64,000 bases of DNA from a virus, in IMG/VR virus record IMGVR_UViG_3300037245_003639. One strand, 5' to 3'. The first letter of the stretch is position 1, and each line of letters begins with the position of its first letter. The translations under genes were made by a program, and so were the position numbers. The notes under the pieces are model-generated. The model had not been told where the DNA came from. It saw nothing but the letters and a program-made list of their open reading frames with translations, and searched no databases. Below, one piece after another: positions 1 to 64,000 of the stretch.

Positions 1-17
1 TTACGACTGGTTTCCAG

Positions 18-371
18 ATGACGGATGACGACGGCGACGATGGGTCTCAGGACGCGCCTGTGGCCATTACATCCACCGTGGGAGGCCAGCAGGTCACTCG
101 TCAATGCCAAGTCATGCCAAAGGAAGGTTCCATCAACATCCCTCGGCATCTGATCAAACAAGCGGGCTTCAACGCTGGCGATCAAATCGGCATTGCTTTG
201 GGCAACAGTATTCTTACCATCAAGAAGGGTGGTAACGATCAAAAGGTCGATAGCGAAGGCCGTATTCGCATTCATGGCCCGAATGCGTCAAATCTGGGAC
301 AACTAGGGCAGTCGGTTACAGCGTTGCTGGTTACCCCCACGGGTGAGGATGCCTTCATTCAGGTGCAATAA
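18..371 (+). CDS. Hypothetical protein with SpoVT/AbrB-like swapped-hairpin motif (putative DNA-binding regulator)
   Basis: Segment INIPRHLIKQAGFNAGDQIGIALGNSILTIKK resembles the AbrB/MazE-type swapped-hairpin barrel. N-terminus is acidic (MTDDDGDDG). Could be N-terminally incomplete at the window edge. Confidence 0.35.
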   Translation: MTDDDGDDGSQDAPVAITSTVGGQQVTRQCQVMPKEGSINIPRHLIKQAGFNAGDQIGIALGNSILTIKKGGNDQKVDSEGRIRIHGPNASNLGQLGQSVTALLVTPTGEDAFIQVQ

Positions 372-784
372 TGGATAGATGTCCCGAGTGCGATCATCGG
401 CTTCCGCCGCCGCGCCGCATGACTATAGGAGTATGGATGTCAAGCGCCATGCTTGTCATCTGCATCTGTATTCTCTGCACAGTCGTTTCGTATATGGCTG
501 GTCGCCACAATCTACAATTGGATTGGGAGCAAGAGACCCACAGCCTCAACATCGGTACAGCGGCTGCATCGTTTGCTGAGGGATATCAGTCGTCCGTGGT
601 TGCTGAAACTACATCCGTAAACGGACAGATTACGGAAACCACGCTCAGATTTTCCAGAATGGATGTCTTGGAGCTACTCTACGAATACGCCAAAGAGATC
701 AAAGCTCCGATGCCCTGGGAAGGCAAATCGGTATATCTGCATGACATACCCGCAGGCTTCGAGCTAAGATTCAAGGACAAGTAG
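371..784 (+). CDS. Hypothetical membrane protein
   Basis: ATGA overlap with the upstream ORF. N-terminal hydrophobic helix (MTIGVWMSSAMLVICICILCTVVSYMAG). Followed by a terminator hairpin. Confidence 0.4.
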   Translation: MDRCPECDHRLPPPRRMTIGVWMSSAMLVICICILCTVVSYMAGRHNLQLDWEQETHSLNIGTAAASFAEGYQSSVVAETTSVNGQITETTLRFSRMDVLELLYEYAKEIKAPMPWEGKSVYLHDIPAGFELRFKDK

Positions 785-801
785 ACCCTTCCTGCACGAG
801 A

Positions 802-838
802 TGGGGCGTCACCTTTACAGAGGTGGCGTCCCATTTTT
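802..838 (+). terminator. Rho-independent terminator
   Basis: 11-bp stem GGGGCGUCACC/GGUGGCGUCCC (two G-U wobbles), 8-nt loop, then AUUUUUUG. Confidence 0.5.
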
Positions 839-847
839 TGTGTATAA
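838..847 (+). promoter_or_regulatory. Extended -10 promoter (TGTGTATAAT)
   Basis: TGnTATAAT consensus ends 6 nt before the ATG at 854, which implies a leaderless or near-leaderless transcript. Confidence 0.35.
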
Positions 848-853
848 TGATAA

Positions 854-1555
854 ATGCGAAGAAACGTGTCACGAACTGGAATCGCCAGAAAGAACCGACA
901 AAATCGTTATGCGATCAAAAATTGGGTTGATACTCTTCCAGATGTTCCTGCCTTTATAATTGGGAATGCTGCCAGCGTCAATAATGTTGACCTTTCTGTA
1001 TTGGCTGATTATTTCACTATAGGCATCAACAGAACATTCTACGTCCTCGACACTACCATTCTACTCTGGCAAGACATAAGTCTATGGAATACAGAGTATC
1101 ATCGACTTCACCATACTCAAGCACTCAAAGTCTCCCGAGATTCAGCGGACCCAAGACGCATCTATTACAACTTCCACCTGAAAGGTGGAGGATACAGGTT
1201 CGACACAACCAAAACCCATATACTCTATGGGAGAGGAAGCAGTGGACCTTTAGGCGCCCAATTAGCTGTCTCCATGGGCTGCCGTCCCATTATCCTACTC
1301 GGAATGGACTGCCAACGCGGCCCCAAGGGCGAATCCGATTTCTACGGGAACAATCCTCATTGGTTACCCCATACCTTAGATAATTGTAAACTCGGATTGG
1401 AGTTTATGAAAAAGCATTGCCCTGTGGAAATTATCTCATGTTCCGACAATGAATATTGGGAACAACAATCACTCAAAGATGTTCTCAAGACCATTGATGA
1501 GAAGCATGCACGGGGTCGCCAGTCATACGTTAAGCAAATCCTGCGGGTCAAATAG
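854..1555 (+). CDS. DUF115/Maf-like, CstII (GT42)-like putative glycosyltransferase
   Basis: N-terminal FIIGNAASVNNVDLSVLADYFTIGINRTFY matches the IIAGNGPSL...CNQFYF motif of CstII-type sialyltransferases and DUF115. GSSGPLGAQLAVSMGCRPIILLGMD matches the second conserved block. Confidence 0.5.
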   Translation: MRRNVSRTGIARKNRQNRYAIKNWVDTLPDVPAFIIGNAASVNNVDLSVLADYFTIGINRTFYVLDTTILLWQDISLWNTEYHRLHHTQALKVSRDSADPRRIYYNFHLKGGGYRFDTTKTHILYGRGSSGPLGAQLAVSMGCRPIILLGMDCQRGPKGESDFYGNNPHWLPHTLDNCKLGLEFMKKHCPVEIISCSDNEYWEQQSLKDVLKTIDEKHARGRQSYVKQILRVK

Positions 1556-1558
1556 CCC

Positions 1559-1587
1559 TTGACAATCTAACCATTTTGTGATAAAAC
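1559..1587 (+). promoter_or_regulatory. Sigma70-like promoter TTGACAATCT-N-TAAAAC
   Basis: TTGACA at 1559-1564, exact 17-nt spacer, TAAAAC at 1582-1587. ATG at 1594. Member of a recurring motif family. Confidence 0.5.
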
Positions 1588-1593
1588 ACCGTT

Positions 1594-2229
1594 ATGGCCA
1601 AAGCAACGAAATCAGAGTCACGACCCGTGCAGACAGGGATGCTTGAGTCCATTTTGCTCAAATCGGATTTTCGCTGCTTCAAAGCAGGCGATACGTTTAG
1701 CTTCAAACCTGGAGTGAATCTGCTCGTTGGCGATCAAGGCACTGGTAAATCAACAATCATCTATTTGATCCGCGATTTTGCATCAAAACGCCCCACAGAA
1801 CAAGCCATCGAAGTCGTCGGTGATGCGATTGCTATGATGTCATTCGATTTCGAGACAGAGTTGCCCCGCAACCAATCCTACCTGGAAGACAGTGGTACTC
1901 GATTATATACTCAGCTTGCCATGAAATGGTCATCGCATGGAGAATGTGTGCAAGCCTTGTTGATGGTTTTAGAAGAACCAGAGCGAATAGTCCTATTCAT
2001 GATGGACGAACCCGACATGGCTCTATCAGTTCGTTCTTGCCATCATCTTGTCAAGTCGATGAAGGAAGCCGTTAAGCGAGGCTGTCAAATAATTGCAGCA
2101 GTCCATAATCCAATAATCATTAGCAGTTTTTCGAATGTTCTGAGCATCGAACATAACCGGTGGATGTCCAGTGAGAAATTTCTGGAATCCCAGAAAAAAC
2201 CTTTGCGTAAACGTAGAAGGAAATCATAA
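1594..2229 (+). CDS. Stand-alone ABC/SMC-type P-loop ATPase (AAA_21-like)
   Basis: Walker A GDQGTGKST. SMC/ABC-signature-like SSHGECVQ. Walker B LFMMDEPDMAL. Confidence 0.55.
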   Translation: MAKATKSESRPVQTGMLESILLKSDFRCFKAGDTFSFKPGVNLLVGDQGTGKSTIIYLIRDFASKRPTEQAIEVVGDAIAMMSFDFETELPRNQSYLEDSGTRLYTQLAMKWSSHGECVQALLMVLEEPERIVLFMMDEPDMALSVRSCHHLVKSMKEAVKRGCQIIAAVHNPIIISSFSNVLSIEHNRWMSSEKFLESQKKPLRKRRRKS

Positions 2230-4010
2230 TGCGAATCGTATTAGCTCAAATCAATCCCACTCTCGGCGATCTGCGTGGCAACCTTGCTCTTATTCAGCAA
2301 GAAACCACCTACGCTGCTCAAGAGAAAGCCGATGTAGTGGTCTTCCCCGAGTTGGCAACCGTGGGCTACCCACCCCGAGACCTGCTGTACGACGAAAAGC
2401 TATGGAAGAGCCACGAAACTGTAATCTCCAAATTGCACGAGTTCGTAAAATCTTTGGCCAGAGAAATCACCGTTATCGTTGGAGGGTTGCATCAGGTTGA
2501 ATTGAGCCATGGGCGATTCGCCCGTTACAACGCAGCTTTCATCATCGACAAAAACAGGAGGATTAGAGTTGTTCACAAGCGGCTGCTACCCTGTTATGAT
2601 GTATTCGACGAGACCCGCTATTTCACGCCCGCAACAGACGGGCCTTACCCCATCAATGGAATGGAGCATGAGGTGAATGTCTTGATTTGCGAGGATATTT
2701 GGAACTTCGGATCTCAAGAGAAAGCATCATGGATGTCTCCCTACAGTTACGATGTCGATCCTGTCTCCCAACTCAAAGGCGATGGGCCAATCGTCGTTTT
2801 GAATGCATCTCCCTACTGGTGGAGCAAAATCCAGACCACCCGTGACTTGTTGCAAAGCATTGCTGACAAAACTGAGAGAGTGGTACTATGGTGCAATCAG
2901 GTCGGAGCCCATGACGATATTGTCTTTGGCGGCTACAGTATGGTCGTCAGTCCTCGTAGCATTTTCAATGTGGGCCTCCAGGAGTATCAAGGCACCATCG
3001 GAATGGCCGCGCCTTTCTCTGATGCTCGCCTGTTTGTGGACATTGGGGATAACGACGAAGTTCGCGTTATGGGTGGCCTGGATATGAATAAGCATGGCGG
3101 GCAGTATAACCCCGTCGTTAGAGTTGGTTCAGAACGCAAGGCTGTCGCCCCCGAAGATCTGGAAACATATTTCCTGTTCGCTGCTTTGCAATTGGGGCTG
3201 CGAGATTACTGCCGCCGAACTGGCTTCGAACGCATCGTCTTTGGAGCTTCCGGCGGCATCGATTCTGCTGTAGTTGGAGCCATTGCAGCTATCACCCTTG
3301 GGGGAGAAAACTGCACAGCCATTACGATGCCATCCCCCTACTCTACTTCCAGTAGCTGGGAAGATGCTTTGGCCTTGGCCGAGAACTGCAAGATGCGTTT
3401 CATGCGGCAAGATATCACGTCTGTCTATCAGGTATTGAAAGAAACTGTACTTGCCCATGGCAAGCAGAAATTTAAGAACCCCGTAACCGATGAAAATCTT
3501 CAACCACGAGCCCGAGCCATCCTGTTGATGGCGGAATCTAACGACAACGGTTCGTTACTGTTGACCACAGGCAACAAAAGTGAGCTTGCTGTCGGTTACT
3601 GCACCATCTATGGCGACATGTGCGGTGGCTATTCTTTGCTACCCGACGTTCCCAAGACCTGGGTTTTTGCATTGGCGAAGTTCATCAACAAGTATTTCGG
3701 GAATCTGATTCCTGAGAATACCATCACAAAGCCGCCATCTGCGGAATTGAAGCATGACCAGAAAGATACGGATTCGCTTCCCCCATATGACGTACTTGAC
3801 CCGGTCATCGACCAATTCATGCGTCATGTTCCCATTGAGACAATCAAAGAAAGCACCCTACTCCAGGATTCCGAGGTAGAGCGCATTGCTCACCTTATTA
3901 GGATTTCAGAACATAAGCGCTCACAAGCCCCTATCGGGCCGAAAGTTACTGAACGAGCGTTCGGCAGCGGACGGCGGATTCCCATCGCGAAGAAAGTCAC
4001 CTACGTCTGA
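2229..4010 (+). CDS. nadE: Glutamine-dependent NAD+ synthetase (N-terminal nitrilase/CN-hydrolase domain plus NAD synthetase domain)
   Basis: N-terminal CN-hydrolase (VVVFPELATVGYP, LICEDIW). C-terminal PP-loop FGASGGIDSAVV with downstream conserved TTGNKSELAVGYCTIYGD. Confidence 0.9.
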   Translation: MRIVLAQINPTLGDLRGNLALIQQETTYAAQEKADVVVFPELATVGYPPRDLLYDEKLWKSHETVISKLHEFVKSLAREITVIVGGLHQVELSHGRFARYNAAFIIDKNRRIRVVHKRLLPCYDVFDETRYFTPATDGPYPINGMEHEVNVLICEDIWNFGSQEKASWMSPYSYDVDPVSQLKGDGPIVVLNASPYWWSKIQTTRDLLQSIADKTERVVLWCNQVGAHDDIVFGGYSMVVSPRSIFNVGLQEYQGTIGMAAPFSDARLFVDIGDNDEVRVMGGLDMNKHGGQYNPVVRVGSERKAVAPEDLETYFLFAALQLGLRDYCRRTGFERIVFGASGGIDSAVVGAIAAITLGGENCTAITMPSPYSTSSSWEDALALAENCKMRFMRQDITSVYQVLKETVLAHGKQKFKNPVTDENLQPRARAILLMAESNDNGSLLLTTGNKSELAVGYCTIYGDMCGGYSLLPDVPKTWVFALAKFINKYFGNLIPENTITKPPSAELKHDQKDTDSLPPYDVLDPVIDQFMRHVPIETIKESTLLQDSEVERIAHLIRISEHKRSQAPIGPKVTERAFGSGRRIPIAKKVTYV

Positions 4011-4297
4011 GGAGTTCTCGTATGAGTCTCGATGATTCGTATTGCAGACTGGCAGATCTACAAGAGGCCCTGAAAGGTTCAGTCGAACCCCAGACGGCTA
4101 ATCTGCTGATGCAAATAGCCGAATTAGAAGATACTATTGCCTGCGAAGAACATGACGCAGAGATGGATGGAGATAAGGAATGAATCCAGCCACCGTTGGG
4201 TTTGCTCTGGTTTGTGGGCATAGTGGTGTTTGTGGCTTTATGGTCTGGTTTGGAATTCCCAAGATATGAGACAGACGGGAATGTCATTCGATAAAAA

Positions 4298-5317
4298 TTG
4301 GAGATACAAGTGCGAAAACAATCTTTGTCGCGAGGATTGACAGTATTCGCAGGAAGCAGTTCACAACAACTGGCAACCAAAATTGCCAAATATCTTGATA
4401 TCCCTTTGGGCCGGGCCGACTTGACGCCTCATCGCAACGGTGAGAGCATGGTGAAGATTGACGATAATGTGCGTGGTCGGGACGTGTTTGTCGTTCAGTC
4501 TGTTTGCCGTCAATGGCTTCCAGCTAATGGCAACCCTTATACTGGCGTCAACGACGCTCTTGTGGAACTCTTCGTCTGGATTGATGCATTAGCCCGCGCC
4601 TCAGCGTGGCGAATTACCGCAGTCATTCCTACCTTTGGGTATGCTCGCCAAGATCGCAAGGCTACAGGCCGAACTCCTATCTCCGCGAAAATGGTGGCAA
4701 CCTGCCTTGAAGAGTTGGGTTGCAATCGGGTTCTCACGATAGACTTGCATGCAGACCAGATTCAGGGGTTCTTTGGTTACAAAACCAAACTCGATTCATT
4801 AAATACCGGTGAAATCGTCTGTCAGCATTTTGCGGAACTCGGTCTTGAAAATGCTGTGGTCCTGTCCCCTGATGTCGGCAACTTAAAGAAAGCCGACAAG
4901 TATCGACAAGGAATGCCTGCCAACGTAGAAATCGCTGTCATTGATAAACGGCGGGCTGCGGATGGGACTATACAATCTGTGCAGTTGATTGGAGATGTCA
5001 AAGGCAAAAGCGTTCTCATGTTGGATGACATTATCTCGACTGCCGGGACTATGTGCAATGCAATGAAAATTGCCCTGGAGCATGGAGCGAAAGAGTTCTT
5101 CATTTGCGCAACACATGGGGAGTTCGTTGGTAACGCCATCCAAGAGTTGCAAGGATACCCCATTGAGTCCATTTGTATCACTGACGCAATACCACCCGTT
5201 CCAGAGATGGATGCCCTTCCTATCAAAGTCTTGTCAGTCGCGGAACTCTTTGGCGAAGCAATCTTGCGAATTCACAAAGATGAATCAATCACCGAACTAC
5301 TTGGAAAGTTTAACTGA
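4298..5317 (+). CDS. prs: Ribose-phosphate pyrophosphokinase (PRPP synthetase) family; alternatively an ADPR-pyrophosphate synthetase (Adps-like)
   Basis: LTVFAGSSSQQLATKIAKYLDIPLG start, DLHADQIQGFF, and PRPP-binding loop VLMLDDIISTAGTM. Confidence 0.85.
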   Translation: MEIQVRKQSLSRGLTVFAGSSSQQLATKIAKYLDIPLGRADLTPHRNGESMVKIDDNVRGRDVFVVQSVCRQWLPANGNPYTGVNDALVELFVWIDALARASAWRITAVIPTFGYARQDRKATGRTPISAKMVATCLEELGCNRVLTIDLHADQIQGFFGYKTKLDSLNTGEIVCQHFAELGLENAVVLSPDVGNLKKADKYRQGMPANVEIAVIDKRRAADGTIQSVQLIGDVKGKSVLMLDDIISTAGTMCNAMKIALEHGAKEFFICATHGEFVGNAIQELQGYPIESICITDAIPPVPEMDALPIKVLSVAELFGEAILRIHKDESITELLGKFN

Positions 5318-5386
5318 GCCTTATAAGAAAGGGATCAAGTTGTAGTGGGAAGCAAACTGCAAAGAAAGTATGATCCACACAAAGGC

Positions 5387-5415
5387 TTGACAATCCCAGA
5401 GCAACCATGTACACT
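5387..5415 (+). promoter_or_regulatory. Sigma70-like promoter TTGACAATCC-N-TACACT
   Basis: TTGACA at 5387-5392, 17-nt spacer, TACACT at 5410-5415. RBS GAGGAG then ATG at 5457. Confidence 0.5.
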
Positions 5416-5456
5416 GTGGTTTGATACGAAACCTGGAATTGATTGAGGAGTAAACC

Positions 5457-6146
5457 ATGACAAACCTGAAACGCAGAAGTGTATGGGCCGTTGCGCTCGC
5501 GATGTTCGCATTGTTTGCTATCCCGGATGCGGTAGCGCAACGTCGAGGCGGCGGATCTCGTTCCCGTTCAACCCCCCGCCGCTCGACCCCGTCGAAGCCC
5601 AGGACGAAGGCAGCTCCCAAGAAGACCGCGACAAAGAAGACCACCACGGCCACGAAGGAAAAGGCCGGCTATGGCAAGAAAAGCACCAAAGCTTCATCGT
5701 CCAAGGGCTCCAAGGCCGACAAGGCCCTCTATGAGAAGGCCAAGCGAAACGGCACCAGCTACAAGACCCGGGGCGAAGCCACGTCGGCTTTCAAAACGAA
5801 GATGGCGAACCAAAAGCGAGCTGACGGCAATCCCATGTATAGCAGCAAGTATGTGGCTCAGCCCGGCACTCGTCCTGGCCATATCCCGCAGACCTATGGC
5901 GGCAATACCATCATCTACAACCAGCAATACGGCGGCTACGGCCATATGGGTGTTGGAGGGTGGATGATGTATAACGCCATGGCCGACGCCACTATGATGA
6001 GCATGATGATGCGGAACCAAGGCTACCACTATGGCGCTGCGCCCCGTTACGGCCCAGGGGTGGGGCTAATCACCTTGACAGTCGTCTGCGGGATTATCGC
6101 TGTCGTTGCAGTTGGCGTGGTAATCACCAGGAAAAGCACAGCATGA
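5457..6146 (+). CDS. Secreted, membrane-anchored Lys/Thr-rich protein (signal peptide plus C-terminal TM)
   Basis: Signal peptide MTNLKRRSVWAVALAMFALFAIPDAVAQ. Lys/Thr/Ser-rich low-complexity region, Met/Gly-rich segment, C-terminal TM VGLITLTVVCGIIAVVAVGVVI. High-GC codon usage. Confidence 0.5.
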   Translation: MTNLKRRSVWAVALAMFALFAIPDAVAQRRGGGSRSRSTPRRSTPSKPRTKAAPKKTATKKTTTATKEKAGYGKKSTKASSSKGSKADKALYEKAKRNGTSYKTRGEATSAFKTKMANQKRADGNPMYSSKYVAQPGTRPGHIPQTYGGNTIIYNQQYGGYGHMGVGGWMMYNAMADATMMSMMMRNQGYHYGAAPRYGPGVGLITLTVVCGIIAVVAVGVVITRKSTA

Positions 6147-6922
6147 ACCTAAAAGACCCTGACTTCTGGCTCCAACTAAAGCCTCAGAGTGCCATCACGC
6201 TGAAAGACGAGAAGTCTTTGCTCAAAGACATGAGCGGCGTGGAAACCCTGGTTAAACGCATTATCAAGCTTCCTGAATGTGAGGGTCTCTGTACATGGTT
6301 GTTGCTGGAGCTTGAGGAAGCTACGGACAAAGCCACGCAATGGCTGATGGTCAAAATCGTGGGAGACGAAATCGACTTCCGCATCTACCATCTCCCCGCC
6401 AAGTTCGAACGTGGCAACCGCGATGATCTCGTTTTCGGTGGTGAAAACGAAGGCCACTGGGTTTTCCAAGAGCCCGAAGTCGAAGACGATGGTGAAGAGA
6501 TGACCCCGCAGGAAATCTTCGGGGATGACGAAGACGAGCAAACCTTCGAGGGTTCGGATGAAGAGCAGGGCATTATTCTTAACGATCTGGTCTATGCCGA
6601 CGAATTCGACTGGGATGGAGAGACTTATCGCAAGAAGGCCCAAGGCGACTTTGCCTGTGGTGACTTTGGTGTCTTTACTATAAAGGACGGCGACAGCGTA
6701 GGCATCGGCTCCCCTCCAATCGTGGAAACCCCGAAACCATCGGGTATCGACTATAACCAACTGGCTACGCTGGCCGAATACGTTGCGGACAGCGACAAGG
6801 CCAAAGAACCCGAAGCGGTGGTGTTTGAAATCGGAGATGCGGACGATGACAACGGCGGGCTCGTTAGCCTGATGATTGGTCATTCGCTCGCTGTAACTGA
6901 CCTGGATATACTCGCAAAGTAA
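6143..6922 (+). CDS. Hypothetical acidic protein
   Basis: ATGA overlap with the upstream stop. Asp/Glu-rich. The antisense 309-aa ORF is rejected. Confidence 0.5.
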   Translation: MNLKDPDFWLQLKPQSAITLKDEKSLLKDMSGVETLVKRIIKLPECEGLCTWLLLELEEATDKATQWLMVKIVGDEIDFRIYHLPAKFERGNRDDLVFGGENEGHWVFQEPEVEDDGEEMTPQEIFGDDEDEQTFEGSDEEQGIILNDLVYADEFDWDGETYRKKAQGDFACGDFGVFTIKDGDSVGIGSPPIVETPKPSGIDYNQLATLAEYVADSDKAKEPEAVVFEIGDADDDNGGLVSLMIGHSLAVTDLDILAK

Positions 6923-6935
6923 GGGAGAACAACGA

Positions 6936-7397
6936 ATGGACGCAACAGCGGAAGCGACAAAAATCGGCACGCTTGATGAATTGCAAGCGGCCTTGTCAGA
7001 ACTCGGGTATGAATGCAACCGAGTGGACATGGATGGAGATGGCACCCCAGAGCCGTTGCTGACTGCGGTCATCAACGTGGATGACAAGTCGTACTCCATC
7101 GTCATCTCGCAAGAAGAGCATCATTTCCTGGTGGACTGCGAGTTCTGCCAACTCAAGGATTTGTCCGACGACAACGCTGAGAAGATGACGGCTCAATTGT
7201 TGGCCGTTTTGGCTCTGAACCATGACATCGCCCCATTCGCGTTTGCCGTCGTGGACAGCGGACTCGACGGCATCGATCCAACAGATCCGATTGTCCTCGT
7301 TCACCGCCTGCCGATTGGCGATCTGAGCGTGGAGGAAGTAAATCAGGCATTCGCATCGCTACGGCAAGGCATCAACGCTGCTGTGGTGTCGATTTAG
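6936..7397 (+). CDS. Hypothetical protein
   Basis: RBS GGGAGAA 8 nt upstream. Acidic. Confidence 0.45.
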   Translation: MDATAEATKIGTLDELQAALSELGYECNRVDMDGDGTPEPLLTAVINVDDKSYSIVISQEEHHFLVDCEFCQLKDLSDDNAEKMTAQLLAVLALNHDIAPFAFAVVDSGLDGIDPTDPIVLVHRLPIGDLSVEEVNQAFASLRQGINAAVVSI

Positions 7398-7423
7398 GCC
7401 AAAAGCCAGAGAGGAGATAAATC

Positions 7424-8098
7424 ATGAGCATTTGGAATAACGTCAAAAACATGTTCCGCGAGAAAGCGGAAAAGATAGAAGCCGCAACGGCTGACCATGT
7501 GCGAGACGGCAAATTCGCCATCAAAGACGCCGAGGCGGAAGAGATCAGATTCCGTGCGAGCGTCCGCGATGTAGTGGCGGATCTCAAACAGATGGAAACC
7601 CGACTCACCACGATACAGGCCGACCGCAAGAAGTACGACGGTCTGGCCAAGAAGTTCGCAGCAGCGGTGGAAGATGGTGACAAAGACCAGATGACAAATC
7701 TGGAAACTGCCGCCGGTAAAGTCGATGCGCTCGACGCTGAGATCACCGCTACAAAGAAATCGCTCGATGGGCTGCGGAACAGTCGGCAGCAGTTGCAGGT
7801 TGAACTCGATAAGGTCCGCAATAAAATTGCCAGGGCGAAGCAGACCTACTCGGTCAATGCGGCTCGCATCAAAGCGGCCAAGATCAAAGATACGCTCAAC
7901 CAATCCAAAGCGAGAGTGGCAGCGGGCGTCTCGGGCTTAGGTGCTCTGGACGATATGTCCGCTGCGGCAGACCGCATGGAAGCCGAGGCCGAAGCAACCG
8001 AAGAACTTGCCGGTCCGGCGGCTGATATTGAGAGCTTGGAGGAAGCCGCTGACGCCATTGGCGGAAGCAGTGCGGCTGACAGATACCTCAAGGGATAG
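7424..8098 (+). CDS. pspA: PspA/IM30 (phage-shock protein A / Vipp1) family protein
   Basis: Start MSIWNNVKNMFREKAEKIEAATADHVRDG..IKDAEAEEIR, then a long heptad coiled coil with the same architecture as PspA ([25 protein letters not shown]...). RBS GAGGAG. Confidence 0.6.
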   Translation: MSIWNNVKNMFREKAEKIEAATADHVRDGKFAIKDAEAEEIRFRASVRDVVADLKQMETRLTTIQADRKKYDGLAKKFAAAVEDGDKDQMTNLETAAGKVDALDAEITATKKSLDGLRNSRQQLQVELDKVRNKIARAKQTYSVNAARIKAAKIKDTLNQSKARVAAGVSGLGALDDMSAAADRMEAEAEATEELAGPAADIESLEEAADAIGGSSAADRYLKG

Positions 8099-8123
8099 CC
8101 CTCCTTTTTCTGCACCATGCCCC

Positions 8124-8160
8124 GAGCGGCGAGCCCGTCAAACGGCTCGTCGCTTTTTTA
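8124..8160 (+). terminator. Rho-independent terminator
   Basis: Imperfect GC-rich stem AGCGGCGAGCCCG/CGGCUCGUCGC followed by UUUUUUA. Immediately followed by a promoter. Confidence 0.45.
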
Positions 8161-8189
8161 TTGACAATCTCGTGTCTTTCTGATAAAGT
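8161..8189 (+). promoter_or_regulatory. Sigma70-like promoter TTGACAATCT-N-TAAAGT
   Basis: TTGACA at 8161-8166, 17-nt spacer, TAAAGT at 8184-8189. GGAGG RBS and ATG at 8206. Confidence 0.5.
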
Positions 8190-8205
8190 GACCACGGAGG
8201 TTGTT

Positions 8206-9297
8206 ATGAGATACTGGCTTTTGACATTGCTACTGGTCCCAGGTGCTTTCGCCCAAGAGCCACCTAATCCCCCGATTGAACAGGGCTCCGAGAACTACAT
8301 CCGCGTGGACTGTGCCAACTTCCCGCAGATAGTCAACAAGGATTCCGCCAACTACACCGGGTTTCTTATTGACGTTTGGGAAGCTGTGGCTTTACGGCAG
8401 GACTGGCAATTCATCTACCACGAAGCCCCCAGAACAACTGAACCGGGAGCCGATCACTACGACGCTCCCTTCAAGAGACTGGAAACAGGAGAAGCGGATA
8501 TCCTGCTTGCAGCTTGCACAAAAACCGCGGCGAGAGAAGAAAGGATTGACTTCTCTGATCAATACTATCGCTCTGGTTTACGCATCGTCACCAACAAACA
8601 GGAGGCCCCATGGTATCTTTTCCTGACGGGCTTCCTCTCACCGAGTATTATCAAAGCATTCGTTATTCTGACCTGTCTGCTTACCGTGGGCGGGTTCTTC
8701 ATGTGGATATTCGATCGCCGACATGCCGACAGCGAGGTCAAGACTTTTGAACTCGGATGCCAATTGGCCTTCGAGACTGGCTCCACCATTGGGCATGGTT
8801 TCCTGCACCCTAAAAGTCGCGGAGCCAGATGGACGGGCTATCTCATATTCCTTACGGGTTGCATCTGTTTCAGCAACCTTATCTCCGAGATGACTGCGGA
8901 GAAGACCCTGGACCGCATGGATGGGGCCATTACAGGCCCGTCAGACCTCGCTGGCAAGACTGTAGCGACCGTGGCAGGGACAACTGCCTCCGACACTTTG
9001 GATAAACTGGGAGCAATCGTCCCCCAATGTGCAAAACTTGGCGATGCATTGCTCAAACTACTCATCGGTGAGGCCGATGCCGTAGTCTACGACTGGCCAG
9101 CCCTGGCTTACTACCTGAATGAAACGTCCGCAGGAGAACGTTGTGAAGCGGTCGGGCCATTGTTTGACATTCAATACTATGGGGTAGCTTTCCCCGAGGG
9201 TTCTCCTCTCCGCGAACAGTTTAACGTTGGACTCAACCTTCTACGAGAATCCGGTGAATACGAACAAATTTACAAGAAATGGTTTCCCAAAAGCTAG
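8206..9297 (+). CDS. GluR0-like ligand-gated ion channel: periplasmic binding-protein lobes S1/S2 interrupted by M1-pore loop-M2
   Basis: Signal peptide MRYWLLTLLLVPGAFAQ. PBP type-3 lobe 1 (RIDFSDQYYRSGLRIV). TM1 IIKAFVILTCLLTVGGFFMWIF. Re-entrant segment ELGCQLAFETGSTIGHGF, resembling a K-channel pore helix plus TxGYG filter. TM2 YLIFLTGCICFSNLISEMTA. PBP lobe 2 (GKTVATVAGTTASDTL...AVVYDWPALAYY). Confidence 0.6.
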   Translation: MRYWLLTLLLVPGAFAQEPPNPPIEQGSENYIRVDCANFPQIVNKDSANYTGFLIDVWEAVALRQDWQFIYHEAPRTTEPGADHYDAPFKRLETGEADILLAACTKTAAREERIDFSDQYYRSGLRIVTNKQEAPWYLFLTGFLSPSIIKAFVILTCLLTVGGFFMWIFDRRHADSEVKTFELGCQLAFETGSTIGHGFLHPKSRGARWTGYLIFLTGCICFSNLISEMTAEKTLDRMDGAITGPSDLAGKTVATVAGTTASDTLDKLGAIVPQCAKLGDALLKLLIGEADAVVYDWPALAYYLNETSAGERCEAVGPLFDIQYYGVAFPEGSPLREQFNVGLNLLRESGEYEQIYKKWFPKS

Positions 9298-9315
9298 CAA
9301 ATTCAACGAATCTGT

Positions 9316-9344
9316 TTGACAGACGCTGTGGCATTTGGTAGATT
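9316..9344 (+). promoter_or_regulatory. Sigma70-like promoter TTGACA-N-TAGATT
   Basis: TTGACA at 9316-9321, 17-nt spacer, TAGATT at 9339-9344. Confidence 0.45.
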
Positions 9345-9388
9345 ACCGACGAGCAACACGATCAAAGTCCTATGAACATGGAGATGAG

Positions 9389-10366
9389 ATGCTCACACTT
9401 ATCGTCCTGGCGCAAGCCACGATTGTGAATTTCGTCGCAGCCGACGCAACCGACGCGATTCAGAAGGCTATCAACTCGGGGGCGTCCGAGATTATCATCC
9501 CTTACGTCGGCCAGGATTGGATTGTTCGCCCGCTCACGCTGGCGAGCAATCAGACGATCCGACTCGAACCGGGCGTGGCTGTGGTCGCCAAGAAAGGCCA
9601 TTTCCAAGGAAATAACGACTGTCTCATTCGAGGGAACCGCGTCACCAACGTAACCATCCAGGGCTATGGCGCCGTTCTGCGCATGCGCAAGGCCGACTAC
9701 CAGGACAGGAAGAAGTATGCCCCCGCAGAATGGCGGCACGGTATCTCGCTCCGGGGCTGCCGTGACATTAAGATTCTCGGCGTGCGAGTCGAGAGCACCG
9801 GCGGGGACGGCATCTACGTTGGTCCACAGTTGAAGACCTGGATACCTTGCAAGAATATCCTCATTCAGGACGTTGTCTGTGACGACAATCTTCGGCAGGG
9901 ATTGAGCATCACGTCGGTTCGCAACCTTCTGGTCGATAACTGCGTTTTCAGCAATACGTCCGGCGGCAGACCCGGGGCGGGGCTCGACATCGAGCCTAAT
10001 GTCGTGTGGGACCACGTCTGTAACATCGTGGTGCGCAACTCACAGAGCGTCGGTAATGAGGGGGCGGGTTGGTTTGTAAACCTATCTCGGTTGGGCAAGG
10101 CATCGTCCTATGTCGATATCCGGTTTGAAAATTGTTTTGTGCAGCGGTGTGGAGATGCCGGGTCGTTGCGGCTCAAATCAATCGATAGTGACAGCCCGCG
10201 TGGTATCGTAGAATTCATCGATTGTGTATTCGAGGATCCCCGGTATGCGTATTGGAAACAGTCGCCATTATTGATTCGGTTCGAGAACTGCAAATGGAAG
10301 ATCGGGCGCGATGTGCTGCATATTCAGCGATGGCAAGGGCAGTCACTCATGGAGCCGAAGGAGTAA
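9389..10366 (+). CDS. Secreted right-handed parallel beta-helix protein (pectate-lyase-fold; putative glycan depolymerase / tail-spike-like)
   Basis: In-frame ATG at 9389 with GGAG RBS. Signal-like MLTLIVLAQATIVNFVAADA. Beta-helix repeats (CLIRGNRVTNVTIQGYGAVL; ESTGGDGIYVGP; DDNLRQGLSITSVRNLLVDNCVFSN). GC-rich relative to surroundings. Confidence 0.6.
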   Translation: MLTLIVLAQATIVNFVAADATDAIQKAINSGASEIIIPYVGQDWIVRPLTLASNQTIRLEPGVAVVAKKGHFQGNNDCLIRGNRVTNVTIQGYGAVLRMRKADYQDRKKYAPAEWRHGISLRGCRDIKILGVRVESTGGDGIYVGPQLKTWIPCKNILIQDVVCDDNLRQGLSITSVRNLLVDNCVFSNTSGGRPGAGLDIEPNVVWDHVCNIVVRNSQSVGNEGAGWFVNLSRLGKASSYVDIRFENCFVQRCGDAGSLRLKSIDSDSPRGIVEFIDCVFEDPRYAYWKQSPLLIRFENCKWKIGRDVLHIQRWQGQSLMEPKE

Positions 10367-10368
10367 TG

Positions 10369-11244
10369 AACATGTCAGCAATAAATGAATTCGACATTGC
10401 CTTCATCATTGATACAACTGCCAGCATGGGCCGGTTCATTCATGACGCCCGCCGTGAGATGCAAAAAACCCTAAAGGCCCTGGCTGATGTTCAGGACGTA
10501 AGTATGCGGGTCGGGATTGTGGAATACCGAGACCACCCGCCCGAAGATCGTAGTTTCGTAACCACATTTCATCAATTCTCAGACGACTTGAATGCGACCC
10601 AGAGAATTATCGAACGCCTCGATCCATCCGGTGGAGGAGATGCCCCCGAAGCCGTTCTGGATGGAATCGTAGCCGCCTGCAAAAAACTCGAATGGAGAGA
10701 ACATGCTCGTCGCATTGCTGTTCTGATCGGAGATGCCCCTCCCCATGGCTACGCTGGTCCGTCTGATAGATGGTCGAGTGGTTGCCCTTGCAAAGAGACC
10801 CTGGAGACCGTTACAGCATTAGCAGAAGAAACCTGCATTCGCCTGTTCTCTATTCCGCTATATGTAGACCCGTATCTGACAAAAGCATTCAAACAACTGG
10901 CTTTACTCACAGGTGGAGGAATGTTCCCCGCCCAAAACGGTGGAGCCATGCAAGAAATCCGCAAAATTGTGGAAGAAGAGTTCGGAAAACTGCCTTTCGA
11001 TATAAAGGTCCATGATGCATGGCATGAAGTCTCAGGTGAAATCAGCGCCACCCAATTAGCTGAAAGGTTCAGTGTTAGCCTCGATGATGTATATGAATCG
11101 TTAGGACGTTTGGGCAGTCGTAATCTGCTGGACGTTCAGGCTCATCACACTCCCAAAGGCATTGAGAGATTTTTGACGCCGCAGGAGATTGAAGGTGCCC
11201 GAGAAGCCTTCGAAAAGGGCACGACCGGGGTCGTCGAAAGCTGA
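10369..11244 (+). CDS. von Willebrand factor A (vWA) domain protein with C-terminal helical domain
   Basis: MIDAS-type start DIAFIIDTTASMG and VGIVEYRDH, DAPEAV, IAVLIGDAPPHG. RBS AAGGAG. Confidence 0.65.
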   Translation, partial: NMSAINEFDIAFIIDTTASMGRFIHDARREMQKTLKALADVQDVSMRVGIVEYRDHPPEDRSFVTTFHQFSDDLNATQRIIERLDPSGGGDAPEAVLDGIVAACKKLEWREHARRIAVLIGDAPPHGYAGPSDRWSSGCPCKETLETVTALAEETCIRLFSIPLYVDPYLTKAFKQLALLTGGGMFPAQNGGAMQEIRKIVEEEFGKLPFDIKVHDAWHEVSGEISATQLAERFSVSLDDVYESLGRLGSRNLLDVQAHHTPKGIERFLTPQEIEGAREAFEKGTTGVVES

Positions 11245-11275
11245 TCTTCGCCTTCGTCGTTTCTGGTACGGGAAC

Positions 11276-11313
11276 CTGCCCGGCGGTGACAGCCGGGAAA
11301 GACCGGCGTTTTG
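11276..11313 (+). terminator. Possible terminator hairpins
   Basis: CCCGGC/GCCGGG 6-bp stem, then GCCGG/CCGGC stem followed by GUUUUG. Weak. Confidence 0.3.
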
Positions 11314-11325
11314 CTTAAGGAAACC

Positions 11326-11354
11326 TTGACAATCTCCGCTCCATCCGCTATTCT
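11326..11354 (+). promoter_or_regulatory. Sigma70-like promoter TTGACAATCT-N-TATTCT
   Basis: TTGACA at 11326-11331, 17-nt spacer, TATTCT at 11349-11354. Confidence 0.5.
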
Positions 11355-11380
11355 ACACGTATGACATGGAGGCTTGGCGG

Positions 11381-12577
11381 ATGATCATAAGGTCTTTACT
11401 CGATACAGATCTTTATAAACTGACAATGCAACAGGCCATCCTGTTCGGACGGTTTGCTGGCGTTCATTTCCAGTCAGTGCCCGTCCGTTACAAGTTTATC
11501 AACCGCAATCGCACGCCTTTCCCCGCTGGCTTTGACAGGATGCTACAAGCAGAGATTGAAAGCCTTGCTCGTCTCCAATTGGTCGAAAGGGAAAGGGAGT
11601 TCCTGACCAGTCGGCGTTTTCTCAAACCCGGCTATATCGACTTCTTTAGCGGTTATCGCTACAACCCTGAGGAAGTCACAGTTACGCAAGACTCAGATGG
11701 ACAACTGCATGTCACGGTTGAAGGCCCGTGGTACCGAACAGTCATGTGGGAAGTTCCACTGCTTGCTATAATCAGCGAACTATACTTCCAGTCTCAAAAC
11801 ATAACCGTTTCACTGCCATCCGTTCGTGATTCTGCGGCAGCAAAAGCAATGCGATTGGTACAGGCGGGTTGTTTCTTTGCAGACTTTGGGACTCGACGAC
11901 GATATTCGAGGGAAGTCCATGAACACGTTGTAGAAGGTCTCAAGTTCTGTCCTAATCCGCACAGCCATTTCTCTTATCGTCGAGGAAATCTTACCGGAGC
12001 CAGCAACGTTTGGCTGGCTATGCGTAACAATATCACTCCCATCGGCACTCACGCCCACGAGTGGTTTCAGGCAATTGCGGCGTTATTTGGCTACCGCCAA
12101 GCTAACCGTTTTGCTCTGGAAGCGTGGGCCGAAGAATACGGCGGTGATCTAGGAATCGCCTTGAGCGATACTTTCACCACTGATGTGTTCTTCCACGACT
12201 TTCGAGCAGATATGGCCAAGCTCTGGGATGGAGTCCGACATGACAGCGGAGATCCCCTCGTTTTTGCCCAGAAGACCATAGATCATTACCAGAGTTTGCA
12301 CATTGATCCGCTTTCGAAGACAATCGTCTTTAGTGACGGCCTCAACGTGGACAAAGCCATTGAATTGAATGAGTGGTGCAAGGGTAAAATAAAATGTGCA
12401 TTTGGCATTGGCACCCACTTTAGTAATGACGTAGGCGCCACACCGCTGAACATCGTTATGAAGATGACCCGTTGCAATGGAATGCCGGCTGTTAAGCTCT
12501 CTGACGTAGACGGGAAGAATACTGGCGATGCCGACGCCATCGAGTCGTGCAAATTTCAACTAGGACTGAACGCATGA
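11381..12577 (+). CDS. pncB: Nicotinate phosphoribosyltransferase family (NAPRTase); alternatively a Namat-like enzyme
   Basis: Hallmark N-terminus IRSLLDTDLYKLTMQQA. GGAGG RBS 8 nt upstream of ATG 11381 (the track ORF starts at 11366, in frame). 400-aa length typical of PncB. Confidence 0.85.
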   Translation: MIIRSLLDTDLYKLTMQQAILFGRFAGVHFQSVPVRYKFINRNRTPFPAGFDRMLQAEIESLARLQLVEREREFLTSRRFLKPGYIDFFSGYRYNPEEVTVTQDSDGQLHVTVEGPWYRTVMWEVPLLAIISELYFQSQNITVSLPSVRDSAAAKAMRLVQAGCFFADFGTRRRYSREVHEHVVEGLKFCPNPHSHFSYRRGNLTGASNVWLAMRNNITPIGTHAHEWFQAIAALFGYRQANRFALEAWAEEYGGDLGIALSDTFTTDVFFHDFRADMAKLWDGVRHDSGDPLVFAQKTIDHYQSLHIDPLSKTIVFSDGLNVDKAIELNEWCKGKIKCAFGIGTHFSNDVGATPLNIVMKMTRCNGMPAVKLSDVDGKNTGDADAIESCKFQLGLNA

Positions 12578-12855
12578 GCAACAATCAGGCAATAATCGTA
12601 AAAAGACGCCGAGCGCAAACATTCTTTCAAACTGCAACTTCGGCGGGTCGGTCAACGCCTGCGCATCATCTCTATCAGTCGGTCCAGCAGCTTGGCCAAA
12701 TGATTGTAGAGGTTGAGGAACTCGGGCGACTAAGGCCAGAATGGCTTGGCAGAACTACTGCTATTGCTCGTTTATTGCGGCAAGCCAAGAAGCTATTAGA
12801 AACCCAGAATCGAGTTATCGAGATGGTAGTCGATCGCATGGACTCATCAAAATGA
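12574..12855 (+). CDS. Hypothetical protein
   Basis: ATGA overlap with the pncB stop. Basic N-terminus. Confidence 0.35.
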   Translation: MSNNQAIIVKRRRAQTFFQTATSAGRSTPAHHLYQSVQQLGQMIVEVEELGRLRPEWLGRTTAIARLLRQAKKLLETQNRVIEMVVDRMDSSK

Positions 12856-13259
12856 AATATCGCTTAGGTCTATCTTGTCTATTGCTCGGTTTCGTAGAGC
12901 TTGCAGCCATCTTCGGCTGGGTCTATATGGTCCGCAACTATGACTGGACCAACCCGGTTCCGCAGCCCCTTACGGAAACCAGCACCTTTGTCTTCATGGG
13001 CTCGATTTTGACCATCGTCTCCCCATTTGCTTTCATCATCATTGGCTCCATATTCCTGGAGGCCGGGAATTACAAACTGCTCAATCGAAAACGAGAAGGG
13101 CTCTGCTGGAAGTGTGGGAAAAATCTCAAAAAGCATGGACAGTGGGTTCCAGATAAAGTTATCTGTCAATGCGGTCATGAACATAATATCAAAGTCATCA
13201 CTTTATACTCGGAGATTAGGGAACGGCAACGGCAACTAAGAGAGCTTGACGATGGCTAA
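12852..13259 (+). CDS. Hypothetical membrane protein with C-terminal CxxC..CxC zinc ribbon
   Basis: ATGA overlap. Two TM helices. CWKCGKN...CQCGHEH. Confidence 0.4.
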   Translation: MKYRLGLSCLLLGFVELAAIFGWVYMVRNYDWTNPVPQPLTETSTFVFMGSILTIVSPFAFIIIGSIFLEAGNYKLLNRKREGLCWKCGKNLKKHGQWVPDKVICQCGHEHNIKVITLYSEIRERQRQLRELDDG

Positions 13260-13935
13260 GAAGCAGCGATCAATTTGGGGATGGGTATTTAGCCCTATCA
13301 CTCACCGAGTTCTCCGGATGATGGGCAAGTTGCCGGAGCAAAAGCTAATCCAATGGCATAAGGAAGCTGATGAGGTTCGTCCGAAACGAGACGAAGCTCA
13401 ACGCACCTTGGAACATTATCAATATGAAGAGAGCCGCCTTTTAAGAGAGGGTGCCCGAGCAACCCAAGCAAAAGACATGTCCTGGCAAAGGGATGTTGCT
13501 GAACGCTTGATGCGGCGTAGGCGTGAAAGTAAAAGGGTCAGGACTCAATTCGCAATCCAAGACAGGCAACTCCAAGTCCTGGAGACCCGCATCCATAACG
13601 CCGACATCAAACAAGTCGGTGAGACCATCAAGCTCCCTACCGCAGGGGAACTAGCTCAGGAATCTGCCGACGCCGAACTAGTTATGCAAGAGATAACAGA
13701 AGTAGCCGACTTAGCAGCGACCATTGAAGTCGGAGCAGGAGAATCATATATCTCCAGCCAAAGCGAGGAGGATATCCTGGCCGAGTTTGCTGCCGTGGCA
13801 AGCGCGAACAAGCCCGATGTTATCCCTGAGCCAACGGCTGAGATTACACCTGCGGAGACCGCTAAAAAGCCTTTATGGGAAAAAGTGGCGGATGCGCGAC
13901 TAGAAAAAGAGCATCGGGCCGAAGAAAAGAACTAA
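13246..13935 (+). CDS. Hypothetical coiled-coil protein
   Basis: Charged heptad-rich sequence; overlaps the upstream ORF by 14 nt. Confidence 0.4.
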   Translation: MTMAKKQRSIWGWVFSPITHRVLRMMGKLPEQKLIQWHKEADEVRPKRDEAQRTLEHYQYEESRLLREGARATQAKDMSWQRDVAERLMRRRRESKRVRTQFAIQDRQLQVLETRIHNADIKQVGETIKLPTAGELAQESADAELVMQEITEVADLAATIEVGAGESYISSQSEEDILAEFAAVASANKPDVIPEPTAEITPAETAKKPLWEKVADARLEKEHRAEEKN

Positions 13936-13992
13936 AAGCAGGACTACACGTCGTTGTAGCTGAATACTACCGTAGCAGGAGGCTATGGTGGC

Positions 13993-14835
13993 ATGAGGCT
14001 GCTTCTTCTATGGCTGGTTTGTCTGATCGGTTCTTTATCTTGCACAAAACTTCATAGTCCCAACACCGATTACAAACACCCCAAAATCGATTTCTCAACT
14101 CCCAGTTACAAATACCAGGAACTCGATGAATATTACGTTCGTACTCGGGTAGTCATCGAATATGCCGCTATACTCATTGAGGATGAGGAAACCATAGGAA
14201 CTTTCATCCTTTTTGCCGAGCACTTCAACACCATCATGAAAGAATTGAAATTCACTGAGGACATCTTCTCAGATGCACACGTTAATTTTCATATCACGCA
14301 AGTCGAGTACAGGCAGTATGGCGATTCCAGCGATGCCGACTACCTGGAGGATGCGGCCAACTTCAAGAATCACATGACGCTTTACTACCGCTTGCCTCGG
14401 GTGAATGAGCAATTCAAGGGACTGTCAGGAGGGCCTTATGAAGGCGTCCATTCTTTCGGCATCTTACTGAGCTATATCCGCTCTTCATGGACCATGGCCC
14501 ATGAAGTCGGTCATTACCTCGGTTTATTGCATACGTTCGACGAAGACTATTGCAAAGATACTCCAACAGAAAACAAAACTTGCGAGGAAAAACTAAGCCA
14601 GAACTGTAGAAATATTATGAACTATTGTGACCATGAACCTAAAATGATTACTACTGATCAGATAGACCGGGTTGAACATTTTTTGCGGTCACGACGTTAT
14701 CGCAGCGTCATACACCCTGCCCCTAAAACTCCCTTATTAAGCGTGAACACCTTCTACAAAGAGATGCAGGTGACTGCTCCCAATCCCGTTCCCACCAGTC
14801 AACCAATGTCACTTCCCATGCAGCCAATGAAGTAA
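13993..14835 (+). CDS. Secreted zinc metalloprotease (metzincin-type HExxHxxGxxH)
   Basis: Signal peptide MRLLLLWLVCLIGSLSC. Motif MAHEVGHYLGLLHTFDED. RBS AGGAGG. Confidence 0.6.
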   Translation: MRLLLLWLVCLIGSLSCTKLHSPNTDYKHPKIDFSTPSYKYQELDEYYVRTRVVIEYAAILIEDEETIGTFILFAEHFNTIMKELKFTEDIFSDAHVNFHITQVEYRQYGDSSDADYLEDAANFKNHMTLYYRLPRVNEQFKGLSGGPYEGVHSFGILLSYIRSSWTMAHEVGHYLGLLHTFDEDYCKDTPTENKTCEEKLSQNCRNIMNYCDHEPKMITTDQIDRVEHFLRSRRYRSVIHPAPKTPLLSVNTFYKEMQVTAPNPVPTSQPMSLPMQPMK

Positions 14836-14847
14836 GTATAATGGAAC

Positions 14848-15051
14848 ATGAAAAATATCGTCAAAGCAATTACAATCAACAAAGAAATCGTCCTTATTAA
14901 CGAAGAACAAGTTACCACCGTCATGCAGGGGGAGGTCACCTTGCCTGAAAACAAACGAACTGCCAAAGTAAAAATGAGCAACGGCGATGAGTTTATTCTC
15001 GCATCTCCAGATTGGGATATGTGGGAAAACGATTTGTTTCTGCCGCAATAA
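14848..15051 (+). CDS. Hypothetical small protein
   Basis: 67-aa ORF in the operon context. Confidence 0.3.
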   Translation: MKNIVKAITINKEIVLINEEQVTTVMQGEVTLPENKRTAKVKMSNGDEFILASPDWDMWENDLFLPQ

Positions 15052-15056
15052 ACGAG

Positions 15057-15085
15057 TTGACACGAAGCCAATTATACGGTAGTCT
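15057..15085 (+). promoter_or_regulatory. Sigma70-like promoter TTGACA-N-TAGTCT
   Basis: TTGACA at 15057-15062, 17-nt spacer, TAGTCT at 15080-15085. AAGGAG RBS then ATG at 15118. Confidence 0.45.
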
Positions 15086-15117
15086 TCTTCAAGTGTCCCA
15101 TCTTAAAGGAGATCGAT

Positions 15118-15690
15118 ATGGACGCATTGAATATTGGGATATTGGTGGTTGGCATTTGTGCAGGGATTGGCGCTCTGATACTCAAACTCAAGTCACGTAA
15201 ACCTGACCAAACGCTACCCATCAGCCCCCAAGCCACCGCTCCTCCGCAGGCGGCCACCAGAACAAGAAAAGATGTTCCCATCCGTCACCGACGCCGAGCT
15301 AATTCAACAGGTAAGATTGCGCCCGCCGGTTATTACTGGAACGAGACGGATGAACTCTTCGACTTGGATGGCTGGTTGATTGAAGGAATAATACTTCTTG
15401 AAATGCTCGACAGTATGAGCGTGGTTCCACTCGACGGAATCGCAGCTTCCAATGAACAATATGCTCAGGAAATCGATGCTACTCCTGATATTCCCGCAGC
15501 AGAGGTTGAACATGTAACAGAGAGTATCGCAAGCCCTCCTCCCGCGCCTGTGCATCACGAACCTGTTACTCCTGAGCCCGAGCGAAGTAGCTGGGGCGGA
15601 GGCGGAAGCGGAGGCGGAAGCGGAAGCGGAAGCGGAAGCTACGATTCAGGTGGAAGCGACTCTGGCGATTGCGGTGGAGGAGATGATTAA
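15118..15690 (+). CDS. Membrane protein with Gly/Ser-rich C-terminal tail
   Basis: N-terminal TM LNIGILVVGICAGIGALIL. C-terminal GGGSGGGSGSGSGSYDSGGSDSGDCGGGDD encoded by a (GGAAGC/GGAGGC)n repeat. Confidence 0.4.
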   Translation: MDALNIGILVVGICAGIGALILKLKSRKPDQTLPISPQATAPPQAATRTRKDVPIRHRRRANSTGKIAPAGYYWNETDELFDLDGWLIEGIILLEMLDSMSVVPLDGIAASNEQYAQEIDATPDIPAAEVEHVTESIASPPPAPVHHEPVTPEPERSSWGGGGSGGGSGSGSGSYDSGGSDSGDCGGGDD

Positions 15691-15861
15691 ATGCCGTGGT
15701 GGGGCTGGGTTCTAATAGTAGCAGGCGTCATATTCATATGGCGCCTCATAGCCCGCCTTCGAGAAGGGGCATCCTTTTCAGAGGCCATAATAGACGCCCT
15801 TTGTGATTGGAGTGAAGACCTGGGAGGCGGAGGCGACAGCTACGATGACTTCATGGATTAG
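15691..15861 (+). CDS. Small membrane protein (56 aa; below the ORF-track cutoff)
   Basis: ATG overlaps the upstream stop (TAAATG). MPWWGWVLIVAGVIFIWRLIARL is a single TM; ends DSYDDFMD. Confidence 0.3.
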   Translation: MPWWGWVLIVAGVIFIWRLIARLREGASFSEAIIDALCDWSEDLGGGGDSYDDFMD

Positions 15862-16048
15862 TCGCTCTTAGCTGGCTGATCCTGGGGAGGCTTCACTGGC
15901 TGTTTGGACAATTTCACCAGTTCGGCTATAAACTGATGAACTTCAGCGAAAGGCCGCTGAGCAAGGTAATCGACAATCGATTTCAATAGTTTGTCTTCTA
16001 TAATGTAGTTCATATTTCACCTATGACTTATTATACGCGTGAACCCGT

Positions 16049-18937
<2,889 letters not shown>

Positions 18938-18980
18938 ATAGATTTATACCGTGTGGAAGGTGGTCTTTCCTTGAAACAGC

Positions 18981-19009
18981 TTGACAATCTGCTCCCATTC
19001 CTTTAGGAT
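18981..19009 (+). promoter_or_regulatory. Sigma70-like promoter TTGACAATCT-N-TAGGAT
   Basis: TTGACA at 18981-18986, 17-nt spacer, TAGGAT at 19004-19009. The track ORF 18981..19586 starts inside this promoter and is probably not the real start. Confidence 0.5.
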
Positions 19010-19029
19010 GGGTTTCAAGGAGACGTACA

Positions 19030-19212
19030 GTGCTTATAATACCGGCAACCGTCGTGCTATTTCTCCTGGGACAAAAATTTGTCTGGGGAGACGAAAAAGA
19101 TACAATAGAAACCTACGTAAGAACAGGAGTAATCGGTTTTGTGATCGGTCTTCTCCTGTCTGTTGTTTTGCATACAATGGGCTGCGTAAGAGCAGTCCAA
19201 TGGTGCTTTTAG
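19030..19212 (+). CDS. Small two-TM membrane protein (GTG start)
   Basis: AGGAG at 19018-19022, 7 nt before GTG 19030. Hydrophobic helices IIPATVVLFLLGQKFVW and GVIGFVIGLLLSVVL. Confidence 0.35.
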   Translation: MLIIPATVVLFLLGQKFVWGDEKDTIETYVRTGVIGFVIGLLLSVVLHTMGCVRAVQWCF

Positions 19213-19223
19213 GAGTAAAAACG

Positions 19224-19586
19224 ATGAAATTCAAACTTTTTGTTACCGTGGTTCTTCTCGGATTTGGCGCTGTCGGAGGCATCTTCGGTAAGGGCTACAT
19301 TGAGAAGAAAAATGCCGGTGAAGATGTTACTCTCGCTAGCGAAGTTACCGACGTGGCAGCCAACACAATAGAATTCGTGGATGGCAAACTTATCACCAAT
19401 CCTGTCACCGGCAAGCAATGGATGGTCATCTCCCAGGAAAAACTGAATCGAATGCTGTCAGAAGCATGGGAAAAGGGACAGAGGGATACGCCCCGAATGT
19501 TCGCCGATGGGTCTGTCCCGGATAGCCAGCCTGTTCCCGTAGTCCAGCCCGTGAAGCCTGAAACCCACGGTGACGTAACCCCGTGA
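19224..19586 (+). CDS. Secreted/anchored hypothetical protein
   Basis: AGGAG RBS and ATG 19224. Signal/TM MKFKLFVTVVLLGFGAVGGIFG. Confidence 0.45.
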   Translation: MKFKLFVTVVLLGFGAVGGIFGKGYIEKKNAGEDVTLASEVTDVAANTIEFVDGKLITNPVTGKQWMVISQEKLNRMLSEAWEKGQRDTPRMFADGSVPDSQPVPVVQPVKPETHGDVTP

Positions 19587-19617
19587 GTCTTCAAGAGCTA
19601 CAGGAACAGACGGGAGA

Positions 19618-20004
19618 ATGGGTGGCGGGTTGGTCTCGACAGGAGATCCGTTGACAGACTTGGCCCGTGAGATTGAGCAGTTCATGTTTAACAATCGGCT
19701 GACGCAGGCCGAAGTGGCGAAACACGCAAAAGTTTCCCAGGCGCTCATCTCCAAAATAATCCACAGGAAACACGGCGAGCTTCGCCTGTCTACGGAGCAG
19801 AAGCTTAGGAATTCCCTTAAATCTGCGCCTCTTCAATCTGCGCCTCTTCTGAGTCGTCAAGTCCGCGCGGGTGAATTGAATGTTGGCCGCGATTTCATAG
19901 TTGATGGGACGGTTATCATCACGCCAGCGGGCGACAAATTCATCATTCTGTCAATGGAAAAATACGAACAAATGATGGAGGCGCCCCAAGATGGAAGTCC
20001 ATAA
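19618..20004 (+). CDS. HTH (XRE-like) domain protein
   Basis: RLTQAEVAKHAKVSQALISKIIHRK is a helix-turn-helix. Confidence 0.45.
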   Translation: MGGGLVSTGDPLTDLAREIEQFMFNNRLTQAEVAKHAKVSQALISKIIHRKHGELRLSTEQKLRNSLKSAPLQSAPLLSRQVRAGELNVGRDFIVDGTVIITPAGDKFIILSMEKYEQMMEAPQDGSP

Positions 20005-20887
20005 GTTCCAACACGAAACCGGTCTTCTGTTTCGGGAGCATTTTGGCAATACGCCGCTAACGGCCCGCATCAAAGATATCATCAGCGAAGCCCAAGAACT
20101 TCAAAGGTTCACCGATCTACGAAACCTGAGCGAAGAGGCAGGTGATCTCGGTGCCTCGCTTCTGGCGCTTTGCCATGAATGCGGGTGGGACTTTGAGGAA
20201 CTGGTCCAAGCAACGCATGCAAAGATTAAACGAAGAGCAGCGCAGTACAAATCTCTCGGACGCAAAGTCAAGGTAGCATTGCTTGGGGGAGCGTTTGATC
20301 CGCCGACTTTAGGACATATCGCTGTGGCTCGTTTCGTGCTGAATGTCAGCAAGACCTTTGATGAAGTTTGGTTGGTGCCTTGCTTTCGGCACATGTACAA
20401 CAAGCGGCTTTCGCCAACCGTAGCTCGACTGGAGATGTGCGAGTTAGTGGCCGCGCAGGATGGTCGAGTCCGAGTCTTCGATTTTGAGATTACTCACCAA
20501 CTGCGCGGCGAAACCTACAATTTCGTGCAACGACTGCTCGACGATCCGATGGCGCAGAATGAGTATGATTTCTCGCTAATCATCGGCATGGACAACGCTA
20601 ACACCTTTGATAATTGGGTTAATTTCGAAGAACTAGAGAGGATGATTCGGTTCGTTGTGGTCCCAAGGGCAGGAGAAAAACGAAACGAAAGCGTTGATTG
20701 GTACCTGAAACCGCCCCATATTTATCTTCCCCATGATCAATCTCTGCCAGAGACTTCTTCGACGGAGGTCAGAGAACTAGTAGGGGCTTTCCCCAAAGAA
20801 CTCGCCCGCGAGTTGCTTCTAAAGCTGGTAGATCCGGCTGTTCTTGCTTACATTGAAAAAGAGGGTTTGTATAATAGCACCGAATGA
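19991..20887 (+). CDS. nadD: Bifunctional MazG-like NTP pyrophosphohydrolase / nicotinate(nicotinamide)-mononucleotide adenylyltransferase
   Basis: N-terminal MazG motif (SEEAGDLGASLLAL, EExGD). C-terminal cytidylyltransferase fold: VALLGGAFDPPTLGHI ((H/T)xGH) and SSTEVRE (ISSTxIR-like). Confidence 0.8.
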   Translation: MEVHKFQHETGLLFREHFGNTPLTARIKDIISEAQELQRFTDLRNLSEEAGDLGASLLALCHECGWDFEELVQATHAKIKRRAAQYKSLGRKVKVALLGGAFDPPTLGHIAVARFVLNVSKTFDEVWLVPCFRHMYNKRLSPTVARLEMCELVAAQDGRVRVFDFEITHQLRGETYNFVQRLLDDPMAQNEYDFSLIIGMDNANTFDNWVNFEELERMIRFVVVPRAGEKRNESVDWYLKPPHIYLPHDQSLPETSSTEVRELVGAFPKELARELLLKLVDPAVLAYIEKEGLYNSTE

Positions 20888-21726
20888 AACTTGTCATTAC
20901 AGCAGATTTGCATTACCCGACAACTTCTAGAAAAACCCTGTTTTCTTTTGCAGAGCAAATCAGAAGCCGCAATCCGTTCGCGGTGGCACTTGCTGGAGAC
21001 ATCGGGGAAGTCTACCACTCTATAGATTGCTTTGACATTTGTCTCTCCATTTTCCGCGAAGTTTTGAAAGAGACCCCAATCCTGGTTTTGGCGGGAAATC
21101 ACGATCTATGGGTTCCCAGAGACGCAACCTGGAACTCTCTTCATCTTTTCAATACTCTTCTGCCATCTTTAGCTCAGAGGCACGATTGTCATTGGCTGGA
21201 AACCGAGAATTACATTGATGGCAAGGTCGCCTTTGTGGGGAGCTATTTGCATTACGATTACTCAGCCAAGGATACTGTCGGACCCGCCAGCCAGCTACCC
21301 GATGAGTGGTATGAACAAAACAGAGATGCAATCCTGAATGACCGTTTTATGCAAGGGCTCCCAAGAGACAGGGACTTTGCAAAGCAATTAGGAGAGGGCT
21401 TTAGAGAGCGTCTACAAGCAGCTCAGAATGACCCTCAGATAGCCACAATCGTCGTCCTGACTCACGTTCCTTGCCTTGAAGAGCAAATGACCCGCCATCC
21501 CCATGATTTCCAATGGGCCATGGCTACGCCTTATTTCGGAAATTTGTCTCATCAAAAGTTCATCCGAGGGTTGAGCAAAGTCCGATATGTTGTGAGCGGT
21601 CACAGTCACAGTGCTAACAACACAACGACTAACCGCGATAACATGCCTGAGTTACGCATTATCAACTTAGGAAGTGATTACAGGAAGCCTGAATTCGAGT
21701 GTATTGAGCTACCGGATGATGTATAA
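20884..21726 (+). CDS. Calcineurin-like metallophosphoesterase
   Basis: KLVITADLHYP, ALAGDIGEV, LVLAGNHDLW, GHSHS motifs. Confidence 0.65.
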   Translation: MKLVITADLHYPTTSRKTLFSFAEQIRSRNPFAVALAGDIGEVYHSIDCFDICLSIFREVLKETPILVLAGNHDLWVPRDATWNSLHLFNTLLPSLAQRHDCHWLETENYIDGKVAFVGSYLHYDYSAKDTVGPASQLPDEWYEQNRDAILNDRFMQGLPRDRDFAKQLGEGFRERLQAAQNDPQIATIVVLTHVPCLEEQMTRHPHDFQWAMATPYFGNLSHQKFIRGLSKVRYVVSGHSHSANNTTTNRDNMPELRIINLGSDYRKPEFECIELPDDV

Positions 21727-21732
21727 TGAGGA

Positions 21733-21990
21733 ATGAGCGACCTCCAGGAATTCGAACGAATCGTCGAATTTAGCTACAATACCAAATCTGTCTGTTTCGT
21801 CGTCCGTTTTCTTGATGGCTCGTCTTACATCCTTAAAACTGAGAACTTGCCCAAAAAGATGCAAACCAAAAAGCCCGAATGGGGAGATGCGGTTCTGAAT
21901 GAAAGTAAGTCCGGATTGGTGGTCAAGGCGGGTGAGGATTTCAGACTCATCGCTTCACATGTCATTCACTCTCGGGGTAAACTTCTATAA
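21733..21990 (+). CDS. Hypothetical protein
   Basis: 85-aa ORF in the operon. Confidence 0.35.
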   Translation: MSDLQEFERIVEFSYNTKSVCFVVRFLDGSSYILKTENLPKKMQTKKPEWGDAVLNESKSGLVVKAGEDFRLIASHVIHSRGKLL

Positions 21991-22020
21991 TTTACAAGGT
22001 TTTAACCTCCTGCTCTCTTA

Positions 22021-22848
22021 ATGGCACAGGGAGGAACCGCCTTGTCAGATATACCTTTAAGAATCTGCTTACACGACCCTGATTACATCAATCCGCCCGA
22101 TTTCGAACACATCCACTGGTTGAGAAAAGTTCGTGACCCAAGTCTCATCAACTGTTATCCCAATTGGGTTATGCAAGAAGAGAATATTGCTCCACACGCA
22201 TACGGATGGATCACTGAACCTCCTGAAATTCTACCTCACCTCCACGATGATTTGCCTAGAATTGAACATCAATTCAAATACATCTTCACCTACCATGATG
22301 AGTCGCTAAACAGGAACCCTGAAAAATACAAACTTTACCTGACGGCTGGTCATACCTGTGAATTACGAGGTATCCCACAAAAGAGCAAACTATGTTCGTT
22401 TGTATGCTCAGCTAAAACAATGTGTCCTTTGCATAAATTCAGACACAGTGTAGTAAGGGCCTTTGAGAACGAAATCGACATCTATGGGTACTACTCGTGG
22501 ATCGATATCAAAAACACGGGGCTGGAGGACTATATGTTCTCAATAGCCATAGAGAACTCAGTACAAAATGATTACTTCTCTGAAAAAATCATTGACTGCT
22601 TCGTAACAGGAACAATACCTATCTATTGGGGAGCCAGAAATTTGGGGCAATACTTCGATTTGGACGGAGTAATTCCATTCGATAAGTTCATAGAGGTCGG
22701 TCCAGCGATGCTCTCTCAGTCCTTGTATGAGTCAAAAAAACAAGCGATGCTCAACAACTTTGAGATAGCCAAGCGATGGTTGTACCCTTACAAGATTTTC
22801 GAGAACATGTACTATCCACTTTTCAAGGAGTGGAGTAAATCTATTTGA
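22021..22848 (+). CDS. GT10 family alpha-1,3/4-fucosyltransferase-like glycosyltransferase
   Basis: FSIAIENSVQNDYFSEKIIDCFVTGTIPIYWG closely parallels the Helicobacter FucT motif FNLCFENSQGYGYVTEKIIDAYFSHTIPIYWG. Confidence 0.7.
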   Translation: MAQGGTALSDIPLRICLHDPDYINPPDFEHIHWLRKVRDPSLINCYPNWVMQEENIAPHAYGWITEPPEILPHLHDDLPRIEHQFKYIFTYHDESLNRNPEKYKLYLTAGHTCELRGIPQKSKLCSFVCSAKTMCPLHKFRHSVVRAFENEIDIYGYYSWIDIKNTGLEDYMFSIAIENSVQNDYFSEKIIDCFVTGTIPIYWGARNLGQYFDLDGVIPFDKFIEVGPAMLSQSLYESKKQAMLNNFEIAKRWLYPYKIFENMYYPLFKEWSKSI

Positions 22849-23857
22849 TACACTTTGTTGAATCGATTAGTAGGGTATAAGCGTTGCCGTCCCAAAATGA
22901 AGACTCCTCGATAATCTTGCCACCGAAATTTAGAACAGTCTCTCGGAAATACTTGATAGATGGCAAATGCCAGAAGGGAGCATAATCATCACGCCTGAAA
23001 TCGCTTGGCACGGTAATCCCTATGGCTTCATTATCTCCTGACAGATTCTTCCAATGCTCCTTAAGATGCTTTTTGACCGCATTCGATAAAGTCGGAATAT
23101 AGAAACCCTTGTCAGGACTGAGCAACCTACCATGGCTCGTAAGAATAAGAGGACGACAAACACAAGAACTCAATATAAGATAGTCTGTCGCCAACTTCAG
23201 CAGAGCTTTGATTGACCCTTCAAAATCTGGACAATGATAAACTACACCTGAAGAGTGAACCACGTTATACCTGTCTGCTACGCTAGTAAAGTTGGATTTG
23301 ATGATACTGGGAGCTATGCCGAAATCTATCATTCTCTCAGCAAAAAGTTTCCAGTCAGGGTTGTCCGCTGGACACATATCCACAAGCGTTACATCGTTCG
23401 CGCCTGCCTTATGAGCCACTGACAATTTCTCATTTACGACCCCCCAAAGACCCCCCACATCAGCAAAAGTTTTTCCATTCACAACAGTTTGTATGAACTC
23501 ATCTCGTCGATCTAAATTCCTGAGCTTTGCGGTGGCTAACTGTAGCGATGGTGAAACGGTTAGCTGTACTAGGTTTCTTTGTCGAAACTCAGATGTCACA
23601 AAAGAGCGAACAGGGTCAGGGTCTTGGGGAGGAATTCGACCTAGTTTATTCAGACAATCACAATACCCAGTGGGCATCCTGCCGTTCATCAACTCTCGTC
23701 TTATGAATTGTATAGCCTCATTATTCCAGGCATCTTCAAAGGCTTCTGTCACCGTAGACGTGTGGAAAGGTTTCTTTTGATAACAGCAATTGAAACACTC
23801 TCCACTAGTCCGGAAGTAGAGTCTTGTCCACGGCATTGTGCATAAAGGTCGCTTCAT
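22841..23857 (-). CDS. SPASM/twitch-like Cys cluster plus class-I SAM-dependent methyltransferase domain
   Basis: N-terminal CTMPWTRLYFRTSGECFNCC fits the SPASM Cx2PW..G..C pattern. MTase motif I FADVGGLWG with acidic LVDM. ATGA-coupled to the upstream radical-SAM ORF. Confidence 0.55.
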   Translation of the reverse strand: MKRPLCTMPWTRLYFRTSGECFNCCYQKKPFHTSTVTEAFEDAWNNEAIQFIRRELMNGRMPTGYCDCLNKLGRIPPQDPDPVRSFVTSEFRQRNLVQLTVSPSLQLATAKLRNLDRRDEFIQTVVNGKTFADVGGLWGVVNEKLSVAHKAGANDVTLVDMCPADNPDWKLFAERMIDFGIAPSIIKSNFTSVADRYNVVHSSGVVYHCPDFEGSIKALLKLATDYLILSSCVCRPLILTSHGRLLSPDKGFYIPTLSNAVKKHLKEHWKNLSGDNEAIGITVPSDFRRDDYAPFWHLPSIKYFRETVLNFGGKIIEESSFWDGNAYTLLIDSTKCIK

Positions 23858-24711
23858 GTGTTAAAAGGCATTTGGAGTTTATCTGCCACTTTCTTAGCTT
23901 TCTCTAATATATCGGGCCAATCTGATGGCAATGAGGATTGCTCTTCATATGAAAAGAAGAACCCGTGTCTCTCATGATTGAAATAGTCTCCTGGATCAGA
24001 TGGGACACACATCTTTCTGTAAGAAATATTGTCGAATCCAATATTATGGCAAACTCTAACGAACTCTGGTAGCTCTTTGTAATTTTCCTTCATCACGATG
24101 AAGACAGCCTCTAAGCGAGGCTTCGATTGTGATCTGGCTTTTTTGGCTTCAGCCAACCTCCGAATATTACCCAGGACTCTATCGAAGTCATTTATGTTGA
24201 CCCCTCGCAACTTATAGAACGTTTCTGGTGTGGCAGCATCCAAACTGAAGGCAATAGCACGTACCGGCCTATCCAAAATCAGTTTCATTCTATCATCTGA
24301 AAGAACTAAGCCATTAGAGAAGAAGCCAATTGATGCGTTAGCCGTCAATTTCACCATATCGGGGAATGTCTTCGCTAACATTGGTTCCCCAACCCCACTA
24401 ATGCTGACATGCGAAGTATACTTAAGGCAGTTAGCAATCCACTGAACCAACTCCTTCGGCATATCATATTCAGGAGTTGCACCAAAAGCCCGAGAAACCC
24501 TGCTACACATAGGACAGGGAGGGTTTATGTTACATCGAGATGTGGACTCCAGCTCGACTAGAGTCGGATATCTCGATGATTTCATTCCGAAAAGTTCTGT
24601 TTCCTCCTCAAATTCTATCTCCTTCGGCTGTTTCGCAACAACAATGTTCTTATCTCTCGCAATAAACCATTCTCGAACTGCCAAATCAGGAATATCTTCG
24701 GGCTCTAACAT
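23854..24711 (-). CDS. Radical SAM domain protein (non-canonical CX5CX2C cluster)
   Basis: TSRCNINPPCPMCS, glycine-rich ISGVGEPML (GGEPLL-like), SLDAATPETF. Its SPASM partner sits at the start of the next ORF. Confidence 0.6.
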   Translation of the reverse strand: MLEPEDIPDLAVREWFIARDKNIVVAKQPKEIEFEEETELFGMKSSRYPTLVELESTSRCNINPPCPMCSRVSRAFGATPEYDMPKELVQWIANCLKYTSHVSISGVGEPMLAKTFPDMVKLTANASIGFFSNGLVLSDDRMKLILDRPVRAIAFSLDAATPETFYKLRGVNINDFDRVLGNIRRLAEAKKARSQSKPRLEAVFIVMKENYKELPEFVRVCHNIGFDNISYRKMCVPSDPGDYFNHERHGFFFSYEEQSSLPSDWPDILEKAKKVADKLQMPFNT

Positions 24712-24724
24712 TCGTTATTATACC

Positions 24725-24753
24725 TTGACGACCCCCCAAATCCCTGTTACAGT
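24725..24753 (+). promoter_or_regulatory. Sigma70-like promoter TTGACG-N-TACAGT in a divergent intergenic region
   Basis: TTGACG at 24725-24730, 17-nt spacer, TACAGT at 24748-24753, GAGGAG RBS. On the opposite strand a TATAAT lies 5 nt before the radical-SAM ATG. Confidence 0.45.
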
Positions 24754-24774
24754 GTCAGACTGAGAGGAGACTAT

Positions 24775-25242
24775 ATGGCTGGCAGCATCACGGTTTTGTG
24801 CGGACTCTCATGCTCAGGAAAATCCACTTGGGTCCGAAAAAACGGCTGGAGTTACGTGGTTCTTTGCCCCGACGAATTCCGCCGGATACTCCATGGACAT
24901 GATTTTTATGGGGCGGCTGAAGAATTCGTTTGGGGCAGTGTGAAAACTGCGGCCCGAGTCCTTGCAGGACCACAGAAACGTGATATACTGATTGATGCTA
25001 CGGCTATCACAGTTGGACAGCGTGGCCAGTGGGTTCGGATTGCCAAAGAGATTGGTGTCCCAATCATCTGTTTCGTTTTTGATGTTCCGCTCGAAGTTTG
25101 CCTCGAACGGAATCAGGCACGCAAACGAAAAGTGCCAGATGATGTCTTAAATAGGCAAGCGGACCTTTTTGAGTTCCCCACGGAGGACGAAGGCTTCGCT
25201 TCTGTGAGGAAGGTTGAAAGTGAAGACAAATCGTCTAATTGA
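24775..25242 (+). CDS. P-loop kinase, T4 polynucleotide-kinase (Pnk) kinase-domain-like
   Basis: ITVLCGLSCSGKSTWVRK parallels T4 Pnk IILTIGCPGSGKSTWARE. 155 aa, kinase domain only. Confidence 0.55.
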   Translation: MAGSITVLCGLSCSGKSTWVRKNGWSYVVLCPDEFRRILHGHDFYGAAEEFVWGSVKTAARVLAGPQKRDILIDATAITVGQRGQWVRIAKEIGVPIICFVFDVPLEVCLERNQARKRKVPDDVLNRQADLFEFPTEDEGFASVRKVESEDKSSN

Positions 25243-26095
25243 ATCAGACTGTGATCACGAAATTCTCACTGCCGATGAAGAAACGCAACTAGCCGAGACG
25301 ATTCAGGAAGCCGCAAAATCTTATGACCTTCTCATTACGAGCCGGATAACTCTCAATGAATATGAGAAACTCCAGACCAGTGCTCGCATTGCCCGAGACA
25401 CACTTGTATCTCAAAATCGTCGGCTAGTCGCTAGCCTTGCCACTCATTATCATCCTCGTCCTCCGCTTAGCATCGATGATTTGATTAGTGAAGGCAACTT
25501 AGCCCTTCTTGCCGCCATACAGCGTTTCAAACCTAGCCAAGGGCGTTTCACTACCTATGCTGGCTATGACATCAACCAGGCCATGGTTCGTTTTCTTAGC
25601 TCACAAACGTCAATGATTTCCGTTCCTGCTTACCTGATTGAGGATTTCGCCGAAGTGCGCAGTGCCATCAGGGAGTTGAAAACTCAGCTTGAACGAGATC
25701 CCACTGTTTCCGAAATAGCGAAATACACTGGAAAAGTTGAGAAACGTATTAGAACTATTCTAGCGGCAATCCAATGTCGCTATGCTCACGTTGCTTCCTT
25801 AGATACTTCTATGAATGAAAATGAGCGACCCATTGCCATTGAAGACTTCAAAGCTGTATTGCCATTGGATCGAATCGCCGAGAAAACCAGAGACAAAGCT
25901 ATATTCAAACATCTGAAATCAACTTTGAACCCGCGAGAGTTTCGGGTTATCAAACTATATTTCGGCTTCGGCCAGGATAGATCGCGAACTTTGCAGGAAG
26001 TGGGGGATATCCTAGGACTAACCCGAGAAAGGATTCGTCAGATAATCAACGAATCTAAAGTAAAAGTTCACACAGTTCTCAGCAAAGAGTTATAA
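25214..26095 (+). CDS. RNA polymerase sigma-70 family factor
   Basis: Region 2 LISEGNLALLAAIQRFKPSQGRFTTYAGYDINQAMVRFL. Region 4 HTH RTLQEVGDILGLTRERIRQI. Confidence 0.8.
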   Translation: MKVKTNRLIESDCDHEILTADEETQLAETIQEAAKSYDLLITSRITLNEYEKLQTSARIARDTLVSQNRRLVASLATHYHPRPPLSIDDLISEGNLALLAAIQRFKPSQGRFTTYAGYDINQAMVRFLSSQTSMISVPAYLIEDFAEVRSAIRELKTQLERDPTVSEIAKYTGKVEKRIRTILAAIQCRYAHVASLDTSMNENERPIAIEDFKAVLPLDRIAEKTRDKAIFKHLKSTLNPREFRVIKLYFGFGQDRSRTLQEVGDILGLTRERIRQIINESKVKVHTVLSKEL

Positions 26096-26101
26096 TAGAC
26101 C

Positions 26102-26491
26102 ATGGAACAGAGAGCATCTATAGCAATCTATCAACGAGCAGTAGAAACTGAGGATGAAACTTGCCCTATCACTCCAGATGAGGTTTTCGAAGCCGCGAAA
26201 GAAGTGTCTCTCACCAGAGGGACTAAAATTGTTCGTAATAGAACCGGCGTCTTTGTGATAACCTATTCCGAGACTGGCCCTTTTACTGACCGACGACTTG
26301 CTCAGGATTGGCTACCTGTACAAGTTTACATGATGAAACAGTGGGCTTCGGGTGGCATCAAAGAAAGTGAGATGCGGGTTTACGATGAAAATTACGAAAA
26401 CACAAACCATGAAATTGACGAGATTGAATCCAACGAGAGTGAAAGCCATGAAACTGATGATGGGTCTATTCCTCGGCCTACTACTAGTTAG
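26102..26491 (+). CDS. Hypothetical protein
   Basis: 129-aa ORF downstream of sigma. Confidence 0.35.
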   Translation: MEQRASIAIYQRAVETEDETCPITPDEVFEAAKEVSLTRGTKIVRNRTGVFVITYSETGPFTDRRLAQDWLPVQVYMMKQWASGGIKESEMRVYDENYENTNHEIDEIESNESESHETDDGSIPRPTTS

Positions 26492-26554
26492 CACTTGCAC
26501 TCCCCTCGATAACCAACTTGGATGGGTTGATGGAGTATGCATTGATCACGGCAA

Positions 26555-26929
26555 ATGTCCGCCCTCGATACCATGAGTGATAATCCCCAAAGTTATGGCC
26601 GTCAAATGCGAGAGAAGGTAGATGCGTCTCAGGAGTTTGACCATAAAAAGGTCAGCGAACATCTTACGCGGGTTCTAGGATTTGTAGCAAACCAGCATAA
26701 AGATGCCATCATTCACGATATCAACAGACTCGTTGGACAAGACCGTTTGAAAGAATTAGACGGTTATGTTCTGGCCCTCTCCCATTGTATGGAACATGAT
26801 CTTGCCTGGCATTGTTTGTCAGAAGCATACCATTTTTATCTGAAACCGATACCAGACAAATACTATCATATCTTCAACAAAGACCGGAAAGAAGACCAAA
26901 GTCCTCCACCAACAATGAGCGTAGAATGA
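26555..26929 (+). CDS. Hypothetical protein
   Basis: 124-aa ORF; ATGA overlap with the next gene. Confidence 0.3.
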   Translation: MSALDTMSDNPQSYGRQMREKVDASQEFDHKKVSEHLTRVLGFVANQHKDAIIHDINRLVGQDRLKELDGYVLALSHCMEHDLAWHCLSEAYHFYLKPIPDKYYHIFNKDRKEDQSPPPTMSVE

Positions 26930-27738
26930 CTATTGATGAATTTCAGAAGCTATTGATTCTAGTGCGACACGGGGAAAGCGAAGGTAACATTGACCATTCT
27001 GTCTACGCCCGAAAGAAAAACTTCGACATTGGTCTCACCGAGAAAGGCAAGGAGCAGTCCCGATTAGCAGGCCAGCACATTCGGGACTTCGTTAATACTG
27101 TCGAGATTAGAAATTCAGATGTCAAAACCAACTTGTGGATTTCTACAAATTATTATTGTTCGCCTTATGTCCGAGCCAAAGAAACGCTCCAAGAGATACA
27201 TAAAGTCGTCCATCCGGGCGGCAACCATGATGCCTACAGGGAAGAACTACTATGCTCGGAGCAAGCTTGGGGTGAAGCGGAGGGAACAGCAGGATATGAT
27301 GCCTACATGGACAGTCTACGCAGTGAAACCTATATAGAGAACCAACAAGGGATAACTAACCAAGAAACTTACGAAAGAGAAAAACGGCTCAGAAAGATCC
27401 TGGACCACATCCGTTACCGACCGACCCGTGGCGAAAACCTAATGGATGTGTACATGCGGGCTGGTCTTTTCATGGAGAAATTTAACTGGTTTTCAAATGA
27501 CCAAATAGCTATCGTCTCAGCCCACAAAGGCTTTCTAACCATGCTGCACTACTACCTGATAGGTGGCATGCCTTCAACAAGCGAATTTCCGATGTTGGGA
27601 CTTGCCGGTTCTACCGAAGCAGAGCAATCTCATGAACGCGCCGGCTGGAAGAACGGTAAAGTCAGAGTCTATTGTTTGACTCCGAATGCTCAATACCGAG
27701 CCAGATTCATAGGACAACTACCCGATCTCGATTCCTAA
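26926..27738 (+). CDS. Histidine phosphatase superfamily (phosphoglycerate-mutase-like) protein
   Basis: LILVRHGESEGN RHG motif. In-frame ATG at 26926 overlapping the upstream stop. Confidence 0.6.
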   Translation: MTIDEFQKLLILVRHGESEGNIDHSVYARKKNFDIGLTEKGKEQSRLAGQHIRDFVNTVEIRNSDVKTNLWISTNYYCSPYVRAKETLQEIHKVVHPGGNHDAYREELLCSEQAWGEAEGTAGYDAYMDSLRSETYIENQQGITNQETYEREKRLRKILDHIRYRPTRGENLMDVYMRAGLFMEKFNWFSNDQIAIVSAHKGFLTMLHYYLIGGMPSTSEFPMLGLAGSTEAEQSHERAGWKNGKVRVYCLTPNAQYRARFIGQLPDLDS

Positions 27739-28551
27739 GACATCTTCATCTGCTTCCAATGCGGTGAGCTTATCAGAAGCGATCTGACCCACTAGTTCAT
27801 TTTCCATAGCTTCCGCGACCATTAAGCCAATGGTTTCTAGACGAGCAGCCGTATTCTGGTCAAAATCATCATTCAGTGTAACGTTGACCTTCATCAGTTG
27901 GGCATGGGAAGTCTCCTGACGAAGTTGACCATTGCCTGATATGGAGGCTTGGCGACGAAAAGATCGGATAGCATCCCCGTCGAGAATGCGAGCCGATGCA
28001 TCAATAAAACCATCTTCAAGGAAACGTTTATACTCCTTGCTCGTCATCGTCGTTCCACGATAACGAACTTGCAATCCGCGATCATCAGCAAATTTCACTG
28101 AATGTGAAGTTCCATGTTTCTCAAACTGGCCACCCGTCAGAAGCGTTGCTCCATCTTTGAAAAAGTAGATTGCCATGCCTAGTTCATGCAATCTATAACC
28201 ATAACAGTCTCTGCCTGTACGAGTCAAGGTATGGGCGTTATCTTTGATGCGTTGCTGATAAGTCTTGACACCTTTCTTTTCCTTAAACTTACTCCAAGAG
28301 GAAGCTCCGCCATACTGTCGCATATACTTCTCTACAAGTTCAATTATTCTATCCCACGGAACGAAAGTGTCTTTATACTGAGCCAACCCGCAAATGACTG
28401 CATGATAACAAGATCCCGGCAAAGACGGGATCTTCACACCATTCACTTCGGTCATCTTATCAAGAGGGATTCTTTTCGAATCCGCAAACGAATAATTGCG
28501 GATTTTGGGTTTGCGCATTTTAGAACTTTTGGCTACATTATTCATGACCAT
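27718..28551 (-). CDS. Hypothetical protein
   Basis: 277-aa ORF; convergent 21-nt overlap with the + strand gene. Confidence 0.4.
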   Translation of the reverse strand: MVMNNVAKSSKMRKPKIRNYSFADSKRIPLDKMTEVNGVKIPSLPGSCYHAVICGLAQYKDTFVPWDRIIELVEKYMRQYGGASSWSKFKEKKGVKTYQQRIKDNAHTLTRTGRDCYGYRLHELGMAIYFFKDGATLLTGGQFEKHGTSHSVKFADDRGLQVRYRGTTMTSKEYKRFLEDGFIDASARILDGDAIRSFRRQASISGNGQLRQETSHAQLMKVNVTLNDDFDQNTAARLETIGLMVAEAMENELVGQIASDKLTALEADEDVLGIEIG

Positions 28552-28557
28552 TCTCCA

Positions 28558-28860
28558 TTATTCAATTTCTACTGAAGGCGTTTGCATCGGGGTTTCTACC
28601 TCAGGTGCAAATTCAGGAGCAGGTGGAGTCTGTTGAATATCATTACAACGAAGCTCTCTGCTTATCGCATCGAGTGCGGTTTGTCCCTGGGGATAAGTTT
28701 GGTACATAGACATTATAACGCTACAACATTCAGGAGCAGGGGCTCTCATATTTTGTAACTGGGTTAAAGCGCTAGTTACATCCATATTACCGTTAGCCAC
28801 TTCGGAAAGAATAGAATTCATCATCTGTTGAGCGCATACTGTTTTTTGAACCCAGTTCAT
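28558..28860 (-). CDS. Hypothetical protein
   Basis: 100-aa ORF. Confidence 0.35.
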   Translation of the reverse strand: MNWVQKTVCAQQMMNSILSEVANGNMDVTSALTQLQNMRAPAPECCSVIMSMYQTYPQGQTALDAISRELRCNDIQQTPPAPEFAPEVETPMQTPSVEIE

Positions 28861-28862
28861 AT

Positions 28863-29636
28863 TTATCCCACCAAAATAAGGTCACACCCAGGAGTATTAA
28901 CCAATAACTTTTCCCAAGAGACTTTGTAGAATCCATTTTTGTAACGGGCCAAATCACCTTTCAAATATTGATGATCTGAATCAACGATAAAAACCCCTTT
29001 ATCATCGTAGCCTCTAATTACTACCGAATGTTCCTCTTGCTCTCCTGTTATATCTGAATCAGCTTCTCCGCCTTTCTTTAGCTTGAACATCGAAGTCACA
29101 TTAACTGAGACCACTACCGGATGGCCTTTGTCAAGTGACCGCCTAATGTACTTCGGAAAGTCATTATCGATAATCAGGTTGTTGTCATATTCTTGCGATT
29201 CCAACCATTCAATCAAATCTGTGACACATTCTTCTCTGCTCTTTTGAACCATACAGTACGATGCGTGAGGAGCCATATGCCCTATCGACCGCCTTACATG
29301 AGTTCGAACTTTCTTGAGCTTTGCGATTATCTGTTTTTTGGTTAGGCTGATCCAGCTATAATCAACCATGTCTGTATCCGAGGTTACCAGGGTCAGCCAT
29401 TCAAAACCCAAATCATTTAGCAACTGGGCCTGCTGCGAAGTGTAAAGACCAGACTTTCTTCTACGAATCGGAATTAATTGACGTACATTTTTATACGATA
29501 GAGCCTTATCATAGTAATTCGCAATCGACGACGCAGCACAAACAGAGCATTCTCCTTCTTTCTGCTTGAAGCGCTTAATAGATAGTAAAACTTTTTTCTG
29601 TGCCATTATACAATCCTTTGACTGGCTTGCACACAA
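28863..29636 (-). CDS. Papain-fold cysteine peptidase, C39-like
   Basis: Candidate Cys GECSVCAASSIANYY. Candidate His/Asp HSVVIRGYDDKGVFIVDSD, resembling C39 HfvVl.G.d...v.i.DP. Confidence 0.4.
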   Translation of the reverse strand: MCASQSKDCIMAQKKVLLSIKRFKQKEGECSVCAASSIANYYDKALSYKNVRQLIPIRRRKSGLYTSQQAQLLNDLGFEWLTLVTSDTDMVDYSWISLTKKQIIAKLKKVRTHVRRSIGHMAPHASYCMVQKSREECVTDLIEWLESQEYDNNLIIDNDFPKYIRRSLDKGHPVVVSVNVTSMFKLKKGGEADSDITGEQEEHSVVIRGYDDKGVFIVDSDHQYLKGDLARYKNGFYKVSWEKLLVNTPGCDLILVG

Positions 29637-29662
29637 TTGGAGAATAATCTACATTTAAAACT

Positions 29663-29692
29663 ACAGGCAGGGGTTGCTCAATCCCTGCCTGT
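29663..29692. terminator. Bidirectional terminator hairpin
   Basis: Perfect 10-bp stem ACAGGCAGGG / CCCTGCCTGT with a 10-nt loop. U-tract on the minus-strand transcript downstream of the GT2 gene. Confidence 0.4.
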
Positions 29693-29792
29693 CCCCAAAA
29701 AGTATAGTTTAGAAATGATAACTATGGGGAAATAAACGAGTTATGATTTTTGACACAGATTTATAAACGTATAAGATCTCTCTCCGACACGG

Positions 29793-30743
29793 TTAGCCGA
29801 CTGTCACAATTTTGTGCAATAGGCATTCTTGGACTATTTGATCCCGATACTTCAGCCAAGCAGTTTCCACACGAAAATTAGGTTCCTGTACCAAAGATGG
29901 AAGATCTAATCCAGCCTCTGCCTCTTTCTCAGCTTGAATTTTGTCAGGAGGGAATGCCGGAAACAAACTTGGTTCACTAGCACCGGCATGAATAACTCCA
30001 TAATAAGGATGGTAGCCAATATTTACCTTTGCACGCATGGCTCGTTGAGAATACTCTCTGAAGCAACTTCTTAGGAAACGTTCGTCGAGGTAACCCAGAG
30101 CATCAAAGGCTTCTTTGGAAAACTGAATACAAGCGCTCTGTAGATATGCTCGTTTCTTATGGACTTTTCTTACCAATATCTGGAATGTATCTATGAAATT
30201 GCTGCTTGGATGGACTGACACCAAAGCGACCATGCCGACTTTGTTTTCTGTTCCAAACTCTTCCAAATGTTGTAGAAATGCCGTGTGATGTTTGATATCA
30301 GCATCGGTGAACGTCTTTTTCTTACGATGTTGACCAATACCTCTAATCACTCCTATGCTCCTGGGAGCCCCCGCCAACGGGTCAGCCTTTGCAGGAGTGT
30401 TAGCGTTGGGAGGTAGCTTTTCTGGCGGTTTTTGGAGCGTATTATGGAGCACGAGATCATTGTCCATCTTCGTTCTATACGGATAATCTGCGGTCACCAT
30501 GAAGAAGAGATTCCAAGCCACCGAGATGCTTGCCTGTGGAATATGAATAAGATTTTTGATGGGAACCAGACCCGACTTGACATACCCCTTCAGTTTAGCT
30601 TTGGTTTCCGCATTAGAACCATTATCTATCACATAAACATCATATGTGAGTTTGGGCTGAGCAGAGTAATAGATACTCTCCAATGTTTGTTGAGTAAGCT
30701 CCCAGCGGTCTTTCACAAGTATTCCTACAGCATGATGTCTCAT
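29793..30743 (-). CDS. GT2 family glycosyltransferase
   Basis: N-terminal GILVKDRWELTQQTLESIYYSAQP...YDVYVIDNGS (DxD/DNGS motif). Confidence 0.55.
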   Translation of the reverse strand: MRHHAVGILVKDRWELTQQTLESIYYSAQPKLTYDVYVIDNGSNAETKAKLKGYVKSGLVPIKNLIHIPQASISVAWNLFFMVTADYPYRTKMDNDLVLHNTLQKPPEKLPPNANTPAKADPLAGAPRSIGVIRGIGQHRKKKTFTDADIKHHTAFLQHLEEFGTENKVGMVALVSVHPSSNFIDTFQILVRKVHKKRAYLQSACIQFSKEAFDALGYLDERFLRSCFREYSQRAMRAKVNIGYHPYYGVIHAGASEPSLFPAFPPDKIQAEKEAEAGLDLPSLVQEPNFRVETAWLKYRDQIVQECLLHKIVTVG

Positions 30744-30744
30744 C

Positions 30745-31098
30745 TTATTCGACCTCTTTCAAATCTTCAGGGTTGATACGACGAATCTGGGCTTCGGGAG
30801 AAAAGACACCGCCCTGCACCAATTCCTCCCGAAGCTCTTCCGTTAACTCAGGTTTAACCACCGGCTCCATGAGTGAGTACCCGAAAATTAAACTAAGCAC
30901 ATCAGCAGCCGCCAAATTACGTTCCCGAAAACCTGTTATACCGTGCTGATCATGTAGCCGCATGGCCACATTGGATTCGTAAGTTAGACGTAAACTATCA
31001 TCCTCCGCGATAGCCTTACCCATTATTTCTCGCGCTTTTGCAAAATCAGTCATTTCGCCCCTCATCTGGTTTCCTCCCCGAGCGGCGTATTCTTCCAT
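30745..31098 (-). CDS. Hypothetical protein
   Basis: 117-aa ORF. Confidence 0.35.
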   Translation of the reverse strand: MEEYAARGGNQMRGEMTDFAKAREIMGKAIAEDDSLRLTYESNVAMRLHDQHGITGFRERNLAAADVLSLIFGYSLMEPVVKPELTEELREELVQGGVFSPEAQIRRINPEDLKEVE

Positions 31099-31886
31099 TT
31101 CTGCAACAGTCCAAGAGCCTTGTCTAGATCACCTTCGCTCTCCTCTAATGCTTGCAAACAAACCAGCATCGACTGACCGGTGTGAGCCCTTAGTTCTATG
31201 GCCTCTTTGCGATAGGGCCGCACCTCGGAAGGCCGTCCTTTAGATCCTTCCTCTTCCTTAAGATACGCCGGTAATGAAGGAGCCTTGGGAATAGCCTGAA
31301 TAACTTCCTCAGGAGGCGAATCTAAGTTCAGATACTTAGGGTTGCGCTTGAAACCTGCATTCCTTGCTCCACCCCGACCAATACGATCACCGTTACCATA
31401 TTTTTCCTGGTATGCCGCTATCGCTTTGGCAGCCGATTTGAAATCCCCATCTACACCTGCCACATAAAATAGGAAACGAGGTTCTTTTTCTTCATATTCA
31501 TACATTTTTCCAACCCGGCGGCGTTCATTTTCTTCCTCTTCTTTTCTCTGCATTTCTAAATAGCGGTCAATATCTTCCCCTCCCCTGCGACCCGCCACTG
31601 CGTCAATCAATTTGCCAATCACGGCATCTTGTATCTCAGCTTGATTTACAGCATCTTTGAAATTAGGGTTGGGGATCATTCGGATCTTAGCGTCAAGAGC
31701 TTCACGCCCGGGAACGTCGTGCTTAGCAGCGATGTCCAGCACTTTTTGGTAATTTCCATCGGTGAAAGCAGTGTTAATTTCAGCATCGATTTCGTCGCCG
31801 TAGCTGGACGAATTAACAATAACTGTAGCAGAATTCTTTAGATTCCGCTCCATGCGTTCTTTAGGTGATTCTTCAGGTGGCAACAT
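31062..31886 (-). CDS. Hypothetical protein
   Basis: 274-aa ORF. Confidence 0.4.
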   Translation of the reverse strand: MLPPEESPKERMERNLKNSATVIVNSSSYGDEIDAEINTAFTDGNYQKVLDIAAKHDVPGREALDAKIRMIPNPNFKDAVNQAEIQDAVIGKLIDAVAGRRGGEDIDRYLEMQRKEEEENERRRVGKMYEYEEKEPRFLFYVAGVDGDFKSAAKAIAAYQEKYGNGDRIGRGGARNAGFKRNPKYLNLDSPPEEVIQAIPKAPSLPAYLKEEEGSKGRPSEVRPYRKEAIELRAHTGQSMLVCLQALEESEGDLDKALGLLQKWKNTPLGEETR

Positions 31887-32046
31887 GGTATAACTCCCTA
31901 TAATTCATTATACATGTTCGGTATCTCTGATCTTGAGAAGTTCGGTCAACGCATTGGACTGAAATTACAGGGCATCAAACATAAATACGAATGGAAGTGC
32001 CACCAAGAACATACGTGGCACGCTCGTGGAGATGTAGTCATGAACT

Positions 32047-32565
32047 CTAACGAGTGTCATTATTGCCGAAAAGCATAATGTTAGCTTTCTCTACCATGTT
32101 TGAGAAGAATTCTTTTGCATCCGCCTCATCGTGAAAGTGCCAACTCACTTTAGGATACACTTTGTTATAGATCTCGTCCGGATGAGTGCCTTTTGAAATC
32201 TCATAGGCAATAGAACTTACAAATCCGAGGACTTCTTCTGGATCATTAAAATACGCTTGTTCCTCGGCTTGCCTGCTCAGCCAGTGTACAATCTCATGCG
32301 CAACAACGAAGAAGTATTTTGACTTGAACGCATCCCAGCCTTCACGAAACATGCTGATATTCAGGAGCATCTTATCAGCATCTGTTTCAGCGTATTTCTT
32401 ATCCAAATCCGCGAATTCGATATGTAGTTTATTTAGATGCTCTGGATCTACATCAAACTGCTCCAACAGTTTGGCCGTAGCAGGGGCAGATATCAGTTCT
32501 TTTTTGATAAGCTGAGCCAGTTGTTGCTGATCTATCTTTGCAGATTTACTAATATTCCAAGCCAT
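32047..32565 (-). CDS. Hypothetical protein with HExxH motif
   Basis: VVAHEIVHW; possible minimal zincin. Confidence 0.35.
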   Translation of the reverse strand: MAWNISKSAKIDQQQLAQLIKKELISAPATAKLLEQFDVDPEHLNKLHIEFADLDKKYAETDADKMLLNISMFREGWDAFKSKYFFVVAHEIVHWLSRQAEEQAYFNDPEEVLGFVSSIAYEISKGTHPDEIYNKVYPKVSWHFHDEADAKEFFSNMVEKANIMLFGNNDTR

Positions 32566-32567
32566 AT

Positions 32568-33380
32568 TTACACCAAGATAAACTCTCTATCAAAATCGAC
32601 CTGAGAGATAAGCTTCTTCGAACCATCCTCTAACAAAATCTCGACAGTCCCCATCTCACCGGGTTCAACTTTGATGACAGTTCCTTCCTTGCGGTCGGCC
32701 TTATCCCAGACAGCAGCCTGTGGACGAACGGCTCGTGTATGCTCATCGTTGGTAAAAACGCCCGGCCCGCGCAAAGAAACCGCAACCTTGCGAGTAAAAC
32801 CGGTGTCCTGTGTTATATGCTCCAGATCCCTCTGGGATGTCGGTGAACTGCCATCTTTGGAATCTTTAGTAAATACATTCAATAACGATCCTTCTGGCAG
32901 AACTATGTTTTTCTGGTCAAACACCACTAGCCCGCCCACATCCAAATAGTCACAATCTCGATTAGCAGCAAATATTCTGTTCATATCGAAAAGAATGTGT
33001 ATAGGATATTCCCGCAGCAAATAATGGGCCAGCGGACGAGTAATGAATACCACCGGATTATGCGTGAAACCATTAATGCATCTATTCTCAAGAATGTCTC
33101 TGAAGAACAGTAGCGTGGTCGCAAAAACCATGTCGTTCTTCTGGACAGCCATGAAAGGAGTGAAGAAATACTTTACTCGATGGGAGAATAACTCCTGATT
33201 ATCGATCCAACCCTCATCAAACATCTTCAAGTAAGCCAGAGCCCTAGTGACCAATTGACACTCATACATCGACAGCCAGTCATCATTATGCTCATGATAA
33301 GCATCTTGGACCGCTCTCTCTAAAGAATCTTGAGGATTGTAGACAGCTATAGCTTCTGCTTTAAGCATGATATTTTGCAC
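32568..33380 (-). CDS. Hypothetical protein
   Basis: 270-aa ORF. Confidence 0.4.
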   Translation of the reverse strand: MQNIMLKAEAIAVYNPQDSLERAVQDAYHEHNDDWLSMYECQLVTRALAYLKMFDEGWIDNQELFSHRVKYFFTPFMAVQKNDMVFATTLLFFRDILENRCINGFTHNPVVFITRPLAHYLLREYPIHILFDMNRIFAANRDCDYLDVGGLVVFDQKNIVLPEGSLLNVFTKDSKDGSSPTSQRDLEHITQDTGFTRKVAVSLRGPGVFTNDEHTRAVRPQAAVWDKADRKEGTVIKVEPGEMGTVEILLEDGSKKLISQVDFDREFILV

Positions 33381-33416
33381 TCCTGAATAAAAATCTTCTT
33401 GTGAACAAGATTTTCT

Positions 33417-33737
33417 TCACTTATGCTTTCTCCCACAACCAGCACATCCTTTAGATGCCCGCTTAGGACGTATAATCAAAGCATCATTGCCTGGTGGCTT
33501 TTCACCACGGGCTTCTCGGCGAGCTTGGATGTTTCTACGCTGTTCAAGCAGCCTTTCCGCTCGTAAACGGCGAGCATTAGCTGCCGCTGGAGGGTTCATA
33601 CTGACATCTTTGGGTTTCTTGGGAAGAGGTTTATTCAGCTTTATGAAGCCTTTGGAGTTGATAACAACCCGACGACCACGAGACGTTCGCTTACTTCTCA
33701 GCACCTGGGCCTGTTGCTGCATTTTCTTCCTGTCCAT
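33417..33737 (-). CDS. Highly basic protein (possible DNA-binding / histone-like)
   Basis: Arg/Lys-rich; C-terminal CAGCGRKHK. Confidence 0.4.
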   Translation of the reverse strand: MDRKKMQQQAQVLRSKRTSRGRRVVINSKGFIKLNKPLPKKPKDVSMNPPAAANARRLRAERLLEQRRNIQARREARGEKPPGNDALIIRPKRASKGCAGCGRKHK

Positions 33738-33906
33738 TATTCTCCTCCGCGAAGATATCGTGTTCTTTCATATACTTGATATACCATTCCTTGGGAAAAC
33801 GGTAAACTCGTCGTCTCTGCCCTGTGATTTTCCGTAGACACACCGGCCCGATGGGGCCTGGAGAGCTTTCCAGTCTACGGCCACACATTAAACAAAACCT
33901 AGGCAT
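33691..33906 (-). CDS. Small zinc-ribbon protein
   Basis: CLMCGRRL....PVC; 71 aa. Confidence 0.3.
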   Translation of the reverse strand: MPRFCLMCGRRLESSPGPIGPVCLRKITGQRRRVYRFPKEWYIKYMKEHDIFAEENNGQEENAATGPGAEK

Positions 33907-34180
33907 CTTCCTCCAACTCTAAATCTAAATCTAACTCTAACTCTAACTCTAACTCTAACTCTTCGGGATTTGCTGGTTGTTCTTTATTAAAAGCAACCCA
34001 CTGCACATCGATAGAATGATGTGTCACTAAGACATCCTTACCCTCAAGCACCTTGATATCTTTCATTGCCGCTTGGATATCTTCAATATCGTCCTGAGTC
34101 GCAGGGCGAGAATCTGAGCCTACACGAACCAAAAGAAAACCTTCGTCACCTGTGTTTGTCTCTGTCAAACCTAAAATCAT
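33899..34180 (-). CDS. Hypothetical protein with C-terminal (EL)n/(DL)n repeat
   Basis: Ends ELELELELELDLDLELEEDA, encoded by a hexanucleotide microsatellite. Confidence 0.4.
   Translation of the reverse strand: MILGLTETNTGDEGFLLVRVGSDSRPATQDDIEDIQAAMKDIKVLEGKDVLVTHHSIDVQWVAFNKEQPANPEELELELELELDLDLELEEDA
33915..33962. repeat. Hexanucleotide microsatellite (AACTCT/AAATCT)x8 inside a coding region
   Basis: aactct aaatct aaatct aactct x5 on the + strand. Confidence 0.8.
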
Positions 34181-34192
34181 TGTTGCTCCTCC

Positions 34193-34858
34193 TTATTCTT
34201 CACTCTCGATCAAAGGAACCCCCTCAAGATCCAGAAACTGATCCAATGAGTTCATGAGCAAGTGTTTCAGCTTAGGGTCATTGGCATCACTAATCAGAGA
34301 AACCCAGACGTTCGTTAGCTTATCAGTAACCAACTGAACGCCCTGGATCTCACCCTTCAGCCTGGCAGAAGTCATCTGAATCTCAAGAATAACCTTGCCC
34401 AACTTAGACATTGCGTCAACTTGTTTGAACGGGTCAAGAGTCGGGTCAGAAGTAATCTCATGGAGTTTAAGCAGAAACTGCTGCTTCATCAACTCCATAC
34501 TCTGTTCATCAGAAAGCCTTTTATTCATAACCGAGAGAAGTCGATCACTATATTCCCGCAACCACACCTTCTTCTGCTGCTGCTCATAATGGTTAAGCAA
34601 ATGATTCTTGATATTCAGAAAACTCATCTGTTGAGCTTCGGGATGTTCTTTTCGGTAATTATCGAAATGCCTCTCCACTGAAGCATAAATACCCGTCTTT
34701 TCCCACTTCATTTCGGCTGCTTGCCGGTCAGGGTGAACACAGAATTTGCAATTAGGACGACAAATAACATCGTCCTTCTGAAGCTTGGTTAGCTCCTTAA
34801 AATATGAATCTATGTGTTGTTCTGACTTGGCCAGGGGGAGTTTTTGTTCTTCAATCAT
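34193..34858 (-). CDS. Hypothetical protein
   Basis: 221-aa ORF. Confidence 0.4.
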   Translation of the reverse strand: MIEEQKLPLAKSEQHIDSYFKELTKLQKDDVICRPNCKFCVHPDRQAAEMKWEKTGIYASVERHFDNYRKEHPEAQQMSFLNIKNHLLNHYEQQQKKVWLREYSDRLLSVMNKRLSDEQSMELMKQQFLLKLHEITSDPTLDPFKQVDAMSKLGKVILEIQMTSARLKGEIQGVQLVTDKLTNVWVSLISDANDPKLKHLLMNSLDQFLDLEGVPLIESEE

Positions 34859-35240
34859 CTGAATCCAATTCTCTCAGTTCTCGCTGCTCTTTGCCTACTT
34901 CAGTTTTGATTAATTCCTCAGCTTCATTCATAATCCGCTGAAAGCGGGTAGGAGCATCTAGCGCTATTTTTTGGTTATTTTCACCAACTAATGCCTCTTT
35001 GAGCTTCGCCAAGACTTTGGGACGCCCTTTCACCACTTGATCTTCAACTAACAAACTCAACGCCTGGAAGCCACCGCTGTTCGATGCGATAGCAAAGTGG
35101 CCCAAGTCATGCACCCTGGATTTAAGACTTTCCAGACGAAGGATATTCGATTTGATACGTTCTACATTAGACCGCGCATATTTTTCGAACCAGTTCATTT
35201 TAGAGCACCTTGATTGCGATACCTGTTTCTTCCGGCCCAT
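34851..35240 (-). CDS. Hypothetical protein
   Basis: 129-aa ORF. Confidence 0.4.
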   Translation of the reverse strand: MGRKKQVSQSRCSKMNWFEKYARSNVERIKSNILRLESLKSRVHDLGHFAIASNSGGFQALSLLVEDQVVKGRPKVLAKLKEALVGENNQKIALDAPTRFQRIMNEAEELIKTEVGKEQRELRELDSDD

Positions 35241-35787
35241 CGGCGCTCATGGCACCAAAGTGGCGATTTATTAAGTCACCCGCAAAATCAAAGGCCATAC
35301 TTGCGACCCAAAATACAAGTTTCTTCTCAACGGTTTTCTTGAAAGGAATCCAACCCAGCCGACCCTTCAGTGGATCAACCGTTTTCCAAATGAAATAGAC
35401 AAGACTCTGCCCGAAGTCAATTTTCGCTGCTTTAGCTTGCTCAAAAGACAGGCTGTCTGAGACAATATCCCCTTTCATTTGATCTACAAGCTGTTTTACT
35501 TCAACGCCGATATTGATAACAAAACGCAATATGCCTATTACAGTGCCAACCGACCACCCACCCGTCGTCTTCCAGTAATCATATTCGCCGAGAACTTCGC
35601 GAAAACGACCAACGATATCCGCTATCTGCGGACCATACTTCTTAGCCACATCCTCGAAAGTAGAATCAGTAGGATTGTCATCAATTTTGGCCTTGATTTC
35701 CTTTTCCAGCTTATCAAGGTTTTTCTTGATATCCTGGGGCAGTGGGTCTAAGTTATGTTCTTTTAAATAGTGGTCGATAAAACTCAT
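35200..35787 (-). CDS. Hypothetical protein
   Basis: 195-aa ORF. Confidence 0.4.
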   Translation of the reverse strand: MSFIDHYLKEHNLDPLPQDIKKNLDKLEKEIKAKIDDNPTDSTFEDVAKKYGPQIADIVGRFREVLGEYDYWKTTGGWSVGTVIGILRFVINIGVEVKQLVDQMKGDIVSDSLSFEQAKAAKIDFGQSLVYFIWKTVDPLKGRLGWIPFKKTVEKKLVFWVASMAFDFAGDLINRHFGAMSADGPEETGIAIKVL

Positions 35788-35788
35788 A

Positions 35789-36181
35789 TTAACCTCCTAC
35801 GTTCTTATACTTGCCGTCCTCCTTGCGGAAATAAGAAGGTGAGTCAGTAATCAATGCCGTTGACGGTCCAACAAGTGTACACTCCACTTCACCTTTAGAC
35901 GGCTTCATGACAGGCTGCCACCCTAGTTCTGCACTAATCATGTCCTTCACCTTGCCTGCTTTCAACGATGATTTCACATACCTTCTAAACAACCACATAT
36001 TCACAGGAGCAACTAACCGCCGCCACGCATCTCTCATGGCTTTGAATATCGTCCTTCTATTCCTGAGACATTCCAGTTCCACACGGAGACATTGGACCAA
36101 TTCAGATTCTTGGATCACTCCATCCGCTAGCCTCTTGACTTTTTTCATTGCTCTATTCTCCTCCCAGATCCCTGGGTCCAT
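35789..36181 (-). CDS. Hypothetical protein
   Basis: 130-aa ORF. Confidence 0.35.
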   Translation of the reverse strand: MDPGIWEENRAMKKVKRLADGVIQESELVQCLRVELECLRNRRTIFKAMRDAWRRLVAPVNMWLFRRYVKSSLKAGKVKDMISAELGWQPVMKPSKGEVECTLVGPSTALITDSPSYFRKEDGKYKNVGG

Positions 36182-36495
36182 CTATGTCTTATCAACTCTG
36201 AAATCAAATCTTCGTCTACATACTTAGTTTCAACATAACGCTCAATAACTACACCCTGACTTTTCAGGAACTCAAGTCGCTCAATCAGGTTCTCAATCGA
36301 TTGGATTTGGTCAGCAGTCAATCTGTCGCGAGCTTCATCAAGTTCCGCCCGAATAGAGGCAATTACTGCATCATTCGTCTCATCCAGTAATACCCTGTGA
36401 TTTCGGACTACATCATAAAAAGCCGGGTGTATCTTCGGGGAGCATCCTACTAACAAAAAACATGTTACACACATGGCAAGAATAGCGCGTCTCAT
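36145..36495 (-). CDS. Putative lipoprotein
   Basis: MRRAILAMCVTCFLLVGCSPK has the LVGC lipobox. Confidence 0.4.
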   Translation of the reverse strand: MRRAILAMCVTCFLLVGCSPKIHPAFYDVVRNHRVLLDETNDAVIASIRAELDEARDRLTADQIQSIENLIERLEFLKSQGVVIERYVETKYVDEDLISELIRHRWTQGSGRRIEQ

Positions 36496-37245
36496 TTACT
36501 CTCCTTCTCTCGCAAATTCATGAACAATATTAAAGTCTTGACTAACATTGCTCCAATCATCGCCCATTTTGCGGATTACATATGCTTTATCTTCAGCATC
36601 CTTGTAGAATACGGCCTCGTCCCCACGGAAAGGCCCTGAAGCAATCACACAACAAACCCACTTGCCCAGTTCATCATCCCCTACGAAATGAGTTTTAATA
36701 TTCTGTCCGGTTGCTTCACAAGCATAGATGTTCTTGTGAACAGATTTGGTATTTGCCTCCACTTGCTTAACAACCATGCGATTAACTTGGGCAAGAACGG
36801 TTTTGGCAATCTGGTCTCCCTGTTCCCCTCCCAAAAACTCAATAAGAGCAGGGAATTTCTTCAGTGCCCGAAGTTGCTTTTGAGAAAGTTTTAACTGAGG
36901 ACGCGCAGGCTGTTGCGGTTGAGTCTGAGTCTGTGCAGTTTTCTGCATAGGCTGCTCAGGAGCATTGGTCATTCCTTGAAGACCAATCGCTGCCGCGGCT
37001 GTTTGAAGCATGTAGTCGTTTTTTCGATAGTCCATAGAAAATAGAGATTTAGATTCGTTATCGCTCGAAACCCCGGCCCCGCCTTCGGCGTAATCAGGGA
37101 CAATCCCCTCTTGAACGTCTGAACCGGTTTGCATCGCCTCTAGAACTTTATCTGCATATGAAGAGACCTTCAGGGATGCTTCCCACTCTTGCTGAAACTC
37201 TCTATCGTCCGACGAATAACGTTTTTTCCTACCCCTTGCCATCAT
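36496..37245 (-). CDS. Hypothetical protein
   Basis: 249-aa ORF adjacent to the replication module. Confidence 0.4.
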   Translation of the reverse strand: MMARGRKKRYSSDDREFQQEWEASLKVSSYADKVLEAMQTGSDVQEGIVPDYAEGGAGVSSDNESKSLFSMDYRKNDYMLQTAAAAIGLQGMTNAPEQPMQKTAQTQTQPQQPARPQLKLSQKQLRALKKFPALIEFLGGEQGDQIAKTVLAQVNRMVVKQVEANTKSVHKNIYACEATGQNIKTHFVGDDELGKWVCCVIASGPFRGDEAVFYKDAEDKAYVIRKMGDDWSNVSQDFNIVHEFAREGE

Positions 37246-37873
37246 TATCTCCGTGTTCTAAGAACCCCTCATCAATAAGAAAAGCCAAAACATTTGAAAC
37301 CGCGTCGTAGGCGTGCTCTGAATCATATTCCACTTTGATATTAGGGTCCGTTATGTCTGACATGATTTCCTTTACAGCCTTTTTCATTTGAGTTTTAGTG
37401 GCCCTGCCTTTGCCGGTGAGCACCTTCTTCACATGTGAAGGATAGACAAATGAAACCGGCAACTGAAACTTGCCACAGCAGGCCAAAATAACCCCCATAC
37501 AATTAGATACTTGGCCAGTGATAAATCCACCTGAAAAAGAACTGGTTTTTTCAATGATAACTAGATCGGGCTTCTGTTTCTCGAATAACTGTTCAACGAT
37601 TAAAAAAAGAGGCCATAGCATCTTCCAGGGCTGGTCCACTTTGGACATAACAAAAGTTCCTGCCACGGGGATGATCTTTTCAATGGAATCTTCTTTCTCA
37701 TAGACTTCAACGACTGCCCAACCTAGATTCCTGTAGCTGGCGGGATCAAACGAGATCAATTTAGTGAGGGCCATAAGAACCTTCCTATAAAACTTTCTGT
37801 GTATTATACACAGAAATTCAAGGAAGTTCCTATCCGCAAAGGAACTGATCACCAAAAAGCAACTCACAGTCAT
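37229..37873 (-). CDS. RuvC-like Holliday-junction resolvase (RNase H fold)
   Basis: LISFDPASYRNLGWAVV resembles GIDPGSRVTGYGV. Downstream acidic DLVIIEKTSSF. Confidence 0.5.
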   Translation of the reverse strand: MTVSCFLVISSFADRNFLEFLCIIHRKFYRKVLMALTKLISFDPASYRNLGWAVVEVYEKEDSIEKIIPVAGTFVMSKVDQPWKMLWPLFLIVEQLFEKQKPDLVIIEKTSSFSGGFITGQVSNCMGVILACCGKFQLPVSFVYPSHVKKVLTGKGRATKTQMKKAVKEIMSDITDPNIKVEYDSEHAYDAVSNVLAFLIDEGFLEHGDNDGKG

Positions 37874-38018
37874 CGGTGACTGCCAAAAAGTTGCTTAGGG
37901 CTTCTTTGTCATCCACTTCATCAGAAAGCAATATAGACGTGAGCTTGTTTTGGTCAATATCGCCCCGAGGCACTAAAAGCGAACCATCAGGCTGGATAAT
38001 AAACTCAATTTCAGTCAT
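37830..38018 (-). CDS. Small DUF2997-like protein (paralog 1)
   Basis: MTEIEFIIQPDGSLLV; likely start at the internal Met of track ORF 37830..38063. Confidence 0.3.
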   Translation of the reverse strand: MTEIEFIIQPDGSLLVPRGDIDQNKLTSILLSDEVDDKEALSNFLAVTDDCELLFGDQFLCG

Positions 38019-38209
38019 TGGCCGTGACGCAAATGTTGTTCTTGAGTATGCTCTTGCTGCCAATACTCGTGCTTTTTATCCCTCTGTACAATCGTCCCCA
38101 AGGCCCGAGCAAACGCCTCAGAATCCTGAGAGCAGCCCTGACCATGGTAGCCGACCAGATCAATGTCGATGTTACCTTCTTTGTCGATTGTGATTTCAAT
38201 CTCTGGCAT
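38015..38209 (-). CDS. Small DUF2997-like protein (paralog 2)
   Basis: MPEIEITIDKEGNIDIDLVGYHGQGCSQ shares the MxEIE(I/F)xI..G(N/S) pattern with the neighbouring ORF. Confidence 0.3.
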   Translation of the reverse strand: MPEIEITIDKEGNIDIDLVGYHGQGCSQDSEAFARALGTIVQRDKKHEYWQQEHTQEQHLRHGQ

Positions 38210-38239
38210 ACACACCTCCAGGAGCATTATACGAGTTGC

Positions 38240-39454
38240 TCAAACCAAACGTAGGATTTCGTCCGCTTCCTCTGGAGCGTATCCGCCCACAATTAGGGAT
38301 TGACGTTCATTCACTTTGCCGCAGATAAAAAGACAAATCGCTTCAAAGCCGAGTTTAATATTCGCAACATCCAATCGAATCTTAGAGCGCATACGCTCAA
38401 TACATAATAGGGCTGCGTAGATTTTTGACGGAGACCAACCAAAAGCTATTTTGAACGAATCGCTTTTGACCTTATTGTAAATGGCCCCCTTATTATAACG
38501 AGGTTCCCATTTATCTCCCTTGTCTTTATCCTTCTTGAGTTTCTTGATGGGCTCCTGGTGCAGAAGATCTGCATCGGAGTCGCCCATAACTGCATTATTA
38601 AATGCGTTATATGAGATAGTTCCCCTGCAAGATTCCTTAGCATATAGCAGCAACTCAAAATTGTGACGTAAGGCCCCAATGGTTTGTTCAGCTATACCCC
38701 TAAACTCGCTCATCGTGCCCGATGAAGCGTCCTCCAGGAACTCCTGTAAATGACAATAAGCATCATCAAACCGCTGACGATTCAGTTGGTCAATCAACTC
38801 CCAGATGGATTTCTCAAAAACTGGGATACAACAGTCTTTGATATCATCGACAGTGATATCGCCTTCAGGCTTGTAATCAAAGAGACGAGTTAGTTCTGAA
38901 TACAGACTATCGTAATTCAGCCCCTTGACTTCCACCAAAAAGGAGGCTACCCCATTGGACATCTTACGGCCATAGTCAGAAGCCAAGCCTATTGACCACT
39001 GAACCGCATCTTTTAAAGATTTGGCTCTGGCATCATATTTCAAGACCTTTCCTTCTGATTTGATCGTTTTGTAGAATGTACTGGCCGATGCTGGAATGAA
39101 CTTATTGGCGCTGTAGTAGCCCAACGGGGCCTCTATCACGAGCACATTCTTGTTGTTGACATACTTGAGATAGTCAACCATCGCCTTGTAGTCAGGTGGT
39201 AGGCCAAACATGCGAATGATTCTGGGTCTTTCGTCGAAAACATCCGTAGACCGCAATAAGCGCATAACATCCCCAGCGGTGGCCGAATTATGGCTACAAT
39301 CAATTGATTGAATATTGGGTTCGCCAACCTCTTTACGTACACCAGCCACAATCTCATTCCACACTTTCCGGCAGTTGTAGTAGTTACCTCCGCTGGGTGG
39401 ACCTACAAGCCAAAATACTCGGCGGGTAATGCCTTTGGCTTTCTTCTTAGCCAC
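38240..39454 (-). CDS. Clamp-loader delta/delta-prime-like subunit (degenerate P-loop)
   Basis: VFWLVGPPSGGNYY is a degenerate AAA+ Walker A. Lies between dnaN and RuvC in a replication module. Confidence 0.4.
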   Translation of the reverse strand: MAKKKAKGITRRVFWLVGPPSGGNYYNCRKVWNEIVAGVRKEVGEPNIQSIDCSHNSATAGDVMRLLRSTDVFDERPRIIRMFGLPPDYKAMVDYLKYVNNKNVLVIEAPLGYYSANKFIPASASTFYKTIKSEGKVLKYDARAKSLKDAVQWSIGLASDYGRKMSNGVASFLVEVKGLNYDSLYSELTRLFDYKPEGDITVDDIKDCCIPVFEKSIWELIDQLNRQRFDDAYCHLQEFLEDASSGTMSEFRGIAEQTIGALRHNFELLLYAKESCRGTISYNAFNNAVMGDSDADLLHQEPIKKLKKDKDKGDKWEPRYNKGAIYNKVKSDSFKIAFGWSPSKIYAALLCIERMRSKIRLDVANIKLGFEAICLFICGKVNERQSLIVGGYAPEEADEILRLV

Positions 39455-40770
39455 TATTCGTCTTCCTCGTCATCGGCGGCAGCAGCGAAGAAGAAAGAGA
39501 GCCTGGGGTTGTTAGTCCCATCCTTATGGCCGGGCGCTCCCAATACATCTTTCTTACCGTCGTCAGGGTCAACTGGTTCAACGATGATAGTCCGCTCAGG
39601 ATCAATGCAGTAGAAACGAATAATAGGCTTGTCAGATGCCTGGGCTACATCCTTCAGATACTCGTGGGCATAGCAAGATGCATAATCAGATTCACCGTAG
39701 ACCGTGGCATCGCAATCAAAATCAGCCTGGAAACGGGCCTCTTTGACTATGAAATTGGAGCGAGGAGAAAGACCCGCTTTCCCATTCTTCACAACAAAAT
39801 CGCAATGGTGGAAACCACCTTCCTTGTTCCGTTCTTTATCTTCCACAGCACCAATCAGTAACATGCCTTCCTCGAAATCATCCCGCTTGAGATCTATCAC
39901 GGTTTTCGCATCATCGAAGTTGAAAGCATGCTTCTCATACGAGATGTACTGATCGTTAGGAATACCATGTAAAAGAAGTGTCAAGTTGCTTTCCTGCGGT
40001 TTGATATAGCAAGTCTGCTCATTTTTGTATGTCATCTGGACATCTTTGCCTACCTCCGAAGCACAAAGACTGGCGATGATTTGAGCTTGATCACAAGGAA
40101 GGATGAACTTCTTGCCCGCGTCGTCATCGATGTCGGGATTCGCCTGGTCCAGTTGGAACCCCAAGATACCAAAACGAGAGCCGTCCCCGCAAACGAAACG
40201 GGTTTCGTTTTTCAGGAAGTGCAGGCACATCATCATGTAACGAGGCAGATAGTCTCGGCGGGCTACATATTTCCCAGCCGTTGCTATACCTCGCTGAAAC
40301 TCTTCTGATTCAAACAGATAGGTAAAGCCCTTTTGTGGCTTAGCGATATGGAAGTCATGTCCTTCGGAGAAAGTCACCATCTTGGCGAACTTCTTCCCCT
40401 TGGCGTCAGCATCTTTCATATGAAGCGAAGGCGAGGCATCGCCTTCCAGGCTCACGATAATAATATTGTCTTTCGCCGAGCCTCCAATAGACGCTACAAT
40501 CTTTCTGGCAACTGCAACATCAACCGTAGCAGAGCCTTGATCCTCGCACTTCAAATTCTCGTCGCTGTCACTTGTGACTTCCCAGTGTGCATCCAACAAA
40601 CCATTGGAAGACAAGAAATTCACCTTGTCATCATCAACCTTTATGGTAACTCTAAAAGCCTTTTCGTAGTCGGTTTTGATGCCCTTCGTTCCAACCTCAA
40701 CCATCTTGGCAAGAGCTTCAACCAACTGCTCTTTAGTCATAAGGAATTTCACGTTCAGTCTCCAGTCCAA
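39454..40770 (-). CDS. dnaN: DNA polymerase sliding clamp (beta subunit, DnaN-like) with acidic C-terminal tail
   Basis: RYMMMCLHFLKNETRFVCGDGSRFG parallels E. coli DnaN RYYLNGMLFE...VATDGHRLA. MKF..EQL start. Ends AAAADDEEDE. Confidence 0.65.
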   Translation of the reverse strand: MDWRLNVKFLMTKEQLVEALAKMVEVGTKGIKTDYEKAFRVTIKVDDDKVNFLSSNGLLDAHWEVTSDSDENLKCEDQGSATVDVAVARKIVASIGGSAKDNIIIVSLEGDASPSLHMKDADAKGKKFAKMVTFSEGHDFHIAKPQKGFTYLFESEEFQRGIATAGKYVARRDYLPRYMMMCLHFLKNETRFVCGDGSRFGILGFQLDQANPDIDDDAGKKFILPCDQAQIIASLCASEVGKDVQMTYKNEQTCYIKPQESNLTLLLHGIPNDQYISYEKHAFNFDDAKTVIDLKRDDFEEGMLLIGAVEDKERNKEGGFHHCDFVVKNGKAGLSPRSNFIVKEARFQADFDCDATVYGESDYASCYAHEYLKDVAQASDKPIIRFYCIDPERTIIVEPVDPDDGKKDVLGAPGHKDGTNNPRLSFFFAAAADDEEDE

Positions 40771-40826
40771 ATTTCAAGATTCAATCACTTATCATTATAC
40801 AAGTTTGCCGGGCTTGATTACGAAAA

Positions 40827-41492
40827 TTACCAATCCATGCTGTCCTGCATATTTTGTGCTTTTTGTCTGATACGCTGGAGCGAGTTATCGACCGTCTTCT
40901 TCGTGATACGTTTGTCCGTAAAGACTTTCTTCAGGGCGTCTACTATCTCATCGTAATGAAGCTGTTGTATATAGAGTTTGAAGACTTCCTGTTCTAATGA
41001 CGACAACCTGGCCAGCAAGCGAATTTGACGAATTTGATGGGTCTCGTTTTTAGCAACTTGGTCGTCTACATTGGGAGCGTCTTCAGCAAGGATAGAAATC
41101 AGCGAAAGGCTTTCCCCTCCTTCTGATCTGTCTTCGTCCAATGATAAACTGGTATTCAAAACCTTTCGTTTTAGTTGGTTGTTCCCTTTGATAAGTGAGA
41201 ACAGATGTCTTTTAATGCATAAAATCGCAAAGGACTTAAACTTCCCGCGTTCGGGGTTAAAGTCCTCGATAGCTTTGTAACGTAGAGCATAGAGGCATTC
41301 TTGTTCGATCTCATCTGAGTCACATCCTGGTATTCGATATTTGCGACCAAACAGTTTGATATAGTAGTTCAGATACGTTTGCAGAAACTGAAAAGATGAT
41401 TCATTTGCATCCTCACGAACGTTGGTTACCAGAACAATTATCTCTTCTTCGTTGACTTTATTGCCTCTCTCTTTAGGAGAGGGCTGAATCAT
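40827..41492 (-). CDS. Sigma-factor-like protein (sigma-70 region 2 / region 4)
   Basis: YALRYKAIEDFNPERGKFKSFAILCIKRHLFSLIK is region-2-like. C-terminal HTH (YDEIVDALK...VDNSLQRIRQK). Confidence 0.55.
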   Translation of the reverse strand: MIQPSPKERGNKVNEEEIIVLVTNVREDANESSFQFLQTYLNYYIKLFGRKYRIPGCDSDEIEQECLYALRYKAIEDFNPERGKFKSFAILCIKRHLFSLIKGNNQLKRKVLNTSLSLDEDRSEGGESLSLISILAEDAPNVDDQVAKNETHQIRQIRLLARLSSLEQEVFKLYIQQLHYDEIVDALKKVFTDKRITKKTVDNSLQRIRQKAQNMQDSMDW

Positions 41493-41509
41493 ATTTTACT
41501 GTCGTCCTC

Positions 41510-42634
41510 CTAACGCCGGAAAGCAAACACGCTCTCCAAGAACCATTTCTGTAGAGCAATATCCGGTGGGTAATTGAGTTCAAATTCCCACTTTGCATGA
41601 CGCAACTTTCCAATTATATCTATTACGGCAGAAAGTTTATCATGTTCTTTACAATGGGAGAGCTGTTCTTTCAAGCGGCGCTTGCCTTCTTCAGAAACTT
41701 GCAAAAACTCTCCAGCTTTCATGCAGGTCAACCCGACCATAATGCTCCTGAAATGCTCCAGAAGACCCGCATACAACACATCAAAATCTGTGCCTGTGGC
41801 CAACATGCTGTTAATAATCCGAAACCCTTCGGATGCATCAGGTTTACCACCTTTGGTTCCTATGATTTGGTCAATCAAATTATAGTACAGGGTCTCCCCC
41901 ACCTCACCAAACATGGTCTGAGCATCAGCTATCGAAATGCTCTCTTTATCCGCAAAATCGCACAATTTCTCTAAGTTAGTGATGCCGTTACGCATGCTGC
42001 CAGATGACAAACGAGCACACAGGTTCAAAGCAGCAGGTTCTACTTCGACCTTCTCATGCTTCGCTATTCCCGCAAGTCGTTCCGTAATCAACGACCAGTA
42101 AATCTTGCTAAAATCATGCCGCTGACACCTGCTTTGAATAGCAGGCCGCACCTTCTGAATATCCGTTGTACACAAAATAAAACGCACATGAGGTGGTGGT
42201 TCTTCCAGTATTTTTAAAAGAGCGTCATTAGCAGTGGGCGACATTCGGTGGCACTCGTCGATTATGAATATTTTTGTTTTGGCTCCATCGATGGGGTTAT
42301 AAGCCGCATCCGCTTTGAGCTTCCGAATCTCATCCGCAGAGCCCGCAGAGCTTGCGGCATCAATCTCTCGAATGTCCGTGTGATTTCCCGCAAAAATACC
42401 TTTGCAAACAGAGCACTTGCCGCAAGGATGCAACCCCGGGCTATCTGTGCAATTTTCCATTGCAGCCAAAATGCGAGCAACCGTCGTTTTACCAGAACCG
42501 AACTGCCCCACAAATAGATAGCCATGCCGCAGTTTGTTATTCTTGATAGCATTGGACAGCGTTTGTACTACAATCGGCTGACCGACTACGTCTTCAAGAA
42601 CCAGAGGTCTGTATTTCAAAGCCAGATTACGCAT
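41510..42634 (-). CDS. dnaX: DNA polymerase III gamma/tau-like clamp-loader ATPase
   Basis: Walker A GQFGSGKTT. Zinc module CGKCSVCKG. Walker B IIDECHRMS. Sensor motifs. Confidence 0.85.
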   Translation of the reverse strand: MRNLALKYRPLVLEDVVGQPIVVQTLSNAIKNNKLRHGYLFVGQFGSGKTTVARILAAMENCTDSPGLHPCGKCSVCKGIFAGNHTDIREIDAASSAGSADEIRKLKADAAYNPIDGAKTKIFIIDECHRMSPTANDALLKILEEPPPHVRFILCTTDIQKVRPAIQSRCQRHDFSKIYWSLITERLAGIAKHEKVEVEPAALNLCARLSSGSMRNGITNLEKLCDFADKESISIADAQTMFGEVGETLYYNLIDQIIGTKGGKPDASEGFRIINSMLATGTDFDVLYAGLLEHFRSIMVGLTCMKAGEFLQVSEEGKRRLKEQLSHCKEHDKLSAVIDIIGKLRHAKWEFELNYPPDIALQKWFLESVFAFRR

Positions 42635-42642
42635 TGTTCACC

Positions 42643-44394
42643 TTACCATGACGACGGAACGTCAGTTTCTTCAATAACATCAGGATAATCAGATTCCATA
42701 AAATCAACATCAAACTGATGACCATTATACGTTAATACCCAAGTCCTCTGATCCTCTCCTTTTGCATCGGGATGTGACTTGCGTATTAGCTCAATCGGTC
42801 TGCGCCATGTCTTGTAAATATACTTCACGACGTATTCAGCATATGACAAGTCTAGGTTAACAGGGTCAGAACGCGAATGCTCTAAACGGAGCAAACCTGT
42901 TTCATCTACTCGTCTCACTACTATCTCGGGAACTCCATAATTATTGCGTGACCATGCAAAACCACGGATAATATCTTTCAGTTCCTTCGATTGGACGATT
43001 ACAGTTTTATTTTCGATATACTGTTCGTCTATTGCATGAGAACCCAAGTCGTCTTTCTCGGATTCTTTGAATCTCTCTTTGATTTTCTCTTGGATTCCAT
43101 AGTCATCTTTATACTTATCAGTGCTCCCATACATAAAAAGATGCAACTCATGGGCCAAGTCTTCGGTAAGGTAGTTCCTCATGAAAGAGACATCATCCTC
43201 TTCCATCATAACTTCACGAATCTTTTGGGCTCCATCGATGGTGACTGGAATTTTGCGATCCCATTCGTCCTCTCGATACCCTTGTTCGTAATACTCATCC
43301 CACCGCTTCTTGATATCCCGAAATATCCTGAATCCCATGTAATACGGATTCAAACGTGTAATTGAAGAAAAAGAATTGGGATTTTCCCTAACCAACCGAC
43401 TCCACACTTTCACTTTCTTACCTGTTGGACGGCCCATTTGATCAGTTTCTTCAACCTCTTCTTTCAGATGAGCTTTGGCTCCGGGCTGAACAACCTTTTC
43501 GTGCTGTGTGAGAAAGTCCAAATGCTCTTCGTCTGTCATGGGATATTTTATGTCCGTTACTCCGTAATCATTATCGTTCCCAAGAGCATACTGATCCATC
43601 AACTCTTTGTGCCAGTAAGAGGCCCAACCTTCATTCATAATTTTAGTGCGAAACATAGGATAGAAGTAATAAGCTTCTCTCCTTACCATTTCAAAGATCT
43701 TTTGTTGCCAAGGTTCCATGCTCGCATATTCTGACATAAACCATAGCAAATCACGTTCAGGTCTCGGGGGGATATGAATTCCCTCAATAACCTTTTGAAT
43801 GAGAGGGGCTTTATCGTTGATATGAACTATATCTTCATGAAGTTTTACTTCACGCTCTTTATAGACAGCTCGACGAGCAGCATATCTTTTTCGGCGCCTG
43901 CCCTTGAATATATCAATGTGGTGCTCTAAAGCAAGGGCGACATCCAGCCACTCATCTATAACATCGTCCCCATAGTCGTCTCTAAACTGTTCAATGATTA
44001 CAGCGTGGCGCTTAGCCACATTTACCATCTGCGTTTCATCAATTTTCTGAAACATAGAGTTGTTCTTAAAAAAATCGCTATGTGCATAACAGTGGGCTGC
44101 AATAAAAAGATTAGTGGTGTTGGTATTGTTCTTATCCAAAAACGCAAGAGAGGGGTCGTTATCCAGAATCAACTCATAGATTCTGGAGAAGCCCATCTCA
44201 CCTTGAGCCTTTTGGTACTGATATATCCGACCAAAACTCCAATGAGAATAACGAGTCGGAAGACCATAACTGGCTGTCTGCCAAATTACCGGCGCAGGAA
44301 CCTCAAAGAAGTGGACATCAAAAGGATCCAGCTTAGCTGCCAATGCCAGCCGTTCAATTTCAGCGAATCTTTCCTTCAATAGTTCAGTAGACAC
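42643..44394 (-). CDS. spoVR: SpoVR/YcgB family protein
   Basis: GLPTRYSHWSFGRIY...FIAAHCYAHSDFFKNN matches the SpoVR consensus. Confidence 0.85.
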   Translation of the reverse strand: MSTELLKERFAEIERLALAAKLDPFDVHFFEVPAPVIWQTASYGLPTRYSHWSFGRIYQYQKAQGEMGFSRIYELILDNDPSLAFLDKNNTNTTNLFIAAHCYAHSDFFKNNSMFQKIDETQMVNVAKRHAVIIEQFRDDYGDDVIDEWLDVALALEHHIDIFKGRRRKRYAARRAVYKEREVKLHEDIVHINDKAPLIQKVIEGIHIPPRPERDLLWFMSEYASMEPWQQKIFEMVRREAYYFYPMFRTKIMNEGWASYWHKELMDQYALGNDNDYGVTDIKYPMTDEEHLDFLTQHEKVVQPGAKAHLKEEVEETDQMGRPTGKKVKVWSRLVRENPNSFSSITRLNPYYMGFRIFRDIKKRWDEYYEQGYREDEWDRKIPVTIDGAQKIREVMMEEDDVSFMRNYLTEDLAHELHLFMYGSTDKYKDDYGIQEKIKERFKESEKDDLGSHAIDEQYIENKTVIVQSKELKDIIRGFAWSRNNYGVPEIVVRRVDETGLLRLEHSRSDPVNLDLSYAEYVVKYIYKTWRRPIELIRKSHPDAKGEDQRTWVLTYNGHQFDVDFMESDYPDVIEETDVPSSW

Positions 44395-44403
44395 AGCAAA
44401 TCC

Positions 44404-45576
44404 TTATGAGTGTTCCAAGCTCCGACGATGCGAATTCTGTAAGAAAGTCTGCAAAGCTTTCAGAATGTCGGAAGTCTCTTCAATCACAGAAACAATTACT
44501 CCGTCCTCTACCTCTGCCAACTCTCTGAAATGAGTAAGCAAACGGCTATCAGACTCACGCCAAGAATCAATGTTGATTTCTGCGTAAGCAAAAAGATTAC
44601 CCCCCAAAGTCATGATGTTTTTAACTAACTTCATGCACTTGGGTTCATCTCCAAAAGTATCTCCGTCAGATGAATGAAAACAGTAGATATTCCAACGATG
44701 ACCGGGATAGTTATGCCTGATTATGTCATGACACATCTCGTAAGCAGCCGAGACCCGAGTACCACCACTATCAGATATGGAGAAGAAATCTTTTTCAGTC
44801 AATTCACGGGCGTAGAAATCATGGGCAATGAATTTAACCTCCACCCTTTCGTATTTACGCTTCAGAAACTGAACGACCCAAAAGTAAAAAGCCTTCACTG
44901 CATAAATCTTGTCTTCCCACATGGACGCCGAGCGGTCCATCATCAGAAAGATTACAGCATTACTGTGTTTCTCTTCCGAAATATCCCAAGTACGATAGAC
45001 CATATCGTCTTTGGTATAGGGAATCTTCCCCGTTTTCCGAAGTGCATTCTTACGACGAATATGAGACAGAATGGTGCGCTTCTTGTCTATACAGGATTCT
45101 ACGCCAGATCCTTTACGACGATCTGTATACTCAAGAACATTGCTGACGATTTCGTTCTTCTTGGTATCGTCTAAATCGGGAAGCTCTAGCTCCGAGATCA
45201 TCATATCAGTCAGCTCATCGACTGTATATTCGGCCTCAAACAGCTCACCACCGTCTGCATCACCAGCCCGAGGACCAGGTTTTTCCCCTGGCTGAGGACG
45301 ATAGAGAACCTCATCATCATCTAGCTCATCATAGTTATCACGACCAACTATGTCGGTTCGGTCCTTATTGTGAATAAACCGAAACTGATCGAGGTATTTG
45401 AGACGAATCTTGATTTTCTTATTACCCTCAGATGTAATGATATCTTGCTGAGAGATAATGTCTTTCAATTGCTTTCGAACTGCTTCATCGACACGCTTAT
45501 TATGTTTTTCAGCATCCCTACTTCCCCTGCGCAAAATATCGTAGGGGAAATCTTGTTCTATAATTGTAGAACCCAT
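44404..45576 (-). CDS. yeaH: YeaH/YhbH family protein (DUF444, vWA-like)
   Basis: VIFLMMDRSASMWEDK...VEVKFIAHD...FFSISDSGGTRVSAAYEMC...WNIYCFHSSDGD is collinear with E. coli YeaH (MFCLMDVSGSM...VEVVYIRHH...GGTIVSSAL...WNIYAAQASDGD). Confidence 0.85.
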   Translation of the reverse strand: MGSTIIEQDFPYDILRRGSRDAEKHNKRVDEAVRKQLKDIISQQDIITSEGNKKIKIRLKYLDQFRFIHNKDRTDIVGRDNYDELDDDEVLYRPQPGEKPGPRAGDADGGELFEAEYTVDELTDMMISELELPDLDDTKKNEIVSNVLEYTDRRKGSGVESCIDKKRTILSHIRRKNALRKTGKIPYTKDDMVYRTWDISEEKHSNAVIFLMMDRSASMWEDKIYAVKAFYFWVVQFLKRKYERVEVKFIAHDFYARELTEKDFFSISDSGGTRVSAAYEMCHDIIRHNYPGHRWNIYCFHSSDGDTFGDEPKCMKLVKNIMTLGGNLFAYAEINIDSWRESDSRLLTHFRELAEVEDGVIVSVIEETSDILKALQTFLQNSHRRSLEHS

Positions 45577-45584
45577 AATTCGCC

Positions 45585-47648
45585 TTACTTATCGAACAGG
45601 TGAGCAGTAGCATACTTCAGCACTTCATTCGCAGAAGCAGCAGTATAACCTTGTTGATCAACCATTCGATCAATTACGTCGTTTAAACGACGCAGACCTT
45701 CTGGATCGGGATTGCGAGTAGAGACAGTCATGCGAATTGTTCCTTGCCTCTCTTCGAACAGTTGTTTCTGGATGGCTTCACGCAATTGGGCGTGTTGTGT
45801 ATAGTCTACCTTTTTGCCTTTGTGAGCAGCGATTCCGAAGAAGTGTAGAATCTCATGACGGAAATCATCGACTCCACTCTTGCTTACTTCTAGGTGGCCC
45901 TCGATGCCTTCCATGAGCTTCTCGTCAAGTTCGATTTCTTTATCGGTGATTGGATCTCGTTGTTTCTCATCTGAGAGAGACATCTCAATCTGCGTCAGAT
46001 AGTTATCACAGAGATTCTTGGCTTCATCTTCAAACGATAGGAAGAAAGCTTTCTGAATGTCGTTTCTTAGCAAATCATTCCACTCATTCCGACTTGCGTC
46101 AATGAATTGTTCGAAACGGGCCTTCTCTTCTTTGCTAAAGGAATCCCTGTGCTGAACGCCACTTAGGAGTTGACGCAGCACATCCAAAGCCGTGATATAA
46201 TCTCTACCATCTTCAGCCGCATTAGCAATGGAAGCGTTGATCTGGTCGATCACGAATCGAGGAGAGATACCAAACATACCTTCCCTGGGAGCATCCTTAT
46301 ACATATCATGGACACATGAAGGCTTATGGCCTTTAACGTGCTGCCCGTCATACAACTTCATCTTTGTCACGAGCGTCAGATCACTGTCCTTCGGAGGCTC
46401 TAAACGAGTTAAAGTAGCGAACATGGCTGATGCTTCTAAAGTATGCGGAGCGATATGAATCGCTTTTGTTTCGCCTGCCTTGACTGCCTTGACTGCCTTG
46501 ACTGCTTTGACTGACCGTTTGCCTGCCTTGACCGACTGTTTGCCTGCCTTGACTGACCGTTTGCCCACCTGAACCGACATCCCGTGGGCATCGTCTCCGC
46601 TTTTGATGCTCAAATCGCTGTCACGCAGAAGCTTCTCGTAAATCTTGACTTCGTTTTTTATGCCGAGGTTGTATGGCACCCGAATAATTACCATACGGTC
46701 ATGATAGGCCTCGTACTTTCGCTCGGCCATGAAGTTTTTGAACTCTTCCTCGTTGGTATGCATAATAATGAAAGTGTCGATTGAGATAAGACCAAATCTT
46801 GGAGCTTTGATCATCTTCTCTTGTGTAGCCGTGAGAAGAACTCTCAAGAAACGTTCGTCAGCCTTGAGTCCTTCAATGAATTCCATGATACCCCGGTTAG
46901 CGACTTCAAGCTCACCATTCAAATTGTAAGCCCGAGGGTCTCCCTCGTTGCCCACTTCCTGAATACGGGCGTAGTCAATACCACCGACTAACTCGCTTTG
47001 ATCCTGACTTTTTGGATCTTGTGGGAGCCATGTGCCAATTCCAATCCGCCGAGATTCGGAAATAAAGACTTGCTCAATGGGATATTCTAGGAACTTGCCC
47101 TTGAATTCATGCTCAAGTCGCCACGCCGTATGGGGGCTCAGTTGGCCTTCGATAGAGATGCCGTATCGCTTCTTGAAATCTGCTCGCAAATCATCTGGAA
47201 TGAGCAGAAACGGACTTTCATGCATCTCGCTGTCCTTAAGAGCGAAAAGAGCACCTTCCGTCTCTTTGGTAAATGCCTCCAGCCCTCGTTTGATACGGAT
47301 CACGAGATCGCTTTTACCAGAGGAAGGAGGCCCGTACAACAGCAACATACGACGAGCCGTCTCGGTCTTTCTGGCAGCAGCATGAACATAAGACATGATT
47401 TGGTCAATAGATGACTCAATACCGTACAATGAGTCCTCAAAAAACTTGTACTGCGTCCGAGCACGACCAAAATAATCGTGTGTGTCTGTCCCCTTAGCCG
47501 TAATCATGCTTTCAATACGCTGATGAGCCAAATGCCCGATACCAGGATACTTGTCAGTCTCAAACAAACGCAGAAAATCTTTGAAGGAGCCTTCCCAGCG
47601 CGAGATTGAGCGCTGCTCAGCAGCTTCAAGTTTCTCAATGAAGTTCAT
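45585..47648 (-). CDS. prkA: PrkA/YeaG AAA-type serine protein kinase
   Basis: LLLYGPPSSGKSDLV P-loop and PrkA C-terminal domain. Contains an in-frame K/V/A-rich tandem repeat insert. Confidence 0.9.
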   Translation of the reverse strand: MNFIEKLEAAEQRSISRWEGSFKDFLRLFETDKYPGIGHLAHQRIESMITAKGTDTHDYFGRARTQYKFFEDSLYGIESSIDQIMSYVHAAARKTETARRMLLLYGPPSSGKSDLVIRIKRGLEAFTKETEGALFALKDSEMHESPFLLIPDDLRADFKKRYGISIEGQLSPHTAWRLEHEFKGKFLEYPIEQVFISESRRIGIGTWLPQDPKSQDQSELVGGIDYARIQEVGNEGDPRAYNLNGELEVANRGIMEFIEGLKADERFLRVLLTATQEKMIKAPRFGLISIDTFIIMHTNEEEFKNFMAERKYEAYHDRMVIIRVPYNLGIKNEVKIYEKLLRDSDLSIKSGDDAHGMSVQVGKRSVKAGKQSVKAGKRSVKAVKAVKAVKAGETKAIHIAPHTLEASAMFATLTRLEPPKDSDLTLVTKMKLYDGQHVKGHKPSCVHDMYKDAPREGMFGISPRFVIDQINASIANAAEDGRDYITALDVLRQLLSGVQHRDSFSKEEKARFEQFIDASRNEWNDLLRNDIQKAFFLSFEDEAKNLCDNYLTQIEMSLSDEKQRDPITDKEIELDEKLMEGIEGHLEVSKSGVDDFRHEILHFFGIAAHKGKKVDYTQHAQLREAIQKQLFEERQGTIRMTVSTRNPDPEGLRRLNDVIDRMVDQQGYTAASANEVLKYATAHLFDK
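46474..46566. repeat. In-frame tandem repeat (9-nt gccttgact x4 plus 21-nt units) inside prkA
   Basis: Encodes SVKAGKQSVKAGKRSVKAVKAVKAVKAG between the PrkA domains. Confidence 0.7.
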
Positions 47649-47657
47649 AATAACTCC

Positions 47658-48509
47658 TCAGAACCCAAGGATTTCACTCAAAACCGGTTTAATAGCTTCA
47701 TTCTGCTCTTCAATAGTCATCTCAGCATTGTTAAGTATGAAACAACGCTCTCTGTTCCAATCAAAATCGTCGAGAGCAGACTCACTCGAATGTACATCAT
47801 TCAAACCAAAAGGGCTTCGTGTCAAGCGAATTACAAAACCTTTTGACTCTGTTAAGACAGTTTCAACTTCGTCAGGAAAACGGTTATCAGTTATGACTGA
47901 AAATGGCTTGCCTATTTTCTTGATACGGCGGATAGTGGCTTTTGCCCAGACATTACCGAACGTCTGTCGGACTAGATCAGTTCCAAAAACCTGCATGATA
48001 TCACGACCCGTCATTGGCCCATCCATGTAACAGGGGTAGGATCGCTGTAATTTATTGGGCAGTTCCATTCCTTTAGCGACAGCAACCTGGGAAAGACGCA
48101 TATTGTAAAACTCATCCATCAACTCGTCCTGGGTCTTGCCTTGCGCTACCAACTTCCGGGCTAAGTCATCAGCAAACTTCCATGCAATGAATCGAGGAAC
48201 ATCATCCCATTCATATTGAGTGGGAGCATTTTTCTCTTCCTCGGTCCCGTAGCAAGCCTCATAGGGCAATCCCAGAACATCTATACAAAAGTCTTTCAGG
48301 GCATCTGCGAAAGAGCACTCGAAAGTCAAAAGTTCGTCGGCTTTCTCTTGATGTTGCTCTAATGATATATACCCAGCATCTCTGCCCTGAGTTAAGTTCG
48401 ACAACTGAAAGGAGGCTTGTTGCTCAGCATAATATTGCTTGATGAACTGGCCTAATGTGTTTTTACCAGCTTGTTTACGACCAGACATGGCAATGATTAT
48501 TTGATCCAT
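47658..48509 (-). CDS. Deoxynucleoside monophosphate kinase (T4 gp1-like P-loop kinase)
   Basis: IIIAMSGRKQAGKNT parallels T4 dNMP kinase LIFLSGVKRSGKDT. Confidence 0.55.
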   Translation of the reverse strand: MDQIIIAMSGRKQAGKNTLGQFIKQYYAEQQASFQLSNLTQGRDAGYISLEQHQEKADELLTFECSFADALKDFCIDVLGLPYEACYGTEEEKNAPTQYEWDDVPRFIAWKFADDLARKLVAQGKTQDELMDEFYNMRLSQVAVAKGMELPNKLQRSYPCYMDGPMTGRDIMQVFGTDLVRQTFGNVWAKATIRRIKKIGKPFSVITDNRFPDEVETVLTESKGFVIRLTRSPFGLNDVHSSESALDDFDWNRERCFILNNAEMTIEEQNEAIKPVLSEILGF

Positions 48510-48904
48510 TACGAACCTGGCAACTCCCTGACAGCTACTTGGGCCTTTCCTGCAAGAGCGAAATACTTCGTGTCATTAACCACTTCGCCCTTCTTGTAGG
48601 TGGGTTCGCCCAAATCCTCTTTCTTCTTGGAAGGCGGGCCATTCTTGGGGTATTCCATATACCATTCTTTGCCATCCAACACACCTAAGAACACCCCCTT
48701 TTTGGTCATCATAAAGACCTCTGAAGCATCCAATTTCTCTGCTGCGGCAAGTGCGTTATTGCAATTTCTCTCGGTGATATAGTCCACCGCAGCCTTCATC
48801 GCCGTTTGCTGCGTTTCAAAACGAGTGAGAGCGCGATCGTAATACCTGACTGGCGCCCAATCTATTCCTATGTCATCCTTTTCAACTACTTGGTACTTAG
48901 CCAT
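48509..48904 (-). CDS. Hypothetical protein
   Basis: 131-aa ORF. Confidence 0.4.
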   Translation of the reverse strand: MAKYQVVEKDDIGIDWAPVRYYDRALTRFETQQTAMKAAVDYITERNCNNALAAAEKLDASEVFMMTKKGVFLGVLDGKEWYMEYPKNGPPSKKKEDLGEPTYKKGEVVNDTKYFALAGKAQVAVRELPGS

Positions 48905-48959
48905 TAATCTTTCCTTATTATTTCCTCGAATATCGTTCCACTATTAATCACTTCTAGTG

Positions 48960-49418
48960 TTACTCATCAACGCGAGGGTTCTCGACGAAAGCAACATCGT
49001 CGTTCAGCAGGTGGGGCAATTTCCCACGCATCTGCCAGTCGGGTCCGAAGGTACGGACCATTAGATTCTGGTCTCGATAATCAAGTGGCCCAACCTTGCC
49101 ACTGTTAGCTTCATCCTCTGGAATGCGTAGCAAAGCCGAGAAGATCAAAGCCAACTTAGCTTCATCTGACCGACTCTCCCACTCGCCTTGATGAAACATG
49201 ATAAAGTATCGCTTCGAGTTCGTGAAGCTCATTGGCTCTGGTTCACCCGTCATATCATAAGGCTTTGCTTTTTTGTCGGGCTTATCTTTATTGGACTCAT
49301 AAGCCATAATCCAGCCAGCGTTGATATGGGCGAACTTTTCAGGATACTTTGCAACCAGTTTCTCAACCATCTCACCATAGTCTTCAATTACAGTCCACTG
49401 AGGTTTCACTTGCGGCAT
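48960..49418 (-). CDS. Hypothetical protein
   Basis: 152-aa ORF. Confidence 0.4.
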   Translation of the reverse strand: MPQVKPQWTVIEDYGEMVEKLVAKYPEKFAHINAGWIMAYESNKDKPDKKAKPYDMTGEPEPMSFTNSKRYFIMFHQGEWESRSDEAKLALIFSALLRIPEDEANSGKVGPLDYRDQNLMVRTFGPDWQMRGKLPHLLNDDVAFVENPRVDE

Positions 49419-49443
49419 TTTTCATTCTCCTTGTGCAAACTCA

Positions 49444-50241
49444 TTATACTTCGTTGCCTTGGGCCAAATCCAATAACAACCAATCTTTGGCATTATATGA
49501 GGTCCGACCATTGGCTATATTGTCCAATCGTGCAATAAGCTCATCGACTGTCCCGAACACGTTATTATGACCAACCAGCCACATCATCCACCCTGAACAA
49601 GTTTCCTTGCCCCCTTCCCAAACCATGTAAACCGGCTTACGTTGTTGACGAGCTACCACTATCTCATGGATTGTGCCATAAGTAGGAATTCGCATACTCT
49701 GCAATGCTTCGAGAAGGGCTTGAGCTACATGGGCTGTATTATGAATGCCCTTCAAAATGGTTGATGCGTCATTAGGATGTTTCTCTTGGAGCCCATTTAG
49801 AATGCCGATGCCGTAATCAATAATATCCACAGACGGAGCGTATTTATCTCCTACCATAGGCATATTGACAAGAACTATATCAGACTTGTCTACCAGTCGC
49901 AAATCAACATGAGCGATCTGGCTTACCGTCTCGGTAAGTTCTTTCCACTCATGTTTCTCACGATGAGAATGCATGATTTTTGATTCATCATTAAGGTTAA
50001 AGGGAGTGCCTGGAGGTAAGGGCTTCTTGCAAGGATTGAGGATTTGACTTTTGTCCAAACCTATACCCTGGAGCTTTTCTGACCAATCATCCCGCCAGGA
50101 TGCTCCACCTTCGCGGTCGAAATCTATTGGCCCCGACAGATAGACATGAAAGTGATCCCAACCGAAGCAGTTCTTCACGAGCATTGGTTCTTCAGGCATT
50201 ATCATCTCCCGCATCTGACAGGAACACTTGTTGTTCAACAT
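49444..50241 (-). CDS. Nucleoside 2-deoxyribosyltransferase / DNPH1-like protein
   Basis: VYLSGPIDFD (YLAGP-like) and GTIHEIVVARQQRKPVYMV (G(T/S)xxExGxA...KPV). Confidence 0.4.
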   Translation of the reverse strand: MLNNKCSCQMREMIMPEEPMLVKNCFGWDHFHVYLSGPIDFDREGGASWRDDWSEKLQGIGLDKSQILNPCKKPLPPGTPFNLNDESKIMHSHREKHEWKELTETVSQIAHVDLRLVDKSDIVLVNMPMVGDKYAPSVDIIDYGIGILNGLQEKHPNDASTILKGIHNTAHVAQALLEALQSMRIPTYGTIHEIVVARQQRKPVYMVWEGGKETCSGWMMWLVGHNNVFGTVDELIARLDNIANGRTSYNAKDWLLLDLAQGNEV

Positions 50242-50500
50242 GCTCGTAGTCTTTGCCGCTCATGTTGTATTCAAAGGAAGCAGAAGATTCCCAAACGGCT
50301 GTGGTATCTGCTTCCACTGGCCCTTGAGAATCTTCCGCTGTTATACTGCCAAGTTTGAATGCTCTTTCTCCGTCCACGAAAAAAGCACACCATTTACTTT
50401 GATTTTGGTGGCTTAGCATGCGAGCTTTGATTAGCAAAGGCAACAACGTGTCCGCTGCTTCGCGAGTGCATTCAATTGTGATAGTTACTAGATCCATCAT
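50192..50500 (-). CDS. Hypothetical protein
   Basis: 102-aa ORF; 50-nt overlap with the neighbour. Confidence 0.3.
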   Translation of the reverse strand: MMDLVTITIECTREAADTLLPLLIKARMLSHQNQSKWCAFFVDGERAFKLGSITAEDSQGPVEADTTAVWESSASFEYNMSGKDYEHVEQQVFLSDAGDDNA

Positions 50501-50715
50501 TCCATCAGTGTGTCAATGGCTTCACTTACTAAGCTGTGCAATTCGGTTCTAACAAGATTCAAACTGCCCTTGTAAAAACGCAAGGGAACTTCAATTATTT
50601 GCTCTCCGACTTGTACACTTGCTGAAGTTGATTTATCGGCCTGAGGCACTGCCACCAAAGCAATACCGACTATTGGACTACGCTCTCCATCTAAAGCTTT
50701 AACTTCTATACTCAT
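50497..50715 (-). CDS. Hypothetical protein
   Basis: 72-aa ORF; ATGA-type coupling. Confidence 0.35.
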   Translation of the reverse strand: MSIEVKALDGERSPIVGIALVAVPQADKSTSASVQVGEQIIEVPLRFYKGSLNLVRTELHSLVSEAIDTLME

Positions 50716-51245
50716 TGTGTAACTCCCATGTTGATAAACCTCGGTTTATCGTCACTCAGAACGACATCTTTACCGCCGCCTGAGATTTCGTCGAGAATGC
50801 GATCATAATCGTCATTGGGCGTCAACCATTGAGCCCGCAGAACTCCAGGATCTTCATTGACCCATTCTGTTAGCAACTGTAGTTCTACAGCATAGTCCGC
50901 TTCAACATAAGCGAAATCGATGCTACTCCCGCTAAAGAACTCAGCGCGATGGTCATAGACATTGACAACCATCAAGTCATGTAGAAACAAAGTAGATGAT
51001 GCCCGAACCTCCAGATTGCCCTTAAAAAGCAACCCAGTCGCCAAGGACTGAATTACCAAAGTGGTTTCGTCGTGGACTTTGTGCTTAAAAATACGCCATC
51101 CGTGGATCTCTTCAAAGAGCAGACGTTGACCAGAAGGTTTGCGAAGTATCTTGAAACCATGAACCCCTTTCTGTCGGGCGTTCACGTTTCTATGCTTCCT
51201 TTGTATATACTCGACGATTTCGTCAAGAGTAGTACATCGCTTCAT
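50712..51245 (-). CDS. Hypothetical protein
   Basis: 177-aa ORF; TATAAT 5 nt upstream of the ATG. Confidence 0.4.
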   Translation of the reverse strand: MKRCTTLDEIVEYIQRKHRNVNARQKGVHGFKILRKPSGQRLLFEEIHGWRIFKHKVHDETTLVIQSLATGLLFKGNLEVRASSTLFLHDLMVVNVYDHRAEFFSGSSIDFAYVEADYAVELQLLTEWVNEDPGVLRAQWLTPNDDYDRILDEISGGGKDVVLSDDKPRFINMGVTQ

Positions 51246-51396
51246 ATCTAATTATACAGCTTCCATCCCCATAGCTGCGAAACTTAGTAATTCTTTTGGT
51301 GGGTTTATAAGACGTGTTACCAGCGATGCCACTTGCCATCTTTATCGGTATAAGGCATCGGCCTGGCAGGCACCCAGCGCCCATTGGGTAATTGAG

Positions 51397-51765
51397 TCAT
51401 AGTAGGTAATTACAATCCCTAATCATGTCCTTGAAAGTTCCCTTGGTCACTTTCATGCATCTCCGATTCGGAGTGAAATCCGCATTTTTGATCATTTCGG
51501 GCTCAAATTCGATGTCTGGCTCTGGAATCTTATTCACCACGACTTTGTTCGGACCCCATTCTTCCAGCACTTTGCCAGTTTGGTCGCATTTAAGGGTATA
51601 TTTCTCAGGCAAATTATACAAAGCCGAGATGGCAGCCATTGCTCCCTGAGCAAACCCTTTCTGCATAAATCCAAATCCTGTGAAAGGTTTGCCATCTCTA
51701 TAGATAGTGTAAGTTTTCTTACTTGCCATCTTGGGCATCCTTGTGGCTAATATGTTCGTCTTCAT
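51397..51765 (-). CDS. Hypothetical protein
   Basis: 122-aa ORF. Confidence 0.4.
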   Translation of the reverse strand: MKTNILATRMPKMASKKTYTIYRDGKPFTGFGFMQKGFAQGAMAAISALYNLPEKYTLKCDQTGKVLEEWGPNKVVVNKIPEPDIEFEPEMIKNADFTPNRRCMKVTKGTFKDMIRDCNYLL

Positions 51766-52024
51766 GATAACCCACTATCTCTGCTATTGTCTTGATGAGC
51801 GCGAGAGCATTTTCCGATACCCACTCAGTTTGCCAAATGCTTTCACTACAACTAATTTGGTTGTCTTCAATGAACTTTTTGCAGAGTTTGAGAAGTTCAT
51901 CTTTGTCTACTGTTTGTTTGGCAAAATACTCTTCCACCCGTCTGATTTTCTTGTAGCAGCTCGTGCAGACCGAGATCCCATCACAAAATTGTTGAATTTC
52001 AGCATCTGTCATGGCGCACACCAA
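51719..52024 (-). CDS. Hypothetical Cys-rich protein
   Basis: CDGISVCTSCYKK; 101 aa. Confidence 0.35.
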   Translation of the reverse strand: MVCAMTDAEIQQFCDGISVCTSCYKKIRRVEEYFAKQTVDKDELLKLCKKFIEDNQISCSESIWQTEWVSENALALIKTIAEIVGYHEDEHISHKDAQDGK

Positions 52025-52151
52025 GTAGTAACGGCCTCTTTAGCTATGCAAGTCAGCCCTGAAACAGAAATCCATATAATAAACAGTGTGCCAAGCGTAG
52101 TCATTATTGGGTCTTCTTTGAAGTTATTAACCCACCATTGCCATAGTTCTC

Positions 52152-52460
52152 TCATTTTATTACCCTAGTTCGCACTACGCTGACACCACGAAGTGCAGTA
52201 GATAGCTTTTTCCTGCCAATAACATAGAAGGACGTGCGATCACCTTCGATATCATCAATGACTTTACCAAATTCTGAGCCGCCGGCGAATGTGATTATTT
52301 CATCATATGTCCGAACTTCACCGAGAAATACCATATCATCCGATAATTCGTTCAGATACCATAATACGTCTGTCCAACTATCGAATGTATAATGATGTCC
52401 ATTCCAATCAAATTCGTAGGTATGCACCCCATCGACCGGTAACAGTTTATCTATGATCAT
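52152..52460 (-). CDS. Hypothetical protein
   Basis: 102-aa ORF. Confidence 0.35.
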   Translation of the reverse strand: MIIDKLLPVDGVHTYEFDWNGHHYTFDSWTDVLWYLNELSDDMVFLGEVRTYDEIITFAGGSEFGKVIDDIEGDRTSFYVIGRKKLSTALRGVSVVRTRVIK

Positions 52461-53539
52461 TATTCACCAAAAAACTCTGCCTCTTTGAAACGATACCATC
52501 GAATATGAGGAGTGGGAGCATCATCCTTAATGTAGTTCACAACTATTATCTCACCGCCGTCCTCCCGTTCGCTGTTTTTAGGAAGTTGACACCAGCCGGT
52601 ATAACCACTATCGCATTTCATATGCCGGTCAAAATCCAGTTCTCTCAACTTTTGAAGTCCCATGCCACCAATAGTAGGGGCCATGTCCTGTATCCAGCAG
52701 GCCATCGTGGATCTGGCCCAATAGTAGCTTTCCATAGACATACATCGACGATAGGTGACGAGGAGATTCCCTGAGTCTAAAACTCCTGCTGTAGGTCTGT
52801 GGCACCCAAACAACAACGAGGTTTTAGCGGCTGACCAACACTTACCATCGACAGATGTCACGTAATAACCCGGCGAATAATCAGCACAGTGCGACCGTAG
52901 AAAACAATAGAGCGTGCCTCTATGACTAAAGATGGAACCTTCACAGTGATCGATATTAGCATCCCAGACTATCTGGTGCTTCTCCCATTTATCCATACTG
53001 CACCAATCGGCGAAATCTTCTAACGAGCCAGAATGGCCGATCCAAGCATTAGCAACCAGATGCCCATGCTCCCCCATGGTATGTGTGGTGGTGATCAGAT
53101 GGCCATCAGGAGTTCTTGTTATTCTGTCGGGTAGAATACCGGTAATGTTCGTTGGAATGAGTCTGTCAATTGCCAAGCCATCGCGAGTTGTTTGCGGTAT
53201 CTTGGTTAGAAAAACTTGAGTTTTCTCAGGGTCGTTCTCGGCCTCAAAATAGTCCTTGGGGTCTTTTACCGAGTCAACCAGATCACAGATAACCCATAGT
53301 TCCCCATCAACAACCGAGAGCCTCGGACAATTCCAACGGCGGTTGCTTTCGTGAACAGAGTATGGACGAGAGAAAGTATTCCCCCCATCCGATGACACTG
53401 CCATACGTATAGCAGTATCACTCGTGGCTCGATGCCGATTGGATTCCCTGTAAACAACGTAAACCTTACCGTTGAGGTATGCTACGTCAGGATGCCCTTG
53501 CCATACCGCGTCGTTTCGAGTGACTATTCCTTTTTCCAT
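52460..53539 (-). CDS. BNR/Asp-box repeat glycosidase (sialidase-like beta-propeller)
   Basis: Asp-box SxDxGxT(W/F) motifs: AVSSDGGNTF, VTSVDGKCWS. Confidence 0.5.
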   Translation of the reverse strand: MEKGIVTRNDAVWQGHPDVAYLNGKVYVVYRESNRHRATSDTAIRMAVSSDGGNTFSRPYSVHESNRRWNCPRLSVVDGELWVICDLVDSVKDPKDYFEAENDPEKTQVFLTKIPQTTRDGLAIDRLIPTNITGILPDRITRTPDGHLITTTHTMGEHGHLVANAWIGHSGSLEDFADWCSMDKWEKHQIVWDANIDHCEGSIFSHRGTLYCFLRSHCADYSPGYYVTSVDGKCWSAAKTSLLFGCHRPTAGVLDSGNLLVTYRRCMSMESYYWARSTMACWIQDMAPTIGGMGLQKLRELDFDRHMKCDSGYTGWCQLPKNSEREDGGEIIVVNYIKDDAPTPHIRWYRFKEAEFFGE

Positions 53540-53572
53540 TTCTTCTTCTTTGAAATTGCCTTCTAAATCTGC

Positions 53573-53833
53573 TCAAAGATCCAACACTGTCACTGCGCTG
53601 ATTCCCTCAAATGATATTCCGCAATGCTGACCACCGTGAAACCTTATCTCCGCTGACGTGGGTTCAACATATTCTTTCGAACGTTTTTGTTTTTGCAGAA
53701 AAGACTTGAACTTATTTGCCCATTTGCTCGCCTCCTTGAAACCGTCAAATTTCTCAGTATGGACAAGTTGGACAGGAAAAAGTGGAGGCAGAGTCCCAAG
53801 AACAACATCCACATGGAATTTGGTCATTTCCAA
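53573..53833 (-). CDS. Hypothetical protein
   Basis: 86-aa ORF. Confidence 0.3.
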   Translation of the reverse strand: MEMTKFHVDVVLGTLPPLFPVQLVHTEKFDGFKEASKWANKFKSFLQKQKRSKEYVEPTSAEIRFHGGQHCGISFEGISAVTVLDL

Positions 53834-53917
53834 ACCCTTTCACTCAGATATCATAAACTCCGTCTTTGAAAATCACAAGCCCTTTCTGATACAAAGATGC
53901 AGCACAAAAACATTCCT

Positions 53918-55918
53918 CTATTTCTTCTTATACTTCTTCTTTGTAGTTTCTTTGAAATTACCTTCCAAATCTGCCAGGTTCTTACACTTCGGATAAGCAG
54001 CACAGCCGTAGAACTCCCCGTACTTGCTCGTTCGTTTGACCATCTTGCCACCGCACTTGTTGCAAGGAAAGTCAGCATATTCTTTCGGCTTCGGCGGCTC
54101 TTTCTCTTTGGGTTTACCGTCGTCACCAACATTGGCAGTGTAATCGCAAGAGCCTTCTACCACAACCTTTTTATCCTTCTTCGCAGGTTTATAGTTTTCA
54201 CACGCAAAGAATGGCCCAAACTTCGAGTGCTTCGACAGAAGCGTGCCATGACACTTTGGGCATTCATGCTCAGTCATCTGAGACTGCTGTTTAACTTTCT
54301 TGCCTCGCTCGATATCTTCCTTAAGTCGCTTCCAGAAGTCAGCCAGAACTTCGGATCGGCTCTTCGTGGCAGACTGAATCTCATCCAACAGGGCTTCCAT
54401 CTTAGCGGTGAATTTGGTGTCAACGAAGCAGACATCAGCGGCCTTCAGGAACTCTATCACCTTGAGGCCTAATTCCGTGGCGCTAATCGATTTGCCCTTC
54501 TTAGAGATGTAATCCCGAGCTTTCAGGGTCTCCACAAACGAGCCAAAAGTCGCGGGACGAGCAATTTGTAAGTCCTCGCATTTTTTGTTGAGTGAACCAT
54601 CGCTATAGCGGGGCGGCGGTTGGGTGAATTTCTGTTCTTTCTCCAGGGTTTTGAGCGTACAAAGCTCGCCCTCAGACAGCTTGGGCAATACATTCTCTTT
54701 GCCACTACCATAGGTCCACACCTTTCGGTAGCCGTCAAAGAGAACTACGTTACCATTACTGATGAAGTCGTAGTCTGCGATGCGAGTGACTACTTTCGTG
54801 CGCTCATCACAACCAGATGCCATTTGAGAAGCAATGGCCCGACGCCAAATCATATCATAGAGCTTAGATCCATCTCCCCCTAAACTCAGGTGAGCATTTA
54901 CGTCGGTTGGACGGCAACACTCGTGGGCTTCCTGGGCTCCCGCCTTCGCCTTGTACATACGAGGAGATGAAGGAAGATACTTTGCCCCATGAGCATGAGA
55001 GATATGCCCACGGATGTCAGTGATAGCATCCATTGCCATAAATGGAGCATCAGTTCGGTGGTAGGTGATATGACCGGCTTCGTACAAAGATTGAGCGACC
55101 TTCATCATCTTGGACGCTCCCCAACCGAAGATAGATGAAGCCGCCTGAGTCATTGACGCCGTGGTAAACGGAGGCCACGGATTAGCAGCAACTTCTTTGC
55201 TCTCGACGCTGGTAACCGTAGGGCTTCCTTTAATTACAGCATCGTAAATCTCGGTAGCCTTCTTCTCATTAGAAACTTTGATTTTACTGTTCAAGACAGC
55301 CGTATATGGCTCGCCTTTACTGCTCAGCAGATACGCTGTCAAAACCCAATATTCTTCGGGTTTGAAGCTGGTGATCTCAAGCTCGCGCTCAACGATAATA
55401 GCCAGGATGGCGCTTTGCACTCTCCCTGCCGAGCGACCCCCGGTAGCTTGTTTTGTCAGATAGGAAGTCTTATAGCCGCATAGACGGTCAAGTAATCGGC
55501 GCACAAGGTAAGCGTCAATCTTCTTCTCATCCAACTTGCCGGGATTAGCTATAGCCTGAGTGATTCCTTTCTTCGTGATTTCGTTGGTTGTAGCCCGAAC
55601 AATTTTAGCTTTGCTTTTGCCTTTGATGAGATTAGCGAGATGCCACGCGATGGCTTCGCCTTCGCGATCTTCATCAGTCATCATGAAAATCTGCTTGGCA
55701 TTTTTAGCCGCAGCTTGCAGTTTCTTGACTACAGCCGCCTTGTCATCCTTGATTTCCCAACTCGGTTCAAAATCTTTCTTGATGTCGATTCCGAGCTGAC
55801 GTTCAGGCAAATCTACGCAATGACCTATAGACGCCATTACTTCGTAATCGTTACTTAGAGCCGCCCGGAACTTTTTGATTTTGCCTGCCGACTCTATGAT
55901 AACTAGGTTCGCCGCCAC
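53918..55918 (-). CDS. topA: DNA topoisomerase I (type IA) with C-terminal zinc ribbons
   Basis: Toprim start LVIIESAGKIKKF. C4 zinc ribbons CPKCHG...C and CNKCGG...C. AGGAG RBS with GTG/ATG start. Confidence 0.85.
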   Translation of the reverse strand: MAANLVIIESAGKIKKFRAALSNDYEVMASIGHCVDLPERQLGIDIKKDFEPSWEIKDDKAAVVKKLQAAAKNAKQIFMMTDEDREGEAIAWHLANLIKGKSKAKIVRATTNEITKKGITQAIANPGKLDEKKIDAYLVRRLLDRLCGYKTSYLTKQATGGRSAGRVQSAILAIIVERELEITSFKPEEYWVLTAYLLSSKGEPYTAVLNSKIKVSNEKKATEIYDAVIKGSPTVTSVESKEVAANPWPPFTTASMTQAASSIFGWGASKMMKVAQSLYEAGHITYHRTDAPFMAMDAITDIRGHISHAHGAKYLPSSPRMYKAKAGAQEAHECCRPTDVNAHLSLGGDGSKLYDMIWRRAIASQMASGCDERTKVVTRIADYDFISNGNVVLFDGYRKVWTYGSGKENVLPKLSEGELCTLKTLEKEQKFTQPPPRYSDGSLNKKCEDLQIARPATFGSFVETLKARDYISKKGKSISATELGLKVIEFLKAADVCFVDTKFTAKMEALLDEIQSATKSRSEVLADFWKRLKEDIERGKKVKQQSQMTEHECPKCHGTLLSKHSKFGPFFACENYKPAKKDKKVVVEGSCDYTANVGDDGKPKEKEPPKPKEYADFPCNKCGGKMVKRTSKYGEFYGCAAYPKCKNLADLEGNFKETTKKKYKKK

Positions 55919-56124
55919 GCTTTATCTCCTAAAAAGGAAGGAGCCCGACTTTAGGAAGAGTCAGGCTCGTATCCGATTTAATTTTTTAATGATTCCAAAT
56001 TAAGTTTAGCCACGCAAACCCGCCTTTCGGCATCGGGGCCATTGCCCACAGCGTCCCAAACCATCCCTGGCGATTTTAGTAGCAATCCATTGCCACCGTC
56101 AAATAATTTAATCTATCAAAAATG

Positions 56125-56385
56125 TCAACGGTTCTTTTTGTTACTCTGGATTTCAGTTGGCAGATCAACTAAACGCCGACGAGCACCAGGGGGCGTTTGA
56201 ATATGATTACCGACTACTCGCACTCCAGCTACTTCACCCTTTTTGGCCATGCGGGTGATCTGGCTGGTTGAGTAGAACTCCTTTGCAGCTTTGTATCCAA
56301 TTGTGTGACGTTTCGTGTTCACAACACGCTTCGTAAGCCGAAGGCGTCGGCTCTTTGTAGCAACAATACCACGTTTCTTAGTCAT
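56125..56385 (-). CDS. Small highly basic protein
   Basis: 86 aa, Lys/Arg-rich; flanked by hairpins. Confidence 0.35.
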   Translation of the reverse strand: MTKKRGIVATKSRRLRLTKRVVNTKRHTIGYKAAKEFYSTSQITRMAKKGEVAGVRVVGNHIQTPPGARRRLVDLPTEIQSNKKNR

Positions 56386-56459
56386 ATCAATCTCCTGAAA
56401 TCTGCCTTATAAGGCAGCCGAGCCATTATACACCTTTGTGCCCAACTGAAGTGTAAAAA

Positions 56460-57248
56460 TTACACTTTATTGTGAACAGGTCGGCATTCATATAACCCGT
56501 CATCAGTGGAAATCCGCTCAAAGTCTTGGAAAAGGAACGGATACTTCTCTTTGGCAACATCATAGACCTCACAGAAGACCTTCCGAATTTCGACTTCGGC
56601 CACCGGCGAAGTTCTCATCTGAATAACCCAACGGAGCGCCCTGAGATTAAACGTGGTAGCGATACCCGTAGCTACGCCGATTGGAGCAATGCGACGAAAA
56701 GCAGAAGTAAGTTGCTTCTTCTGATGGAAGTCTTTCATCTCATCAATGCTATAAATGCGAGCAAGTTCTTTCTGGCCCCATTCGCATTTCTCAATGACTT
56801 CCGCAAAGACTTCCATCGCTTCAGGATTGTCAGCAATGATATCTGGAATCCAAAACCGCAAGTTATCCAAACGAACGTAACGGAGGCTCACCTGGGAAAA
56901 CGCCATTCCGGCCCGATGCCTAACTAACTCATGTGTGAAAACCCGAGAAACGTCCTCAAAGGCAAAGGAAATCGACGGATGTTCCATCACAGAGCCATGG
57001 GCGCTTTCCAGGATATTGGCATGATACTTTTCACTGTCTGTCCGAACTTTGCTGATGTTTGGATTCAGCCCCACATCGAAGCTTCGATAACAGTTGCGAC
57101 CAGCCAGTTCAACAAGCTGCTCGCCGTCATCTCCGTCAATATGATCGAGAGCTTTTAGCCCACCCACATGTTTAAGCCAGGCAGCCACTCCATCTTCGTC
57201 CAATTGAGTATAAGCGACGAGGAAAACTTTCGGTTCAACTTTGATCAT
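56460..57248 (-). CDS. thyX: Flavin-dependent thymidylate synthase
   Basis: ThyX signature ELVRHRAGMAFSQVSLRYV (RHR...SQ.S.RYV). Confidence 0.85.
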   Translation of the reverse strand: MIKVEPKVFLVAYTQLDEDGVAAWLKHVGGLKALDHIDGDDGEQLVELAGRNCYRSFDVGLNPNISKVRTDSEKYHANILESAHGSVMEHPSISFAFEDVSRVFTHELVRHRAGMAFSQVSLRYVRLDNLRFWIPDIIADNPEAMEVFAEVIEKCEWGQKELARIYSIDEMKDFHQKKQLTSAFRRIAPIGVATGIATTFNLRALRWVIQMRTSPVAEVEIRKVFCEVYDVAKEKYPFLFQDFERISTDDGLYECRPVHNKV

Positions 57249-57714
57249 TTTTCACCTCAAATTCATCTTTGGCTGCGTCATAGCCGTCTCCATAACCTTC
57301 TTCACGACAGGTATCAGAATCTGCGGCTCCATCATTGAAACCTTCGTCATACCTGGCGTCAGAATCTTCTAGACCAATATTATAGCCTTCAGCGTAACCA
57401 TCGCCTTTGCCCTCATCATAACCATCAGCATGACCATCGGCTTGGCCCTCATCATAGCCATCGTCTTTGCCATCAGCACAACCATCAGCATAGCCCTCGG
57501 CTTTGCCCTCGGCTTTACCTGCATCGAAAGCGGCAGCGCCCCATTCTTTTTCATCAAGCTCTTTGATAGGGTCCAGCGTCAAAGGGCTGCCCTCCCCATG
57601 TTTATGCACCAGAAAAGCATAAAGCTGAGCCAGTTCGGTTAAAGTCATGTTTTTGACAGGAAGTTTTTCAAGACGGGCTCCATACAGCGGTTTTTCACCA
57701 GTCTTGGCAATCAT
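57235..57714 (-). CDS. Acidic (D/E-G-Y) tandem-repeat protein
   Basis: AEGYADGCADGKDDGYDEGQADGHADGYDEGKGDGYAEGYNIG; DNA-level repeats at about 57290-57540. Confidence 0.4.
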   Translation of the reverse strand: MIAKTGEKPLYGARLEKLPVKNMTLTELAQLYAFLVHKHGEGSPLTLDPIKELDEKEWGAAAFDAGKAEGKAEGYADGCADGKDDGYDEGQADGHADGYDEGKGDGYAEGYNIGLEDSDARYDEGFNDGAADSDTCREEGYGDGYDAAKDEFEVKNDQS

Positions 57715-58106
57715 TCCAAACCTCCGAATTCAACATCCTCATGAATAAACTGGATAGAACGAGCATTTGGAATAGCTGTGCGAATCTCTTCTTCGACTAT
57801 TTCAGTATCAACATCCTCTGCATTCTGATGCTTGATTGTTACTACTAAATCTCTGTTCCTAAATTCACTGCGGCTATAAAACTCAATACCCATATTAACC
57901 AGCATTGGAAAATAGACGCCATCGGGTTCGAGACTGTCAATTTGCTGAATAAGACTGCGAAGCTTAGCTTTCTCAACATGACCATATTTCTCTTCATTTA
58001 GACAGATGAAGACAATAGAATCACGGAGGTCTTCTCGTTTGGCAGCTAAGACTTTGAGATGACGGCTATCTATGACAGGGGTTGCTCGCTTCTTCTCAAG
58101 AGACAT
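57711..58106 (-). CDS. Hypothetical protein
   Basis: 131-aa ORF. Confidence 0.4.
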   Translation of the reverse strand: MSLEKKRATPVIDSRHLKVLAAKREDLRDSIVFICLNEEKYGHVEKAKLRSLIQQIDSLEPDGVYFPMLVNMGIEFYSRSEFRNRDLVVTIKHQNAEDVDTEIVEEEIRTAIPNARSIQFIHEDVEFGGLE

Positions 58107-59054
58107 CTACGTCCAACCTTTCCCTTCCAAATATTCCGCTATGTTCAAGTGCCATCTATACGGCGATATCTCTTCATTATACTCAATCAGAGTCACACTA
58201 TGATTCTCAGCCATTAATAACGATTTATTCCAGTCATCTTTATCAACCATATCAGATCCTATCTTCCCATAGATAACCTTTTTGATGCCCGCCTGAATGA
58301 TATCTTTAATACATCCCGAGCATGGCTTGCCAGTTACATATAGGATGCAACCTTTCGGACGACGGGGACTATTCAGCACTGCGTTTCTTTCTGCATGAAT
58401 TACGAACGCATATTTCTCGGGTCGAGTGGTGGGATAATCCTTAGTGCCTCCGCGAGGAAATCCATTATATCCCTGTCCCATCGGAATATTATCTTCATCA
58501 ACAATAACTGCTCCATGTTTAGTAGATGGATCAGGTGAACGGCTAAGGACCGCAGTAGCTTCCAACATAAAGTATTCGGTCCAACTGGGTCGCCGAGACC
58601 ACTTTTTAGACGTGGGTGTACCACCTAAAAGACTCAAAACCTCATCACGAACCTTTTGGACATCCAATCCCAGGTTCATCAATATCTGTGCTGCAATTCC
58701 ATCTCCTTCCCGAAGTAGCCCGAGCAATATATGCTCAGTGCCCAAGTAGTTATTGTGCAACTCCCGGGCTTCCTCCACCGCATATTCCAATACTCGTTTG
58801 GAGCGAGGCGTCTGCGGGAGCTTACCCATAGTCACCATCTCGGGGCCACTCTTGACCAACTTCTCGACTTCAAGCCGCACTTTTCGCAAGTCAACACCCA
58901 GTTTCTTCAACACGTTGGCGGCGACGCCGGAGCCCTCTTTCACCAGCCCTAGCAAAATATGCTCGGTGCCGATATATTCATGGTTGAAGCGTTGCGCTTC
59001 TTGATTAGCCAGAGCCATGATCTTGCGGCTCCTATCCGTCCATCGTTCAAACAT
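58107..59054 (-). CDS. Fusion protein: tandem Clp N-terminal (Clp_N) repeats plus dCMP/cytidine deaminase domain
   Basis: Two Clp_N repeats (FNHEYIGTEHILLGLVKEGSGVAANVL; HNNYLGTEHILLGLLREGDGIAAQIL), then the deaminase zinc motifs HAERNAV...PCSGC. Confidence 0.7.
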   Translation of the reverse strand: MFERWTDRSRKIMALANQEAQRFNHEYIGTEHILLGLVKEGSGVAANVLKKLGVDLRKVRLEVEKLVKSGPEMVTMGKLPQTPRSKRVLEYAVEEARELHNNYLGTEHILLGLLREGDGIAAQILMNLGLDVQKVRDEVLSLLGGTPTSKKWSRRPSWTEYFMLEATAVLSRSPDPSTKHGAVIVDEDNIPMGQGYNGFPRGGTKDYPTTRPEKYAFVIHAERNAVLNSPRRPKGCILYVTGKPCSGCIKDIIQAGIKKVIYGKIGSDMVDKDDWNKSLLMAENHSVTLIEYNEEISPYRWHLNIAEYLEGKGWT

Positions 59055-59084
59055 CTTTTCCTCCTAGAAACCATTTATTGTGCA

Positions 59085-60326
59085 TCACGGCGCCGATCGC
59101 GTAATCACGCGGCAGTCGTTGCGACGGACCCCGTTTGTGATTAAACAGTCGCCCGGCTTTCGCACCAGAATATCCACTTCAGTCAATTCGCCATTAGTCG
59201 CGTCGAATGCCCGTAGTGGCCGCCGCCCTTTGTCTCGAATCGACTGGTCACGAGACAGCAGCCCAAGATAACGCGAGCGGAGATCAATACGCGAATACCG
59301 GACGGCCCCGCCGTCGAGATGTACCAAGGCGTTCGCGGCACCCTTCGTCGCCCACTCGTACTGTGCCATGCCGGCTTCGAGCGAATTCTGCTCGATGATG
59401 CTGTCCTCTAGTATCCCCGTTATCCGTATCGAGGATTCGAGCGATTGAAGTAGGTTGTTCTGGAGCCGCAGCCCACGCACCCGTCCGACGATCTGTATCG
59501 CGTTTACCGTGCCGTGCGTTTCCGCTTCCAACCCCGAGATTACAATCTGTTCGCAAGGTCGGCCAGTCGCCGGACCACCAATCTGGATACCAGCTAGTCC
59601 GCCCCCACCCAGTTGCGTGCGATCCAACATCTTGTTCGACATACTTCCGCCGGTGATATAAAACCAACCAGTGCCGTCTTGAATGATGATGTTGACCTCG
59701 GTATCAGTACGCGAGTAAACGCCCCAAGTGCAACCAAGAAACTGCTGACAAAGATTCGAGCCACCCGCGACCTCACCAAACGGACTCGTGACACCGAAAG
59801 TATTGGTGCGACTCGTAATGAAGTTACCGCCTCCTGGCGAATTGTTCATGAACAAGCAGTGCGTATAAAGATTGACCTCGCTGCCAAACGACACGATCGT
59901 CGCGAGCTTCACGGGAGCTTCCCACCGAATCCCATCAAACTGATGACGCCCGGCCGACGCGCCGCTCTTGTCCCGCGCCAACACCAGACCAACGCGCGGC
60001 ATATTGTTTCGGGATGTCACCTTGAGTTGATTCAAAGCGCACCATTGCGCTCCGGTCATGTCGATCAGCAATGGCCAGTCAGGACCAACCACGAAAGCAA
60101 TCTCGGTGGCACGACCTTCACCGATGATCCGCACGCCGGTGCGGCCGCGCAGATTGAGTGGCTCGTGCTGCCAGTATACGCGCGGCTCCAACTGAATCGT
60201 TCCGCCGCGAGACGACAGCGCGTCAATTGCATCTTGCAAGTTTTCTCGTGAATTTTGAGCTAGCGAGATACTCGACAGAACCAGAGTGGCCACCAGCCAT
60301 CGAATTAAAATAAATGCTTTAGTCAT
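59085..60326 (-). CDS. Secreted right-handed beta-helix protein (pectate-lyase fold; putative polysaccharide depolymerase)
   Basis: Signal peptide MTKAFILIRWLVATLVLSSISLAQ and beta-helix repeats. GC about 58 %, well above the flanking genes. Confidence 0.55.
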   Translation of the reverse strand: MTKAFILIRWLVATLVLSSISLAQNSRENLQDAIDALSSRGGTIQLEPRVYWQHEPLNLRGRTGVRIIGEGRATEIAFVVGPDWPLLIDMTGAQWCALNQLKVTSRNNMPRVGLVLARDKSGASAGRHQFDGIRWEAPVKLATIVSFGSEVNLYTHCLFMNNSPGGGNFITSRTNTFGVTSPFGEVAGGSNLCQQFLGCTWGVYSRTDTEVNIIIQDGTGWFYITGGSMSNKMLDRTQLGGGGLAGIQIGGPATGRPCEQIVISGLEAETHGTVNAIQIVGRVRGLRLQNNLLQSLESSIRITGILEDSIIEQNSLEAGMAQYEWATKGAANALVHLDGGAVRYSRIDLRSRYLGLLSRDQSIRDKGRRPLRAFDATNGELTEVDILVRKPGDCLITNGVRRNDCRVITRSAP

Positions 60327-60335
60327 TGCTATCTC

Positions 60336-60686
60336 CTAGGCGAATCCCATCCCTTTCTTATAGAGAACCCAATGTCCTTCGCCTTGTCGCTGATAGTGTC
60401 TTTCACTCATAGGAGCAACAAGGTGGATTCTCCAATCATGGTCTGGATCTTTGACTGCCATTTCCTCTGCCGTAGCAGTTGTGATGATACCTTCTTCATG
60501 CTGGGGGTCTTCTTGATAGACAGTTTCACCATCTCTCGAAAGGGATGCATCCCCGAAGCCCACTGCAATGATACTCTCACCAACAGGAAGAACAGCGTGT
60601 TGATAACCACAAATCAAACAACCGCCATAACCTCCTTCAATAGCCGGAAGTTTCTCCCAGTTCGGTTTAATTTTCTTTTTAGCCAT
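60336..60686 (-). CDS. Hypothetical protein
   Basis: 116-aa ORF. Confidence 0.35.
   Translation of the reverse strand: MAKKKIKPNWEKLPAIEGGYGGCLICGYQHAVLPVGESIIAVGFGDASLSRDGETVYQEDPQHEEGIITTATAEEMAVKDPDHDWRIHLVAPMSERHYQRQGEGHWVLYKKGMGFA

Positions 60687-64000: not shown

Follow-up and report, generated by a model that had tools for sequence, protein, structure and literature searches.

The gene at 58107..59054 on the minus strand encodes a single protein in which two domains, each of them textbook in its own right, are joined in an unreported combination. The N-terminal 145 aa are identified by homology as a captured copy of the N-terminal domain (NTD) of host ClpC, and the C-terminal 160 aa as the regular, allosterically regulated zinc dCMP deaminase of the phage, which is predicted to feed dUMP to ThyX. 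The gene lies in a window of 64,000 nucleotides, the whole stretch of DNA that was analysed, and belongs to a large uncultured Planctomycetota-infecting phage. The fusion is rare, and all its known carriers belong to a single small clade of giant phages without cultured members. The features of the gene are as follows.

58107..59054, minus strand: complete CDS of the ClpC-NTD/dCMP deaminase fusion protein (single ORF; exact public match P0001)
59060..59065, minus strand: Shine-Dalgarno sequence AGGAGG, 5 nt 5' of the ATG (sequence reading, reverse complement ...TAGGAGGAAAAGATGTTTGAACGATGG)
58620..59054, minus strand: ClpC-type NTD, aa 1-145, eight helices (Pfam Clp_N, phmmer, Foldseek)
58590..58619, minus strand: flexible linker, aa 146-155 (GTPTSKKWSR…), about 11 aa (low pLDDT)
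58110..58589, minus strand: zinc-dependent dCMP deaminase (DCTD-type) domain, aa 156-315 (PF00383, phrog_174, fold, orthology)
58461..58472, minus strand: G195-Y-N-G198, DCTD allosteric-site motif G(Y/W)N(A/G) (codons GGA TAT AAT GGA)
58389..58397, minus strand: H220-A-E222, catalytic zinc ligand and proton-shuttle glutamate (codons CAT GCA GAA)
58311..58325, minus strand: P244-C-S-G-C248, zinc-binding PCxxC motif (codons CCA TGC TCG GGA TGT)

The reading frame begins with an ATG and runs uninterrupted through 315 aa to its stop codon, with zero internal stops. A stop codon or frameshift between the two halves was sought and none was found, and the same continuous fusion ORF was present on six independent contigs from different samples (L001, L002, L003, L088, L089 and L090). 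The fusion is real and not an artefact. The exact protein match in the public collection, P0001, occurs on two contigs, one from JGI (403 kb) and one from Logan (16.5 kb). No further deaminase or Clp_N gene was detected in the 64-kb window by tblastn, and the ORF at 50712-51245, the position at which the relative L002 has a plain deaminase, gave no family match.

The initial annotation had described a double Clp_N module fused in frame to a C-terminal zinc dCMP deaminase, quoting the strings HEYIGTEHILLGLVKEG, NNYLGTEHILLGLLREG, HAERNAV and PCSGC, each of which was found in the translation. It had proposed a domain HMM scan and a structure prediction; in the former PF02861 and PF00383 both scored above cut-off, and the latter confirmed both folds (AlphaFold, Foldseek). 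For each half, HMMs, matches to solved structures, the predicted fold and the fold search agree; the Clp_N module is of the ClpC type. Clp_N (PF02861) matched in two stretches (135.2 bits against a cut-off of 20.7, E 8.5e-40), with repeat 1 at aa 1-70 and repeat 2 at aa 78-145, and phrog_35667, a Clp_N-only family of unknown function, spanned aa 1-146. Against the PDB, phmmer returned the NTD of M. tuberculosis ClpC1 (E 1e-47) and that of B. subtilis ClpC (5hbn, E 1e-44). The AlphaFold (AF2) model of the fusion protein had a mean pLDDT of 92.6 and a pTM of 0.63, and its NTD superimposed on 6pbs with a TM of 0.95 and an rmsd of 1.1-1.3 Å (Foldseek). The ClpC NTDs of known structure (5hbn, 6pbs and 3wdc, from B. 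subtilis and S. aureus ClpC and M. tuberculosis ClpC1) have the same eight-helix double-repeat fold at 52-55% identity; the MFERxTDR start and the end at the domain boundary are shared, and the pArg1 and pArg2 glutamates, the threonines and K85 are conserved here. NCBIfam models for ClpA, ClpB, ClpC and ClpK matched the NTD only, far under their cut-offs, and the AAA+ modules and M-domain are absent, the protein ending at aa 315. In ClpC proper the NTD is followed by AAA+ modules and the M-domain, whereas the phage fusion has a metabolic enzyme in their place; it therefore cannot itself unfold a substrate or deliver one to ClpP.

The host origin of the NTD was apparent from its extent and its composition. 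Starting from Met1, aa 1-147 were 80-84% identical to the N-termini of ClpC proteins of 836-866 aa from Phycisphaerae and other Planctomycetota, and the corresponding coding sequence showed 74-76% nucleotide identity to host clpC beginning at nt 1. The captured segment extends from the clpC start codon to the natural domain boundary, and the junction is exactly there. GC3 was 0.59, a host-like value, in the NTD part and 0.39 in the deaminase part, an asymmetry also seen in L001 and L002. Bacterial paralogs with multiple Clp_N modules were considered as donors and rejected, as their identity to the fusion NTD was at most 77%, which makes ClpC itself the closer source. Planctomycetota at large show extreme conservation of the ClpC NTD, and their Clp_N modules occur as duplicates and in fusions with many different domains. 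In the two host loci examined, mcsA and mcsB were absent beside clpC; the genes around it included a DSP-type phosphatase and a glycosyltransferase but no kinase.

The NTD is the part of ClpC-ClpP that receives adaptors, pArg tags and unfolded segments. Residues T6, R8, T30, E31, T82, K86, T106 and E107 of the fusion protein are all the same as in host ClpC. Their equivalents in ClpC of S. aureus and B. subtilis include T7 and E106 of pocket pArg1, E32 of pocket pArg2, and R9 and K85 (PMC12583610). The pocket residues of both pArg sites, together with K86, are thus present, and pArg binding is putative. Across nine fusion proteins T6, R8, R10 and K86 were invariant, and E107 and E31 were retained in eight; members of subgroup B have kept the pArg1 pocket and K86 with an altered pArg2 pocket. 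Between the domains, pLDDT fell below 50 at residues 146-148 and, with a pTM of 0.63, no confident interdomain packing was predicted. The linkers of the nine proteins measured 11-56 aa and included low-complexity repeats. From this disorder, the pTM and the variable length, the linker would act as a tether, and the NTD and the enzyme would not form a rigid unit.

The deaminase half matched dCMP_cyt_deam_1 (PF00383) over aa 157-263 (71.8 bits against a cut-off of 25, E 4.9e-20, Pfam) and phrog_174, dCMP deaminase, over aa 148-306 (PHROGs). Its closest solved structures were human DCTD (2w4l; TM 0.77-0.86 and 38% identity with Foldseek, E 1e-21 with phmmer) and PBCV-1 bi-DCD (7fh4; TM 0.84 with Foldseek). 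In an alignment of 35 sequences H220, E222, C245 and C248 were invariant, as were G195 and N197 of the allosteric motif (as defined in PMC12088426), with Y196 and G198 conserved in at least 90%. The protein resembles the dCMP deaminases of human (2w4l), T4 (Cd), S-TIM5 and PBCV-1 in its HxE, PCxxC and G(Y/W)N(A/G) motifs, in its fold and in its genomic association with thymidylate synthesis; it differs from them in the 155-aa N-terminal ClpC NTD with linker, and in a conserved, phage-clade-specific C-terminal helix ending in YLxxKGW.

The gene order around the fusion is ThiF, MazG-like, deaminase, small ORF, ThyX and, further on, dNMP kinase. The neighbouring members of this nucleotide module were as follows.

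60679..61077, minus strand: MazG/PRA-PH-type nucleotide pyrophosphohydrolase, upstream module member (Pfam PRA-PH E 1.7e-18, phrog_671)
57711..58106, minus strand: conserved ORF of 131 aa, immediately adjacent to the stop codon of the deaminase (synteny)
56460..57248, minus strand: ThyX, flavin-dependent thymidylate synthase, which uses dUMP (Pfam Thy1 E 3.9e-39)
47658..48509, minus strand: dNMP kinase (DNMK), downstream module member (Pfam DNMK E 7.3e-10)

The synteny of ThyX, MazG-like, DNMK and ThiF was kept in six related loci, some of which carry an unfused orthologous deaminase. Two unfused deaminases from related phages, P0123 and P0129, occupy the same genomic position, the related contigs being 250-400 kb, and by this comparison the deaminase half is a syntenic ortholog of unfused phage deaminases. 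The placement of ThyX relative to the deaminase was conserved in all related loci. The MazG-like gene was found just upstream of the deaminase, with at most one ORF between, in L001, L087, L088, L089 and L090, and DNMK was syntenic in L001, L002, L005 and L087. An ORF of 127-131 aa directly follows the deaminase in L001, L002, L005 and L087 irrespective of the presence of Clp_N, and in L088-L090 an ORF of 129-131 aa lies one extra ORF further away; the copy in the window gave no Pfam, PHROG or PADLOC match. ThyX had originally been placed upstream of the deaminase. Since transcription here runs along the minus strand, the lower coordinates of ThyX in fact put it downstream of the deaminase, at a distance of two small ORFs. 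The suggested link to dTMP synthesis is supported for the enzyme half by the conserved ThyX synteny, which includes relatives without Clp_N.

The fusion architecture was represented by nine clusters at 90% identity and one at 50% in a library of 1.84 billion representatives; of the best 150 matches a single 50% cluster has it, and the other long two-stretch matches were tandem double deaminases. A homologue search with the deaminase only failed to return known fusion proteins and was not used for counting them. No protein covering both halves was found among cultured-phage records, none of the BFVD structures matched both domains, and in the IMG/VR scan, which detected no fusion, the single find was contig L086, where two Clp_N ORFs stand alone. 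The literature search found no paper on Clp_N with a deaminase, none naming both Pfam domains and none on the function of phage Clp_N; these searches agree with the earlier statement that no characterised deaminase carries a Clp_N module. One mention was met of ClpN repeats joined to vWA, in conflict systems (PMC7159879). Gene fission of the 'Rosetta stone' kind was rejected, there being no separate Clp_N gene near the unfused orthologs in L005, L087 and L092.

These comparisons show that the NTD was gained once within this phage clade and has been maintained by purifying selection, and that it was later lost or replaced at least once inside the clade. P0121 and P0122 are nested among the fusion proteins and have no NTD; the module is therefore dispensable. 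Synonymous sites were saturated in all 15 pairs compared (pS 0.63-1.0), so that dN/dS ratios are unusable and only dN can be compared between the domains. In subgroup A, to which this phage belongs, NTD dN (0.19-0.23) did not exceed that of the deaminase (0.20-0.30). In subgroup B, made up of P0028, P0044, P0053 and P0059, dN was 0.28-0.58 in the NTD and 0.04-0.12 in the enzyme, a five- to sevenfold faster evolution of the NTD, and repeat 2 of P0053 reached a dN of about 0.9-1.0, close to neutral decay. The NTD of this phage is ~81% identical to the host consensus and phage copies overall are 52-81% identical to it, while host ClpC NTDs share ~96% identity among themselves.

Three known systems bear on what such a module may do. 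Mycobacterial ClpC2, a sponge for cyclomarin and a pArg-sensitive repressor, is likewise an NTD homolog that has no ATPase attached and is joined to another functional domain. Mainly one pArg pocket is strictly conserved across the fusion proteins, as it is in ClpC2, and the proposed action is the same, the sequestering of NTD ligands. It differs in being cellular, in its dimerising, DNA-binding partner domain and in being only ~40% identical to the ClpC1 NTD, whereas the fusion is viral, has an enzyme as partner and is ~81% identical to the host consensus. The phage protein is an ATPase-free NTD homolog; it lacks the DNA-binding domain, and its NTD is N-terminal rather than C-terminal. It may at most work like the ClpC2 family and is not a member of it. 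SPO1 Gp53 is also a phage protein aimed at the ClpC system, and the proposed outcome is alike, namely altered ClpCP activity favouring the phage. Gp53, however, is adaptor-like and interacts with ClpC, whereas the fusion copies the receptor domain of ClpC and would accordingly act on the ligands of ClpC. The stand-alone phage Clp_N proteins (PHROG 35667) also have a ClpC-NTD-like domain, but carry short uncharacterised tails and no enzyme; among them, Mycobacterium phage Myrna gp251 is 50% identical over aa 1-159, and the ORF at 10578-11243 of IMG/VR contig L086 encodes a stand-alone ClpC-NTD-like protein of 71% identity.

Among the roles suggested in the initial annotation, competition for ClpC ligands and recruitment to Clp machinery are favoured, and both are unproven. 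We put forward, at somewhat less than an even chance, that the thymidylate-pathway deaminase, presumed to be a hexamer, displays tethered copies of the ClpC NTD, and we infer that these would act as a decoy for ClpC ligands. Because every DCTD that has been studied is a ring homohexamer (PMC12088426), a hexamer of the fusion protein would carry six flexibly tethered copies. Together these would form a multivalent decoy, or sponge, for molecules that dock on the host ClpC NTD, the candidate ligands being adaptors, pArg-marked or unfolded proteins and NTD-targeting molecules. The symmetry of DCTD rings is understood to be D3, not C6, in which case the NTDs would jut from both faces and would not be a literal copy of the NTD ring of ClpC. 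ClpC-ClpP activity would be blunted or redirected during infection as the enzyme half continued to supply dTTP, the deaminase serving as an abundant, early-expressed, oligomeric scaffold and not as the target of regulation. Precedents exist for the parts of this scheme: the mycobacterial ClpC2 NTD homolog is a sponge and pArg sensor (PMC10030653, PMC13345244), SPO1 Gp53 targets ClpC and aids phage growth (PMC6873191), other phages encode the stand-alone ClpC-NTD-like ORFs named above, and pArg substrates are recognised by the ClpC of Chlamydia, a relative within the PVC group (PMC10128030). A bolder version, which we regard as doubtful, is that a clade of Planctomycetota megaphages stole the ClpC receptor domain and mounted it on a hexameric enzyme as a multivalent decoy that absorbs pArg-tagged proteins or adaptors, disabling ClpC-ClpP surveillance of phage proteins.

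Other explanations were weighed against the same data. The NTD could be a sensor or regulatory domain that binds pArg or another signal of proteotoxic stress and shifts the oligomeric state or activity of the deaminase, coupling phage dTTP synthesis to host proteostasis. We consider this unlikely, although pArg and CymA-like ligands change the oligomerisation of ClpC2, itself an NTD homolog fused to another domain (PMC13345244), DCTD activity depends on hexamer stability (PMC12088426) and the pArg1 pocket residues are conserved in eight of the nine fusion proteins. A conserved allosteric coupling is hard to reconcile with a linker of 11-56 aa that includes low-complexity repeats, is predicted to be disordered and gives no confident interdomain packing; the near relatives P0121, P0122, P0123 and P0129 do without any NTD, and the deaminase already has a means of regulation in its intact canonical dCTP/dTTP allosteric motif. 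Rather less probable is that the NTD docks the deaminase on host ClpC (the M-domain and AAA1 surfaces of the resting state), on an adaptor or on a phage dNTP-synthesis complex, so that the enzyme is localised, chaperoned or turned over at a set time. All nine fusion proteins have R8 and K86, whose ClpC equivalents R9 and K85 anchor the NTD to the neighbouring M-domain and AAA1 (PMC12583610), but T6, R8 and K86 also make the pArg1 pocket and cap helices, which leaves their invariance ambiguous. The related-phage orthologs P0122 and P0123 bear other, unrelated N-terminal extensions of 50-68 aa, which suggests that the N-terminus is a general docking position, and viral dCMP deaminases of 280-340 aa elsewhere also have extra regions; against this, in the loci compared no candidate phage partner was present or absent in step with the NTD.

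It is similarly improbable that the module is a piece of host clpC joined by illegitimate recombination, tolerated with little or no function and slowly decaying. The much faster evolution of the subgroup-B NTD than of its deaminase, the degenerate repeat 2 of P0053, the loss or replacement of the module in P0121 and P0122 and the divergence of phage copies from a nearly uniform host domain are consistent with such a capture. However, despite synonymous saturation the frame, the fold-determining residues and the pArg1 and K86 residues persist in nine lineages, NTD dN in subgroup A is no higher than that of the enzyme, the junction falls precisely at the domain boundary, and the existence of independent stand-alone phage NTDs argues that the module is useful to phages. 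A deaminase that edits nucleic acids or depletes nucleotides, APOBEC/TadA-like or AvcD-like and steered by a protein-binding domain, had also been suggested in its DNA/RNA-editing form, and is disfavoured to the point of being very improbable. The protein has weak domain-level matches to MafB19-deam and to anti-phage dCTP deaminases (NF041025, 58.6 bits; PDLC02373, 75.7 bits), and some viral DCTDs act on dCTP or 5-methyl-dCTP (PMC12088426). The NF041025 score is set against a cut-off of 400 and covers the deaminase motifs only, the PDLC02373 match is partial, TadA (NF008113) scored 22.2 bits against 150, and there was no APOBEC-type Pfam match for the fusion protein. The kinase-like domain of the defensive enzymes is absent, the GYNG motif and the best fold match, human DCTD, are both of the DCTD type, and the gene is a syntenic ortholog of plain phage dCMP deaminases beside ThyX. 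A defence-system reading was rejected because PADLOC gives only a domain-level deaminase match.

Being small and apparently soluble, and having two domains that fold independently, the protein is straightforward to study in binding, competition and enzyme assays. If the NTD is a tolerated passenger, the gene would still be a dated host-to-phage domain capture followed by relaxed evolution. Should the bolder version of the decoy reading hold, the fast divergence of the subgroup-B NTD would reflect an arms race and not decay, and this would be the first viral anti-protease strategy by mimicry of the protease's own receptor domain. If the NTD is a decoy or docking module, the fusion would provide a clean natural case in which a virus has taken over the receptor domain of an AAA+ protease from its host, a new phage route to the manipulation of regulated proteolysis beside adaptor-like effectors such as SPO1 Gp53, and a handle on the biology of ClpC in Planctomycetota.

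The ORF at 58107-59054 (minus strand) encodes 315 aa from an ATG start with zero internal stops, and a Shine-Dalgarno sequence, AGGAGG, was read from the DNA at 59060-59065, 5 nt before the ATG. The initial annotation had described the product as two Clp_N repeats fused to a dCMP deaminase, and every peptide string that it quoted was present in the translation. Both halves were recovered by HMM scan: two PF02861 repeats (135 bits, cut-off 20.7; E 8.5e-40) and a single dCMP_cyt_deam_1 domain spanning aa 157-263 (71.8 bits, cut-off 25). PHROGs gave the same division, with phrog_35667 (a Clp_N-only family) at aa 1-146 and phrog_174 (dCMP deaminase) at aa 148-306. No stop codon or frameshift lies between the halves, and the fusion ORF is intact on contigs L001, L002, L003, L088, L089 and L090; these are independent and come from separate sequencing projects, therefore a frameshift or an assembly chimera is excluded.

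An AlphaFold2 model built from a 35-sequence alignment (mean pLDDT 92.6, pTM just 0.63, pLDDT <50 at residues 146-148) describes two rigid domains on a flexible tether, predicted to have no confident packing against each other. Across the fusions the linker is flexible and variable in length (11-56 aa). [quoted passage not shown] A PDB sequence search returned ClpC1 NTDs (E ∼1e-47), the phospho-arginine (pArg)-bound B. subtilis NTD 5hbn (1e-44) and 2w4l (1e-21). HMMs, PDB matches and predicted folds agree, and the original structural reading was right; the identity of the halves as a ClpC-type NTD and a dCMP deaminase is nearly certain.

DCTD-type deaminases carry three sequence hallmarks (PMC12088426), all found here and checked codon by codon in the window DNA: H220-A-E222, P244-C-S-G-C248 and the allosteric motif G195-Y-N-G198. 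Within the clade, the catalytic H and E, both Cys, G195 and N197 are invariant, with conservation of 90% or more at P244, Y196 and G198. Every DCTD studied so far is a ring hexamer under dCTP/dTTP regulation (PMC12088426). By each testable feature the C-terminal half is of this type, its activity and hexamer being predicted. Contig L002, which carries the closest relative with the fusion (P0003), has a second, plain 178-aa dCMP_cyt_deam_1 protein at 7672-8208, ∼6.5 kb downstream; no counterpart was found in the window.

The window looks like a piece of a very large phage. Its ORFs are mostly orphans in long co-directional arrays, and it encodes a collagen-like tail fibre, a tail-spike-like protein, a clamp loader, a phage metallopeptidase, a dNMP kinase and an NAD-salvage module; the exact fusion protein also lies on a 403 kb contig, and the contigs of relatives measure 105, 252 and 402 kb. 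Gene order is conserved across all related loci: ThiF-like E1 – MazG/PRA-PH pyrophosphohydrolase – deaminase – ∼130-aa small ORF – ThyX – … – topoisomerase IA – … – dNMP kinase – PrkA – DUF444 – SpoVR. The same position holds an unfused 166-aa deaminase with no extension (P0129) in L087, and in L005 an unfused 235-aa deaminase with an unrelated 68-aa N-terminal extension (P0123). From these unfused deaminases, the C-terminal half appears to be the phage's regular dCMP deaminase, feeding ThyX, and the Clp_N module an accessory add-on. Other features of the window are as follows.

Further features of the window
2229-4010, 4298-5317 and 11366-12577, plus strand: NAD-related genes
15358-15446, plus strand: 89-nt tRNA-Ile, anticodon AAT (ARAGORN), within ORF 15118-15690
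42643-44394, minus strand: SpoVR/YcgB
44404-45576, minus strand: DUF444/YeaH
45585-47648, minus strand: PrkA
57235-57714, minus strand: 159-aa repeat protein
59085-60326, minus strand: 413-aa ORF
61627-62286 and 62337-62873, minus strand: ThiF/E1-like protein adjoining a weak JAB/MPN peptidase match

The NAD-related set comprises an NAD synthetase (phrog_36784, E 1.6e-104), a ribose-phosphate pyrophosphokinase-like and a nicotinamide phosphoribosyltransferase-like protein, and suggests phage-encoded NAD+ salvage or regeneration. The tRNA-Ile, unusual in length and anticodon, may be spurious, or else a phage tRNA that is atypical or contains an intron. PrkA–DUF444–SpoVR (42643-47648; Pfam E 1e-78 to 1e-99) is a complete operon, a bacterial stress/sporulation-associated kinase module unusual for a phage; PrkA is also present in the related big-phage contigs L001, L002, L005 and L087, with the whole trio visible in L005. 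The C-terminal half of the 159-aa protein is an acidic G(Y/H)ADG / DEG repeat run; the protein has a weak Yae1_N match (E 6e-5) and its gene overlaps the ThyX start by 14 nt, the slot being taken by a 104-133-aa ORF in some relatives and empty in others. The 413-aa ORF (signal-peptide-like hydrophobic N-terminus, no family match, unusually high GC of 0.56 and GC3 of 0.62) separates the MazG-like gene from the deaminase in the window phage alone (window and L003), is absent there in L001, L087 and L088-L090, and looks like a recent insertion. The E1-like protein, four genes upstream of the deaminase, has a Pfam match at E 1.4e-22 and, in PADLOC, a further match to the E1 portion of CBASS E1-E2 (Cap2) models; ThiF is kept in L001, L005, L087, L088 and L092, and the ThiF/E1 and JAB pair may serve the phage in ubiquitin-like conjugation or counter-defence.

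A host search with aa 1-147 in prokaryotic genomes, one for each species, gave 80 loci at 80-84% identity, nearly all labelled Planctomycetota (mostly Phycisphaerae; two were unclassified uncultured bacteria). A start motif could be located in 63 loci; in 51 of them the match forms the N-terminal end of a complete ORF of 836-1197 aa (836-866 aa in all but three), and the ORF of the host MAG locus L012 has the two AAA+ modules of a typical ClpC. Homology spans Met1 (MFERFTDR…) to the natural NTD boundary (…LLGAG), and DNA identity to host clpC is 74-76% from nucleotide 1 on. GC3 is 0.59 in the NTD-coding part versus 0.39 in the deaminase part, an asymmetry shared by L001 and L002; host clpC has a GC of 61-66%. 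Multi-Clp_N paralogs, abundant in these bacteria, were rejected as donors, with at most 77% identity. Taken together, these data make the 5' end of a planctomycete clpC gene the most likely donor, which would also identify the host phylum as Planctomycetota. In L012 a DSP-type protein phosphatase gene (1450-2061) lies two genes upstream of clpC, and no mcsA/mcsB-like genes adjoin clpC.

Planctomycetota genomes encode many multi-Clp_N proteins, and Clp_N is also fused to PF05635 four-helix bundle, UVR, HIT, PRTase (phosphoribosyltransferase) and semialdehyde dehydrogenase domains; this phylum thus uses the NTD as a portable module, and its detached ClpC-NTD modules amount to a phylum-wide expansion. 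A Planctomycetota chromosome (L004, 10001-12603) has tandem multi-Clp_N proteins of 500 and 367 aa side by side.

Among the top matches from a 5.8-billion-protein collection the fusion formed nine 90%-identity clusters, which merge into one 50% cluster in a 1.84-billion-representative library. The best 150 matches of that library held no other Clp_N–deaminase representative, long multi-stretch matches being rejected as tandem double deaminases, and no protein covering both halves was found in cultured-phage records, IMG/VR contigs or BFVD structures. All carriers of the fusion are uncultured Planctomycetota megaphages from a single small clade. In a neighbour-joining tree of the deaminase domain, built with no bootstrap, all fusions fall in one clade that includes two unfused proteins, P0121 and P0122, the latter with a different N-terminal extension and no Clp_N gene nearby. 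This placement suggests that the Clp_N module was gained once and then lost or replaced at least once. All phage NTDs are nearer to the host consensus (52-81%) than to one another, as would be expected for a host-like ancestor diverging separately per lineage; the host NTDs averaged 96% identity, a uniformity somewhat overstated as they were found by query-derived peptide patterns.

Since synonymous sites were saturated in every pairwise comparison, dN/dS was not computable and dN was compared between domains of the same gene.

dN of the two domains in the fusions (P0005 and P0012 of subgroup A and P0044 of subgroup B were compared as amino acids only)
Subgroup A (window phage; DNA of P0001, P0003, P0017): NTD 0.19-0.23; deaminase 0.20-0.30
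Subgroup B (DNA of P0028, P0059, P0053; including pairs with P0003): NTD 0.28-0.58; deaminase 0.04-0.12

Retention of the subgroup A NTD at such dN despite saturated dS means, as read from the sequences, purifying selection; the subgroup B NTD appears relaxed or diversifying, with repeat 2 of P0053 nearly neutral (dN ∼0.9-1.0). The first repeat is better conserved throughout (mean identity 66% versus 44%). T6, D7, R8, R10 and K86, among others, are invariant in nine of nine fusions, and E107 and E31 are retained in eight. In ClpC, T7 and E106 belong to pArg1, the pocket most relevant for activation, E32 is part of pArg2, R9 forms a salt bridge with a neighbouring M-domain, and K85 anchors the NTD to AAA1 and touches cyclic-peptide antibiotics and the adaptor MdfA (PMC12583610). 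The window protein matches host ClpC at all five equivalents and at T30, T82 and T106. By residue comparison, the pArg1/K86 surface is conserved in the fusion NTDs. The pArg2 side is altered in subgroup B (G29E, T30P, T82S, changes at P83 and R84), resembling mycobacterial ClpC2, which keeps just one of the two pockets (PMC13345244).

The N-terminal half is thus of the ClpC NTD type by sequence, fold and key residues, but with no AAA+ module the protein does not qualify as a Clp ATPase. ClpC2 is the nearest functional analogue of the phage NTD, although the fusion stands outside that family because it is without the DNA-binding domain of ClpC2. Mycobacterium phage Myrna gp251 is a stand-alone ClpC-NTD-like ORF (235 aa, 50% identical). 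The GC-rich predicted viral contig L086 (IMG/VR UViG_3300025326_000023, 73.6 kb) has two adjacent stand-alone Clp_N ORFs of 186 and 221 aa at 9974-11243, flanked by glycosyltransferase-like genes; the 221-aa ORF has 71% identity to the window NTD, a proline-rich tail and a small C-terminal domain. If truly viral, L086 may represent a second, independent phage capture. Judged by these relatives, the module appears to recur in phages with different partners.

Adaptors, pArg tags and unfolded segments dock on the ClpC NTD (PMC12583610), substrates bearing pArg are recognised by ClpC in a relative from the PVC superphylum (PMC10128030), the detached homolog ClpC2 can act as a sponge (PMC10030653), and ClpC is targeted by phages, as by SPO1 Gp53 (PMC6873191). 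We infer, tentatively and at somewhat below even likelihood for the full chain, that the deaminase would go on making dUMP for ThyX while its putative hexamer carries the host ClpC receptor domain in six tethered copies; by binding ClpC ligands, these copies would weaken or divert ClpC-ClpP in the infected cell.

That the NTD is instead a regulatory domain sensing pArg or stress is unlikely, given the variable, disordered linker and unfused orthologs that look fully functional. Slightly less probable still is a module that docks onto ClpC or onto a complex for nucleotide synthesis. A tolerated, decaying passenger would account for the evolution of subgroup B and the NTD losses, but the NTD has been long retained and is constrained in subgroup A, and we hold this reading as doubtful as the docking module. 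Motifs, fold, family scores and synteny all run contrary to an editing or dCTP-depleting deaminase, which is highly improbable. Relaxed evolution in part of the fusion family tempers excitement about the putative role of the accessory domain; what is new is a phage dCMP deaminase, itself canonical, that bears an unprecedented, apparently host-derived ClpC receptor domain.
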